64,000 nucleotides of DNA from Scenedesmus sp. PABB004 (GCA_014905635.1 JABVCE010000016.1:620001-684000); one strand, 5' to 3'; shown: positions 1-64,000, counted from the stretch's first letter. The notes: generated by a model from the letters alone, not told the origin. Numbers and translations are program-made.

Positions 1-101
1 CCGACCGTGCAGGGCTACCAGAGCGTGCTCGCCGACGTCGCGACGTACACCGGTGCGCGGGGCGGGTCTCGGGTCTCCGCGCGCGGGCGGCGGCCGCAGC
101 A

Positions 102-138
<37 letters not shown>

Positions 139-1267
139 GTGGCGCGCCGGGGGTGCTCACGCACGCACGCACGCCCGCACGCGCTCGGCCGCGCAGGCAT
201 GCTCACGCTCGCGAGCATGGTCGTGTCGCGGCTCGTCTTCCAGCACGCCGGCTGGGGCGTCGCCGCGTCGGTCACGCCCGCCGTGATGGGCGCCGCGGGC
301 GTGGTCTTCTTCGCCGGCTCGCTCGCGGCGGGGCTGCCGGGGCTCGGCCCCGAGACCGCCGCCGCGCTCGCCGGCGTCGGCGCGACCGCGGGCGTCGTCA
401 CGCAGGTCTTCGCGCGGGCCGCCAAGTGCGTGCGCGGCGCGGCGCGCGGCGCGCGGCGCGCGGCGCGCGGCGCGCGGCGCGCGGCGCGCGGCGGACGGGC
501 CCCGCGCGCAGCCCGCGCCCGCGCCCACAGCCGCGCCCGCGGCCGCCTGAACCCTCTGCTCCCGATGCCAGGTACTCCCTGTTTGACCCGGCCAAGGAGA
601 TGGTCTACATTGAGATGTCGGCGGACGAGAAGAAGCAGGGCAAGGCGGCGGTGGACCTCGTGGGCAGCCAGGTGCGCCGCGCGCGGCGGGCGGGGCGGCG
701 GGCGGGGCGGCGGCGCGCTCGCGCGGCGCGGCGGCAGGGCGGGCGCGGCCCGCGCACCGCCGCCCACCGCCGCGCGCCCGCCGGCGGCGCGCGCGGCCGC
801 AGATCGGCAAGTCTGGCGCGAGCTGGATCACGCAGGCCGCGCTGCTCGGCGCGGGCAGCATCGCCGCGGCGATGCCCTTCACGGGCGTCGTCTTTGCCGG
901 CGTGATCATCACCTGGATCCGCGCCACGCTCGGGCTGCACGAGCAGATGCAGGCGACCGAGAGCGCGCGCCTCGCAGACGCAGCGGCCGCCGAGGCGGCG
1001 GCGGCGGCCGCTGCCGCCGCGCCGGCCGGCGACGACGACGCCGCGACGAGCGCCGCAGCTGCGGCGCACGGGTACAGCCTCAGCAACGGCAGCAGCAACG
1101 GCAGCAGCAACGGCAGCAGCGGCGGCAGCAGCGGCAGCGGCAGCAGCGGCGAGCTGAGCGCGTATGTCGCGGCCGCGGTCACGGCCAAGCTCGGCGCCAA
1201 TGGCGCGCCCGGCGCGCCGGGCGCCGGGGCCGCCGGCGCCGGGCTGAGCAAGGCGAAGCTGCCGTGA
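1..1267 (+). CDS. Plastid ATP/ADP transporter (TLC/NTT family), 3' part; 5' end lies outside the window
   Basis: Exons <1-52, 197-425, 572-671 and 803-1267 (GT-AG introns) give ...SRLVFQHAGWGVAASVTP...[45 protein letters not shown]. KYSLFDPxKEMxYI and KGKAAVD..IGKSG are NTT family hallmarks. Confidence 0.93.
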
Positions 1268-2024
1268 GGCCGCGCGCCAAGGGAGGCGCCCGGGGCAGCT
1301 CGGGGCGGCGAAAGCCCGCGCGCCTCGGGGCGGGTGCGTGTGTGTGTGTGGGGTGGGGGCGTGGGTGGGCGGACGTGGGGGCGCGCTTCCCAGGGCCAGG
1401 GCCAGGGCCAGGGCCAGTTTGCTGTAGGAGGCTTCACCACTGCACCTTTTTGTTGCTGCTGTTCCGCAGCGGCGGGGCTGTTTTTGCCGCGCAGCCTCGC
1501 AACACCCGCGCGGGCGCGCCCCGGACGGGGCCTCCCCGGACGGCCGTCAGGGCCCTCCCCCGCCGGGCCGGCGGCTGGCTCGCGCTGGCCCGTGCCCGGC
1601 GGCGGGGCGTGACGGGGGAGGCACACACGGCGGCGCTGTACCAACAGGTTTGCAGGGGCGGCCAGAGGGCGGCGCCGGCGCTCGCCAGGGCGCGGCGGCG
1701 GCGCCCGCCAGGGCGTGGCTGCGGGTGAGGACGCGGGCGGGCGGGCGGGCGGGCGGGGAGGAGCTCGCGGCGCGCATGTGTGTGCCTGCGCGCGCCTGCA
1801 GCAGCAGTTTGTCAGAGCTAGCTGCGGGCGGCGGCGCGACCAGGGAGCCGCCGCGCGTGTGCGGCGGCGATGATGAATGAGTGGCAGAGTCTGCGACGAG
1901 CGAGAGGGGCGTCGTCGTGGCCCGTCCAGTAACAAGACCGATCGACACCACCCCTCACAGTGCCGCACACCTGCGCTGCCGCTCTGCACACACATACACA
2001 CACGCGTCACCCCCTGTCCCCGCG

Positions 2025-2858
2025 TCACGCGACGCCGGCGCCGCTCGGCGCCGCCGCCTCCTCCGGCAGCGCGCCGCTCGGCGCGACCCCGACCCTGCGC
2101 AGGCGCTGCGTCAGGCGTGCGGCCTGGCGCTGCCCGCGCGGCGTGAGGTGCTTGGGCGTGGCGAGCGCGGCCGCCAGCTGCGTGCCGCCGCCGCACGCCA
2201 CGAATGCGTGTACAGACCGGGAACTCATGCAGAGCCGGGCCAACGCGCTCGCCGCAGCGCTCGCAACGAGGCCGCGCACTCCCAGCGCGGCGGCCAGCGG
2301 CGGCAGGCAGCCGGCGTCCAGCAGGACGCTGCAGCCGGGGCGGCACCTGCTGAGGTTTTGGAGCGCGCGCGCCGCCGCGAGCGCGCAGCCGCGGCCGCCG
2401 CCGCCGACGTCGGCGGCGCCCGGCGCAGCGAGCGCCGCGACCTGGACCCGCAGCAGGTGCGCGAGCACCGTCGCTGCGCCCTCGCGCAACAGCTCCAGCC
2501 GCACGCCGTCGCCGACCGCGCTGAGGTTGGCCAGCGCCCGCGCGGCGAGCTCCTTGCCGAGCGGCGAGCCCGACAGCGCCGCGTGGACGAGCACGCCGCC
2601 CGCGCCCGCCGCCGCGATCGCGCGCCGGTGGCCGTCGGTCGCAGCGCTCAGCACGAGCAGCGCCGCCAGCGCCGCGCAGCGCGCTGGCGCCGAGGGCAGG
2701 CTGCGCGCGGCGTCGACGAGCACGCCGGCGCCGCCAGCGGCCAGCAGCGCGTCGCCGGCGCGCGGGCTGCCGGCCGCGATGTTCCTGCGGGCGCGGGGGC
2801 ACGGGCCGTCGCCCACGCGCGCGTTTGCTCGGCAACGCTGCCAGGGTGCGTCCGCACG

Positions 2859-2950
<92 letters not shown>

Positions 2951-4956
2951 AGCCATGACGCACCGCAGCGCCTCGACCGCGGCCGTCCGCACCGCCAGGT
3001 CCTCGCCACACCCGGCCGCGACGAGGGCGAGCAGCGCGGGCACGCAGCCGGCGCTGAGCAGGTGGCCCTCCAGCGCCTCATTCACTGCGAGGTTCCGCAG
3101 CGCCCCCGCCGCGGCGGCCTGCGGGCCAGCGGGAGCGCCGCGGCGGCGGTCGGCCGGCGCCGCGCAGCGCGCGCCCCCGCCGCGCGTCGCGGGGCGGGGC
3201 GCCGCGCGCACCCGTGCGTCGGCAGTGCCGTCGCGCAGCACCGCGAGCAGCCCCTCAACCGCGCCCTCGGCCGCGAGCGCGAGCTCGCTCTCCGCGTCGA
3301 GGGACAAATTTTCCAGCGCCGCCGCGGCCGCCTGCTGCGCGGCGGGGCCGCCAAACTGGGGCGCCGCGCCGCGGCGGGGCGGGGGGCGGGGGGCGGGGGG
3401 GGGGGGGGGGGGGGGGGGGGGGCGGGCGGCGGTCGAGGCGCCGCGCGGCTGCCGCGGCGCGGCGCGCTGGCTGCCGGCCGCCGCCGCACCTCGAGCACCG
3501 CGACGAGCTCGCGGACGCCGTTGGCGTGCACGATCGCCGCGCGCAGCGCGTCCTCCTCGCTCGCCATCATCGCCAGCGCCGCGGCCGCGGCCTCCTGCCC
3601 GAGCGCGTCGCTCGCGCGCAGCATCTCCACGAGCGCCGCCACGCCGCCCGCGTCGGCGAGCGCGCGGGCGCCCTCGCGCTCGGCGCACAGGTTGTTGACG
3701 GCAAACGCGGCGGCGCGGGCGGACGCGACGTCGTCGCTGCCGAGGAGGGCCAGCAGCGCGGGCAGCAGCGCGGCCTCGCCCCGCAGCGCGCCGCGCAGCG
3801 CCTCGGACCGCGACGCGAACCACACCGCGTGCGCGGCGCCCTGGACGGCGGCGAGGTCGGGGCCCGCCAGCAGCTGCGCGAGCCGCGCGAGCACCGGCGG
3901 CGCGCACAGCGCGGCGCGCACGCCCTCGTCGCCCTCCGCGTGCAGCGCCAGCACGCCGAGCGCGTCGTGCAGCAGCGCGGCCGCGGGCGGGCCGCCGTCG
4001 CTGGCGGGCTGCTCGGGGCGTCGGCCCGCGCCGGCTCGGCCAGCACCAGCGCCACCAGCGCCGCCACCTCCTCGGCGCCCACCTCCTCCTCCAGCCCCGG
4101 CGCTAGCGGCCAGCTCGCGCAGCCGCCGCCAGGCGCGGGCCGCGCGCTTCGCGCCGCCCAGCCCGCCAGCGACAGGCCGCCGTCGCCCGCGCCCGCGCTG
4201 GGCGCAGCGAGCGCGCGGGCGGGGGCTCTTTTGGCGCGCGGGTCCAGGTCCGCCATGAAGCACGGGCCCGACGCCAGGGTGCTGCCGAGCGACAGCGTCG
4301 TTGCAAAGCTGCGCGCGCTGCCGGCGTCGTCGCGGTCGCCGCGGCGCGGCGTGAGCGCGGCGGCGGCCTGGTCGCGCCCGCCGCGCGGCGCGCCAGACCC
4401 GCCCGCCAGCGCGGCGGCGAGAGCCGCGGCGGCAGCGCCGGCGCCGTCGTCCGGGGCGGCGCGGCCGTGGCCCGTCTGGTCCTTGCCCTGCGCCGCGCCG
4501 TCGGCGCCGTCGTCGGCCGGGGCGAGCGGGGCCTTGGCCGCGTGCGCCTCGTGCGCCTCGTGCGCCGCCAGCCGGCCGGTGAGGCGCTCGAGAGCCTCCT
4601 CCAGCGCAGCCACGCGCTCGCCGAGCGCGCTGAGCGCCGCGCCCGCGTGGGCGCCCGCCTCTTCTGGACCGCCCGGCACGTGCCAGCCGAGCTGCGGCGG
4701 CGGCGGCGGCAGCAGGGCCGGCTCAGAGGGCGAGCGTGTGGGCCGGCTCACGCGTGCGGGCCGGCTCAGCGGGCGAGCGTGCGCCCCCGGCCGGCGCCTC
4801 GTCGCCCGCCGCTTCACACGGCTTCACACCCCCTTCTCGGGGCGGGCTCACGTGCCATCCGATGGCAGCCCCCGCGCTCACCCCAGAGAGCGACAGCAGG
4901 CCCGGCGCGGCGGGCGGCAGGGCGGCGCTGCTACTGGCGCGCCGGCGGGGCCACAT
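2025..4956 (-). CDS. Armadillo (ARM)-repeat protein, multi-exon
   Basis: Repeated ARM-like units: AAFAVNNLC, AAAALENLSLD, AAGALRNLAVNE, LAARALANLS, AARALQNLSRC, GGVAALVEML. The start ATG at 4956 is tentative. There is an apparent frame break near 4015-4018. Confidence 0.75.
2874..2948. repeat. (GA)n/(TC)n dinucleotide microsatellite in an intron of the ARM gene
   Basis: Uninterrupted GA repeat of about 75 nt, seen directly. Confidence 0.97.
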
Positions 4957-5365
4957 GCTGCTCGTGCGCGCGAGGCTGGCGATGTGTCTACTCGCGCACT
5001 CAACAACTGGCGATAGACCGGGCGGAGGCGGGCTGGCTCGACCGCGGCGCGGGCTGGAGCAGGCCAGCTGTTGCGGCCCCGCTCAAACTCTCGGAGGCCG
5101 CACAGGCTGCACGGCGGGCGCACGGTCCCGCGATTGGCTCGGCTGGTCGTGGCTGGTCGGGCAGCGGCTGACGGGGTTCAGCATTGTGACCAGCGGTTGC
5201 ACGAGCCGCAACCGCCGCATGCGGTCAGCACCGGCAGCCATGAAACGCTGTTTCATGGCGCAATTGGAGTGTCTCAGGGTGTACAGGGGCAGTGGAATCA
5301 GCCCATAAATAAGCGCCCGCGCCGCGCACCGCGCGCACCAGGCTCGGCACGCCGCGCCGCTGCGC

Positions 5366-5994
5366 TCAGGCCGCCTTCTCGACGATGAGGGGCCCCACGT
5401 TGTCGCCGGTCTCAGTGTTGTGCTTCACGTGCGCGCCGTCGCAGTACGGGAACTGCGCGCGGCGGGCGCGGCGTCGGCGGGCGCCGCTGGTGGCGCGCCC
5501 GGTTGCGCCCGCTGCGCGCGCCGCCGCGGCAGTCCGGCTGCCGCCACGGCGCGCCCGCCGCCTCCCCCGCCCCGCCCGCTGGCTCACCTTCTTGCTGCGC
5601 CAGCACCGGCAGAACACCGCCTTCTTGGGCAGCTCCTCGGCCTTGAGCATGTCGACGACCTGCGACCACGAGGAGCAGCGGCGCGATCAGATGAGAATCA
5701 GGGCGCGCCGCGCCGCCCCGGCCGCCGCGCGCCGCGCGCTGCCCCGCAGGCGCAGGCGCCGAGGTGCGGGCGTCGACCGCGCCGGCCGCGCGACGCCGCG
5801 GAGCGCCGGCCAGGCCGCGGCGGCAGCAGCGCGGCGGCGGCGGCGCAGCAGCTGCCGCGCGCCTTGTCGGTGTCCTTCTTGATGTCCGGGTTCACGAGGC
5901 CCGCGCGCGCCACGGACAGCGAGCGCCGCCCGCTGCCGCTGGTCACGCGCGCAGCGAGGGCGGGGGCGGAGGCGATGCGCAGAGCCATGGCCAT
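5366..5994 (-). CDS. NEET: CDGSH iron-sulfur domain (NEET) protein with transit-peptide-like N-terminus
   Basis: Three exons: MAMALRIASAP...NPDIKKDTDK | VVDMLKAEELPKKAVFCRCWRSKK | FPYCDGAHVKHNTETGDNVGPLIV. The CRCWRSxxFPxCDGxH 2Fe-2S motif is present. Intron 1 has a GC donor. Confidence 0.95.
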
Positions 5995-6232
5995 CGTGTG
6001 CAGGAGCGGAGCTGGCCGGAAGCTGGCCTGGGAGGAGGTAGGGCGGGTGAGATGAGACTGCGTTGTCTGCGCCGCCGAGGGCGGCCTGCCGGGCACGGGG
6101 CAGCCCGCTTGCGAGCCCCAAACGCTGACAGCCCCCTGGCCTTCCCGCTCCCCCACCGCCTCGCTGCGGCCGCGGCGCCGCCGCGGAGCATTCGTGGGCG
6201 CGCCACCAACACCACCACACGCCGCGACAGCC

Positions 6233-7689
6233 ATGGCGGCCCAGCAGCAGCCGGCGCCGGCGGCGGCCGCGGCGGCGCCGCAGCCGCCGGCAAAGCGGGC
6301 GAAGCAGGAGCCGCCGCCCGAGGCGGCCAACGTCATCATACAGTTGGAGAGCGCGGAGGGCGAGCATGCAGGTGCGGTGCGCAGGTCGCAGCGCGGCGCG
6401 TGCGCCGCCGGCCGCGCCGGGCGGCCGCCGCCGACGGCCCGCACGCCGCGCCGCCGTGCCCGCAGGCCCCGCGCTGGACGTGCCGCACACCGTCACGCCG
6501 CAGCAGCTGGAGGTGCTGCTCAACGGCCTGCTGCAGCACGAGGAGAAGACGCCATACTCGTTCTACATCGACGGCCAGGCGCGCCGCCGGCGGGGCCGCC
6601 GCCGCTGCTGCCTCGCCGAGCTGCGGGCCCGGGGCGGCAGCGGCAGCGGCCACCGCGGCGGCCGGGCCGAGCGCCGCGCGCGCCGACGCGACGCGCGCCC
6701 CGCAGGAGCTCGCGGGCGAGCTGGGCGAGCACCTGCGCAAGGCGGCAGTGTCGGTGGAGCAGTGCCTGCGCGTGGTGTTCATGCCGCAGGCCGTGTTTCG
6801 CGTGCGCCCCGTGGCGCGCTGCACCGCGTCCATGCCAGGTGCGGCGGCGGCGGGCGGCGCCGGGCGGGCGCGGGCGCGCCGCACGCACGCGCTGCGCGTG
6901 CTGACGCCCTGCGCGGCGCGCGCCCGTGCAGGCCACAGCGAGGCGGTGCTGGCGGTGCAGTTCAGCCCCGACGGCAAGCAGCTCGCGAGCGGCAGCGGCG
7001 ACACGACGCTGCGGTTTTGGAACCTCAACACGCAGCTGCCGCAGCACGAGTGCAAGGTGCGGCCCACGCGCCGGCGCGCCGCGCGGGGCGCGGCGCGCGG
7101 GCCGGCGCGGCGGCAGCCCGAGCCCCTCCCGGCGCCGCGCCGCCGCGCAGGGCCACACCAACTGGGTGCTCTGCGTCGCGTGGTCGCCCGACGCCGCCAT
7201 GGTGGCGAGCGGGGACCTGGACGGCAACATCTGGCTGTGGGACCCGGCGACCGGCAAGGCGCTCGGGCGCTGCACCGGGCACACCAAGTGGATCACCACC
7301 CTGGTGCGCCCCGCGTGGCGGCGGCGTCGGCGGCCAGGCGCGGCCGCCAGGGAGCGACCCGCGCCGACGAGCGCCGACGAGCGCCGCCGCCGCTGACGAG
7401 CGCCGCCGCCGCCGGCGCAGGCGTGGGAGCCGGCGCACAAGGCGCTGCCGAGCCGGCGCTTTGTGAGCGGCAGCAAGGACTTCACCGTGCGCGTGTGGGA
7501 CGCGGCGACGCGGCGCTGCCTGCTCACGTTTGGGACGCACACGATGGTCGTCACGTGCGTGCGCTGGGGCGGCGAGGGGCTGATCTACAGCAGCAGCAAG
7601 GACACCAGGTGCGCGGCAGCACAGCGCTGCGCGCCCGCGCTGCCGCGGCACCACAACGCGGCGGCGCCCGCCGAGCCGCCGCCGCCGCC

Positions 7690-7720
<31 letters not shown>

Positions 7721-8684
7721 GCCGCGCCGCGCGCAGCATAAACGTGTGGGACGCGGAGCACGGCCGGCTGGTGCGCACGCTCAAGGGGCACGGCCACTTT
7801 GTCAACACGCTGGCGCTCAGCACCGAGGCGGTGCTGCGGACGGGCGCGCACGACCACACTGGCCGCGCGCCGGCCGACCCCCAGGCCGCGATGCAGGTGC
7901 GCGGCGGGCGGCGCAGGCGGAGGGGGGAAGCGCGCCCGGCCCGCGGTCGGCGCGGCGGGCGAGGGTGGCGGAGGGGGGAAGCGCGCCCGGCCCGCGGTCG
8001 GCGCGCACGTGCGCGTGTGCTGCCCCGGCCACCGACAGCCGCCGCGCCGCGCCGCTCCGCGTGGCGCAGGTGGCGCAGCAGCGCTACGACGCGGTGGTGG
8101 GCGGGCAGCCGGAGCGGCTTGTGAGCGGGAGCGACGACAACACGATGTTCCTGTGGACGCCGGCGGTCAGCAAGGCCCACGTCGCGCGCATGGCAGGGCA
8201 CGTGCAGCTCATCAACCAGGCGCGCGGCGCGCACGCGCGCGCGGCCGCGGCCGCGGCCGCGCGCGCGGCTGCGGCCGCGGCGGCGGAGCTGGCGCGGCGG
8301 CGTCGTCGGCCGCGCGCGCTCCCGCGCGGGCCCACCGGCACCGCCGCCGCTCCGCAGGTCACGTTCAGCCCGGACGGGCGCTGGGTGCTGTCGGCGAGCT
8401 TTGACAAGAGCGTCAAGCTCTGGGACGGCGTCAAGGGCACGTTTGTGGCGACGTTCCGCAACCACGTGGGCCCGGTGTTCCAGGTCGCGTGGAGCAGCGA
8501 CAGCCGGCTGTTTGTGAGCGGCAGCAAGGACAGCACGCTCAAGGTGTGGGACGTGCGCGGCCGCAAGCTGATGGTCGACCTCCCCGGCCACGCGGACGAG
8601 GTGTTTGCCGTCGACTGGTCCCCCGACGGCAGCGGCGTCGCGTCGGGCGGCAAGGACAGGGTCATCAAGCTCTGGCGCCACTGA
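6233..8684 (+). CDS. NLE1: Notchless / Rsa4 (NLE domain plus WD40 repeats), 60S ribosome biogenesis factor
   Basis: NLE domain (LEVLLNGLL..EEKTPYSFYI; MPQAVFRVRPVARCT). WD40 repeats GHSEAVL..FSPDGKQLASGSGDTT, GHTNWVLCVAWSPD, ERLVSGSDDNTMFLW, DLPGHADEVFAVDWSPDG, ending KDRVIKLWRH*. Confidence 0.96.
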
Positions 8685-8941
8685 GCGGCCGCTGGCGCCG
8701 CCACCGGCGGCCGGGAGCGGCCTGCGACACGGCCGTAGCGCCGCGGTAACAGCGAGCGCGAGCGCCGCGCCGCGTTTTTTAACCACGTACTTGCGCCCTC
8801 TGTCGCGAGCAGCGTTCGGGGCCAGCCCGGGTAGAAGCCGTGCGACGAGAGCACCGCCGCTCGCCGCGGAACAGCACCGCGCGCCGCGCTCGCTCCCCAG
8901 CTCGCGAACACGCTCCTGAGGGCTGTCAGCGCTGTTTTCAA

Positions 8942-10292
8942 ATGGCATCCGCGGGCTGGGGCGGCGCGCTGGGTGCGTGGGCGGGCGGCGGCGCCAAGTC
9001 TTCGGCCGCCGCGCGCTGGGCGGACGACGCCGAGGCGGCGCAGCTGCAGCCGTTCCGGGCCGCGCCGGGCGCGGCGTCAGGGGCCTCGCTGTCGGAGGTC
9101 GACCTGGGAAGCGCGCCGCCGAGCGTGACCGCCGCCGCCGGGCCGGCGGCGGACCAGAGCGTCGCGGCGCGCATCGAGCGCCTCGAGCGCGCTGAGCGCG
9201 CGCTCGCCGGGCGCGAGGCGGCAATTGCGGCGCGCGAGGCCGAGCTGCGCCTTGCCGGAGCACTCCTCCCCAAAAAGAACTGGCCGCTTTGCATCCCGGT
9301 GATGCACCACGACCTGTCGGAGCTGCCGCCCGCCCAGCGCGGCATGGTCCGGCTCGCGTACTGCTGCTACCTCGTGCGTGCGCGCCGCGCGGGCGGGCAG
9401 CCGTGCACAGGGGCGGCGCCGGCGCGCATGCGCTGCGCAGCGCTGACCGCCGCGCCGCGCGCAGGGCCTCGTCGCGTGCCTCACCGACAACTTTGCCGGC
9501 GCGTGCGTCATGGTCGGCCTGCACGCGCCGGGTGCGGGCGGCCAGCCGCGCGGCACGGCACGGCGCGGCGGCCGGCGGCACCGGCGCCACCACCAGCAGG
9601 CGCGCCGCCGCGCCCCGCGCCGCCCAGACCGCATGAGCAGCTGGTTCCTCGCCGCCATGTACCTGCTGGCGGGCGTGCCGCTGGCGATGCTGCTCTGGTA
9701 CCGAAAGCTCTACGACACGGTTGCCAGGTGCGCTGCTGGCTGCTGCTGCTGGCCCCACAGCGCTGACCGCTGGACGAGCGCTGACACCGTCGCCCCGCGC
9801 CGCCCGCGTCGCCCACCCTCTCCCCCCCCCCTTCCCCTTCCACGCCAGCAACGGCTCGCTGGGATACATGAGCTTCTTCGCGGCCTTCTCCGTCCACACC
9901 GCCTTCTGCACCTGGGCCGCCATCGGTGCGCGCCAGCGTTGCCGGCATCCGGCGGCGCCGCGCCCGCCGCGCCCCCCGCGCCGCGCGCCGCCCCGCGCCG
10001 GCGCGCGCCGCCACCCGCCGCCGCAGCCGTGCCGATCGGGGGCGAGCGCTGGAGCTTCACCGGGTTTGTGAGCGCGCTGCGCGCGTTTGACGTCGCCGCC
10101 GCCGGCGGCGTGGTCTTCCTGGTGGGCGCGTGCGCGTGGTCGATCGAGGCGGCCGCGAGCCTGTGGTGCCTCAAGACCGTGTACTTCAGCTTCCGCGGCG
10201 GCGGCGGTGGCAAGCAGGCCGACGCTTCGGCGTCGGCGCAGGCGGCGGCGGCTAAGTTTGCGGTCGGCGCTGCGCTGCGCGGCCGGGCGTGA
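8942..10292 (+). CDS. SCAMP: Secretory carrier-associated membrane protein (SCAMP)
   Basis: Coiled REAAIAAREAEL, then KNWPLCIPVMHHDL, four hydrophobic segments with LWYRKLY, and C-terminal VYFSFRG. This is the SCAMP pattern. Confidence 0.9.
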
Positions 10293-10632
10293 GCTGACGC
10301 GCGCAAGCTCGTGGCGGTGCAACGAGCAGTTTCTAGAGGCTCACCGCGTCGGTCGCGCACGCGGCTGACAGGGATGCGTGACGGTGCACGCGGCTGCCAC
10401 CGCTCAGGCTGACCTCGAGGCCGCGGCTCCGACGCGCGCCCCAGCTACTCTGCGCCCTTGCCAAATCGCATCGTGTGATTTATCTGCGAGCTCCGGTGAG
10501 CGGCTCAGTGCTCCAAAAGCGCCAACCCACTCGCGGCAACCACCAGATGCGCGAGGCCTTCTGAGGCGGCCCGTCGCACGCCGCACGGCGGGAACGTGCC
10601 GTAACCTGCTGTTGCCGCACCCGAGCTGCCCG

Positions 10633-11194
10633 ATGCCGCGCTCGCGCTCGGCGGCGGGGCGTGGCACGCCCGCGGCGGCGCTGCTGCTGGTCCTCGTCGC
10701 GCTGGCGGCGTCGCCGGGCCGGGCGCAGGTCACGTACACCAGCCTGGACCCCGCCAGCTGCCCAGCGTACCCTGAGCCGTCACTCGCGCAAAAGGCCGTG
10801 AGCGGTGAGCCCCGCGGCGGCGCCGGCGCCGTGCGCTGCGCCGCCCCACGCGGCGTGCCGCGGCGCCGCAGGCTTCTACGAGCCGATCGGGCAGGGCCCC
10901 ATCGCGGTGGCGCACGCGCTGCAGCTGCCGTGCGGCAACAAGTTCCTCATGATCGTGAGTGTGTCAAGCTGACGCACGCTGCTCGGCTGCCGTGCTGCCA
11001 GCCGCGCCAGCCGACGGACCGCCGCCGCCGCCGCCGCCGCGGCGCGCAGGAGTTTGGGCCGACAGGCAAGGAGGGTGCCCTCATGCGGCCCCACCCTGCG
11101 ACGAACCCCGAGGGCTTCAACATCCTGCAGGTGAGTGGGCCGCGCCCCCGCGCCCGCGCCCGCGCGCGCGCTCCGGCGCGCGCCTGCAGCCACC

Positions 11195-11230
<36 letters not shown>

Positions 11231-14200
11231 GGTGTACGACCGCGACGACGGCTCGTGGACGCACGTGCCGACCGACACCAACCTCGTGTGCGGCGGCTGG
11301 GCGCGGTTCAGCAACGGGCAGGTGGGGCTGTTCGCTGGGCACTACGGCACGCTGCAGGGCAAGCAGGCGGAGGGGTTCAAGGCGGTGTTTGAGTTTGACC
11401 CCACGACCTTCCGGCTCACGCCCAAGGCGAGCCTCAGCCACAAGCGCTGGTACCCGACCACCATCAACCTGCGTGAGGCGCCGCGGCGGCGGCGGCACCC
11501 GGCGGCGGCACCCGGCGGCGCGGCGGCCGCGCGCGCTCGAGAGCCGCTGAGCCGCACTCACGCGCGACGCCCTGCCCGCCCGCCCGCCCGCCCGCCCGGC
11601 AGCCAACGGAGATATCTACGTGCCTGGTGCGGCCGCGCCGCCGGGGGCGGGGCGGCTGGCGCGGGAGGAGGCGCAGGCGGGGGCCGGATGTGCGCGAAGG
11701 CGCCGCACACGCCGCACACGCCGTTCACGCCGCCGCCGCCGCCGCCGCGCGCGCGCGCAGGCGGCACCAAGCCGCAGATGCCCAACGGCGTGTGGCCCAA
11801 GGCGGAGGGCGCGGACGTGTTCAGCCACGCGTCCGGCACCGTGACCAAGGTCCCGACCAACGCCGCGCTGCACGGCGCGGGCCTCGGCAACTGGTACCTG
11901 GGCGCGTTCGTGCTGCCGACGGGGCAGCTGGCGGTCATGAACAGCAACATGATGCAGGTGGGCCCGCGGCGCGCGCGGCGCACGCCGCCGCCGCCGCCGC
12001 CGCCGCCGCCCGGCAGGCCGCCGGCACCGCGCCGCCCGCCGCCGCACGCCGCCGCCGCGCGCGCCGCGGCGCCTCGCAGCGCGCGTGCCGCACATGCGTG
12101 CGCGCGTGCGCGTGTGCGCTGCTGCTCGGCGGCGCGCGCTCTAAACCCCGCGCGCCGTGCGTGAACCCTAAAACCCTAAACCCCGCCGCCAGGTCATCAA
12201 CCCCTACACCAGCGAGGCGCTCGCGGCCGCGCCGGCGCTGCCGGCGGCGGTGAAGGACCTGGTCTGGGAGTTTCCGCGCATGGGCCCCCAGGTGCACCTG
12301 CGCGCGGGCGTGCTCAAGCCGGGGCAGGACGCGCGGTTCGAGTTTGTTGCCTTTGGCGGCGGCTTGGTCGACGCGGAGCTCGCGGCAGACCTGCGCACGC
12401 GCTGCAGCCACGTCGGCTGCAACCGCGCCGAGAGCGAGCTCCGCCCGTGCGCGGATGTGGCGGTGCGCATCGGGCTTAGCGTGAGCGCGGGCGGCGCGCA
12501 CACGTTTGACGCAGCGTGGCGCGTCGAGAAGATGCCGGGGCCGCGCTGCATTTTTGACGGCGTGCTCCTGCCCAACGGCCACGTCGTGCTGCTCGGCGGC
12601 CAGAAGGCGCGGCGCGCCCGCGGCGCCGCCCCGCCCTTGCCGTTGGCGCCGCGGCCGCCCCGCCCCGCCGCGCTGGGCCGCCCCGCCTCAGCGCGCCGCG
12701 CGTCCGCGTCCGTCGCGCGCAGCTCGGCCTGGGGGACCTGACCGACGGGCCCGGCTACAACGGCGGCCACGAGCCCTGGGACGAGGCCTGGATCTACGAC
12801 CCCGCCGCGCCGCCGGGGCGGCGGTTCACCGAAACCGGCGCGCGCACGCGCATCGCGCGCACCTACCACGCGACGAGCATCCTCACGCAGGACGGCGACA
12901 TCTGGGTGGTGCGCGCCGGCGCCGCCGCGCGCCGCATGGTCGCGGGGGCCGGCGCAGCGCGGAGCGGCGCGACGCGCCGGCGCCGCGCGCGCGCGCCGGC
13001 TCAGCGCGCGCGCGCGCCGGCTCAGCGCCGGCCCCCGCGCCGCCGCCGCCCGCGCCGCAGGGCGGCAGCTCCAACGCGGCCTTCTGGCGCAGCAGCCACG
13101 CGGCCGACTTCAGCCGGTCGCCGCTGGGCGTGAACGAGTACAGGCGAGCGCGCGCGGCCGCCGCCGCCGGGGGAGGGCGGCACGCGGGCCGGGGCCGCGT
13201 CCGCAGCCGCCGCGCGCGCGCGCTGCTGTGTGGTCTGCCGCGCCCACTCTGCGATCGGCCGCGCTCACGCGCCGCGCTCACACTAAACCCTGAACCCTGC
13301 CCGCAGGAACGAGGTGTACCACCCGCCCTACCTCTTCTGGCCCGGCCGCCCCCGCATCGCGGCGCCGCCGCCGACGTTTGCGGGCTACGGCGCGACGTTT
13401 GAGCTGGGCTACGCCTTTGACGACGGCCCGGGCGACGTCACGGGCGTCGTCCTGGTCAACGCGGGCGGCGTGACGCACAACTACGCGATCGGTGAGGGGC
13501 GAGGGCGGGCGGGCGGGCCGCGCCGCGCGCGCCCCGCGCACCGCGTACCGCGCACCGCGCACCGCGCACCGCGCACGAGAGGGAGGGGAGGGGAGGGGAG
13601 GGGAGGGAGGTAGGGAGGGAGGGAGGGAGGGAGGGAGGGCCGCGCTGAGTGCGTGCCTGCATTCACGCTGCGTGCTGGGCGCGCGCCCACCCTCCCTCGG
13701 CCGCCCCCCCCCCCTCCAACCCACCCCGCGCGCGCAGGCCACCGCTCGCAGCTGCTGGAGTTCCGCGCCATCAAGTCGGGCCCGTCGAGCGGGACGCTGC
13801 TCGTGACGGCGCCGTCCGCGCCCGAGCTCGCGCCGCCGGCGCACTACATGTTGTTCCTGCTCCGCGGCGACGCCTACTCGGCTGCCGCGTGGCTGCAGCT
13901 CCGCAAGGTGGGGCCGGGGGAGGTGCCCGTGGACATCCCGCAGGCCGCCCGCCTCGTGCCAGAGCTGAGCTCGGGCTTTGAGCCCGGCGGCGCGCCGGGC
14001 TTCCGCCTGGTGCTCGCGCCCGGCCGCGCCGCGGCGGCGCGGCTCGCCGCGCCCGCGGCGCGCGGCACGGGCGCCGCCGGCGCGCGCGTGCTGCTGACCG
14101 GCGGCGCGCCCGCGCCCGGCAGCGCGGCGCTGCAGAGCAGCGCCGCGCCGCTCGCGGGCGGCGCGCGCTGCTGGGTCCAGGCCTGGGCGCGCGCGGGCGG

Positions 14201-14456
14201 CGGCGCGGGCGGCGACGTCGCGCTGACCGCGGCGCTGGTCGCGGCCGCGCCGGCGGGGCCCGCCGGCGGCGCCGCTGCGGCGGCGGCTGTGGTTCAGCAG
14301 CAGGGCATGACCGCGCACGCGGGGCGTTACTGTCTGAACCTCATGGGTCCGGTCGACGTGCCCGCCGCCGGCGTCTACGCCCTGCGGCTGGACGTCGGGG
14401 CCGCGGCGGCGGGCGCGTACGTGGACCTGGATGACGTGGAGGTGTACTGCACGTGA
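10633..14456 (+). CDS. Secreted copper-radical oxidase (AA5, glyoxal/galactose oxidase-like) with an extra C-terminal beta-sandwich-like domain
   Basis: Signal peptide (AAALLLVLVALAASPGRAQ). Motifs NLVCGG, RWYPT..LPNG, NWYLGAFVLPTG, VLLPNGHV, IYDP, RTYHATSILTQDG, EVYHPPYL, GVTH and PPAHYMLFLL. The Cys, Tyr, Tyr-His and His catalytic positions all appear present. Confidence 0.9.
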
Positions 14457-15218
14457 GATGGGCGAGACGGTGTGCAGGCGTGTGTTCTGCACGTGAGATA
14501 TGGCGTTGAGGTTTGATGCACTGCACTTGAGTGCAGGCGCTGCGCTGCACTGAGCTGGCGGCGGAGCTGGCTGGCGCGGCCGAGTGGTGCACCCCCTCAC
14601 TGCGCGCATTAGGTCAGGGAGCACTGCGTCAACTGCCGACGGCGCGGCGTGCGCGGGCGCCCCGTGGCGCCGCCGTTGGCTGGAGCGGGCCGCGCGCGGC
14701 GCGGCGCGGGTTTTTGAGGGGGCCAGTGCCTCGGCGGCGTTGTTTGATTATTTTGCTGCTGCTGCCGGCGGCGCCGCCGGGCGCGCGCTGAGCGAGAGCG
14801 CCGGCGCCTGTGCGCCGCCGCGGTGGCGTCGCTCAGCTGAGATGCTGTCGGCCGGCCGAGCACCGCCAACAAACGCATGGCGTGTCCGTCGTTACTCGGG
14901 CATCGGGAACCGGCGCCGCCGGCTTCCGGTCAACAGCCGGAACATGAATAAGCTTGCCCTCGCACCGCCGCCGCACCCAGCGGGCTCCTGGCCGCAGCCG
15001 CCGCTGCTGCCCCGGCCAGCCCCGCCCCGCCCGCCCGACGCGCGCCCCCGCTCCTGGCCGGCCCGGGCGCCGCCGCCGCCCGCCCGTCGGCGCCCGGTCG
15101 CGGCAGCACGCGCGCGCGCGCCCGGCCGCGGCCACCGCGGCTGCTCCTGCAGCCGCCCCGGCCGCGCCCGCCGCGCGCGTGCGCCCGGGCGCGCCGCTGC
15201 TCGCGCGCCGCTGCTCGC

Positions 15219-15717
15219 TCAGTTGCGCGAGGGCACAAGCTCGCAGCGATCCATCTTGGCGTCGCCGCGCAGGTGCTCCTTGCGGCCGCGGCCCTTGAAC
15301 GCGTAGTGCCGGCTGTACTGGTTGCGCTTCTCGGCCTGGGCCTTGGCGTCGCTGCGCGCGGCGCAGTGGGTGCCAGCGCCGAGGCGGCGGGGCGGGCGTG
15401 AGCCGGCGGCGGAAGGGCGCCCGCGAGAGCGGCGCGCCGCGCGGGCGGCGGCAGGAGGCCGCCGATGCTGCTGCTGCCGCCGCCGCTGCCGCCACCGTCG
15501 CCGCTGGTGCTGCTGCGGTCGCCGCCGAACCCCGCGCGCGCGCCGGCGCCCGGCGGCGGCAGCAGCGCGGCCGGCGGCCGCCGCGCCGCGCCGCGCCCGC
15601 CCCGCACCTGGCCTCGTCAGCGCCCGGCCCGCTGGTCCACCAGACCGCGCCCAGCAGCCCCAGCACCAGCTTCACGGCCAGGCCCACGCCCCCGTCGGGC
15701 AGGGCGGGGAGGGCCAT
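15219..15717 (-). CDS. Small hypothetical protein (about 80 aa) with N-terminal hydrophobic helix and basic C-terminus
   Basis: Exon 1 MALPALPDGGVGLAVKLVLGLLGAVWWTSGPGADEA splices in frame (GT-AG) to SDAKAQAEKRNQYSRHYAFKGRGRKEHLRGDAKMDRCELVPSRN*. Third positions are coding-like. The family was not recognised. Confidence 0.6.
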
Positions 15718-16281
15718 CTACTGCTGCCGCTGCTGCCGCGCCGCGAGCCCGCGCCAGGCCCTGCTCGCGCGGCGACACCGCCCGAGCCAATCGCCGATCG
15801 GGGCGGTCGCTTGCGCGGGCAATGGGACTGCACGCGGGGGTCCAGTCGGCGTGCAGCGCTGCAGAGGCGACGCTTGGATCGTGGGAGGCAGAGATCGATG
15901 CAGGGAGTGCGGTACGGCGACGCCGCCATCAAAGCGCCGCGGCGCGCCGCAGCGGCACTAAAGCGCCGCCCGCTCGGCCGCCGCGGCGCCGAGCACCGCC
16001 GGCATGCGCCGATGTCAGGGACCGCCGCACCAGCTCACGGCACCACCGTCGCTCCGCCTTTTCACGCCTGCCCACGCGCGTGCGCCGCCGGCGCGCCGCA
16101 GCAGCCTCGCGCGCGCGAACCAGCGGCCAGCGCGCCACGCCGCCTCGAGCGACCGCCCGCCGCGCCCCTACAGCTGCGTGGCAGCTCCCAGGCGGCCCCC
16201 ACGCGCGCCGGCCGCAGCGACCCCCCGCGCGGCGGCAGCAGCCCCCCAGCGCCCAGCCAGCTCTCCGCCCCCGCCGGCGCG

Positions 16282-17651
16282 ATGGCGGCGATGGCGGCGC
16301 GCATCACCGACGGCCCCGCGACCTGGAGCGACGCCGAGCTCGCCGCGGGGCGTGCCGCGTACCCGGCCGACCGCGGGTACGAGCTTGCCTTCTCGCCCCA
16401 CAACCCCACGCCCGGTGCGGCGCGCCTCGGGGCCCGCGCCGCGCGGTCTGCCTGCCGCCGAGCTCGAGCGCGCCGCCGCGTCGCACGCCGCCGCGCCGCA
16501 CGCCGCCGCGCCGCCGCGCAGGCACCGGCCGCGTCGGCTTCCTGCCGGTCGCGCCCAACAACTACCCCTTCTATTGGTGCGCCGCCGCGTGCCACGTGGC
16601 CACACGCGCCGCGCGTGCCAAAGCAGCCGCGCTGCTAGCTGTGCGCGCGCGGCGACCGCCGCGCCAGCGCTGGCCAGCGCCGGCCAGCCCCCGGCCGGCG
16701 CCGGGCCACCGCGCGCGCGCGCGCCCGCGCCCCGCCGGCCGCCGGCCGCCGACCGCAGCGAGGGCGCCGAGGTCTACACCCCCCTGGTGCAGGCCGACGG
16801 CGGGCAGCTCTCGGGTGCGCGCCGCCGCGCCAGTTGCCCAGGCTGCGCCGCGGCCGCCGTCCCACCCCCCCCCCCCTCCCCCGCGCGCACCGCCCCACTG
16901 CGCCCGCCGCACCGCTGCGCCCGCCGCACCGCCGCAGAGTGGCAGCCCATGTACCAGCCCAGCCGCGACCAGGCCCAGGCGGACCGCGCCGCCGCGTACG
17001 CGGCCGGCGTGCCGCATGGTGCGCGGCGCGGCGGCGCGGGCAGCGCCCCGCGGCGGCCGCCCTCGCGCGACGCGCGCCGCCGGCGGTGCCGCCGTCCCGC
17101 AGGCTTTGTCGCGCCCGGCGACCGCCTCGCCGGCCTGCCCACCATCGAGCTCACCGTGGTGTCCGAGCTGGTGTGTGCGCGCCGCACGCCCGCCAGCTGG
17201 GCGCCGACCGCCGACCGCCCCCGCGGCGCCGCGCTCGCCCCCGCGCACGAGCTCTGCGCCGCGCCGCGCCGCGCCGCGCCGCAGCACGACGCCAGCGAGT
17301 ACGGCGCACGGGTGGCGAGCGATGGCAGCCACAGCGGGGGGCCGTTCACCGTCCGCGTGAGCCCTGGCATCCGCGTTGAGGAGCTGCGCGCCGTCATCCG
17401 GGACGCCGGCGGCATCCTGCCCGCGCTGCAGCGCCTCGCGTACGCGGGTGCGCGCCAGGAGGCGGCCTCCCCGGGGCGGGCTGCCAGCCAGCGCAGCGCG
17501 CGGGCGCGGGTGCGGGCCACGCTGCCGGCTGGCTCCCCCGGCGCGCGCAGGCAAGCACCTCGACGACGCGCAGCGCACGCTGCAGCAGTACGGCGTGGCC
17601 TACTGGCACGCCAAGTTCCCGCACTGGCCGCTGACCGTGCGCCGCTTCTGA
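16282..17651 (+). CDS. Protein with C-terminal ubiquitin-like domain, about 7 exons
   Basis: The C-terminus FTVRVSPGIRVEELRAVIRDAGGILPALQRLAYAGKHLDDAQRTLQQYGV matches the ubiquitin-fold pattern (QRLxxxGKxLxDxxTLxxYxI). It lacks a terminal GG. Confidence 0.8.
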
Positions 17652-17790
17652 GGCAGCGGGGCTGCGGCGGGAGTTGACCGCGCGCTGGCTACTGCCGCGC
17701 CGCCGACTGCGCAAGGCCCTGTCGCGCGCGCCGCTTGGCGCATGTTGGGCCGGCGGCAGCGTAACAGTGCGCAGCAGCCCGTGCACCGGC

Positions 17791-18873
17791 TCACGGCTCC
17801 GCCAGGCCCAGCGGCGGCAGGCAGCGCACAGCCGCGAGGTCGTCGCGGGTCGCCTTGAGCGCCGCCGGCGGCCAGCTGCGCGCCGGCATGGCCAGCATCG
17901 CCGCCGCGCCGTCCGGCCCGTAGCGCGCCGCCAGCTCCGCGCCCTGCGCGGCCGCAGCCTCCTTGGCCGCGCGCCGGCCGCCGGCGCACGCCGCCTCGCG
18001 CTGCTGCGGCGACACGTAACTGCGGCGGCGCCGCGCCGCGCGGGCGCGCGTCGGCGCGGCCGGCAAGCCCGCGGCGAGCCGGCGCAGCTGCCCGGCCGCG
18101 CGCGCCGGCCCGCGCCGGCACCACTGGGCGGCTCACCGACGCACGCGCGCGACGCGCCGCGCCGTCGCCGCCGCCGCGGCGCCGTCGAGCGCGGCCTGCG
18201 CGCGCCGCCGCTCGGCGCGCGTGAGCTCGGTGCTGTGGTTCCAGCCGGTGGTGGCGTCGCCGCGTGTAAAGGCGTGGTCGCGGTGGAGCGCGTCAAACGC
18301 GGCCCCCGCCGCCGTGCGCGTCGCGCGCAGGTCGCTGGGGACGAGGCTCGCGGCAAGCAGCTGGTTGGCGAGCCGCTCGTCCGAGGCGGCGCGGCCGTAC
18401 TTGGTGTCCGGCACGAAGCTGCTGCCGAGCCACTGCGGCGGCGGCGGCGGTCAGGCGGCCGGCTGAGTCGGCGGCGCGAGCTGACCCACGGTGGAGCTCG
18501 AGCGCGGCAGGCCAGACCCAGCGCTGCCCTCGCCGCTGCGCAGCCCCGTCTCACCTGGGGCCCGCGCACGCCCATGAAGGTGGAGCTGTAGTCCTGCAGC
18601 TCCAGCCGCGCCGCCCTGACCTGGGTGTGTGGCGGCGCCGGGGGCGCGGCTGTCGGTCGCTGCGCGGCGAGCAGCCAGCGCGCTCCGCTGCGGCCCAGCG
18701 CCCCGCGAGCTCGCCTTCTCTAGCACGGGCGTGGTGACGACCTGCTCGCCCCGGCCGAAGTTGAGGCTCGCGCCCGCGCGGCCCACGCCGCCGGCGCCCG
18801 GCGAGCGCAGCCGGCCCGCGCTGCCCTGCTCCGCGCCCTGCTGCCCTGCTGCAGCGCGCGGCGGGCTGGCCAT
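17791..18873 (-). CDS. Hypothetical protein, multi-exon
   Basis: Coding-like segments (DYSSTFMGVRGPQ; FVPDTKYGRAASDERLANQLLAASL...GWNHSTELTRAE; SYVSPQQRE...LPPLGLAEP*) are flanked by GT/AG. The start and exon joins are tentative. Confidence 0.55.
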
Positions 18874-20262
18874 GGCTTCGCGCGTGACGTACAGGGCGGG
18901 TGGGGCTGGCCGGCGCGGCGGCCGCCGGCGAGGGACTGGTCGGCGAGCGCTGCTCACGCGCGGCGGTGCGTGCGTGCGAGCGGGAGGTCGGGGACGGCGT
19001 GAGCGAGCTCTGCGTTACTCAGCGGAGCTTTAAGGGAGCTCGGCGAAGCCTGTCAACGCCGCGCCACAACCGCACCGCAGCCGCGCGACTGCCGCTGCTC
19101 ACGCCGGCGCAGGCTCGCAGCCGCGCCCAGGGCTCGGCGCCGCAACCTCCCCCAGCCACCTGCAGCTCCCGGAGCCGCTCCTGCCAGGCTCCCAGCGCCG
19201 TGGCAGCCCGCTGCAGCCGACTCCAGCCAGCGCGCCACGACCGAGGCCGTCGCCGCCGCCGTGGTCACGGTGGAGGCGCAGCGGGCCGGCCGCGTGCCAC
19301 TCGGCCGCGCACAAGGCCGGCGGCGAGGTCAGTCGAGGGCCTCACCGGCAAGGGCACGGGGCTGGCGCGCGTTCAGGGGTGGGCGCCGGCGCGGGGCCGG
19401 GCGAGCGAAGGCCCGGCCTCGCCCGCTGCTGGTTGCCTGGCACTAGGCAGTGCTGCCAACTTCGCCGAGGCGCGCCGCGCGCTGCACGCGCACGCAAGTA
19501 CGCACGGGGCAGGGCTGATGGAGACACCCTGACCAGCCCCTGGCCGCCGCGTGCACCGCGCCTGCCAGCTGGCAGCGCCGGCGCTGTGATTCATTCATGC
19601 GTCCCACCACAGGCGCTGTCACTTCTGCTGCTTCGCCGGCGCCGGCTGCTGCTCTGCCTTGGCGGGGCGCTTGGCTCGCCGCGCCGCCGCCGCGCTCGCC
19701 GCCGCGGCGGTCGCCGCCGCGCGCGCCTGCTGCTGCGCCTCGCGGCGGCGATCAGCGGCCGCCACGGCGCTCAGGTAGGCCGCGACCAGCGGCATTTCGC
19801 TGGCCGCGGGCGATGCTCGTCGATGCCCTTGGCACCTCACTTTACGCCGGCCGCAGCGTCGCCGCCGATGCCCGCGGCTGCGCGCCGACGCACGCCGGCC
19901 AGCGTTCTGGCGGCCCAGCGGGCGCGTGCGCCGGCGGCGCGCAGCCGCGGCGGCGGCGGGCGGGTGAGAAGCGGCGGGCGCCTCGCTGGCGGAACGTGCT
20001 CGGCGGTGAGGTGGGCTGGCTTGCACTGGTGTGATCGTTGAGTCAATGGTGTGCTGGTCGGGGACTGGAGGGAGCTCACCGTGCCCGCCTGCGGCGGCGC
20101 CGCCCCGCCGAAAAGGGCGCGGTTCGCCGAACGCCCCGCCGCCGCCGCCCGCTCCCTCGGGTTCGCTGCCCGAGCATCGCCCCCGATCCCGCCGTCCCAC
20201 GTGGACGCTCCGTTCGCACCGGCACCGTGTTTCGCGAGCTGTGTCGCTTGGACAGCACCGCC

Positions 20263-23200
20263 ATGCGAACCACCTCCCTGCCCGCCTGCGGCGCGTGCGG
20301 GGGCGCGGCGCTCGGCGCCCGGCGCGCACGTCTGGCGTCCGGTGAGGCGCGGAGCAACCGCCGGCACACCACGGCCCGCCCTTTCGGAGGGGGGCGCGGC
20401 CCAGCGCGCCCGCACGCGCCCACGCGCCGCGCCCGCGCTGCCCGCCTCCAGGCCGGCTCCCGGGTCCGCGCCGCGCGCCGGCGCGCGTGGCGGCGTACCT
20501 GCCGGAGCCGCCGGCGGCAGCAGCGGCGGGCGGCGCGGCGGTTGACGTGGCCGCGGCCTTCAAGCGCCTGCAGAACGGCAGCGACGTCCGCGGCGTGGCG
20601 CTGGCGGGTGCGCCCGTGCGGCGGCGCCCGATCGCGCGCGATCGCCGGCGCCCGCGGTCGTCGCGCGCTGCTGCCGCCGGCGCCCGGCCCGACCGGCGCC
20701 CGGCCCGGCCCGCCGCGCCGCAGTCGGCCCCGACGATGTCGTCACCCTCACGCCCGCGGCGGCGTTCTTCATCGCGGCGGCGTTCGTGGAGTGGCTGCGC
20801 GGCCGGGGCGTGGCGCAGCCCAAGGTGCGCGGGCGCGCCGCCGCCAGCCGCCAGCGCCGGCGCGCGCCCGCGCTGACGCGTCGGCGCCGACGCGCGCGGC
20901 GCGCGCCCCGCAGGTCGCCGTCGGCTGCGACCCGCGCGTGAGCGGGCCGCTGCTCGTGCCGGCGGCGCTCGCCGGCCTCGCCGCCGCCGGCGCGGCCGCC
21001 GTCGACGTGGGCCTCTCCACCACGCCCGCCATGTTCTACGGCCTCGTCGCCCCCGGTGCGCCGCCGCGGCGGCGGCAGCAGCGGCAGCGGCAGCGCCACC
21101 CCCGCGCGCCCGCGCCCACCGCGCCCGCCTGCGCCCGCTGCGCGCACACGCGCAGGCTCCGACGTGACCGGGTCCATCATGCTCACCGCCTCGCACATGC
21201 CCATGCCCAACAACGGCCTGAAGTTCTTCACCGCCGAGGGCGGCCTGTCCAAGCCCGACATCACGGCGCTGCTCGAGGGCGCGGTGGCGCGCTGCGCCGC
21301 GGCGGGCGTGCCGCTCGGCGACCCAATGCTGGTGCGGCGCCGCGCGGCACGCGCTGGGCCGCGGCGCGCGCAGCTCGCCGGCGCGCGGGGGGGGGGGGGG
21401 GGGGGTGGGGTGGGGGCACAACCGCAGCGCCGCGCCGCGCTGCGCCGCGCGCCGCAGGACCCCGGCCACGTGCTACGCGCCGCGGTCGACACGCCGGCGG
21501 CGCCGGCGACGTGGCCGCTGCTGTCGCTGTACGCGGCGCACCTGCGGGAGCAGATCGTGGCCGGCATCCGCCACCCGACACACCCCGACGCGCCGCTCAC
21601 GGGGCTGAAGATTGCGGTGGACGCGGGCAACGGCAGCGGCGGCTTCTTCGCGACGCAGGCGCGCCGCCGCCGCCGCCGCCTTGGTTGCCGCCGCAGCACC
21701 TGCGGCGCGGCGTGCCCGCGGCCCCCTCGCGCGCGCGGCGCCGACGCCCGCCCGCGCGCCCGCCCGCCCGCCCGCAGGTGCTCGCGCCGCTGGGCGCCGA
21801 CGTGAGCGGCAGCCAGTTCCTGGACCCCGACGGCACCTTCCCCAACCACATCCCCAACCCGGAGAACAAGGCCGCCATGGCGGCCGCCGTCGACGCGGTC
21901 AAGCGCTCGGGTGCGACGCGCGGCGCGGCGCGGCATGGCGCGGCGCGGCGGCGGCGTCCCGCGGGCCCGGCGCCCCCGCCGGCGCCCCGGCGCGCCCCTC
22001 CCCGCGCGCGGCCCGCACGCACGCGCCCTCGCCGCCGCCGCCGCCGCCTGCCGCCGCGCCCCGTGCTCCCGCAGGCGCCGACCTGGGGATTGTGTTTGAC
22101 ACCGACGTCGACCGCTCGGCGATCGTGGACGGCGACGGCACGCCGATCAACAGCAACCGCTTCATCGCGCTCATGGCAGCCATCGTGCTGCAGGCGCGGC
22201 CCGGGAGGGGGCGGGTGGGAGGAGGGCGGCGGCTGCTCGGCGGGCGAGCTGCGGCGGCACGCGGCGGGCGAGCTGCGCGGGCGCGCGGCGAGCGCGCGCG
22301 CCGCGGCGCCGCAGGAGCACCCCGGCAGCACGGTCGTGACCGACAGCGTGACCAGCAACGGCCTGACCGCCTTCATCGAGGCACGCGGCGGGAAGCACTT
22401 CAGGCGCGCCACCCGCCGCCGCCGCCGCCGCCGCATCCAGCTCGCCGCTGCCGCCGCCGCTGCACCCCTCGGCCCGCCCGCGCCGCTCGGCCTGCCCCCG
22501 CCGCTCGGCGTCGGCGTCCTCTGCCCGCTCGCCGCGCCCGTGCCCTGGGCCCTGTGCCCCGAGCCCTGGGCCCTGAGCCCTGAACCCTGGGCCCCGCCGC
22601 GCCGCCAGGTTCAAGCGCGGCTACAAGAACGTCATCAGCAAGGGCATGGAGCTCAACGCCCAGGCGCGCGGTGTGGCGCCAAAGAAGGGCGCGCGCTGTG
22701 CCGGCCGGCCGGCCGGCCGCCGCCGCGGCGTGCAGGCGGAGCGGGGCCCGGCGTGGACGCGGCACGAACGCGCCGCCGCCCCGCGCCACGCCGCGCGCAG
22801 GGCGGGGACTGCGAGCTCATGATGGAGACGAGTGGCCACGGCGCGATGCGGTCAAACCGCTACCTCGACGACGGCAGCCACCTCGCGCTCACCGCGGTCG
22901 TCGCGTTCGTGCGCAGCCGGCTCGCCTCGGGCGGTGCGCGGCCGCGCCCCGTGTGCGGTCGCGGCCGCGGCCGCAGCCGCCGCATCGGCCAGCTCGCCGC
23001 CGCCGCCGCCGACGACCGACCCGCCGCCGCGGCGCCGCCCGGCAGGCGAGGGCGGGCTGCGGGAGCTGCTGGCCGACCTGCAGGAGCCCAAGGAGGAGGC
23101 GGAGCACCGCATCAGCATCAAGGCGCGCGGCGCCGCGGGCCGCGGTCCCGGCGCGGCAGGGCCAGCTCGCGGGGGGCCGCCGCCGCCGCCGCCGCCGTCC

Positions 23201-23816
23201 CGATCGGCACAGGCCGCCGCGCCCACGCCGCCCGGCGGCCGCTGCGCAGGACGCCGACTTCAAGCCCGTGGGCGCCGAGGTGCTGTCCGCGTTCAATGCC
23301 TGGGTGAGCGACGCGCGCGTGGGCGCGCCAGCGGCTGCGGGTCGGCTGCGCCCGCGAGGGCCGGACTGAGACCCCCGGCGCGCCACAACCTGCCGCCCCG
23401 GCCGCACCGCGCCGCGCCGCCGCCAGGTCGCGGGCGGCGCGGGCGGCGCGGACGGGTGGAGCCTGGAGCCGGTGAACCACGAGGGCTGGCGCGTCAACAT
23501 CGACGAGGGCGGCGGCCGCCGCGGCTGGGCGCTGCTGCGGCAGAGCCTGCACGACCCGCTGCTGGTGCTAAACATCGAGAGCGACACCGTGGGCGGTGCG
23601 CGCCGCGCCGGGCTGCTCGCGCCGCGCGGGCTGCTCGCGCCGTTCCACGGCGGGCTGCTGCCTTGCCCCCGCCCCCGGCGGCGCCCCACGTGGCCACCGC
23701 CGCCGCCGCCGCGCCGCGCAGGCGTGAGCACGATTCGCAAGCACCTGCTCGCCTTCCTGCACGGCAGCGGCGCCGCAGGCAAGCTGGACCTGGGCGGCCT
23801 CGCCGAGGCGCACTGA
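20263..23816 (+). CDS. Alpha-D-phosphohexomutase (phosphomannomutase/phosphoglucomutase family), probably plastid-targeted
   Basis: LQNGSDVRG, catalytic IMLTASHMP, DAGNGSGG, PDGTFPNHIPNPE, metal loop FDTDVDRS, FKRGYKNVI, ETSGHGA, YLDDG and LRQSLHDP. At least 5 introns have GC donors. Confidence 0.95.
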
Positions 23817-24982
23817 CGCGCACCGCGGCAGCGCGGTGGGGCGCGGCGCGGCGACGGCGACGGCGGGGCGGCGCGTGCTGGCCCCTGGCAGCTTGGGGGG
23901 TGGCGGGACGAGTTAACGAGCACCGTCCCGCCCCGAGGGCTCGCACTCACGCACGCGCCACCCTCACGCCACACTCCGCGCCATGCTCCGCTCCCACACA
24001 CACAGCAGCGTGCTGCGGTGCGATTGATTGGACCAATTGGCCGCTGTACTAAAGCTGCTGCACGCATGGGCGCGGGGGCGTCGCGGCCCGCTGCCGCCGC
24101 CTCCGCGGCGGCACTGGCCGAGAGCGCAGCTGCGGGGCCGCGTGTCTGCCTCGTGCTGGAGGCGGTGCAAGTTGCGCGTGCCGGTCATTTCTGGCCAGGT
24201 GCGCGGCTCCTACTGCAGCGCGCGCGCGGGCGCTGCACGCGCCGGCGGCGGGGGTGCGCGCTGCACGCGGGCGGGCGGCGGGCGGCGGGCATCGCGGGCG
24301 CGGTTTTGGTAGCTCCGGGCCGGCGTTGGCCGTGATAGGAGGCTCGCCCGCTCCGGTCGCCTGGGAGCGCCATATGGCCGTCCCGCGGCCCGCGCGCAGC
24401 CGCCCAAGCGCAGCAGCCGCCGCCGCGCCGATCGTGATCGCGACCGCGCGCCACCGCGCACACCGTGCAGCCCCTGGGCCGCCACCCGCGCGCTCCCGGC
24501 GCTGATCCGCCCGTCCCCGCCAGCTCCAGGGCCGCCGGCGCCCCGCGGACGCCGCGCCCGCGCCCTCCGAGCGGCGAGGTGCGCCCCCCGCCGCCGCCGG
24601 GCCCTGCCGCGGCGCCCCGACCGCCCGGCTGCCGCGGCCGCGCGCGCGCCGACCCCGGGACGCGGCGCCGCGGCGCACGGGGACCTCGGCGCGCCGCGGC
24701 GCGCGGGGACCTCGGCGCGCCGCGGCGCCCACCGCGCCGCGTGGGCGACCAGTCGCTCGCTTTGCGGGGGTCACTCTTGATGATTGCTGGCTCGCCGCGC
24801 CCCGCGGGCCGCCCGACCGGGGCCATGGGACCGTTGGCTGCGCGCTGGGCCGTGGCGCGCGGCCATCTCCGGCCGCACGGCGCCGGGAGGGGCCGGGGCG
24901 CGCGGGCCCATCTGCGCTCACTCCCGCCGCCCCGCGCCCCGCGGCCCCGACGCGATGCGGCGCCGGCAGGGTCTCTGGAGAG

Positions 24983-26855
24983 ATGGAGCGGCTGCAGCAG
25001 CGCGACCGCGCCGCGAAGCGCGCTGCCGAGGAGGCCGCGGCCAAGCAGACGATGGTTGACAACATCCTGCAGATGGCGGCGGCGGTGCAGGCGCAGGGGG
25101 CACCCATGCCCCGGGTGGACTTCCAGGACCTCCTGAAGCAGCGCCGCGGCGGTGCCAAGCGCCCGAAGCACCTGTCGGTGGGCCGCCGCGCCGCGTCCTG
25201 CGCGCTGCGCCCCGAGCCGCCGCCGCCCCGTCACGGATGCCCGCCGCCGCCGCGGCCGCGCTCGCTCACGGCCGCCCCTTCCCCCCCGCTCGCCGCGCGC
25301 AGGGGCAGCAGGCGGCGCCCGGCCCCGCGCCCCCGCTCGCGGCGCGCAGGCGCAGCAGGCGGCGCCCGGCCCCGCGCCGCCCGCGCCGGCCGCGGCCGCC
25401 GGTGCCGCGCCCATGGAGGTGGAGCGCATCGACGGCCAGGTGCGGGTTGCGCGCGGGGCGAGAGGGGGCCGGGGCGGCTGCTGCGCCCGGTGCCCTTCCC
25501 CGCGCCGCCGCGCCGCGCCGCCCCCCGCGCCGCACGTCACCGCCGCCCGCCCGCCCCCGCCCGCCCGCCTGCCCACAGCCGGCGCCGCCGCTGCCGGCCG
25601 CCGCCGGCGCAGCGCTCGTCGCGCCCGCGCCCGGCGCCGCCGCGCCGGCCGAGCCCAAGGTGCGACTTGAGCACCGCGACGGTCCCAGGGCGGGCGCGTG
25701 CGGGCTGCGTGCGCTGCTCGCCGCGGCGGCGCCGTCTGCGCCCGGCGACGCCGCCCCGCTGCTGCCGAGCCCGCCCTCCCCTCGCCCCGCCCCCGCCGCC
25801 GCCGGGCCCGCGGCGCAGGCGCGCGCCCCGTCCGCGCCCCTGCGCGTGCGGATACCCATGCACGACGAGGACGACGACGACGACTTCCTGCCGGTGGGCC
25901 GCCGCGCCGCGCGAGCGGCCCCGATCGCCGCGCCGCCGGGTCCAGCCCTGACGCATTCGCGGATGCCCACCGCCGCGCCGCCCCGCCCGCTCGCCGCGCC
26001 GGGCCTCGCGGCCGCCGCGCCGCGCGCGCAGGCGGCGCCCGAGCCCGCGCCCGCGCAGTTCGGCTGCGCCGCGTCTGACGACGAGGAGGAGCCCGCGTCC
26101 GACGACGACGACGAGGAGCGCTCGGTGCGCTCGCGCCTGAGCGCGCCCGAGCGCGCGCCCGCGCGCGCGGCCTCTGCGCGACGCCGCGCGGTCGGCCGCC
26201 GCCACGCACCCTCTCGCGCGCGCCGCGCCGCCGACAGGCGCCCGGCATGCGGCGGCGCAAGGACGCGTGCGGGCTGCCTAGCTGCACCAGCGACATGGCG
26301 GCCACGTACTGCGTCGCCGACAGCGCCGGCGCGCCGCTCAAGGGCCCTGAGCACCTGCGCTGCCCGGACTGCGCCAAGTCGGCGCAGGAGCGCGGCGAGG
26401 TGGTCGTGGGCAGCACCTCGTACGCCTCGCGGCTCTGCCGCGAGGAGGGCTGCTGCGCCACTGCCGTGTTCGGGCCCCCCAACGGCGCCCCTGAGTGCTG
26501 CAAGCGGCACAAGGTGCGCGCCAGGGCGCCGCGCGCCGCGCGCAGCCCTCGCCGGCACGCCGCGCCTGAGCGCGCCCGAGCGCGCGCCCGCGCGCGCGGC
26601 CTCTGCGTGACGCCGCGCGATCGGCCGCCGCCACGCACCCTCTCGCGCGCGCCGCGCTGCCTGCAGGCGCCCGGCATGCGGCGGCGCCGCCACGCGTGCG
26701 GGCTGCCGGGCTGTGAGAGCGACATGGCGGCCAAGCACTACGTCGCCGACAGCGCCGGCGCGCCGCTCAAGGGCCCTGAGCACCTGCGCTGCCCGGACTG
26801 CGCCAAGTCGGCGCAGGAGCGCGGCGAGGGGCAGCCCGGTGAGCGACGACTTTGA
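24983..26855 (+). CDS. Cys-rich protein containing an EsV-1-7-type repeat; 3' end disrupted or chimeric
   Basis: The spliced product contains LCREEGCCATAVFGPPNGAPECCKRHK|APGM, matching the EsV-1-7 pattern C-x3-GC-x4-FG-x6-C-x2-H-K-x2-GM. It also has two CGLPxC...CPDC units. Reading ends shortly after a foreign insert begins at 26827. Confidence 0.65.
26133..26829 (+). repeat. Direct duplication of an intron+exon unit (about 26133-26400 and 26562-26829)
   Basis: Near-identical gcgcctgagcgcgcccgagcgcgcgcccgcg...caccctctcgcgcg...caggcgcccggcatgcggcggcgc...gcccggactgcgccaagtcggcgcaggagcgcggcgagg occurs in both copies. Confidence 0.93.
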
Positions 26856-27065
26856 CGTGCAGCCCTGGGACGGCTCGCCCATCAGCCCCGACGCGTCGCC
26901 GATGAGCCCGGCGCCCATCATCATCTCAGACCTGCACGCCGGCGAGCCGCCGCAGCAGCCGAGCGGCGGCGGCGGCGGCTGGGACGGCGGCGGCTGGCGC
27001 GACGCGCGCCAGCAGCAGCCGCCGCAGCCGTACGACGGCCGCGCCGGCGCCGAGCCCTACCGCTG

Positions 27066-27104
<39 letters not shown>
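26827..27104 (+). repeat. Inverted copy of a coding fragment (32365-32646) of the RS/SRI gene
   Basis: Both places encode GSPVSDDFDVQPWDGSPISPDASPMSPAPIIISDLHAGEPPQQPSGGGGG(G)WDGGGWRDARQQQPPQPYDGRAGAEPYRWQQQ on opposite strands. The visible differences are mainly in GGC and CAG repeat lengths. Confidence 0.96.
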
Positions 27105-27105
<1 letters not shown>

Positions 27106-27595
27106 GCGCCGACGCAGCAGCAGCCATGGCAGCAGCTGCCGGAGCTGTGGCAGCACCAGCAGCAGCTGCTGCGGCAGCAGTTGCAGTGTCAGCAGGTGCA
27201 GCAGCAGCAAATGCAGGGCGTCGGCGGCTGGATGCAGCCGTGCATGCCGCAGCAGCCATGGCAGCAGCTGCCGGAGCGGTGGCAGCACCAACCGGCTGGG
27301 GGCTCGCCATGGGGCTTTGGGCGTGGCTGGCATGTACATGCCGAGCTTTGCGCCCGTGCTTCCGGGCCAGGTGCCCGAGGCGGCGGCGGCACAGCAGATG
27401 CTGGGCATGGGCCAGCAGCCCCAGCAGATGCAGCAGCACCAATTGCAGCTTCGGCAGCAGGCCATGCAGCAGCAGGCCATGCAGCAGCAGCAGGCCATGC
27501 AGCAGCAGCAGGCCATGCAGCAGCAGCAGGCCATGCAGCAGCAGCAACAGCAGCTGCACCAGCAGGCGTTGTATCGATTCCAGCAGCCGCACTGA
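27105..27595 (+). pseudogene. Gln-rich coding-like remnant (QQPWQQLPE repeats, QAMQQQ repeats) with apparent frameshift
   Basis: The coding-like frame switches near 27300-27320 (…QPAGG to GVAGMYMPSFAP…QALYRFQQPH*). A TGTAA signal follows at about 27708. Confidence 0.45.
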
Positions 27596-28411
27596 CGAGG
27601 AGGAGCAGGAGGCGGCCGGGGAGGAGGCGGCCGGGGGGCGGTGGCTCAGCGTGCGCGCCGACCAGGACGCGTGTTGGTGTTGTTGTTGTTGTTGCACACA
27701 GGCCAGCGTGTAACGGCGGCTCGCACGGGAGCAACCGCGCGGCCGGCGGGCAGCGAGCACCGGGGCACCGGACGCGGAGCAGCCGCAGCACGCGAAGCTG
27801 GTCAAGCTGATCAGGCTCGTCTGGCTGTTGGCTGCGCGGGTTGTTCGGGGGGGGGGGCTCTTGCTCCAGCCGGCAGCCGGCGCTCAAACAGCTCAAACAG
27901 ACATAACGCTAACAGGCGAGGCACGAACAACAGCGGCCCAGCTGGGTGCGCGCGGGGGCGCGCGCGCGACGCGACGCGCGCCGCCCCCCGCACCCGGCCG
28001 GGCCGGGCCTCTCACCATGAGACATGACACTGGATGAGTGGCTACGCCCCAACTCAACTCTGCGCCGTGAGACTGATGGCGGTGTGGTGGTCCCAGTCTG
28101 GACCTGCGCGCATAGCCACAAGCGCCGACCGGCGGCGGCGGCGGCGGGGCCTCGCTCGAACGTGACAGACAGATGCGTCTCAAAGGCCTGCTTGCTGCAG
28201 CAGGCAGTGGAGAGAGCAGGTGGCCACACGACGACGACGAGTGCAGGGTTAGGGTTCAACGTCCGCAAGCCCCGGCTGCCCGAAGGAATCCCGCAGACCA
28301 CGGCACGCAGCAGCACAAGAACACAGGGACGTCGGGCGCTGGTGCGCCCCGAGTCGATGTACTCGATGGTGGTGATTGGAAAGCCTCTCTCTCGTTTATT
28401 ATTCTCGGCGC

Positions 28412-28447
<36 letters not shown>

Positions 28448-28909
28448 CCGGACCGGGCGGCCGCCGGTGCGGTGCGCCACGCAGCGCGCCGCGCGCGCCG
28501 CCGGGCCCTGCCAGCAAGTGCAGCAGAGCCCATCGACCGCCGCCTTGTCAGCGGCGGCCGGAGCGGCCGGCCAGGCGCCCAATTGGCGCAATCGGAGCAG
28601 TGTGTTGCGACCATCGTCACCACAAAACACAAGCACGTGCCTTGCCGCGCCGCTGCGCCCAAATTACAGTCTACACACAAAAAGCGCCACTGAAGAGCAC
28701 CTTCGCCGGCCCGCCGTGTGCGTGGGCGTGCGCGGCGGCGCCGCGCGCGCCCGGCCCCGGCAAAGGCGGGGCGAGGCGAGGGTCCTCCAGCATGAGAGAC
28801 ACAGGGAGACATTGAGCGAGCCCGGCCGGCGCCGGCCCGCCGCCAGCGCCGCGCGCGCGTGGGCGCGGGCGCGCTGCGTGCGGGCGCGGGGGGCCCTCCA
28901 CGTCGGCGC

Positions 28910-31218
28910 TCAGCAGCGCCGCGCGGGCTGCGACTGTGAGATGGGCGCCACGCCGCCGAGGGGCACCACGCCCAGCGACACCATGGCCTGGCCGGGGGTC
29001 ATGCTCCAGCTGCCCAGCGAGTTGGTCCCGCTGGGCAGCGCGGTGTTGCTTTGCATGCTGCTTGACGAGCTGGCAAGCAGCATCGCAGACGACCCGCTGA
29101 CCATTGGCGGCAGCACGGCGGCGCCCGTGGCGCCGGCGGCGCTGGCCGCGACCGCGGCCGCCACGCTGGGCGCGAGCAGCAGGTGCTGCGTGAGCAAGCC
29201 GCTGCTGCTGGCGGTCGCGTCGCTGCCGCTGCCCCCCGGCACGGCGTCCGCCAGCGGCAGAAGCACGTCGCCGGAGAGCTGGCCCACGACCTGCTGGCCG
29301 GCGTAGCGCAGACCGGGCACGGCCGGCGCGCCGGCCCCGGGCGCCAGCGCGCCGGGCGAGGCCTGGCCCAGCCCGTCCGCGGGCGGCGCCAGCTGCAGCT
29401 GCGGCGCCACCACCGGCGGCACCACGGCCGGCGGCACCACGGCCGCCGGCAGGGCGCCGTCCAGGCGCGGCAGGGTGTCGGCGGGCGCCGGCAGCGCCGC
29501 GATCTCTTGGGAGCCGGCGGTCGGGCTGCCGACTGTGGCCGGCAGGCCCGGCGCCTGCTGCCACGCGAGCGCCTGCATGCTCACGTCATCGATGAGCTGC
29601 AGCTGCTGCATGCTCAGCTGCACCGGCGCCAGCGCCGCGCGGGGCGGCGGCAGCGGCGCCGGCGGCGGCGGCGCCGGCGGCGGCGGCGGCGGCTGCGGGG
29701 CAAGCCCCGCCGCCAGGGCGCGCTGCTGCTGCAGCACCCAGGCCTGCTCCCCCTGCGCGAGCATCGCCAGCACGGCGCCGCCGTTGACGGGCGCGCCGGG
29801 CAGCAACATGCCCTGCGCCGCGAGCAGCGCGAGCTGGTGCTGCAGCTGCGCCTGGAGCTGGTGGTGCTGCATTGCCGCCTGCATCTGAGCCACCGACCCG
29901 ACCGGCAGGTAGCTCATCATGCCGGCGGGGCCGCCGTTGGCCGCCAGCCCGGCGCCGCCGCGCGGCCCCGCCGCGCCCGCTCGTTGCTGGTGCAGCAGCA
30001 GCGCCGCGTGCGCGTACGCCGCCGCCGCGGGGTCGCCCAGGTCGAAGCACGCGAGGTCGGGGCCGCCGGCGCCGCCGCCGGGCGACGCGGCCGGGCCCTG
30101 CAGCTCCGCCCCGCTGCGCAGCTCGTCGGGGCTGTGCGCGAAGAAGCAGATGGGCCGGTCGCACGCGGCGCCCTGCGGCGGCGGCGGCGGCGGCGGCGCG
30201 TCGGCGCGGGCGGCGCGCGCGGGCAGCTCGCGCGGGCGCGCCGCGGCGGCGCTGCGCGCGCGGGCGTGCCGCGGCGGCAGCGCTGCGCGTGCCGCACCAG
30301 CTGGCACATGGTCGTGCGGAAGCGCTTGGGGTGCAGCCAGTACTCATACACATTGTGCTGCGGCGCGGAGGGAGGGAGAGAGAGAGACAGCGGCGGGCGT
30401 CGGCGGGCGCCCCGCGGCGGCGGGGGCGCGCGCGCGCGCGAGCCGCAGCGTGCTGGGGCGGGCTGGCGCGGCGCGTGGGCAGCGCGGCCAGGGCGCGGGC
30501 TGGCGCGGGCTGGCGCTGAGGCGTGCATACCGCCACAGGGGGCTCCCCCGGCGCGGCCGGCGGCCGGCCCGGGCGCGGCGCGCGGCGCCCGCCCTCACAG
30601 TGAAGTGGCACCCGTCGCCGCGCGGGCAGTTGGTCCCCTGCGCAGGCGGGCGGGCGGGGGCGGGTGAGCGGGGGCGCAGGCGGGCGGGCGGGCGCTCGCT
30701 GCGACGGCTGGGGGCGGGGCCCCCCGCGCCGCGCCGCGCCGCGCCGCGCGCCTTGCGGTCGTCGGGGCAGGGCAGCGGCTCGTAGGTGAACATGCGCGGG
30801 TCGCGGCGCCGCGCCTTCTCGTTGGGGTGCAGGAAGGGGCAGAGGCTCCAGTTGTGGGGGTAGTCGGCCGCGCACGCGGCAATCTGCGGCGGCGCGCGGC
30901 GGGCGGCGTTCGACGGAGCTGCCGGCGCTGCCCGCGGCTGTGCGTCTTTGCCTATCGCTTGGCAGGCCGCCCGCGCGGCCGGGGTGCCGCCCGGCCGCGC
31001 CGGGCCCGCGGTCTGCGCGGCGCGCCATGGACCGCGCCCCGTGCCGCGCCCTGGCGGCGCGCGGGCGCGCTGCCGGCGGCGACCCTACACGGGGACGCAG
31101 TTCTAAGGTCCCCCGACGCGCAGCGGCGCACCTTGAAGGAGTACAGGTAGAACTCGGCGCTGTGCTGGCTCGCGGGCGGGCCGGCGCCGTTGCGCGGCCC
31201 CCCGGCGCCCCCGGGCAT
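28910..31218 (-). CDS. Plant-type RR-tandem CCCH zinc finger (TZF) RNA-binding protein
   Basis: EFYLYSFK|IAACAADYPHNWSLCPFLHPNEKARRRDPR..YEPLPCPDDRK|GTNCPRGDGCHFT|HNVYEYWLHPKRFRTTMCQL|GAACDRPICFFAHSPDELR, followed by a Q/A/P-rich tail. An alternative ATG lies at 31239. Confidence 0.93.
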
Positions 31219-31783
31219 GCGTGACCGACCGGGACGCATGTCTACGGCCTGCGCGGCGCGCCTGCGGCTGCTGGGGCGCGGGCACGCGCCGGGGGCGCCG
31301 GGGTGTGGGGCCGGGCTGCGCGCAGCATGGTCTGGGGGCGCACTATGAGCTAACTCGTGGGGTTGTGGAGCGCTGCCCGGGCCGCCGGAGAGGTGGGGTG
31401 AGCCGGCACGCGGCGAGAGCGCGGGCAGCCCGGCCGGCGCTGCGTGCCTTTCCTGCGCTGCGCCGTTCGTGCCCGGCGCGAGCGGGCGGCGCGGACGTGC
31501 GGTGCATCAAGCACCGCGTGGCGCTGGGCGGGCGCGCACGCTGCGCAGGAGCGGCGGCTGGCGTTCGGTCAAAAAACACATCGCGCTGCGGTTGGCAAGG
31601 ATTGCCTTGCGCGCGGTGGTCACCGCGGCGGCGCGGGGCGGCGCGTCAACACAACCGCACGAGCCTGCAGGGCGAGGTTGCGCCCCCCGCGCGCGCCGCC
31701 TCGCGCGCCCGCCACAGCCGCCGGCCGGTCAGCACAGCGACACGCAGCGAACGCGCCCGCCTCGCGCCGCCTCGCCCGCCCGG

Positions 31784-32363
31784 TCAGGGCGCGCCGCCGC
31801 CGTACTTTGCGACGTAGCCGTCCACGAGCGCCCGGATCTTGAGCCGCCGCGGCTCGTTGAGGTACGCCGCCGCGCCCTCGGCGCCCTCGCCCGGCGCGTC
31901 GGGCGCGCCCGGCGGCGGCAGCCCCGCGAGCACCTTGTCGGTCGCCTTCTTGGCCACCGCCTTGAACGCCTGCGCGGCCGCGGCGCAGAGCGGCCCGCGG
32001 CGGCGGCGCGTGTGGGGACGGGCGGCGCGTCGCCGCGCGCGCTCGTCGCCGCGGCGGGCCTGCCGCTGCACAGCGCGCGGCGCGGCGCGGCGCGCACCTC
32101 GCGCGTGAGCCTGCCGGACTTCCACACCGGCTTGAGCATCTCCTTGATGGCCTCAGTCACAGCCAGGCGCAGCTCGCTGTGGGCCGGCGGCGCGCCGGCG
32201 CCGGCGCCCCCGCCGTGCGGCGCCGCGCCGTCGCCGCCGGGCGCGCCCGGGAGGCCGCCGCCGTGGGGTTGGCCGGGCTGCTGCCCGCCCCAGCCGACGT
32301 CGCGGGCGTACGGGTCCGCGCCCGGCCCGCCCCAGCCGCCGCCGCGTGGCACGCCCCAGGCGC

Positions 32364-32407
<44 letters not shown>

Positions 32408-35171
32408 CGGTAGGGCTCGGCGCCGGCGCGGCCGTCGTACGGCTGCGGCGGCTGCTGCTGGCGCGCGTCGCGCCAGCCGCCGCCGTCCCAGCCGCCGCCG
32501 CCGCCGCCGCTCGGCTGCTGCGGCGGCTCGCCGGCGTGCAGGTCTGAGATGATGATGGGCGCCGGGCTCATCGGCGACGCGTCGGGGCTGATGGGCGAGC
32601 CGTCCCAGGGCTGCACGTCAAAGTCGTCGCTCACCGGGCTGCCCCTGGCGGCGCCCGGCGCGGGCGGCGCCGGCGGTGGCGCCCAGGCGCCGGCGCCGCG
32701 CGCGCCGCGGTCCCACGCGCCGCCGCGGTCCGCGTGGGGCTGCGCGGCCGCCGGCGGACGCGGCAGCTGGGGGGCCTGGTCGGCGCCGTCCAGGGCGTCC
32801 AGGTCGGAGATGAGCGGCGCGCCTGGCGGCGGGCTGCGCGGCAGCGGCGGCTGGCTGCCGGCCTCCCCGCTGCCCTCGCGCTGCTGCGCCTGGAGGCCGT
32901 GGGCGGGGCCCGCGTCGTCGCCCGGCCGCCCGGGCAACCCGCGCCCGCCGCGGGGCTTGGCGGGGCTGCGGCTGCGCGCGCGCCGGCCGCGCACGCCGCC
33001 CCAGGCGGGCGGCGGCGAGTCCGGGGCTGCCGCGCCCCGCGGCGGCGCCGAGCCGTCGTACGTGGGCGACCCGCGGCCGCCGCCGCGCTCCTGCGCCGGC
33101 CCCCCGGGCCAGCCAAAGCCGCCCCGGGCGAGGCCGTAGGGACGGGGCGGCGAGCCGCCGCGGAAGCCTGCGCGTGCGGCGGCGGGGCGGGACGGCGTCA
33201 GCGGAGCTGCGGCGGCCAGTGCACGCAGCAGCAGGCCGGGGACGAGTGCCAGCGTTGCGGCGCCGCCCGCAGCAGCCGCGCACCTGGCGGGCCGGGCCAG
33301 GGACCCTGCCCAGGGCCGCCGCCTGCTGCGGCGCGCTCACGCTCCTTCTCCCGCTCCCGCTCGCGCTCGCGCGCTGACAGCGGCAGCGGCAGCGGCCCGG
33401 GGCCGCGCGGCGGGTGCGGGCCGTCAGGCTCGCCGCCGGGCCAGAGCGGCGAGCGGCTGTGCGTGCCGTCGCGCTCGCCGCGCTCGCGCTCCCTCTCCCG
33501 CTCGCGCTCGCGCGCCGACAGCGGCAGCGGCCCGGGGCCGCCGCCGCCGCCGCCCGGCGGGCCCGCCCAGCCCTCGCGCGCACGCGGGCGCGGCGCCACC
33601 TCGCGGCCGCTCAGCGACGCGGGGCTGCCGTCGTCCCCGCCGCGCGTCGACTTGGCGAGGCTGGCGGTGCGCCAGCCCTGCGGGCCGTACGGCCCAGGCG
33701 ATGCCGAGCCGCTGCCGCCGCCCTCGCCCGCGCCCAGCGCCTCACGCAGCGCGCCCAGCGGCTCGTGCGGTGGCCGCTCCCGCTCGCGGCTGCCGCCGCG
33801 GCGCAGCGGCTCGCGCTCGCCGCCGGGCGGCGGCGGGCCGCCGCCGTCGCGCCGGCTCGCCACCAGGCGCTGCGCGATGCGCACGAGGAAGCCCTGCGGG
33901 TTGCGCAGCCGCGTGGCGCCCCCCAGGGCCTTGCCGAGCTCGTCCAGCGCATACGTGCCCTCGCCCTCGCTCAGGCCCTCCAGCGTGGACACGACCGCGG
34001 CGTCGGGCAGCGGCGGCGCGAGCAGCCCCACGTCGAGCATGAGCTGGAGCTGCCGCTTCACGCCGGGCGCGAGCGCGCTGTCGGCGACCCACGGCGGCAG
34101 CGGCGCGCCGCGCGGCGGCGGCGCGCCGCCGCCGTCGCCGCCGCCCCAGCCGCCGCGCCCGCCGCGCGGGCCGCCAAAGCCGCCGTGCGGGCCCATAGGC
34201 GGGCCGCCGGGGCCCCAGGGGCCCGCCGGCGGGCCGCCCGGCGCGCCGGGCGGGCCAGAGTAAGCGCGGCTGGTGCGGTAGATGGGGCCCGTGTGCGGCG
34301 AGCGGCTGCCGCGCCGGCTGCGCCGCCGCCCGCCGCCGCCGCTGCTGCTGCTGCTGCGCCGCCGCGCGCGGCGGCGCCGGCTGCCCGAGCGGCCGCTGCT
34401 GCTGCGGCTGCGCGAGCTGCTGCTCCGGCTGCGCGAGCTGCGGCGCCGGCTGCGCCCGCGGCTGCGGCTGCGGCTGCGGGACGAGCGGCTGCCCCCGCTC
34501 CTGCGCCGGCGCCTGCTCCTGCTCCTGGTCCGTCCGCGCGACCGGCTGCGGCTTCCGCTGCTGCGGCTCCGGCTGCTGCGCGACCGGCTGCGGCTGCGGC
34601 TGCCGCGGCCGCGGCCGCCGCCGGCCGCGGCGGCCGCGGCGGGCGCGCCGTTGGCCGCAGCTGCTTGCTGCGCCTGCTCCCCCTCGGCCGCGCCGGCCGG
34701 CGGCGGCGCGTCGCCGCCGCCACGAGACTTCTTGGCCGGCTGGCTGGCGCTGCGCCGCCGCGAGCGCCCACGCCGCCCACGGCGGCTGCGGCTGCGGCTG
34801 CGGCTGCGGCTGCGGCCACGGCTGCGGCTGCGGATCGAGCCGCTGCGGCTCCTGCTGCGCCGGCCGCGCCGCAGGCTGCCGCTGGGGCCGCGGGGGCCGT
34901 CGCGCTCGCGCTTGCGCGCCGCGCCGCCGCCCGGCAGCGCGCCCGGGGCGAGCCCCCCGAGCGCGGGGTGCAGCATGCCCGCGAGCGCCGTCGCGGGCGA
35001 GAGCGCCGCCGCGCCAAAGGGCACGCCCACGGGCGGGCCTGCGGCGGCGGCGCCGTTGGCCAGCGCCGCCGCCGCGGCGCGCGCCGCGGCCGCCGCGGCC
35101 GCGATCGACGCCGCCACGTCGGGCGGGCACGGCGGGGCTCCGCCCTCGGGCGCCCTGGGCGCCTCCGCCAT
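31784..35171 (-). CDS. RS-rich nuclear RNA-processing protein with hnRNP-Q-acidic-like helical domain and C-terminal SRI-like (SCAF11/PHRF1-type) domain
   Basis: Long RS tracts. Middle segment DAAVVSTLEGLSEGEGTYALDELG...RLRNPQGFLVRIA. C-terminus LAVTEAIKEMLKPVWKSGRLTRE|AFKAVAKKATDKV...YLNEPRRLKIRALVDGYVAKY. Domain names are assigned from motif recall. Confidence 0.78.
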
Positions 35172-35698
35172 GGGTGCGCGGCGCCTGCGGGGCGGCGCGG
35201 CGCGCGGAGCAGCGGCGGCGCTCGCGTCGGTCCGCGCCGCGCGCGCGCGCGGGGGCGCTGCGCTGCCTGAGCTGCCGGCCACGTCTGCCCCATGCCGCCC
35301 CCACGCGGCGGCCGGGGGGAGCTGGCGACCGCGGCCCGCCCGGGGGCGAGGGAGCGGGGAGAGCTGATGCAGCGGCCGCGACCGGCAGCCGCAGCGCGCG
35401 CCGCGGCCTCGCCGCACCGCTGGTGGTCGGACGCGCCCTAACTGGCGCGCTCCCCGCGGTCACGCCCCAAGCATGCCCAGGCGCCTCGTTTCCGCGCTTG
35501 GCGCGCGGTGATGGCGCGCCGCTCCCGCGCTCGTCCCCGGCGCGGCGATCGGGCTCCACCGCGCCCAAGGCAGCGCACCCCGCGCACGTCGAGGCGCAGG
35601 CGCTCTCGACCTGCTGGGAGCAGCGGAGCAGGCGGTCAAGTTCTCCTTGCGGGCGCTGGGCGCAGCACCCCTGGCGGCGGGCGCACACGCTCGTCGGG

Positions 35699-35997
35699 AT
35701 GCAGCCGTCGCGCCTGGAGCTGGGGCGGGCCAGCGGCCCCGCGCCCGCGCGCCTCGGCGCGCTGGGCCGGCTGGCGGCCCCGCTCAACGTCGCCCGCGCA
35801 CCTGGCGGTGACCTGCGGGCCCTGGGGCGCCCGGCGGCCCTGCGCCGCTGTGGCGGCGTCGGCGGCGGCGTCGGCGGCAGCGCCGGCGGCAGCGGCGCGC
35901 CGCGCGGCGCGCCGGCGCGCCGGGGCGTCGCCTGCGCCGCCGCGCGGCACACGCGGCTGGGCGACGGCCTCACCGCCCTGCAGCTGGGGCCGCCGGC

Positions 35998-36054
<57 letters not shown>

Positions 36055-38028
36055 GCGCGCGTTCGTGGTCGGCGTGCCGCCCGGCGGCGGCGCCGGCGCC
36101 GCGGCTCCGCTGGAGCGGCTGCTGTCGCTGCTAGACGAGCAGCGCCGCACGCAGGTGCCGCAGGCGCCGCTGCCGGAGCTGCTGCTGCTGCTGCTGGGCG
36201 CGGGCGCCGGCGGCGAGCCGGGCGACGGCGACGACGGCGCGGCGCAGCAGTGCGCACGGGTCGCAGCGAGCTTCGGCCTGCGCCTGCAGGTGGCACCGCA
36301 GCCGGCGGCCGCCGCCGGGCCACCAGCGGCGGCGCCGGACGGGGGCGCCGCCGCCGGAGCCGGCCCGGCGGGCGCGGACGCCGGCCCCGGCGGCAGCGCC
36401 GCGCCGCCGCTGCTGTTCGGCCTGGGCCGGGCCGGCCGCGCCGCGGCGGCCGCGCTGCTGGGCGCTGTGGAGGGCGCCACAGCCGCGGCGGGCGCGGCCA
36501 TCGCGGCGGTTGAGACGCGCGGCGTGGACGTGCACGCCGACCTGCCGGACGCGCAGCTCCGGCTGAGGTGCGCGGCGCGGCGGCGGCGCCCCAGCAGGCG
36601 CGCGCTGCGCGGGCGCGCGCCCACCCCGCCGCCGCCGCGACCGCGACCGCAGGCGCACCGTGGGCTGGAGCACCCCCGAGCAGAACCTGGCCAGCTGGCA
36701 GGCGGCGTTCAGCTTCTGTGCCGTGCTGGCGCAGCTGCGGGCGGCCGGGTACGAGGTGGTGCTCAGCATGGGGGACGACGCTGGCAGCGGCAGTGGCAGC
36801 GACGACGACGAGGACGGCGAGGACGAGGAGGGTGAGGAGGACGAGGAGGGCGAGGACGACGAGGACGAGGACGAGGAGGCCGCGGCCAGCAGCGACGAGG
36901 GCAGCAGCGGCGACGGCCCGCAGGCGGCGCGGCGCGCGGACCCGCGCGACGGCGGCAGGCGCGGCCGCGGCCGCGGCTGCGACAGCGGCAGCGGCAGCGG
37001 CAGCGACGACGTGGACGAGGTGGCCATGATCGTGCTGCGGGCCGACGACGGCTCTGAGCAGTCGCTCAAGCTCACGCGGGAGCCCAACGGCGACCTGCAG
37101 GTGTCCGGCGACGACGGCAGCGCCGGCGGCGGCAGCAGCGGCCGCGCCGGCGGCGCCGGCACCAGCAGCGACGAGGGTGGCGGCAGCGGCAATCGCAGCG
37201 GCAGCAGCAGCAGCAGCGGCAGCGGCAATCGCAGCGCCGCCGGTGCTGGCCCCGGCGCGTCGCAGGCGGTCAGAGCGGTGGAGCAGGCGATGGCGCTGGA
37301 GTTTCAGTTTTGGGACGGCGACGGCAGCGCCTGGTTTAGGGAGCCGGCGGCTGCCGAGCGCGAGGGGGGCGGCAGCGGCGGTGCCAGCAGCAGCGGCGAG
37401 CTGGGCCGGGACGCGCGCCCAGCAGAGGACCGGCAGGAGGGCGGCAGCGGCGCTGCGAGCGGCGAGCCTGGGAGCAGCCCAGGCGGCGGCGCGGCGTCCG
37501 AGGCTGCCGCTGATGTCAGCGGCAGCGCGGGCGGCGGCGAGGCCGAGCGCCCGGCGCGCAGCGCGGGTGGCAGCCGCGACAGCCAGGACGACGACGCGGA
37601 GCGCTGGGTGGGCGACACCAAGCAGCCAGCGGTGCTGGCTGCGTTCCTGCAGCTCGAACGCACCTGGAAGCGCACCGGCGCCGGAAGCGGCCGCCCGCGC
37701 CGCACCGGCGCCGCTGGCGCCGGCGTGGAGCCGCCCGATGGCGAGCCGCTGCCCGAGCTGCTGCCCAGGCCGGTGCGGCCGCCGCAGGCCGGCGACGCTG
37801 CGGCGCCGAGCAGCACCGAGGCCAGCAGCACCAACAGCAGCAGCAACGCAGCGGCCGCCGAGGCTGTTGGCGAGGGCGCCGCTGCCAGCGGCGCCGCCGG
37901 CGAGCAGCAGTCAGGGCGGGAGCAGGCGCCGCCGCCGCCGCCGCCGCCGCAGCAGCAGCAGCAGCAGGAGGAGGAGCAGCAGGCGGAGCAGCAGGCGGAG
38001 CAGCAGCAGCAGCAGGCGGAGCAGCAGC

Positions 38029-38061
<33 letters not shown>

Positions 38062-39481
38062 CACAGCCGGCGCAGGAGCAGGCGCCGCAGGCATCGCAGG
38101 CGCAGAAGGAGGGGCGGCAGCAGCCGCCCGGCGCGGCGCGCCAGCTCTACCAGGCCGGCCGCGACGCGCTCGCCGCGGCCGTGGGCGCCAGCGGCGCCGC
38201 CTCCGACTCTGAGTCGGAGGAGCACGGCGAGGCGGAGTACGCCGAGGCGCTCGCGGAGCTGTTTGAAAAGTTTGAGCGACAGCTCGAGGCCGCGGGGCTC
38301 GAGCTGGGCGAGGAGGAGCGCATGCACCTCTTCACTGAGCTCTACTCAGACGCCATGGCCAGCTCCGACAGCGACGACGACGACGGCGACGGCGACAGTG
38401 ACGACGACGACGACGAGGCCGGCGCCGCCGCGCCGCTCGTGCGCAGCGCGCGCGGCGGCGGCGCGCGCGGCGGCGCGCGCGGCGGCGGCGAGGGCGGTGG
38501 CGCGTTCGCGGGGCCCGGCTGGGAGCAGCTGTCGCGGCTCATCAGCCCCGAGCAGCTCGCGCGCCTGCCCGACCTGCTCACCGGCGGCGGCATCCGCATG
38601 CGCGAGCTCGACCCCATCCAGGTGCAGCTGCTGCTCTCGGCGCTCACGAGCCTGCAGCAGGTGCGGCGGCGCCGGCGCGCGCGCCCGCGCGCGGGCTCGG
38701 GCGGCGGGCTCGCGCGCCGCCCCCGCGCGCCCGCTGGCGCGCGCGCCCGCCGACGTGCGGCGCCGCCGCCGCTGCGCCGGCCTCCTCGCGCGCAGGGCGA
38801 GCCGCTGTCCAGCCTGGAGATCTCGGTGCTGCTGCGCATGCTGAACGAGGCGGAGGCCACGCCGGGCGGCGAGGAGGTGGACCTGGACAGGACGCTGCGG
38901 CGGCGCGCGCGCGCGCGATGCGCCGCTCGCGCCCGCCGCCGCGCGGCGGCGGCCGGCGCGGCGGCGCCGCCGGCGCCGGCGGCGGGGCGGGCGTGAGCGC
39001 GCGGGACCGCGCCTACCCGCAGGACCTGCGCAGCGTGCGCGTGCCCAAGCCCGCCGCGGCGCTGCGCGGCGAGCGCGCGCGCGCGCTGCTGCGCGCGTGG
39101 CGGCTCCGCCGCGCGGCGGCGGCGGGCGAGCTCGCCGCGCGGCAGGCGCTGCAGGAGGCGCGGTCGGCGCTGCGCGCGAGCCTCGCGGCCGAGGCGGCGG
39201 CGGGCGGCCGAGCCGGCGCGCGCGGCGGCGGGGGCGCCAGCTGGCGCGGCACGCTGGCCCGGGTCAAGGGCGCGCTGCGCAGGGCGGACGAGGGCGCGGA
39301 CGAGGCGCGGCAGCTGCCGTCGCTGCAGGAGCAGCGGGCGGGCGCGCTGGTCGCGCAGCTGCGGGCCGCCGCCACGCTCGCGGACGGGCGGGCGGTGGTG
39401 GTGGCGCTGGTGCCGCTGGAGGAGCTCCCGGCGGTGGAGGCGGCGTGGGACGCGCTCGGCGGCGGCGACGGCGCGTCGTGA
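35699..39481 (+). CDS. Large acidic/low-complexity protein, possibly degenerate TraB/PrgY-like and organelle-targeted
   Basis: Long coding-like exons with polyQ and acidic tracts. The end, AAALRGERARALL...VVVALVPLEELPAVEAAW, resembles the TraB C-terminus (ER..., VVAVVG..HL..I...W) without the His. The product call is weak. Confidence 0.55.
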
Positions 39482-39869
39482 CGCGGGGCGCGACGGCTGA
39501 GCCGCTGGAAACCCTGCCACCTGGCCCCGCCCGCGCGGCCCGGAGCTGTCAGAGCTGCCCCGCACCAGCGTGCGATGCTCGGTGGAACACACGCACACAC
39601 ACAGCCGGATCCGGCCGCGCCGCGCCGCGCCACTGCCGCTGCCGCTGCTTGGTCGTTGCCCAGCCGCGCTCCGCCCTGGGTGGGAGGTCGGTGCAGCTCA
39701 GGGCTGGACGCCCAGGCCGCAGGAGCAGCAGCAGCAGCAGCGCCAGCGTGGCGCGGCACGGCACCAGCGCGGCCAGGCGCACGGGCGCCGCTGCGGTTGC
39801 CGGGACCTCAGCCAGCAGGGCCCACGGGCTCTGACTCCCCTGAATTCGCTGACTTGCACTTGCCAGGCC

Positions 39870-40877
39870 ATGCGGCGGCTGGCGGCAGCGGTGCTGCTCG
39901 CCGCAGTCGCAACCGCCGCGGCGGCGCAAGCACCGGGCGCGGAGGACCCCTGCGCGCAGCCCTACCCCCGAGTGCCGATGGGCTGGCGCCCCCGCGGGGG
40001 CGCCAAGTTGCTCGCGCTGACGTTCGACGACGGCCCGGACGCGCGGGGCCTGCCCGCCGTGCTGGACGTGCTGCGGCAGCACGGCGTGCACGGCGCGTTC
40101 TTCGTCAACACGCCCTCCGCCTCGCCCTGGCTCGGCGCGTTTGCGTCGCCGGGCAACCAGGCCGCGCTGCGCCGCCTGCTGGCCGAGGGGCACGAGCTCG
40201 GCTCCCACGCGGCGCAGCACGTGCCGCTGAGCAACCTCACCGCGGCCGCCGCCGCCGAACAGCTCGCGTGGGCGGCCGGCAACATCACCGCCGTGACCGG
40301 CCGGGCGGCCGTGCCGGTGCGCGCGCGCGCGCGCGCTGCGGTGGTCGCCGGCGCGGCGCGGCGCGGCGTGGCGCGGCACGGCGGGCGGGCCGGCCCGCCC
40401 GACGCGCTGCCGCCGGCGCCGGCGCCTCTGCCGCGCGCGCAGCTCTTCCGCGCGCCGTATGGGGACGGCTTCTGGGGCGACGGCCCGGCGTCGGCGCGGC
40501 TCGCGGCGCTGTGGAACGCGACGCGGCGGCGGCACGTGCACATCGGGTGGACGTTCAGCGGCGCTGATTACGCGCTCGGGGGCGGCCGCCCGGGCTGCGC
40601 CGACGCGCTCGTCGCCGCGCTGGGCCCGCCGGTCGTCGCGAGCGGCGGCGGCGGCGTCGTGCTCATGCACAGCACGCCCAACGCGGTCGGCGGCTGCCCC
40701 GCCGCGCTCGACCGGCTCGTGCGCCTCTGGCGGGGCGCCGGCTACGCGTTCGTGCCGCTGGCGCGGGTCGTGGAAGACGTGTACGGCGCGCCGCCCGAGG
40801 CGGTGCTCGCGGACGTCGCCGCGCGCTGCCCGGGCGGCCCGAGCGGCGCGGCGCGGCGCGCGGCGGCGGCGGGCTAG
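39870..40877 (+). CDS. Secreted polysaccharide deacetylase (CE4, NodB homology; chitin/peptidoglycan deacetylase-like)
   Basis: Signal peptide MRRLAAAVLLAAVATAAAA. CE4 motifs ALTFDDGP, HELGSHAAQH, FRAPYG and VLMH. One in-frame intron at about 40317-40442. Confidence 0.93.
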   Translation: MRRLAAAVLLAAVATAAAAQAPGAEDPCAQPYPRVPMGWRPRGGAKLLALTFDDGPDARGLPAVLDVLRQHGVHGAFFVNTPSASPWLGAFASPGNQAALRRLLAEGHELGSHAAQHVPLSNLTAAAAAEQLAWAAGNITAVTGRAAVPVRARARAAVVAGAARRGVARHGGRAGPPDALPPAPAPLPRAQLFRAPYGDGFWGDGPASARLAALWNATRRRHVHIGWTFSGADYALGGGRPGCADALVAALGPPVVASGGGGVVLMHSTPNAVGGCPAALDRLVRLWRGAGYAFVPLARVVEDVYGAPPEAVLADVAARCPGGPSGAARRAAAAG

Positions 40878-41156
40878 GCGGGCGGGCGGCGGCGGCGGCG
40901 GCGGGCGGGCGGCGGCGGCGCGGCGGCGGGCTCACGCCGGCTGCGCGTCGTCGTGCCGGCGGGGTGCAGCGTCGGCGCTGGGCCCTGCCCGCCGCTGCTG
41001 CCGCCGCTGCCGGGGGGAACTGCCACGGTCCCCCGCCCCCACAAGAGACAGAGCTCCGCCGCAAGCGCGGGATCCTGCGTCCGCGCCCGAGCTGCCCCAG
41101 CAGCAGTTGGCGATCTCTGCAGCACCGGCCGCGCTGCAGCTGCCCACGCGTTCGCC

Positions 41157-42103
41157 ATGATCCTCTCGCAGCCCTCCCGCCTCGGCGTGGCCAGCCCTGC
41201 CGCCCAGGCTCGCCGGGCGGGGCCGATGCTGCGTGCGCCCCACCGGCCCCTCCACGCCGGCCCCGCATTCGGGGCCCCCGCCGCTCCCGTGGACGCGGCC
41301 CGTCGCGCTCGCCACACAGCGTGTGCTGCGGCGCCGGACGGCGCGGCCGCGGCGACGACCGCGACCGCCGCCGCGCCCGCCGCTGCCGCCGCCGCGCCGG
41401 CGGGCGCGGCGCTGCTGGAGGTCACCGCGGAGACCTGGCAGGCTGAGGTGCTGGACGCCTCGGCCAAGCAGCTCGTGGTGGTCGATTTTTATACAACATG
41501 GTGCGTCCGCGGGCGCGGCGGGCACACATGCCGCTCCCAGCGGCGCGCGCGTGCCGCAGCGCCGAGGCGGCGGGCGCCGACGGCGGCCCGCCCCCCCCCC
41601 CCCCCGTGGCGGCCCGGCGCAGGTGCGGGCCCTGCAAGGTCATCCTGCCGGAGCTGGTCAAGCTGTCGGCGGAGCTCGAGCCCGCGGGTGCGCGCCCGCG
41701 GCGGGCCCGCGGGCGCGGGCGAGTCCGCGCCCCGCCGCCCGCCCCTCACCCCGCCGCGTCGCGCCGCGCCGCTGCCGCCAGCGCGCATCGTGAAGCTCAA
41801 CTGCAACCAGGAGAACAAGGAGCTCGCCAAGTCCCTTGGGATCAAGGTCCGCTGCCGCACCTATCCTCCCTTGCAGCCGCCGGCCGCCGCGCGCCGGCCG
41901 GCCCCGCGCGGCGCGGCGGGAGGGCGCCCCGCCGCGCCCGCGGCCGCCGTCCGGCCCCACCCACCCCGCCGCCCCGCGCCGCGCCGCTTCAGGTCGCGCC
42001 GACGTTCCACTTGTACCGCAACGGCGCCAAGGTCGCCGACATGACCGGCGCCAAGGTGGACAAGCTGCGCGCGCTCATCGACGAGCACCTCAACCAGAAC
42101 TGA
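41157..42103 (+). CDS. TRXf: Chloroplast thioredoxin, f-type
   Basis: Transit peptide, then VVVDFYTTW|CGPCK (WCGPC split by an intron) and KLNCNQENKELAKSLGIK|VAPTF with the extra Cys typical of Trx-f. Confidence 0.9.
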
Positions 42104-42877
42104 CGCCCCCACCGGGGCTGTGTGCGTCATTCAGGCGTACGCGTCAGGCGCAGCGCGCGAGCCCTGCTCGAGCGGGGGCGCGGAGGGCCGCGCCGCCGGC
42201 GGCGGCGCGCGGAGAACCACACGCCGGCCGGCGCCTGCTGCGCGGCCGGGGCGCACGAGGGCTGTGTGAGGGCACTGGCCGCGCGGGAGGGGGCGCGCCG
42301 AGCGCGGCGAGGAGCGGAGCGCGCAGCACGTCCAGCACGGCGCGCGAGGGAGCACTGACGGCCACGCCGGCGTGGCGGCACCTGGGTTTGCGCTTCACCT
42401 GCACTGCATCGGCCGCGGGGGCGCGCTGCGGCCGCTCTCGATAAGAAGGACGGCGAGGGCGGCCGAGAGGGAGGGAGAGGGAGGGAGAGGGAGGCGCTGG
42501 CTTGCGCTCTGTAGCTTAATGCGCGCGCGCTGCGCGCACGCTTGGCGCCGTTGCGGCGCGGTTTTGAGGCGCGGCGGCGGGCGCGCTGTACCTTCAAGCT
42601 CAACGGCGGCGGGCGGCAACTCGCCGTAACAGTAACGGCCATGTAGATGCAGGGGAGAGCGGTATGCTGTGCTAGGGAGGGAGATCACGACGACGACAGT
42701 GCAACGGCAGTGCGCTCGCTCGAGTGCCAGCTCAGCTCAAACCATGTGCCCGACATGCCGCCGCTCGCGCCGAGGCGCGCACTGTGCACGCTCTACACGC
42801 ACGCGCCCAGCGCTGGGCGCTTGCCAGCCAGCCAGCTGCACAGAATCCCAAAGCCACGGCCAAGCCCCAGGCCCGGC

Positions 42878-44399
42878 TCACAGCGCGAGCGCCGCGAGGC
42901 CCGCGCCCGCGAGGCCCGCCAGCAGCGCGCGCGCCGCGCCGGCACCGCCGGCGCGGGCGCCGCCGCCGTTGCGCGTGCCGGCGGCCGCGCCGGCGGCCGC
43001 GTCGGGGCACGCCGTCGCGGCCTCGCAGCGCGCGCCGGGGTCGCTGACCGCGCGCAGCTCGCCGGTGGCGCAGTCGCGGTAGGCGTTGGGGCAGATGCGG
43101 GCGGGCGCGGCGCGCTCGCACGCGCCCGGCGCGCCCGCGCCGCTCGGCAGCGCCGTGCACAAGTCGGCGCCGACGGCGGGCAGGCCGTTGGCGTCGGGCG
43201 CCGCGGGCAGGCGGCGCAGCCACGCGGGCGCCGCGGCGCCGCCCGCCGGCAGCGCGGCCGGCGTGATGGCGGCAACAAAGTCCGCCAGGACCTGCGGCGG
43301 GGGAGGGGGGTGGGGTGTCGGCGCGCCGCCGCCGTGACGCCGGCCGGGCACGCGGCGCAGCGCGCGCGCCCGCGCACCAGGTCGGGCCGCGCCACGCTGC
43401 CCTCGAACCAGTCCGACGCGGCGGAGCCGTCGGCGGCCGGCGCCGCGAGGCGGCCGTTGAAGGACCACACCTGCCCCGCCGCGACGGCGGGGATGGACGC
43501 CGCCTCGGCGGCGGAGAGGCCGTACGCCGTCCGGAACGCGGGCAGGTCGGCGAGGTTGGAGCTGCGCGGGGCGTACGAGTCATCAAAGAGCACGTCAACC
43601 TGCGCGGTGGCGGTGGCGAAGGCCGGCGACGGCGGCGCGGAGGCGCGCGGGCGGGCAGCGGCGACAGGCGGGCGGGCGGGCGCGTCAGCGGCGCCGGTCG
43701 GCGGCGCGGCGCGGCCCCCAGCTGCGCGCGGCCGCGCCGCCGCGGCGCCGCGCGCGCACCTGGCCCAGCAGCTTGACGAGCGCGGCGCGCTGCGCGGGCG
43801 CCGAGGCGTTGAACGCGTAGCTCCGCGTCGAGTAGGCGCCACGCACCTCCTCGCCGCCCGCCGCGGCCGCGTCGGCGGCGGGCAGCACGGCGCCGCCGGC
43901 GTCCTGCGGCGCGGCGCGGCGCGGCGCGGCGCGCTCGCGGCCCGGCCCCGCCCCGCACTGCGCTGCGCTCGGCCCGGGCCGCGCGCAGCTCGGCTGCGCT
44001 CGGCTCAGCCCGGCTGCGCTCAGCTCGGCTCGGCTGCGCTCAGCTCAGCTCAGCTCAGCTCGGCTCACCGTCATGAGCTCGACCTTGTACGGCGAGTAGT
44101 CGACGCTCACGCTGTCGCCCTGCTTGCTCAGCCACGCGACGGTGCGGCGCCGCGCCGCGCCGGCGCCCTCGCCGCCGCCCGCGCGCCGCGCGGCGGACGC
44201 GAGCGCGTCGTAGTCGCGCGCGACGGCGCTGAACAGCGCCTCCGCCTCAACCTCCTTGTTGAAAAACAGGGCCACGTACTTCACCCACTCGGCGCGGTTC
44301 AGCGCGCCGGGGTCGGCAAACGCGCTGCGGCGGCGGCGGCGGCGGCGGCGGCGCGGGCGCGCGGGGCGCGCGGCTCGGGCGCCCCCGGCGGCAGCCGCA

Positions 44400-44433
<34 letters not shown>

Positions 44434-45707
44434 GAGCTAGCAGCGCGGCGGCGCGAGCAGCGCGGCCGGCGCGAGCAGCGCGGCTCTGGCGCGCACGTGA
44501 CGGCGATGCTCTTGGGGTTGGGGCTCGCCTCGGCGCCGAAGACCGCGTCGACGCGCGCGTCCTGCGCGCCCGCCGCGGCGCGCCACGCCGCCACGGCCGC
44601 GCCGTGCTCCGCGTCGTTGTCGGGGCTCGCGTCGTAGTCGGCCGGCGCCGAGGCGGGCACCGCCTCCGCGCCGCACGCTGCGACGCGGCGCGGGCGCGGG
44701 CGTGGCGGCGGGGCGGGCCGGGCGCGTCGGGCGCCGCGCGGGGTGCGCGCCGCGCGCACGCACGACGGGGCGGGGGCCGCCGCGCGCCGCGCACCGTGGA
44801 TGGCCTGCAGGCAGGGGTTGAAGCTGTACTGGCTCGCCGCCGCCACGCGGTCGACCAGGCCGAGCTCCGCCTGCGGCATCGGGTCGCGGGCCGGACGCGT
44901 CGCCGCGCCGGCTCGCCGGCCCACCGGCTGCGCTGCGCGCGCGGGCGCCGGCGGCTGCGCGGCGGGCGCCGCGTGGGCGCGGCGGGGGCGTGGCGCGCGC
45001 GCACCAGGAAGCCGGCGGCGTTGGAGTCTGTGACCGCGACGGAGACGAGGGGAATCTCAAACACCTTGGCGCCCGGGGGCAGGCCCTCCGTCGCCTCCAC
45101 GCGCACGGGGTTGGGCGTGCCGCACTGGTACAGCACGTACGTCTCGTTGACGCGCTTGTTGGTCACCACCTGCGCGCGGCGCGCACGCGGCGCCGGCGGC
45201 TCGGCGGCGGCAGCAGCGGCGGCGGGAGCGGCGGCGCCGCCGCCCCCCGCGCGCGCGGCTGCCCCGGCGCCGTGCGCTCTCGCTGGGCCTGGCCGGGGAC
45301 CCGGGCGCGCCAATGGGACCGGCCCCTGGGCGGCGCACCTTGTAGGTGCCGTGGTACGCGACCGCAAAGTCCTGGGCAAAGTCCACCTGCGCGCCGGGAG
45401 CGCCCGCGGCGCTCAGGGGGCCGTGCGGCGGGCGCGTGGCGCACTTCTGAGAGCACGGCGCCCATATCAGGCGGCGGCGGCCCGCCTCGTGCCGGGCTCG
45501 CACCGCGGTGGCGAAGCCCGACTGCGATGGCGAGGCCCCGGCCGGCCTGATGGAGCGCAGCTGGTAGGCCTTGGGGAACAGATTGTGCGCCGCGAGCGTG
45601 GACAGCGCCGGCGACAGGCAGTCGCCGGCGGGGCGCTCCAGCAGCAGCGCGGCGGCGCCCCCGGCGGCCAGCAGCAGCAGCAGCGACGCGGCGGCGGCGC
45701 GCGCCAT
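42878..45707 (-). CDS. CBA1: CBA1-like cobalamin acquisition protein (periplasmic-binding-protein fold), with signal peptide and C-terminal hydrophobic anchor
   Basis: FAVAYHGTYK|VVTN..NETYVLYQCGTP, FL|AELGL, LNRAEWVKYVALFFNKE.EA..LF and DWFEGSVARPDL|VLADF are motifs I recognise from algal CBA1-family proteins. A Cys-rich linker and ALLAGLAGAGLAALAL* tail follow. Orthology is untested. Confidence 0.8.
43987..44068. repeat. Pentamer tandem repeat (GCTCA/GCTCG)n at the 5' end of a CBA1 intron
   Basis: gctcggctgcgctcggctcagcccggctgcgctcagctcggctcggctgcgctcagctcagctcagctcagctcggctcac. Confidence 0.85.
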
Positions 45708-45948
45708 GGCTGCCACGCGGCTGGTGTTGTTGATGGGGTGGACGAGAAGGGACGGGCGAGCGCCGGTGGCGGGGCAGGTGCGCGCGCTGCGAGCGCCGGC
45801 GGCCGCAGGGCAACAGGGCACGGGCGGTGCCGCTGCGCCCCGACCCCGCAGCGCCCCGACCCCGCGCCCCGCCCGCGCCGCGCGCCCGCGCGCTGGCACG
45901 CCGCCGACGGCGCCGCTCGCTCCGCCGGCACCACCAGTGCCGCGTGGC

Positions 45949-46411
45949 GCATCGAGCACCGCGTGGCGCTGGGCGGGCGCGCACGCTGCGCAGGAGCGGC
46001 GGCTGGCGTTCGGTCAAAAAACACATCGCGCTGCGGTTGGCAGGGATTGCCTTGCGCGCGGTGGTCACCGCGGCGGCGCGGGGCGCGGCACGTCAACACA
46101 ACCGCACGAGCCTGCAGGGCGAGGTTGCGCCACCCGCGCGCCGCCTCCCGCGCCCGCCACAGCCGCCGGCCGGTCAGCGCAGCGACACGCAGCGAACGCG
46201 CCCGCCTCGCCCCGCCTGCCCCGCCCCGTTAGGGCGCGCCGCCGCCGTACTTTGCGACGTAGCCGTCCACGAGCGCCCGGATCTTGAGCCACCGCGGCTC
46301 GTTGAGGTACGCCGCCGCGCCCTCGGCGCCCTCGCCCGGCGCGTCGGGCGCGCCCGGCGGCGGCAGCCCCTGCTAGGCACCTTGTCAGTGGCCCTCTTGC
46401 CGCCGCCTCAA
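45949..46411 (-). pseudogene. Direct duplicate of 31504-31966: last exon of the RS/SRI gene plus about 280 bp downstream sequence
   Basis: Near-identical run (…gcgttcggtcaaaaaacacatcgcgctgcggttggca…gtactttgcgacgtagccgtccacgagcgcccggatcttgagcc…). The copy has R>W, TGA>TAA and a scrambled end beyond about 46370. Confidence 0.93.
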
Positions 46412-47038
46412 GTCGTGTTGAGCCCCGCTTGGCCAGCGCGGGCCGGCGCGGGCAGCTCGCTGGCTCGCCGCCGAAACATGCCACGCGCCAACTGAGCGCC
46501 GCGGCTCGCACGGGAGGCCGCGCACACGGCAGACCCCCGGGGGGCGCGGTGGACGCGGGCGGGACCAGAGCCTCTGCTTCGGCTGCGGCCCCCGCCTCCT
46601 GCGCCCCCTGTCGGCGCGCGCGCGCCGCTTGCCGGTACGCACGTTAGCCCGGCGCCCGCTTACGCCGCCGCCGCTCGCGAGCCCGCCGCCGCCCGCAGCC
46701 ACGCTCTGCAAGCTTGGGGAGAGCTGCGACCGATGGTGAGGGGTCCGCGCGGCTTTCTTGTGGCAGGGTTTCGCCGCGGTGCGTCAGCTGTGGGACAGTG
46801 CCCGGCGGCCCACCGTCCCACTGGGCTGCTTTGGGCTGCTTTGGGCTGCGTGCTCCCTACAAAGCCGCACACGCCGCCAATTCGCCTTCACCCTGACAAC
46901 GCGCCCACCGCGCGAGCTCCAGCCCCGCCCCACACCCTGGCCAGCCGTCCCCATCACCAAGCCCTCGCGGCGCGCCGGCCGTGCCTACAGGCTCATCGCG
47001 CCGGGCCCGAAATTCCGCCTCCCACCAGCTTCAAGAAC

Positions 47039-48645
47039 ATGGTGAGGCGGTGCAGCGGCCGCGCGGGCGCGCCGTCGCCGCGGTTCGCCCGGTCGCCGGC
47101 GGGTCAGCGCCCGAGGGCCGCCAGGCCGCGCAGTGCCACGCTGCGGCTGCGGTTCATGCCTGATTGCGCTATTCATGTCAAGATAGACGCACAGCCGGGC
47201 GCGCGCCGGCCCGCGCCGGCGGGACGGCGCCGGCCATTGCGGGAAGAGATCCGCTGCGGCGCGCGCCTCGCTACGTCGCCCTCTGACGCGCCGCCCCACC
47301 CACAGGCGTCTCCCACGAAGTCCCGTCCCATCGCGCTCCCGTTGATGGCGCTGGCCCTGGTCCTGGCCCTCGCCTGGGCGGCGCAGGTCGCTGGCGCGCG
47401 CGTGCTCTCCGGCGAGCCGGCGCCGGCGCCCGGGACGCGCAGGGCGGCGGCGTACGCCGGCGCGGTCGAGGGTGTTGTGGATGAGCTGCCCGAGGGCGCG
47501 CGCGTCGTCGCCTCGGCGCGCCACGGCAAGGCCAAGGGCGCGGGCCGCCACAACGGCACGCACCCGCACCACGGCCCGCACGCGCCCAACGGCACCGCCC
47601 ACGGTGGCAAGGGCCACGGCAAGGGCCATGGCAAGGGCAAGGGCGGCAAGCGCGCCGCGGGCGCGGCCGCCAAGCCCGCGTTTGACGGCGAGCCCGAGTG
47701 AGCCCCGCGGGCGCGCGCGCGCGCGCTGGCTCTGGCTCTGGCGGCGCGCGGCATGCCTCAGGCCTCAAGGCTGACCGACTGAGCGCCTCGCGCCCGCGCG
47801 CGCAGGGTCACGTGGGTGCCCTTCAGCAGCCGCTCCTTCGAGGACTGCTTTGAGACCTGCCAGGACCAGGGCTATGAGTGGCTGCCGATCGGCGGCGGCA
47901 CCACCGACGACTACGGCACCACCACGTACGACGAGTCCGCGTGCCTCGTCAGGCAGGGCGCCAAGACGTTCATCGGTGCGCGGACCGCCAGGCGCCGCAG
48001 GGCGGGTCGCGGTGCCGGCGGCACCCCCCGGCGGCGCGCGCCCGCGAGCGCCCGCCCCGCCCCGCCCCGCCCCGCCCCGCGCACGCGCGGCGCTGGGCGC
48101 AGGCCAGGCGACGCCCAGCAGCGCCAGCGGCAAGTACACGTGCTACTTCAACAACGGCGCGAAGAACCTGTTCACGAACAAGAACTTCCTGTGCGGCTGC
48201 AGCAGCGGCTGCAGCGACGCCGCCGACTACCCAGTCTATGACTACGACCTCAGCGACTACCCCGACTACGGAGCCACCGCCAGCTGCGAGGTGGGCGCGA
48301 ACGCCAGGCCCCGCGCGCGCGCGCACGCCCCGCCGGCGCCCCCGGCGGCCGCGCCCGGGCGGGCGGGCGGCCGTGCGTACCGGCCCAGCCCGGCGCCCGT
48401 TCGGCCCACTCTCCGCGCCGCCTGCGCCCGCGCGCCGCCGCGACCTGCAGGAGGAGACGTTCTGGGGCGTCAGCGGCTGCAGCAGGAACTGCAAAACCGG
48501 CTGCGTCTGCCGCGTCTTTGACGAGGAGTACGGGTCGTACGCGATCGGCTACACCTCCTCCCGCGCCGACCGGCGCGGCCTCATCTGCCGCACCGCGATC
48601 GGGGCCATCGAGGCCGACGACTATATGACGTTCTGCATGCCCTGA
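47039..48645 (+). CDS. Secreted protein: signal peptide, His/Gly/Lys-rich segment and Cys-rich two-repeat domain
   Basis: ATG-only first coding exon (47039-47041, GTGAGG donor). Exon 47306-47698 encodes ASPTKSRPIALPLMALALVLALAWAAQVAG…HNGTHPHHGPHAPNGTAHGGKGHGKGHGKG. It splices to three Cys/Tyr/Asp-rich exons ending TFCMP*. Confidence 0.75.
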
Positions 48646-49380
48646 GCAGGGCCGTCATGGCGGCGACGGCCGCGCCGACCGCGCGCGCGACCGCGCGCCG
48701 GCGGCCGGGCTCGGGGCCCCCGCCTGGGGAGCGCTGCGCGTTTCATTGAACAATTTCAGCTCAAAATCTCTTCAGCGACTTTCAAACCGCGCCGCCCACA
48801 TCTCTTGCATTGGCGGCGGCATCAGTGCGGTGCGGGAGGCTCCCCGCGTGTGGCCAAGAGGCGCGCGTGCGCAAGCACAACAAGTGAGTCAGAGGCATGC
48901 AGGCCTAGTGGTGGTGATCATGAACAGGAGCTGAACATATCCATCAACAGTACACCGAACTCAGGCAGGAGTTGAATCCGAGAGGGCGTGTCTCGTCAAC
49001 CACACCAACGCGTGTTGCTGCCTGCCTGCCTGCCCGGCTGTGGCGGCACGGCGGCTGGTTGGCGGTGCTCGCGACGGGAGAGAAGCGCGTGCGCGTGTCT
49101 CCACCAAATGCTCAGCCCGCCGCAGCGACCGCTGCGAGTCGTGGGGCGCTGTTCGCGCGTGCGCGGTCGGCGCCGCCACGGCTCGGGGCTGACGGCCGTG
49201 CGGCCTGGCCCGGCGCTGCGGGCGGGCGGGGGTGGTTTCCAGCGGTTTTCCAGCCCCCTTTAAACAAACAACCGAGACGACCGAGCTCCGTCGCCCACCC
49301 GCCGCCCGCTCTGCGCCCTGCAGTGCGCTGCCGCCAGCACGACCCCGCCCGTCCCCGCCAGCCTGCCGATCACCAACCCG

Positions 49381-52300
49381 CTACACCTCAAGCCCCGCCA
49401 GCAGCCCGCCCGCGCCCCCGCTCGCGCCCTTGGCCTTGGTCGGCGAGCGCGCCGGAGACGGGCGGCTGGGGCTGCTGGACGCATCGCTGCCGCAGCCCGG
49501 CGCGGGCCACTGGTCCAGCAGCCGCGCGCCGCCGAGGCGCGCCGCCGCGGCCGCCGCGCCGCCGCGCGCCGCGCCCCTGCGCGGCGAGGTGTCCTCGCCG
49601 CCGCCGAGGCTGCCCAGGTCGCTGCTGGGCGCCTTGGAGAAGCCGTCGTCGGGCCGACCGCTGCGGTTGTGGTCGCTCTGCACCGACAGGCTCAGCGCCG
49701 CGCCGCGCGGCAGCGCCGCCAGCGCCGCCTCGCGCGCCGCCGCCGCGCGCGCCGCCGTGACGAGGCCGGCGTTGGCCGCCACGCCCGGCCCCGGCGGCAC
49801 CCGGCCGGCCGCCGCCCCCGCCGCCCCGCCGCCGCCGAGCGCGGCGGGCAGGAGCAGCGGCCGCGGCCGCGGCATGGGCAGCGCGGCGTGGCTCTGGATC
49901 GGCTGCTCGCACGGCGCCAGCCCCGCCCACGGCCGGGCGGCGGGGCCGAACGCGAGGCGCTGCGGCCGCACCGGCACCGCCACGACCGCCGGCTCCGGCG
50001 GCGGCAGCCCCGCCGTGCTGCTGGGCAGGCTGCGCCACTCGCTGCCGCAGACCGACGCCGCGCCGCCGCCGCTCGCGCAGGGCGGCGCCGCCGCGCAGCC
50101 GGGCGCGCTGGGCCGCGCGTCGCGCGCGGCGGCGCCCGCCGCGAGCGCGACGTGGTCCACCGCGTAGCCCCGCACCACCACGCGCTGGCGCCGCGCGCGC
50201 GGCGGCGGCGCAAAGCGCGCGGCGAGGCAGCCGCCGTCGCGCGCGACGCGCTCCGCCTGCCGGGCGGCCGCGGCGAGGCGCCGCAGCAGCGCACCCTGCG
50301 CCGCCGCGGCCGCGGCCGCGGCCGCGGCCTCCTCCGCCTCCTCCTCCTGCCGCCGCCGGCTGCGCGGCTTGGGCGGCGCGACGCCGCCCGCGGCCGCGGG
50401 CGCGATGCCGCCGGGGCCGGCGGCTGCGGGGCGGCCGCCAGCGCCGCCGACGCCGCCGCCGCGGCCTCTGGCGCAGCGCCGGGCCCGCCGCTGCTCGCCT
50501 TGACAGCGTCATACTCCACCCAGTGCGCGATGCGGCTGCTGGCGTCGAGCAGCGCGTGCCGCCGCGCCTGGCCGCTCAGCGCGAGCAGCACCGCGCTCGC
50601 GAGCAGCGGGCCGTCGCCGTAGGCGCCGCCCGCGATGCGGCCGCTGCCCGCGGCCGGCGGCTGCGGCGCCGCGCCCGCCGCGAGCCGCGCCCGCAGCGGC
50701 GACGCCGACCGCGAGCCGGCCGGGCCCTGGCCGACGCTCGCGCTGCTCGCCTCCGCCGCCAGGCCGCCCGTGCGCACGGGCTGCTCGCCCGCCGCGGCCG
50801 CGGCGTCGCCGCCGGCGGCGCCCGCCACCGCCTTGGCCAGGCGCCGCAGCGGCGAGCTCTGCGGGGTGGCCGCCGCGCTGCCGGCCGGCGCGGCTGCGTG
50901 CGGCGCGGCCGGCTCGGCCGTGCCGGCGCCGGGTGCCGCGGCCGGCGCCTGCGCGGAGGCCACCTCGAGCAGCAGCGCAAACTTGAGCGCCGACAGTACC
51001 ACCGCGAGCTGCGACGCGCGCTCGCCGCCCCAGCCGGCGCGGCGCTCGACGGCCGGCAGCTTGAGCTTGCGCGTCGTGGGGCAGCCCGGCCCGGCGCCGC
51101 TGCCGTCGTCCGCGCCGTCCTCGCTGCTGCCGCTGCTGTCGTCGTCACTGCCGGTGCCACTGGCGGGCGCCGGCGCGGGCGAGCGCAGCTGCGCGTGCAC
51201 CGAAACCTGCGCGCGCGAGCGGGCGGCGCGTGAGCTCCATGCAGTCGCCGCTGCCGCACGCGCACACCCACGCGCCCGCAGTGCGTGCAGCGCCGCCACG
51301 CGCGCACCTTCGAGACCTCGCCCTTGACCTCGGACGGCGAGGGCTCCGCCGACGCCTGCGGCGACTGGCCCAGCAGCACCGCCGGCGGGCCGCCGCGCTG
51401 GCTGTTGGGCGCCGCCGCTTCGGTCGGCTCGGCCGCCGCCGCGGGCTGCTCCGCCGCCACGCCGCGCGCGCCGCGCGCCGTGGGCGGGCCCGCGGCGAGG
51501 CTGGCGCGGCTGGAGAGCGTGCCCTCGGGGTTGGGCCCGCCCTCCGAGGGCCGTGGCGAGAACAGGTTCCTGCGTGAGCGCGCGCGGCAGCCACACCATC
51601 AGTTGGCGCGGTGGCGGTGCGCCGCTCGCAGCCCCCCCCCCCGCCCCCTGCTCGCCTCGCCCCGCGCGCGCGCCGCACCCGCTCAGCAGCGCGAGCGAGG
51701 TGTCGCGGTTCTGCAGCTGGTTGCGCAGCACCTCCAGCTCGCTGCGCAGCGCGTCGTTCTCGTCCTTCACGCGCACCAGCTCCACGCAGGTCGAGTCAAA
51801 GAGCAGGTCGTTCACGCTCGGCGCCGGGTAGCCGCCCGCCGCCTCGCCAGCCCCCGCCGCCGCGGCCGGCTCGGCGGGCTCCGCGCCGCCGCCGGAGGAC
51901 ACCTGCCCCAGGCGGCTCGCCGGCTGGTGCCGGCGCGCGGGGCTGACGCAGGGGCTGCTGCGCCCGCTGCGCCGCCCCTCCGCGGCGTCGGAGTCCGGCT
52001 CGCTCGCCGCGTCGCCGCTGTCGCTGCCGCCGCCAGGCGCGGCGCCCGGCTTGCTGTGCTGCGGGCTGCGCGGGCTGCTGGCCGCCGAGCCCGCCGCCTT
52101 GGCCCGCGTGTCCGCCGCGTCGCCCGAGAGCGCGAGCGCGGGCACGAGCGCGCTCAGGCCGCCGCGGTGCGAGCCCGGCGGCGCGCCGCCGGTGGTGTCG
52201 CTGCGCGCCGAGGAAATGGCGTCCGAGACCTCGCCCACCAGCTCGGCCAGGCCGTAGCGCGCGCTGCCGCCGGCGCTGCCGCCGCCGCCTCCGCCCGACT

Positions 52301-55300
52301 CGGGCGGCCCGTCCGGCGGCGCGCCGCCGTCGAGCAGCGCCCGATACGCCAGCTTCGCGTGCGCGGGCGCGACGCCGCCAGCGGGCAGCTGCGCCGCCGC
52401 CGCGCCGGCCGCCTCCCACGGGTCACCGCCGCTGCGCGACGCCGCGCCGCCGGCGAGGGGCGAGCTCGGCACCGACGCGGCGGCGATGGAGGCCGCCTCC
52501 GCCACGGCCTGCAGGTCCTGCGAGGTGAGCAGCTCCGGCCGCGTGGCCGCGGCGGCCGCGGCCGGTTCGCGCTCGCCATCGGGCGACGCGGCGAGGCTGT
52601 CCAGCTGCAGCGCCGGCGGCGTCGGCAGCGCGTCGTCGTACGAGACGTGCGGCGCCGCGCCCCGCGGGGCGGTGGCCAGGCGCTCCGGCGTCACGCCCGC
52701 ACGCGGCGGCCCGCTGGCGCCCGCCTCGCCGCGCGGCGCGGGCGCGGGCGCGTCGGCCGCGTCGGCCGCCTCCGCGGCCGCCGCGCCCGGCGACGTGACG
52801 CGGATGGCTGGCAGCTGCCGCGGCGCGCCGTCGCCGGCGCCGCCCGCTCCGCCGCCCGGCTGCAGCGCGTGCCGCTCCTCTCCGCGCTCCGCGGCATGCT
52901 CGCCGGGCGAGCCGCCAGCAAAGAGCCCGTTGTCCCGCACGCCGATGCCCGCCACCTCGGGCGCGGCGCGCACCTCGCCCTGCAGGCTGCACCGCGCGCC
53001 GGCGGCGCCGCCGCCGCCGCTCGCGCTGCCGCTCAGCTGCGCCGCCGCCGCCGCGAGGCCCTCGGCCAGCGCGGCCGGGGCGGGCGCGGGCCGCGCGGCC
53101 GCGGCCGCCACCGCGTCGGCCTCGTCCGCCGCCTCCTCCTCGCTCGCGGCCGCCGCCTCCTCCCCCTCGCCGCGCAGCGCGCGCTGCAGCCCCGTGGCCC
53201 AGCCGCGCACGCGCGCCATGGCGGGCCCCAGGCACTCGCGCGCCTGCGTCGCCTGCCACGCGCGGAGCTCCGCCGTCTCGGTCAGGAGCAGGGCGGGGCC
53301 GCGGACCTTGTCGGCGTCCGGGCCAAGCACGAGGCGCTGGAAGTGCGACGCCGCCCAAGCGCGGTGCCGTGCGAGCTCGCCGCCGGGCTTGGCCAGGCCC
53401 TCGTCCCACTCGTGGCCGGCCGCGAGCGCCGCGTCGCGCGCCTCCTGCTCCTGCACCAGCTCCTTGGCCACCTGGCGGGCGGCGCGTCGGCGGCGCGCGC
53501 GCTGGGCGGCGCGCGCTCGGCGGCGCGCGCTGGCGGCGGCGGACCGGCCCCCAGCCCAAGCAAGACTCCAGCCCAAGTGCGTCGCACCTGCAGATCATGC
53601 AGGCGGCGCTGCCGCTCGCTGGGCACGAGCTGCTCAACCGCCGGCATCAGCAACCCCGGCGCGCAGGGGCGCGCGCCGACCAGGTGCGGCGGCGGCAGCC
53701 CGCCGCCGCCCTCGTAGCACTCGGCCGCCGCCGCCGCGTCGCTGAGCGGGCGGCCGACGACGCCGAGCAGCGGCGCGGCGGCCATGAACGCGGGCGTCGC
53801 CGCGGCGCCCTGCTGCACGCCGGCCAGGCCGAGCAGCGCGAGCGCGTTGCCGATGCGCTGCAGCGCCGCCAGCGCCGCGGCGCAGGCCTCGCCGTCGGAC
53901 AGCGCGCCGGAGAGCTGCTCCGTATAGAACTGAAGCACGCCGCTGGCGGTGTGGCAGCGCTCCGCGGGCGGCAGCTGCAGCAGGCCACGCGGCAGCGCGG
54001 CCTGGAGCTCCAGCAGCTCCTCCAGCAGGACCGCCTGGCGGCGGGCGGGCAGAGGGAGAGGGCGAGCTCGGGGCCGGCCGCCGGCATGGTCTGCCCACGG
54101 CGCGCGCGCGCAGCGGCTTGCCCTCCCTCCTCCACCCTCCCCCTTACCCTCTCCTCCTGCACCCCACACGCACCTGCTCGCACTCGAGCTTGTCCAGCAG
54201 CCCCTCCAGCAGGTGCTGCTGCCCCGCGGGGCCCGCCAGCGCGTCGAGCGCGCCGAGGTGCTGCCTGCCGATAAAGCCGCGCAGCGGGCGCAGCGCGCCC
54301 GACACCTCGGCCAGCACGCCCGGCGGCGCGGCCGCGGCGGCCCACGCGGCCGCCTCGGCGTCGGGCGCCGGCGGCAGCAGCACGCGCGCCTCGCTGTCGT
54401 ACGCCGCGCCGTCGAGCAGCGCGAGCAGGCCCGACACGGTGGCGCGCGCGGTCGCGCTGCCGCAGCCCCCCGCGCCCGGCGGCGCCGCGTCGGCGGCGCC
54501 CCAGAGCTCGTGCCAGCTCTCGGGCAGGGCGGCGTACTGGCAGATGAGCGCGTGCGCGCGCGCCAGGATGGCGCCGTGCGCGGCCGCCTCGACCAGCGCG
54601 CCCGGCGGCAGCGCCCTGCGCAGCGCGGGACGGGCGTGCGCGCGCGCGTGGGCGCAGGGCATGGCGGCGGCGGCGCCCGCGCTGGCGGGGCGCGCGGGGC
54701 GGGCGGCGCGCGCACCTGCAGCGCGCCACGAGCGTTGCGGCGTCCTTGCGCAGCAGGGCGAGCAGCCCCGCGAGCAGCCACTGGCGCAGGTCCACAAGCG
54801 ACGACCCCGCGTCGTCCACCGTCGCCTGCAGCGCCGCCGCCTGCTGCGCGGCCACGAGCTGCTTGGCGAGCTTGAGCTGCTCCAGGCGCTGCATGATCGG
54901 CGTCTGCCCCGCCTCCTCGCCGCCGGGGCCGTCGCCGGGCTCGCCGCCGGCGGCGGCGCGGCGCCGCGCGCGGCCGCGCGCCTCGCGCGCCGCCTTGCGC
55001 GGGCTGCGCCGCGGCGACTTGGCGGAGCTGCCGGCCGCGCCGCGCGCAGCGGGCGAGGCCGCCTGGTCGCCGCCGCCCTCCGCCGCCTCGCCCTCCTCCG
55101 CCGCCGCCGCCGCCGCCTCGGCGGCCGCCTCGGCGGCCTGCTCCGCCAGCAGCGCCTGCTCCGCCGCCTGCAGCGCCTCCAGGGCCTGCTCCAGCTCCTG
55201 CACCGCCGCCGCCTGCCGCGCCGCCGCCGCGGAGGGGCCCGCGACGCCGGCGCCGGCGGGCTCGCCCGCCGGTGCGCCGCCGCCGCCGCCGGCGCTGGGC

Positions 55301-58300
55301 AGGCCGCGCAGCAGCACGGCGCCGGGCTGCGCCGCGAGCTCCGCCTCGGCCGCGCGCGCCACGTCAGCGTAGTCGCCCTGCAGCACCAGGGGGCAGGGCT
55401 CGCGCAGCAGCGCGTCGAGGTACACCGACTGCACCGGCGCGAGCGGCGGCGCGCGGACCGACGCGAGCAGCTCCCACGTGACCGTCTGGTGCGCGGCCAG
55501 GCGCTGCGCGGCGGCGCGGCGCGGGGCGGGGGTCGGGCGGCGCGGCGCGGCGCGCGCGGCAGCCCGCGCCGTGCGCGCAGCCCCCCCCCCCCCGCCCCCG
55601 CATGGCGCCGGGCGCCGCACCTTGAAGTGCTCATACGCCGCCGGCACCACCGCCTGCACGTACGCGCGCACGCACGCCTCCTCCTGTGCGCGCAGCAGCG
55701 GCAGCCCCCGCGCCAGGCGGCCGTGCGCCGCGAGCAGCGCGCGCGCGTCCCAGAGCACGTGCAGCGCCAGCAGCGGCAGCTCCGCGGGCAGGCGCGTGAG
55801 CTGGCCCGTGCAGGCGGCCACGAGCGCCGCGGGGAAGCTGCAGAGCAGCTCGGCGGGCCGGCCGCCGCCGCCGCCGCGCGGCCGCGCGACCGCGACCTCG
55901 ACCGCGCCGTCGCACGCGGGCTCGCCGCCGCCGTCGCCCGGCTCGGGGCCCGCGGGCGCGCCGCCGCCGCGGCCGGCCGCCGCGAGCGCCTCGCACTGCT
56001 CCTCAAACAGCAGGTTGTACAGCACGCGCGTCGCCGCGGGCGCCTCGCTCTCCACGAGCGCCGCGAGCTTCGCCGGGCTCAGGCCCGGCTGCTGCGGCGC
56101 GCCGCCCTTGCCCGGCGGCGCCGCGCCGCCGCCGGGCCCGGGCCCGGCGCCGCCGCGGCGGCGCGGCGGCAGCTGCGCCTCGCCTGCAAAGTAGGGCGCG
56201 TACGTGCGGCTGAGCCACAGGCCCGACACGTCGCCCGCGGCCGCGAGCTGGGCCGGGTAGTCGAGCGCCAGCTGCAGGCGCTGCACCGCGCGGACCATGG
56301 CCTTGACCTGGCGCAGCGGGCGCGCGATGCTCGCGTCGGGCTTGGCTCCGCCGCCGCCGGCCGCCGCCGCGGCGGCCGCCTGGAGCTGCTTCATGAGGTG
56401 TCGCTTCGTCTCGGCCTTGATCTCATGGAGGAGCTGCTCCAGCAGCACGCGCAGCTGCGCGAGGCACGGCAGCGGCGGCGGACACTCGAGCGCCGCCGCG
56501 GGGCCCTCCGCCACGAGCACGCCTGCGGCGCGGCGCGGCGCGGCGCGGGTGAGCGGTCAGGCATGCACGCGGGGCCGGCCTGTGGCGGCAGCGCGAGCGC
56601 GGCGCAGCGCGCGCACCCTCGAGCGTCTGCCGGCGCTCCACCATGGCGCGCTTGAGCTTGGCCTTGAGGCTCAACCCCTTTGGGCCCCTGGACGCGGCCG
56701 CGCCGGCGCCTGCGGCGGCGGCGGGCGGGCGGCGGCGCGCGCCGCGCTCACGCGGCGGCCGGGCGGCCGGCGCGGCGCGCGCGCGGCGCGCACGCCCCGC
56801 GCAGCCGCGCCGCTCACCCTGCGCCGCTGCGGCCGCCTGCTCGCGCGCAGCGGAGCGGAAGCCCATGACCCGGCTCATCAGCCCCGCCATGCGCCCCGGC
56901 TTGGCCGGCTGCTGGTCGCCCGCGTCGCCGCGCGCGCGCGCGCTCGTGGGCGCGGCGTCCACGTCGGCCCCGCCCGGCGGCTCTTCCCCGTCGACCGGTC
57001 CGGCGCCCGGCTGCGAGCGCGCCGCGGCGCCGCCGTCCCCCGCCGCCGCTGGCGCGCGGCGCGGCGCCGCGCCGCGCGCGCCCGCGGCGTCGCCGGCCTC
57101 GGCGGCCGCCGCGGCCGCCGCCGCGGCGTCGGCCGCCGCGCGCGTGGAGAGCGCCTCGTGGTGCTGGAGGAGGCTCTTGAAGCGGAAGAACTGGTAGCGC
57201 CGCGCGGTGCTGGGCGAGACCGCGGACAGGCCCTCGACCGCGGCGAGCTCGCCGTCGACGTCGACCGCGATGCCGCGCGCGACCGCGGCCGCCGCGACCT
57301 CGGCCAGCTCCACGGCGGTCGGGTCGGTCAGGTCGGCAAGGCTCAGCCCCGGCGGCAGCGCGAGCGCGCCGGCACCGCCGCCGCCGCCGGCGGCGCCCGG
57401 CGGCGCGCCGGCGTCGGCCGCGCCGGCGGCCGCGAGGCGGCTGGGGCCGCGGCCGCTGGCCGTCGCGATCCTGCTCTCAAACGCCGCTGCCGCGGCCGCG
57501 ACGCCCGAGCTGGGCGACGAGCCGCCGCTGCCGCCGCCGCCGCGCGCGTCGGCCGGCGGCGGCGACTCCCAGGGCAGGTCGGGCGGGCGCTCAAACGCGC
57601 CGAGACTGCCCGCGCTGCTGACGCCGCTGGCCTCCGCGCCGAGCTCGTCCTCGCTCACCTTGGTGCGCGAGCGCAGCAGCAGGCGCTCCGCGCCGCTCGC
57701 GCTGCGGCTGGCGGCGCGGCTGACGGCGGCGCCGCCGCCGCCGCCCGCCGCCGCGACGGCCGCCGCGGCCGCGGCCTCGGCCGCCGTCGCCGCCGCCGCC
57801 GCCTCGGCGACCGCCTCTGCGGCAGCGAGCTGCTCGTACTCGCCCTCGGCCTCCGACAGCATCGCCTCGAGCGCCGCGAGCGCGGCCGGCGCGGCGCTCA
57901 GCTCCGGCGCGGGGCTCGCCGCGGGCTTGCCGCGCGCCCTGCCCCGCACGCTGCCGACCAGGCCCTTGCCCCAGCGCGGCTTGCGGCCGTCCCCGGCGGC
58001 CGCGGCCGCGGGCGCGGCCTCGCCGTCCCGCGGCTGGTCGCCGCCCGCCGCGCCCTCGGGCTGCTGGCTGGGGTCGCCCTCCGGCTGCCGCTCCGGCTGC
58101 AGCTCGCCGGGCTGGCCGCGCCCCTGGCCCTGCGCGCCGCCGCGCCGCCAGCGCGAGGTGAAGCTCTCAAAGCCCTCCGCGATGGGCCCGGCAAAGCCGA
58201 GCTCGTCGCCGGCGCACGCGCCCGTCGGCGACGCGGGCGCGGCGTCGCCGGCGAGCGACGTCGCGCAGCTGCCCGCGCAGCCCTCGTCGCGCAGCTCGAC

Positions 58301-60683
58301 GTGCTGCCCCTGCAGCGCGGCGTAGATGCAGCGCAGGAGCGCCTGCACGCGCCGGTGCCGCGGGTACAGCCGCGCGAGCGCGGGCAGCGATGACGCCGCA
58401 AACTCGTGCAGCGTCTGCACCGCGTGCACCTGCAGCAGCGGCGCCAGCCAGCCCGCGCTGTCGCACAGCAGCCCGGACAGGCCCTTCACCGCGCCCAGGG
58501 CGTCCATGAAAGGCACGGCGTCGTTGGCGCGCAGCGCGCACCTGCGCGCGCCGGCCAGCGCGGCGGCGTGAGCGGCGCCGGCGGCGAGCGCGGGGCGCGC
58601 GGGCGGGCGCGGGCGGGCGGGGCGGGCGCGGGCGGGCGAGGGGGCGGGGCGCACCGCTCGCCGCCGTTGCCCCGCGCCAGGCTGAGCCGCCACGCGTCCA
58701 GCTCCAGCAGCGACGCGCGGGCGGCCGAGACGAACGCAACGCTGCCCACCACCAGCTGCTCGGCGCCAGCAAACGCCTGCGAAGCAGCGGCGGCGGGCAG
58801 GGAGCCAGGGCGGGCGCGGCCGTCGGGCGCTGCAGCGCACGCCGCGCAGCGTGCGCGCCGGCCGCCGCGCGCTCGCGCCGCGACCCGCCGCGCCACGCAC
58901 GTCGCCCGCCACGTCACGCTCCACGGCCACCGCCTGCTTGACCTCCAGCGCGAGGCGCGACAGCAGGTCGCACAGCTCGTCGTGCGCGGTCAGCAGCGGC
59001 TGCACGGCCGGGGCCAGGCTGTACGCCTGCTGCAGCTTCGCCGCCAGCTGCCCGTCCAGCTGCCCGGGGCCCGCCGGCAGCTTCAGCCTGGCGCCGGCAC
59101 GGGCGGCACGGGCGGCGTGAGCGGGCGCCGGCGCGCTGCTGCAGCTGGCGGCGCCCGCGCCCGCGCCCACGCCCGCGAGCGCGCGCACTTGCGCGCCGCC
59201 GCCGCGTCCGCGAGCTGCGCGCAGTCGCCCAGCCCCGCCGCGAGGTTGGACGGCATGTCTGCCCAGCCCGGCACGACCGGCTTGGCCGCGAGCAGCGCGA
59301 GGCAGCGCTCCAGGGCCTTGGCGCTGAGCGCCTCGGGCTTGCCCGCCGCCACGGCCTGCACGCACGGCGCGGGCGGCGGCGCGCGCTGCCGTCAGCCCTG
59401 CTCCCCGGTCCCCGGCCCCTCGCGGCCGCGCGCGCCGGGGCGCGCCGCACCTCGGCGCGGCTGCTGCTGGTGAAGTAGAGCCGCAGCAGCAGCGGCAGCG
59501 CGCGCGCGGCAGAGTGCTGCTCCTGCACGCACGCCAGGGTGTTGACCTCGATCGCCTCGGCCGTGGCCGACCCCGCCGCCTCCGCCAGGCCCGCCTTGCC
59601 CGCCGCCGCGACGACGGCCTGGCAGTGCTGCGCGAGCGCCGCCAGCACGGCGTCGAGGCCGGGCAGGCCCCCGAGCTCGGCCTCGAGGCGCGAGAGGAAG
59701 GAGGCCTCGCCGCCGTCGCCGTCGCCGCCGTCGCCGCCGCGCTCGGGCGCCTGCCCCGCGCTCGCCGCGAGCAGGTCCAGCAGGTGCAGCCGCTCCAGCA
59801 GCGCACAGAAGGCGCTGCCGCGCGGCGGGGCGGGGCGGCGCGCGCGTGGCTCACGCGCGGCACCTCCGCCGGCTGCGCGCGTGCCGCGCACGCTGCGCGC
59901 GCCCGCGCAAGCCGCCGTGCGCACCTCGTGTGCTGCGACGAGACCAGCAGCAGCGGCTGCCGCGCGCCCGCCGCCTGCGCGAGCGAGAGGTGCAGCGCGG
60001 CGCCGCCCTCCTCGAAGAGCGTCGCCAGGTCCCGCCGCAGCGGCCCGTCCGGCGCACGGCCCGCCACGCTGACCACCAGCAGCAGCCCCTCCACGCGCTC
60101 CGCGTACGCCTGTGCGCACCACGCGGGCGGGAGGCGGACGGTGTGGGGGGACGGCGGCCGCGCGGCCACGCGACAGCGGCTCGCCGCCGCGCGCACCTGC
60201 AGCGCCTCCAGCAGCGGGCAGAGCTGGCCCACGCGCGCGGCGCGCGGTACACTGAAGCGCGGCGGCATCGGGAACAGGCCCGCCGGGCAGACCTGCGAGG
60301 GGGGTCGGTTAAAGATGGGCGCATCGAGCCGACCGTTGTGGGCGCAGCGCCGCCCGCACCACTTGCGCCGCCTCCATGGAGGCGGACAACGCGCGCGAGC
60401 CTGGGAGCGGCGTCAGCGCTCAGGGCATCGCAACGAGCGAGCTTGGGCGTCGGCAGCTGCTGAAAAGGCTCGCAGCACTCGCCCCGCGCCGCCCGACGGA
60501 CGGAGCTGTGAGGGCGTGTCCGCGCGGCGGCCAGCGCGCTACCTTTCGCTGCGGCGACGACGGCGCGGCGGCGACAGCTGGTTCTGGCCGCCTGCGTAAC
60601 ACTGCGCGGCGACGCAGGCGCGCCGAGACGCGCGGCGCCCGCACGCCCAGCCACTCACTCAAGCAGCCACAGCACCGCAGCAT
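49381..60683 (-). CDS. Highly divergent, expanded CYFIP/SRA1/PIR121 homologue (WAVE/SCAR regulatory complex subunit)
   Basis: Colinear CYFIP-like blocks: FMDALGAVKGL..LHEF, AQLRVLLEQL, LAAAGDVSGLW, SFPAALV, AYEHFK, YLDALLRE..VLQG, LVDLRQ, RGFIGRQHL, LPRGLLQLP..SGVLQFYTEQL..ALQRIGNALAL, VLSALKF and YGDGPLLASAVLLALSGQARRHALLD. The first exon MLRCCGC… (60683-60543) splices in frame to 60292. Confidence 0.8.
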
Positions 60684-60929
60684 CGCCGCCGCGCGCCGCC
60701 GCACTCGCCCGCACTCGCCGCCCCGCCGGCGCGTCCGCGCCCGCCACGAGCCGATCACGCGCTGCCTGCCTGCCTGCCTGCGAGCCCCTCCCCCACGTCA
60801 CCGACAACAACAGAGCCCGCCCAGGTCAACTTCAACTGCAGGAGAGTCGGGTGTCGCGCGGCCACGGGGGCGCGCCGCCGCCGCGCCGGCCGCCGTCGGG
60901 GTCCGGTGGTGATATGGTGGTACACGGGC

Positions 60930-61984
60930 TCACGCGACCCAGTCGCCGTCGTGCGCCGGGTCGGCGGCGGCGCCGGCGCCGGCGCCGGGCACGCCCAGGA
61001 TGCTGGCGACCGCGGGCTCGTGGTAGAGCCGATAGATGGGCAGCCCTCCGCCCGTGAAGCTGCTGCGCGGCGTGCCGTCGGGCGGCGACGCGTCGCCGCG
61101 CTCCGCTGCGAGGTGCGTGACGAGGCGCTGCAGCGCCCAGACCGACAGCCCCGCGAGGTTGGCCGGCGACGCCGCGGAGCGCCGGTCGAGCGCGACAGCG
61201 CGCTGGATGCACGTGTCGCACACCGCGTCGAGCCCCGCCGCGTCGGTGAGCTGCAGCACGCGCCACACGAAGCGCGTGCCGCCCTCCGCCATGTCCAGCA
61301 GACACATGTGCGTCTCCACAAACGCGCCTGCGCCGTGGGCGCGGCGTGGGGGCGTGGGCGGGCGTGTGGGCACATGGGTCGGCCGGCGGCGCGCGGCGGC
61401 GAGGCCCGCCCCGCCGGCTGGGCGCGCGCCGGCGCCGGCCGGCGCGGCTGCGCACCCGCGCGTGCCAGGATCGCCGGCATGTCCAGCTTGGCGCCGAGCG
61501 TGAGCAGCACCTCCAGGTTGTCCCAGCTGACCTGCGCGCGCCCGGCGCGTCGTCAGCGGCCGGCCGCGGCCGGCCGGCTGCGCGCTCGGCTCCCGACCGC
61601 GCGCGCCGCGCCGCGCACTGAGGGCGGCGGGATGAGCGGGTACATGAAGGCCGCCACCTGCAGCCACGCCTCGACGCTCGTCCCTGGCATCGCCACGCGC
61701 CGGCGGCCGCGCTGCTGCTGCGCGCCGCCGCCGCCGCCGCCGCCGCCGCCGGGCCCCGGCGCGCCGGCGCGCTGCTGCTGCGGCCCGCCGATCTGGCCCT
61801 CCGCCGTCTCCGTCTCCAGCGCCATGGCGAGGACACCGGACCAGAGCGCGAGCACGGAGCGGTGCGCCGGCACCAGCTCCTCGCTGCCCCCAAACACGAG
61901 GTCCACGTCGCTCCCACGCGCCATGATGGTCGCGAGCTCGCCGGCCGCCTGGAGCCCCCTCGCGGGCTTGCCCTCGTCCGGCAT
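60930..61984 (-). CDS. BTB/POZ-domain protein
   Basis: SDVDLVF…VPAHRSVLALWSGVL…AWLQVAAFMYP | VSWDNLEVLLTLGAKLDMPAIL. Three exons; the start may lie further upstream (about 62142). Confidence 0.82.
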
Positions 61985-62349
61985 CGCGAGCTCCGCCTCC
62001 GCCGGCGCGCGGCGGAGGCAGGGCCGCGGGGATCGGAGCGGGCGCGCCGAGACTGGGCGGACGCGGTGGATGGCCGGAGGCCGAGCGTGAGGCGGATGAC
62101 GGCGGCGCAGGGCTCAGCAGCAGCGGCGGTCACCGAGCGCATGGGGATGCCGGGGGGCTCAGCAGCGGGCGCAAACGCATCAGCAGTCACCTCAGGCACC
62201 GTCCACGCAACACGGCGCGGTACCGCTGCGGCCCACGGCGCCGACCGCCGCGCCGCGCCGGGCCCCGCGCGCGCACCCTCGCGTGCCCCAGCAGGCCCGC
62301 CGCCCAGGTCTTGCCGCCGCCCCAGCGCCCCACCTCCCAGCCGCGCTCG

Positions 62350-63668
62350 TCACGAAAAGTTGACGCAGGACTCGTAGGTCGGCACCTGCGCCGCGGCGGC
62401 GCCGGCGGGTCGGCCGGCCGCTCGCCCCGCACCGCGCACACCCCGCCGCGCCGAATCTCTCGCTGCGCTGCGCTGCTGCTGCTGCTGCTGCGCGCCGGCC
62501 GCCGCACCATGTATTTGATGTTGATGAACGCGTCCTCGCCGCCCCGCTGCTCGAGCAGCGCGAGCGTGTCGGCGATGAGCTCGCCGAGGCAGTCGTACTG
62601 CTGCTGCCCGTAGTCGATCCCGTCGCCGAGGTTCTTGTTCCTGCGAGCGCGCGCCGCGGCGCGCGGCGCAGCGTCGGCCGCCCCGCGGCCGCCGCGCGCC
62701 GGGCCCGGCCCGGCCCGCCGGCCCGCCGGGCCAGCGGCGCCGCCGCCGGTCAACGCCGGCGCCGCCGCGCGGCGGCCCGCGCGCGCGCGGGCACGGCCGC
62801 GCCGCGCACCTGGTAATGTAGAGGTTGAAGATCGGCAGCAGCTGGCGGTAGTAGGGCACGAGCGCCTGCCCCACCAGCTCGCCGCTCAGCACCAGCTTCT
62901 GCAGCAGCTGCGCGCGGCGGACGCGCGCGGCCGGCCGCGCGGCGGGCGCGGGGGACGCGGCGTCGGCGCAGGCGCCGCGCGCGGGGGGCCCACCCATCCC
63001 TGCCTCCCTCCCCGCTGGACCAGGCCCGGGCCCGCCGCGCGGGCCGCGCGCGCGCGCGCCTGCAGGCAGACGGCGATGACCGCGGGGTCGCGCGTGTTGA
63101 GCGCCGTCTTGATTGGGATGATGAGCTGAGGGATGACCGGCAGCACGCGCGACCCGCCTGCGCGGACGCGCACGCCGAAGGCGGCGGGCCAAGGGCCAGC
63201 CCGGCGGCGGCGGCGGCGGCGGCGGCGGCGCGGCGCGTCAGCGCGGCGCGGAGGAGCTGGGCCGCCGCCGCCGCCGAGCGCCGCCGCCGCGTGCGGCAGC
63301 CGCTGCCGCGCGGCCCCGCCGCCTCCCGCCGCCGCCACGGCCCGGCCGCCTCGCCCGGCCGCCCGGCCGCCCCTCCTGGCGCCGGCGGCTGCCCCGCACC
63401 TGCTGCGAGCAGGTCCTCCACGCCCTTGATGGCGAGGAAGCGGCAGGGGTCGGATGCCTCGCGGATGCCGTCGAAGAAGATGGGCAGGTAGTGGTGGTAG
63501 TCGAGCTTGTCAAGGTCAACCTGCGCGTGCGTGTGTGTGGGTGGGTGGGTGTGGCGTGCGTGTGCTGTGTGTGCGTGCGTGCGTGGCCCTTGTGCACAGG
63601 GGCACGCGCGAGCTGGGCCGCGCGAGCCGGGGCTGCGGCGGCGACCGCGTGCGCGTGCGCGTGCGCGT

Positions 63669-63715
<47 letters not shown>

Positions 63716-64000
63716 TGCGCGGGCGCGGGCGCGCGCCTTCCACTTGATCGCGTTCTTGAACGACTTGTGGTCCACCGCGATGGGCAGGTCGCCGCGCTCG
63801 TAGAAGCGCCGAAAGGCGGTGTTGGGCGGGTTGGCGCGCGGCTCGAGCGCGCCCGCGCGCGGCGGGCTCGGCGGCGCCTGCTGCGCGGCCTTGGGCGACC
63901 CTGCGGCGCAGCCGCCGGCCCCGCCCTTGCCGGGCGAAGAGGGGCTGGCGGCACGCGCCGCCGCCGCGCGCGCGGCGTCGCCCTCGCCCCGCAGCAGGAA
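62350..64000 (-). CDS. PACRG: Parkin co-regulated gene protein (axonemal inner-junction protein); 5' end outside the window
   Basis: [69 protein letters not shown] and [19 protein letters not shown]. Confidence 0.97.

Follow-up and report, generated by a model that had tools for sequence, protein, structure and literature searches.

The usual view of SRA1 and NAP1 is of two members of a five-subunit machine that passes a Rac signal to Arp2/3, and animal CYFIP1 has also been described in translational control with eIF4E and FMRP. Human CYFIP1/Sra1, a 1,253-aa subunit of the WAVE regulatory complex (PDB 3P8C, 4N78, 7USC-7USE), carries the Pfam families FragX_IP (PF05994) and CYRIA-B_Rac1-bd (PF07159). 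In land plants, PIR121/SRA1 belongs with NAP1 to the SCAR/WAVE complex; as of 2013, the passages available from PMC3689024 give no known function independent of SCAR and ARP2/3, and they present SWIP and strumpellin of the WASH complex as structurally analogous large helical subunits. Among green algae, Arp2/3 is described as lost in Chlorella and Micromonas and as present in Chlamydomonas and Volvox, where no WASP-family gene was found (PMC3298513, excerpted text); the Arp2/3 of Chlamydomonas is reported to be functional (10.1101/2020.11.24.396002, in its cited part).

Here we describe a gene encoding a chlorophyte CYFIP/SRA1 orthologue of ~3,160 aa, located in a 64,000-nucleotide stretch of Scenedesmus sp. 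PABB004 (GCA_014905635.1, JABVCE010000016.1:620001-684000; hereafter the window, from whose first letter positions are counted). Like human CYFIP1, it has FragX_IP blocks in order, a helical core fold (modelled on the 281-aa core of a relative) and a NAP1 gene in its genome; unlike it, the algal protein is 2.5 times longer, with insertions and tail adding up to ~2,100 aa, PF07159 undetected, Tyr923 lost, Tyr967 variable, and no Rho or Arp2/3 found. With plant PIR121/SRA1 it would share a green-lineage orthologue group and the partner NAP1, whereas ARP2/3, part of the plant setting, was not found in this alga. The relative P0018 (hypothetical protein COO60DRAFT_220743 of Scenedesmus sp. NREL 46B-D3, a partial model of 1,830 aa) is collinear with our gene model over aa 414-2051 and shares the first two insertions; it differs in that its public model is without both ends, in a Tyr at the 967 position and in Gln-rich stretches. 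What is new here is a genome with a NAP1 gene in which Arp2, Arp3, ARPC2/3/4, Rho/ROP, ABI and a VCA-type WH2 protein were not found. A lineage with both large subunits, apparently without Rac and Arp2/3, would isolate their other roles in organisms open to culture and mutagenesis. Sequence profiles derived from these divergent algal proteins would moreover offer a handle on the puzzle of Chlamydomonas and Volvox, in which the available part of PMC3298513 describes Arp2/3 without a recognised activator and which may harbour a hidden SRA1-NAP1 pair.

Gene structure and coding integrity

A single multi-exon gene fills positions 49381-60683 on the minus strand. Its 18 coding blocks run from 60683 to a TAG stop at 49381, comprising the doubtful exons 1-2 (60683-60659 and 60601-60543), then 60292-60197, 60109-59925, 59814-59451, 59355-59189, 59087-58901, 58776-58655, 58541-56818, 56709-56617, 56522-55621, 55503-54716, 54615-54174, 54034-53588, 53471-51679, 51569-51308 and 51206-49381, the last with one frame switch. 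Introns 3-16 have GT-AG borders and lengths of 87-139 nt, GC3 of exons 3-18 in the model frame is 0.93-0.99, splice junctions 9/10 to 14/15 agree with P0018, and a parser trained on the same exons likewise returned 14 introns and one frame switch. An earlier sequence-only reading had called the gene fragmented; in fact it keeps one frame throughout apart from that switch. The MLRCCGC start proposed in that reading (60543..60683, minus strand) is uncertain, given that in the model frame exon 1 scores only -6.0 bits and exon 2 -2.1 bits and that alternative starts exist, and the suggested S-acylated N-terminus loses its basis with the unsupported first exon.

The apparent 1-base frame switch lies at 50414..50431 (near 50420, minus strand), where the translation shows an X. 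The sequence is coding-like on both sides, scoring +29.8 bits with one switch, while the 14 real introns, also the training set, reach +1.4 at most. We consider an assembly error likely; alternatively, there could be a GC-AG intron here (50498-50347) or a true lesion. The intron was rejected as first choice because the stretch scores coding-like. GC donors are apparently in use in the NAP1 gene of the same genome. One switch in the SRA1 gene and two in the NAP1 gene amount to 3 per 13,367 coding nt, versus 1 per 12,338 nt in 10 other genes, a difference that is not significant (p 0.34), and one of the NAP1 switches sits within a GC dinucleotide run. The switch at 50414..50431 had escaped the sequence-only reading.

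Homology to CYFIP/SRA1 and the inserted sequence

The giant CYFIP/SRA1 homologue of more than twice the normal length proposed from sequence inspection is borne out. Two exons match FragX_IP in collinear order, exon 14 (E 6.5e-4, model 619-696) and the C-terminal GDGP block at 50499..50630 on the minus strand (E 4.1e-4, model 814-851); both stay below the 23.3-bit cut-off, no other family matches either, and the orthologue P0018 exceeds the cut-off (E 2e-14, 52.9 bits). P0018 had already been tagged FragX_IP automatically, though named 'hypothetical protein'. The C-terminal block is 61% identical to that of the relative L024, itself a FragX_IP match at E 3.4e-5; no match to FragX_IP or CYRIA-B was obtained in the other 11 of the 13 gene pieces scanned. 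Of 17 exon-14 relatives, 13 had FragX_IP as their sole Pfam family, five of them above cut-off, and the identity of core blocks across 18 relatives is 41-75%. No relatives were found in viral or prokaryote contigs. A FragX_IP search of the alga's own genome found nothing, this gene included, a blank that argues only against a second, canonical copy.

PDB sequence searches with P0013, P0018 and alignment A2 each ranked human CYFIP1 first, with weak E-values (0.08-0.23), and nothing meaningful was obtained with single window pieces or alignment A1. The AlphaFold comparison proposed earlier, run on the P0018 core (281 aa, pLDDT 67.7), gave Sra1 as the best fold match among PDB chains: the best five Foldseek matches were chain A of WAVE-complex structures (probability 0.96-1.00, E 0.04-0.19), and VIA-align, over 48,161 chains, gave a Z of at least 8 to 3P8C_A alone (Z 8.3, modest for a helical model; rmsd 5.2, 201 aligned). 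The single-sequence fold of the relative P0003 was poor (pLDDT 42.9), its Foldseek matches being meaningless, and the ESM Atlas assigned P0003 to unrelated helical families, a lead only.

The best-supported CYFIP core, aa ~1541-1810 (53588..54809, minus strand), rests on Pfam, PDB alignments and the P0018 segment fold, corresponds to ~796-1035 of human CYFIP1 and spans the Rac D site and the Tyr923 position. The first motif that had been likened to CYFIP indeed aligns, via P0013 and P0018, to human CYFIP1 ~970-1003. As to the 'at least ten CYFIP-like blocks' of the same reading, tool support extends to the equivalent of CYFIP1 ~796-1096 and to the last block, and not to the rest. The middle core blocks, aa 1027-1122 and 1234-1353 with a ~110-aa Gly-rich loop between them (55369..56465, minus strand), are 51-72% identical to P0018, and a block at aa 1907-1960 (53195..53354, minus strand), just before the third insertion, is conserved across algal relatives at 42-75% identity (P0004, P0011, P0016, P0018, L024). 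The hydrophobic-rich, ordered N-terminal region (aa 29-481; 58307..60292, minus strand) lies where the CYRIA-B/DUF1394 Rac A-site domain and the beginning of FragX_IP are expected. From aa 414 onward it is 57% identical to P0018, and exons 3-8, scanned singly, gave no Pfam (PF07159 included) or PDB match. By eye we take this region to be homologous to the CYFIP N-terminus, with a Gly/Asp linker at aa ~141-158 presumably standing where the Rac A-site helices (Cys179, Arg190) should be.

Residues of the Rac sites and the WIRS pocket have roles set out in the cited portion of PMC6264382. At the WIRS-pocket Tyr923 position this protein has Pro, the tyrosine being lost, and the nine alignment rows, out of 14, that cover the position all show Pro, Asp, Gly or Ala, never Tyr. 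The Rac D-site Tyr967 position is Cys here and varies among 13 rows (Tyr 4, Cys 5, His 2, Arg 2), P0018 retaining Tyr; Gly971 of the D site is mostly retained, the alignment of this protein being ambiguous by one residue there.

Low-complexity insertions make up around two thirds of the protein. All three insertions noted in the sequence-only reading are present, at ~58300-56470, 55370-54810 and 53195-51020. Insertion 1 (56466..58306, minus strand; ~545 aa, rich in Ala, Gly, Pro and Ser) has its site in common with P0018, where it measures ~690 aa, and contains short conserved islands at aa 718-727, 833-868 and 928-1003. Insertion 2 (54810..55368, minus strand; ~190 aa) has a counterpart of about the same length at this site in P0018 (anchors 1067 and 1265 versus 1348 and 1544); the claim that it splits a VQLLG-RSIDL motif holds as regards a real, shared insertion, and the identity of the motif falls outside any tool alignment. 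Insertion 3 (51020..53194, minus strand; ~655 aa, low complexity) falls between the equivalents of ~1035 and ~1150 of human CYFIP1, as estimated from profile offsets, and P0004, P0011, P0016, L023 and L024 also have an insertion at this site. It includes a conserved island of the PW...LP.G...KL.Y.AL type at 52334..52424 (minus strand), whose score was reached by 0 of 300 shuffles each in P0004, P0011 and P0016 and by 6 of 300 in L024. The coiled coil reported there, predicted from the sequence pattern at aa 2422-2465 (51680..51809, minus strand), is conserved in relatives (0/300 shuffles in P0004 and P0016, 1/300 in the matching L024 exon) and was not found in P0011 (249/300), which may end earlier. 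A low-complexity tail of ~270 aa (49381..50196, minus strand) closes the protein, and L024 likewise runs on into such a tail.

Since the insertions occupy shared positions in other algae and include conserved islands, the giant form is lineage-wide and not the one-off surprise first supposed. Proteins of such algae often contain long low-complexity insertions, so most of the inserted residues may do nothing.

NAP1, Arp2/3 and Rho in the genome

Partner searches returned a NAP1/NCKAP1 gene at G000:C3:904278-910104, with Nckap1 above cut-off (E 2.4e-7 and 8.3e-13), 15 exons and a near-normal ~1,357 aa, which supports the earlier suggestion of a remodelled WAVE-complex subunit. The earlier reading had also proposed a search for other partners; Abi_HHR, with no positive control, gave 0 ABI candidates in the genome, an uninformative blank. 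The single candidate of the WH2 genome search is a thymosin-like repeat protein in which no acidic tail of VCA type was seen, and the Strumpellin genome search found nothing, uninformative on its own.

All absences refer to exon-by-exon searches of one assembly, which may be incomplete; as the same kind of search missed the present gene with FragX_IP, divergent subunits can be missed. The actin-family search produced 17 matches in 5 genes, one of them actin and a fourth presumably ARP4 by its motifs. Neither Arp2 nor Arp3 appeared among the 60 best PDB matches of each of three divergent actin-family genes checked, and a P-loop pattern written for actin, Arp2 and Arp3 matched only actin. ARPC2, ARPC3 and ARPC4 gave 0 candidates each, blanks uninformative on their own. 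The Ras-family search yielded 36 matches, of which the 30 translated showed no Rho/ROP motif, the other six lying within the same genes by position; we take these 30 to be Rab, Ran, Miro or Rab-like proteins. Profilin, actin, nuclear ARPs and Rabs were all found. The framing around Chlamydomonas adopted at first does not fit: Scenedesmus sp. NREL 46B-D3 is the source of the only named relative and, unlike in Chlamydomonas, no Arp2/3 subunit was found here, so in this alga the protein cannot merely fill the place of a missing Arp2/3 activator.

Possible functions of the SRA1-NAP1 pair

Our best explanation, to which we give about an even chance (roughly 0.5), is that this SRA1 orthologue binds NAP1 and serves as a scaffold disconnected from both Rac and Arp2/3, insertion motifs and the coiled coil providing new partner sites. 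In the known WAVE complex the large platform is built from SRA1 and NAP1 and, by analogy, the retention of both would point to a kept dimer, the ~3,160-aa SRA1 likely binding the NAP1/NCKAP1 encoded elsewhere in the genome. Because neither the Rac switch nor Arp2/3 was found, this dimer would probably be a scaffold for another job, organising other partners at the membrane, most likely in actin- or trafficking-related work by a route needing no Arp2/3. Precedents are the loss of Arp2/3 in Chlorella and Micromonas and a WAVE complex reported to act independently of Arp2/3, through a proline-rich route (10.1101/2022.05.14.491902, in the part cited); no poly-proline run of at least four residues occurs anywhere in the ~3,160-aa protein, so that route is not supplied in cis and was rejected as a mechanism. 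The conserved insertion motifs and predicted coiled coil would likely serve as new partner-binding sites, the coiled coil lying on the side where membrane-receptor ligands normally bind, since insertion 3 falls in the stretch with the WIRS-pocket Glu1084. More tentatively, core chlorophytes may have kept SRA1-NAP1 after losing Rac/ROP, SCAR and, here, Arp2/3, the coiled coil and motifs of SRA1 replacing the ABI/BRK1/SCAR bundle and the receptor inputs. If true, this would be a natural WAVE-less WAVE platform, exposing a function of the two large subunits independent of actin branching.

The scaffold reading has to be weighed against a WAVE complex that is complete but strongly diverged, its SCAR, ABI and BRK1 having gone unrecognised, and that activates an Arp2/3 which our searches missed; in relatives with Arp2/3, such as Chlamydomonas, the protein would then be part of the missing activator. 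The near-normal size of NAP1, the capacity of a genome search to overlook divergent genes, and the functional Arp2/3 of Chlamydomonas (10.1101/2020.11.24.396002), found there and in Volvox with no WASP-family gene in the excerpt of PMC3298513, all speak for it. We nevertheless consider it unlikely, as five Arp2/3 genes were not found in searches that recovered actin, four other ARPs and profilin, and the sole WH2 candidate is of the thymosin-like type. We attach a low probability to both genes being relics under relaxed selection after Arp2/3 loss, their insertions tolerated drift and their frame switches real lesions. The three switches and the unconserved Rac and WIRS residues would fit, whereas the identity of core blocks across 18 relatives, the conserved islands within insertions and the sustained GC3 would not; an unrelated gene also has a frame switch, and the dinucleotide run accompanies one of those in NAP1.

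A role outside any NAP1 complex, for instance in translational control, would suit the apparent lack of actin-side inputs and outputs and the SCAR-independent subunit roles mentioned for other systems in the available passages of PMC3689024, but it leaves the retention of NAP1 unexplained and seems to us improbable. Finally, that the locus holds no CYFIP at all, and instead SWIP or strumpellin as a WASH-complex paralogue or a set of unrelated genes, is a very remote and largely refuted prospect. The ESM Atlas, which provides leads only, placed a strumpellin cluster first (0.77) and the CYFIP cluster third (0.76) for exons 11-12, and WASH and WAVE subunits are structurally alike (PMC3689024, same passages); against this, the searches of Pfam, of PDB sequences and of folds agree on CYFIP, and the SWIP/strumpellin domains (WASH-7, Strumpellin) matched no exon, no relative and not P0018, leaving WASH membership without Pfam or fold support. 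Several separate genes were rejected, given that P0018 spans exons 9-15 and that L024 carries the exon-14 block and the last block on one contig.

Identity and structure of the CYFIP/SRA1 gene

Within the window, which corresponds to positions 620001-684000 of contig C9 in the alga's own assembly (G000; 40 Mb, 80 contigs) and has a G+C content of about 80%, the CYFIP/SRA1 gene extends over 18 coding blocks on the minus strand, from 60683 to 49381. Introns 3 to 16 are 87-139 nt long, with GTGCG-type donors and CAG acceptors, and GC3 ranges from 0.93 to 0.99 for exons 3-18 in the model frame. At the last junction, 152 nt (50498-50347) are coding-like given one frame switch near 50414-50431, scoring +29.8 bits with one switch versus at most +1.4 for 14 real introns that had also served to train the scoring. 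The product, with an X placed at the switch, is about 3,160 aa, 2.5 times human CYFIP1 (1,253 aa), in agreement with the sequence-only reading of a giant homologue more than twice the normal length. The S-acylation suggested there for the N-terminus MLRCCGC is unsupported, as is that N-terminus itself, because exons 1-2, which bear it, score poorly as coding.

Two of the 13 window pieces submitted to a Pfam scan matched FragX_IP (PF05994, the family of CYFIP/SRA1) in the correct order and below the cut-off, the trimmed last block reaching E 4.1e-4. A search of 1.84 billion representatives returned 17 relatives of exon 14 (part of the best-supported CYFIP core), 41-67% identical; FragX_IP was the sole family in 13 of these, and the cut-off was passed by 5. 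A targeted search yielded 161 candidates including one named protein, a hypothetical protein of 1,830 aa from Scenedesmus sp. NREL 46B-D3 (P0018), which carries a prior automatic PF05994 tag, scores E 2e-14 against FragX_IP, upholding the proposed family membership, and is collinear with our model from aa 414 to 2051, spanning junctions 9/10 to 14/15. Human CYFIP1 was the top PDB sequence match of P0018, of a further relative (P0013) and of an alignment of algal relatives (A2), at E values of only 0.08-0.23. The suggested structural comparison with CYFIP1 was favourable for a 281-aa core of P0018, modelled from a 14-row alignment (pLDDT 67.7) in place of the window protein: its five best Foldseek matches were all chain A of the WAVE complex, and 3P8C_A, at residues 796-1096, was the only chain with Z of at least 8 among 48,161.

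These separate lines of evidence are each modest and mutually consistent, the gene in the window is a CYFIP, and a misassignment is highly improbable. The N-terminal 400 aa gave no family or PDB match in the searches run; compared by eye with the human protein, this part looks homologous and seems to lack the Rac A-site helices. The gene is real and a variant of a known family, its size alone being lineage-typical.

Insertions within a conserved core

By our own boundaries, the insertions and the tail make up about 2,100 of the 3,160 aa. Insertions 1 and 2 have the same anchors in P0018, and insertion 1 contains conserved islands. The site of insertion 3 (about 53194-51020, minus strand) is also occupied by an insertion in the relatives P0004, P0011 and P0016 and in the metagenome loci L023 and L024 (two of 380 candidate stretches), the latter carrying the exon-14 block, insertion, last CYFIP block and tail on a single contig. 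The PW...KL.Y.AL island of insertion 3 was equalled by shuffled targets in 0/300 cases in three relatives and 6/300 in L024. For the coiled-coil segment that the sequence-only reading had placed in this insertion, the figures were 0/300 in two relatives and 1/300 in L024; it was not found in P0011 by this comparison and appears conserved in the others. The composition of the filler varies (Ala/Gly in this protein, Gln-rich in others), but the insertion sites and the islands persist, which suggests that the insertions may be floppy linkers bearing selected motifs.

NAP1 and the actin machinery

A Nckap1 profile search of the genome, as had been proposed, gave a match above the cut-off: a NAP1/NCKAP1-like gene at 904278-910104 (+) of contig C3 (loci L002/L003, 15 exons, E 8.3e-13). 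Its product of about 1,357 aa is near the 1,119-position model, and therefore the swelling is specific to SRA1. Two of its introns, after exons 6 and 12, are apparently GC-AG, and two frame switches occur near 907841 and 909758, one of them in a GC dinucleotide run.

Profile searches of this one assembly for ARPC2, ARPC3, ARPC4, Strumpellin and Abi_HHR returned no candidates, so that an ABI partner, also sought at the earlier suggestion, did not emerge. Profilin, a small control family, was recovered by the same kind of search, of which the sensitivity was such that the FragX_IP profile missed even the CYFIP/SRA1 gene. A second, weak profilin-like match (L058; C24:970517-970753, +; E 6.5e-4) lies in a long open frame.

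The actin-family search gave 17 matches in five genes: actin, ARP6 (by best PDB matches), an ARP5-like gene for which ARP5 ranked seventh among near-tied PDB matches, one whose best 60 PDB matches were all actins and which by its motifs is probably ARP7, and a fifth, presumably ARP4-like on the same basis. A first-phosphate-loop pattern, which we built to cover the motifs of actin, Arp2 and Arp3, matched actin alone in the assembly. The actin-family search brought up a single conventional actin and nothing like the second, divergent actin reported in Chlamydomonas. The Ras family gave 36 matches, and the Rho motif was in none of the 30 translated. The sole WH2 candidate in the genome (L059, around C1:1339381-1339449, minus strand) is a small protein with four or five thymosin-beta/WH2-like repeats, possibly an actin-monomer buffer.

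A possible platform and competing explanations

The alga has an SRA1 orthologue in which core and motifs are conserved, as well as a NAP1 gene, and neither Rac nor Arp2/3 was detectable in the one assembly. We propose, at a probability of roughly 0.5, that SRA1 and NAP1 would assemble into their normal platform and, probably at a membrane, use the insertion motifs and the predicted coiled coil to draw in other partners, acting without nucleation of branched actin. The interest lies in the retention of both proteins where the known input and output appear lost. The Rac and WIRS sites (A site Cys179, Arg190; D site Tyr967, Gly971; WIRS pocket Tyr923, Glu1084, from the part of PMC6264382 available) were counted along 3P8C alignments into alignment A3 of algal relatives. 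The Tyr923 position is Pro in the window protein and Tyr in none of nine covering rows, and the Tyr967 position is Cys, with Tyr in 4 of 13 rows; set against the human residues, these changes would fit a loss of the usual inputs. Arp2/3-independent activity has a precedent that, in the portion of 10.1101/2022.05.14.491902 available, needs proline-rich domains; because the window protein contains no run of four prolines, activity of that type would need a partner.

A complete but cryptic WAVE-Arp2/3 pathway, to which the limited sensitivity of the genome searches is relevant, seems unlikely. According to available parts of PMC3298513, Chlamydomonas and Volvox have Arp2/3 without WASH or WAVE, and Chlorella and Micromonas have lost Arp2/3. 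A decaying relic in this strain, to which the frame switches in both genes would point, is less likely again: assembly error is the simpler reading of these. A parser counted 3 in 13,367 coding nt of CYFIP/SRA1 and NAP1 versus 1 in 12,338 nt of ten other genes (p 0.34). A role independent of NAP1 is still more doubtful. According to the sections of PMC3689024 available, plants had no known subunit role independent of SCAR.

A full-text literature search, by the titles listed, yielded no paper on chlorophyte CYFIP, and the accessible portions of PMC9616901, PMC6393967, PMC7536088, PMC13765934, PMC5461030 and PMC6491811 contain nothing on algal SRA1, nor does the available text of a Chlamydomonas Arp2/3 preprint (10.1101/2020.11.24.396002) mention WAVE, SCAR or WASP. 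Supplementary figure 1B of 10.1101/164905, with a legend that refers to incomplete SCAR complexes in some eukaryotes, could reduce the novelty of our proposal.

Upstream of the CYFIP/SRA1 gene lies a BTB/POZ-like gene (60930-62020, minus strand; assigned by eye, with no Pfam support), which stops only some 250 nt short of where the CYFIP gene is proposed to begin; beyond it is a gene that we take to be PACRG-like (62480-63860, minus strand). Elsewhere in the window, ordinary-looking genes on the plus strand are presumably Notchless-like WD40 (6270-8675), glyoxal-oxidase-like (10660-14450) and phosphomannomutase-like (20520-23650), and an armadillo-repeat-like gene (about 2080-4130, minus strand) with one apparent frame switch served as assembly-error control. 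Near-identical coding pieces, an inverted pair at 26815-27100 (+) and 32314-32660 (-) and another at 31793-31906 (-) and 46238-46351 (-), represent either local segmental duplication or assembly repeats. In this otherwise intron-dense genome, the Rab1-like (C8:501358-501840) and ARP7-like (C14:431334-432278) genes are apparently intronless.
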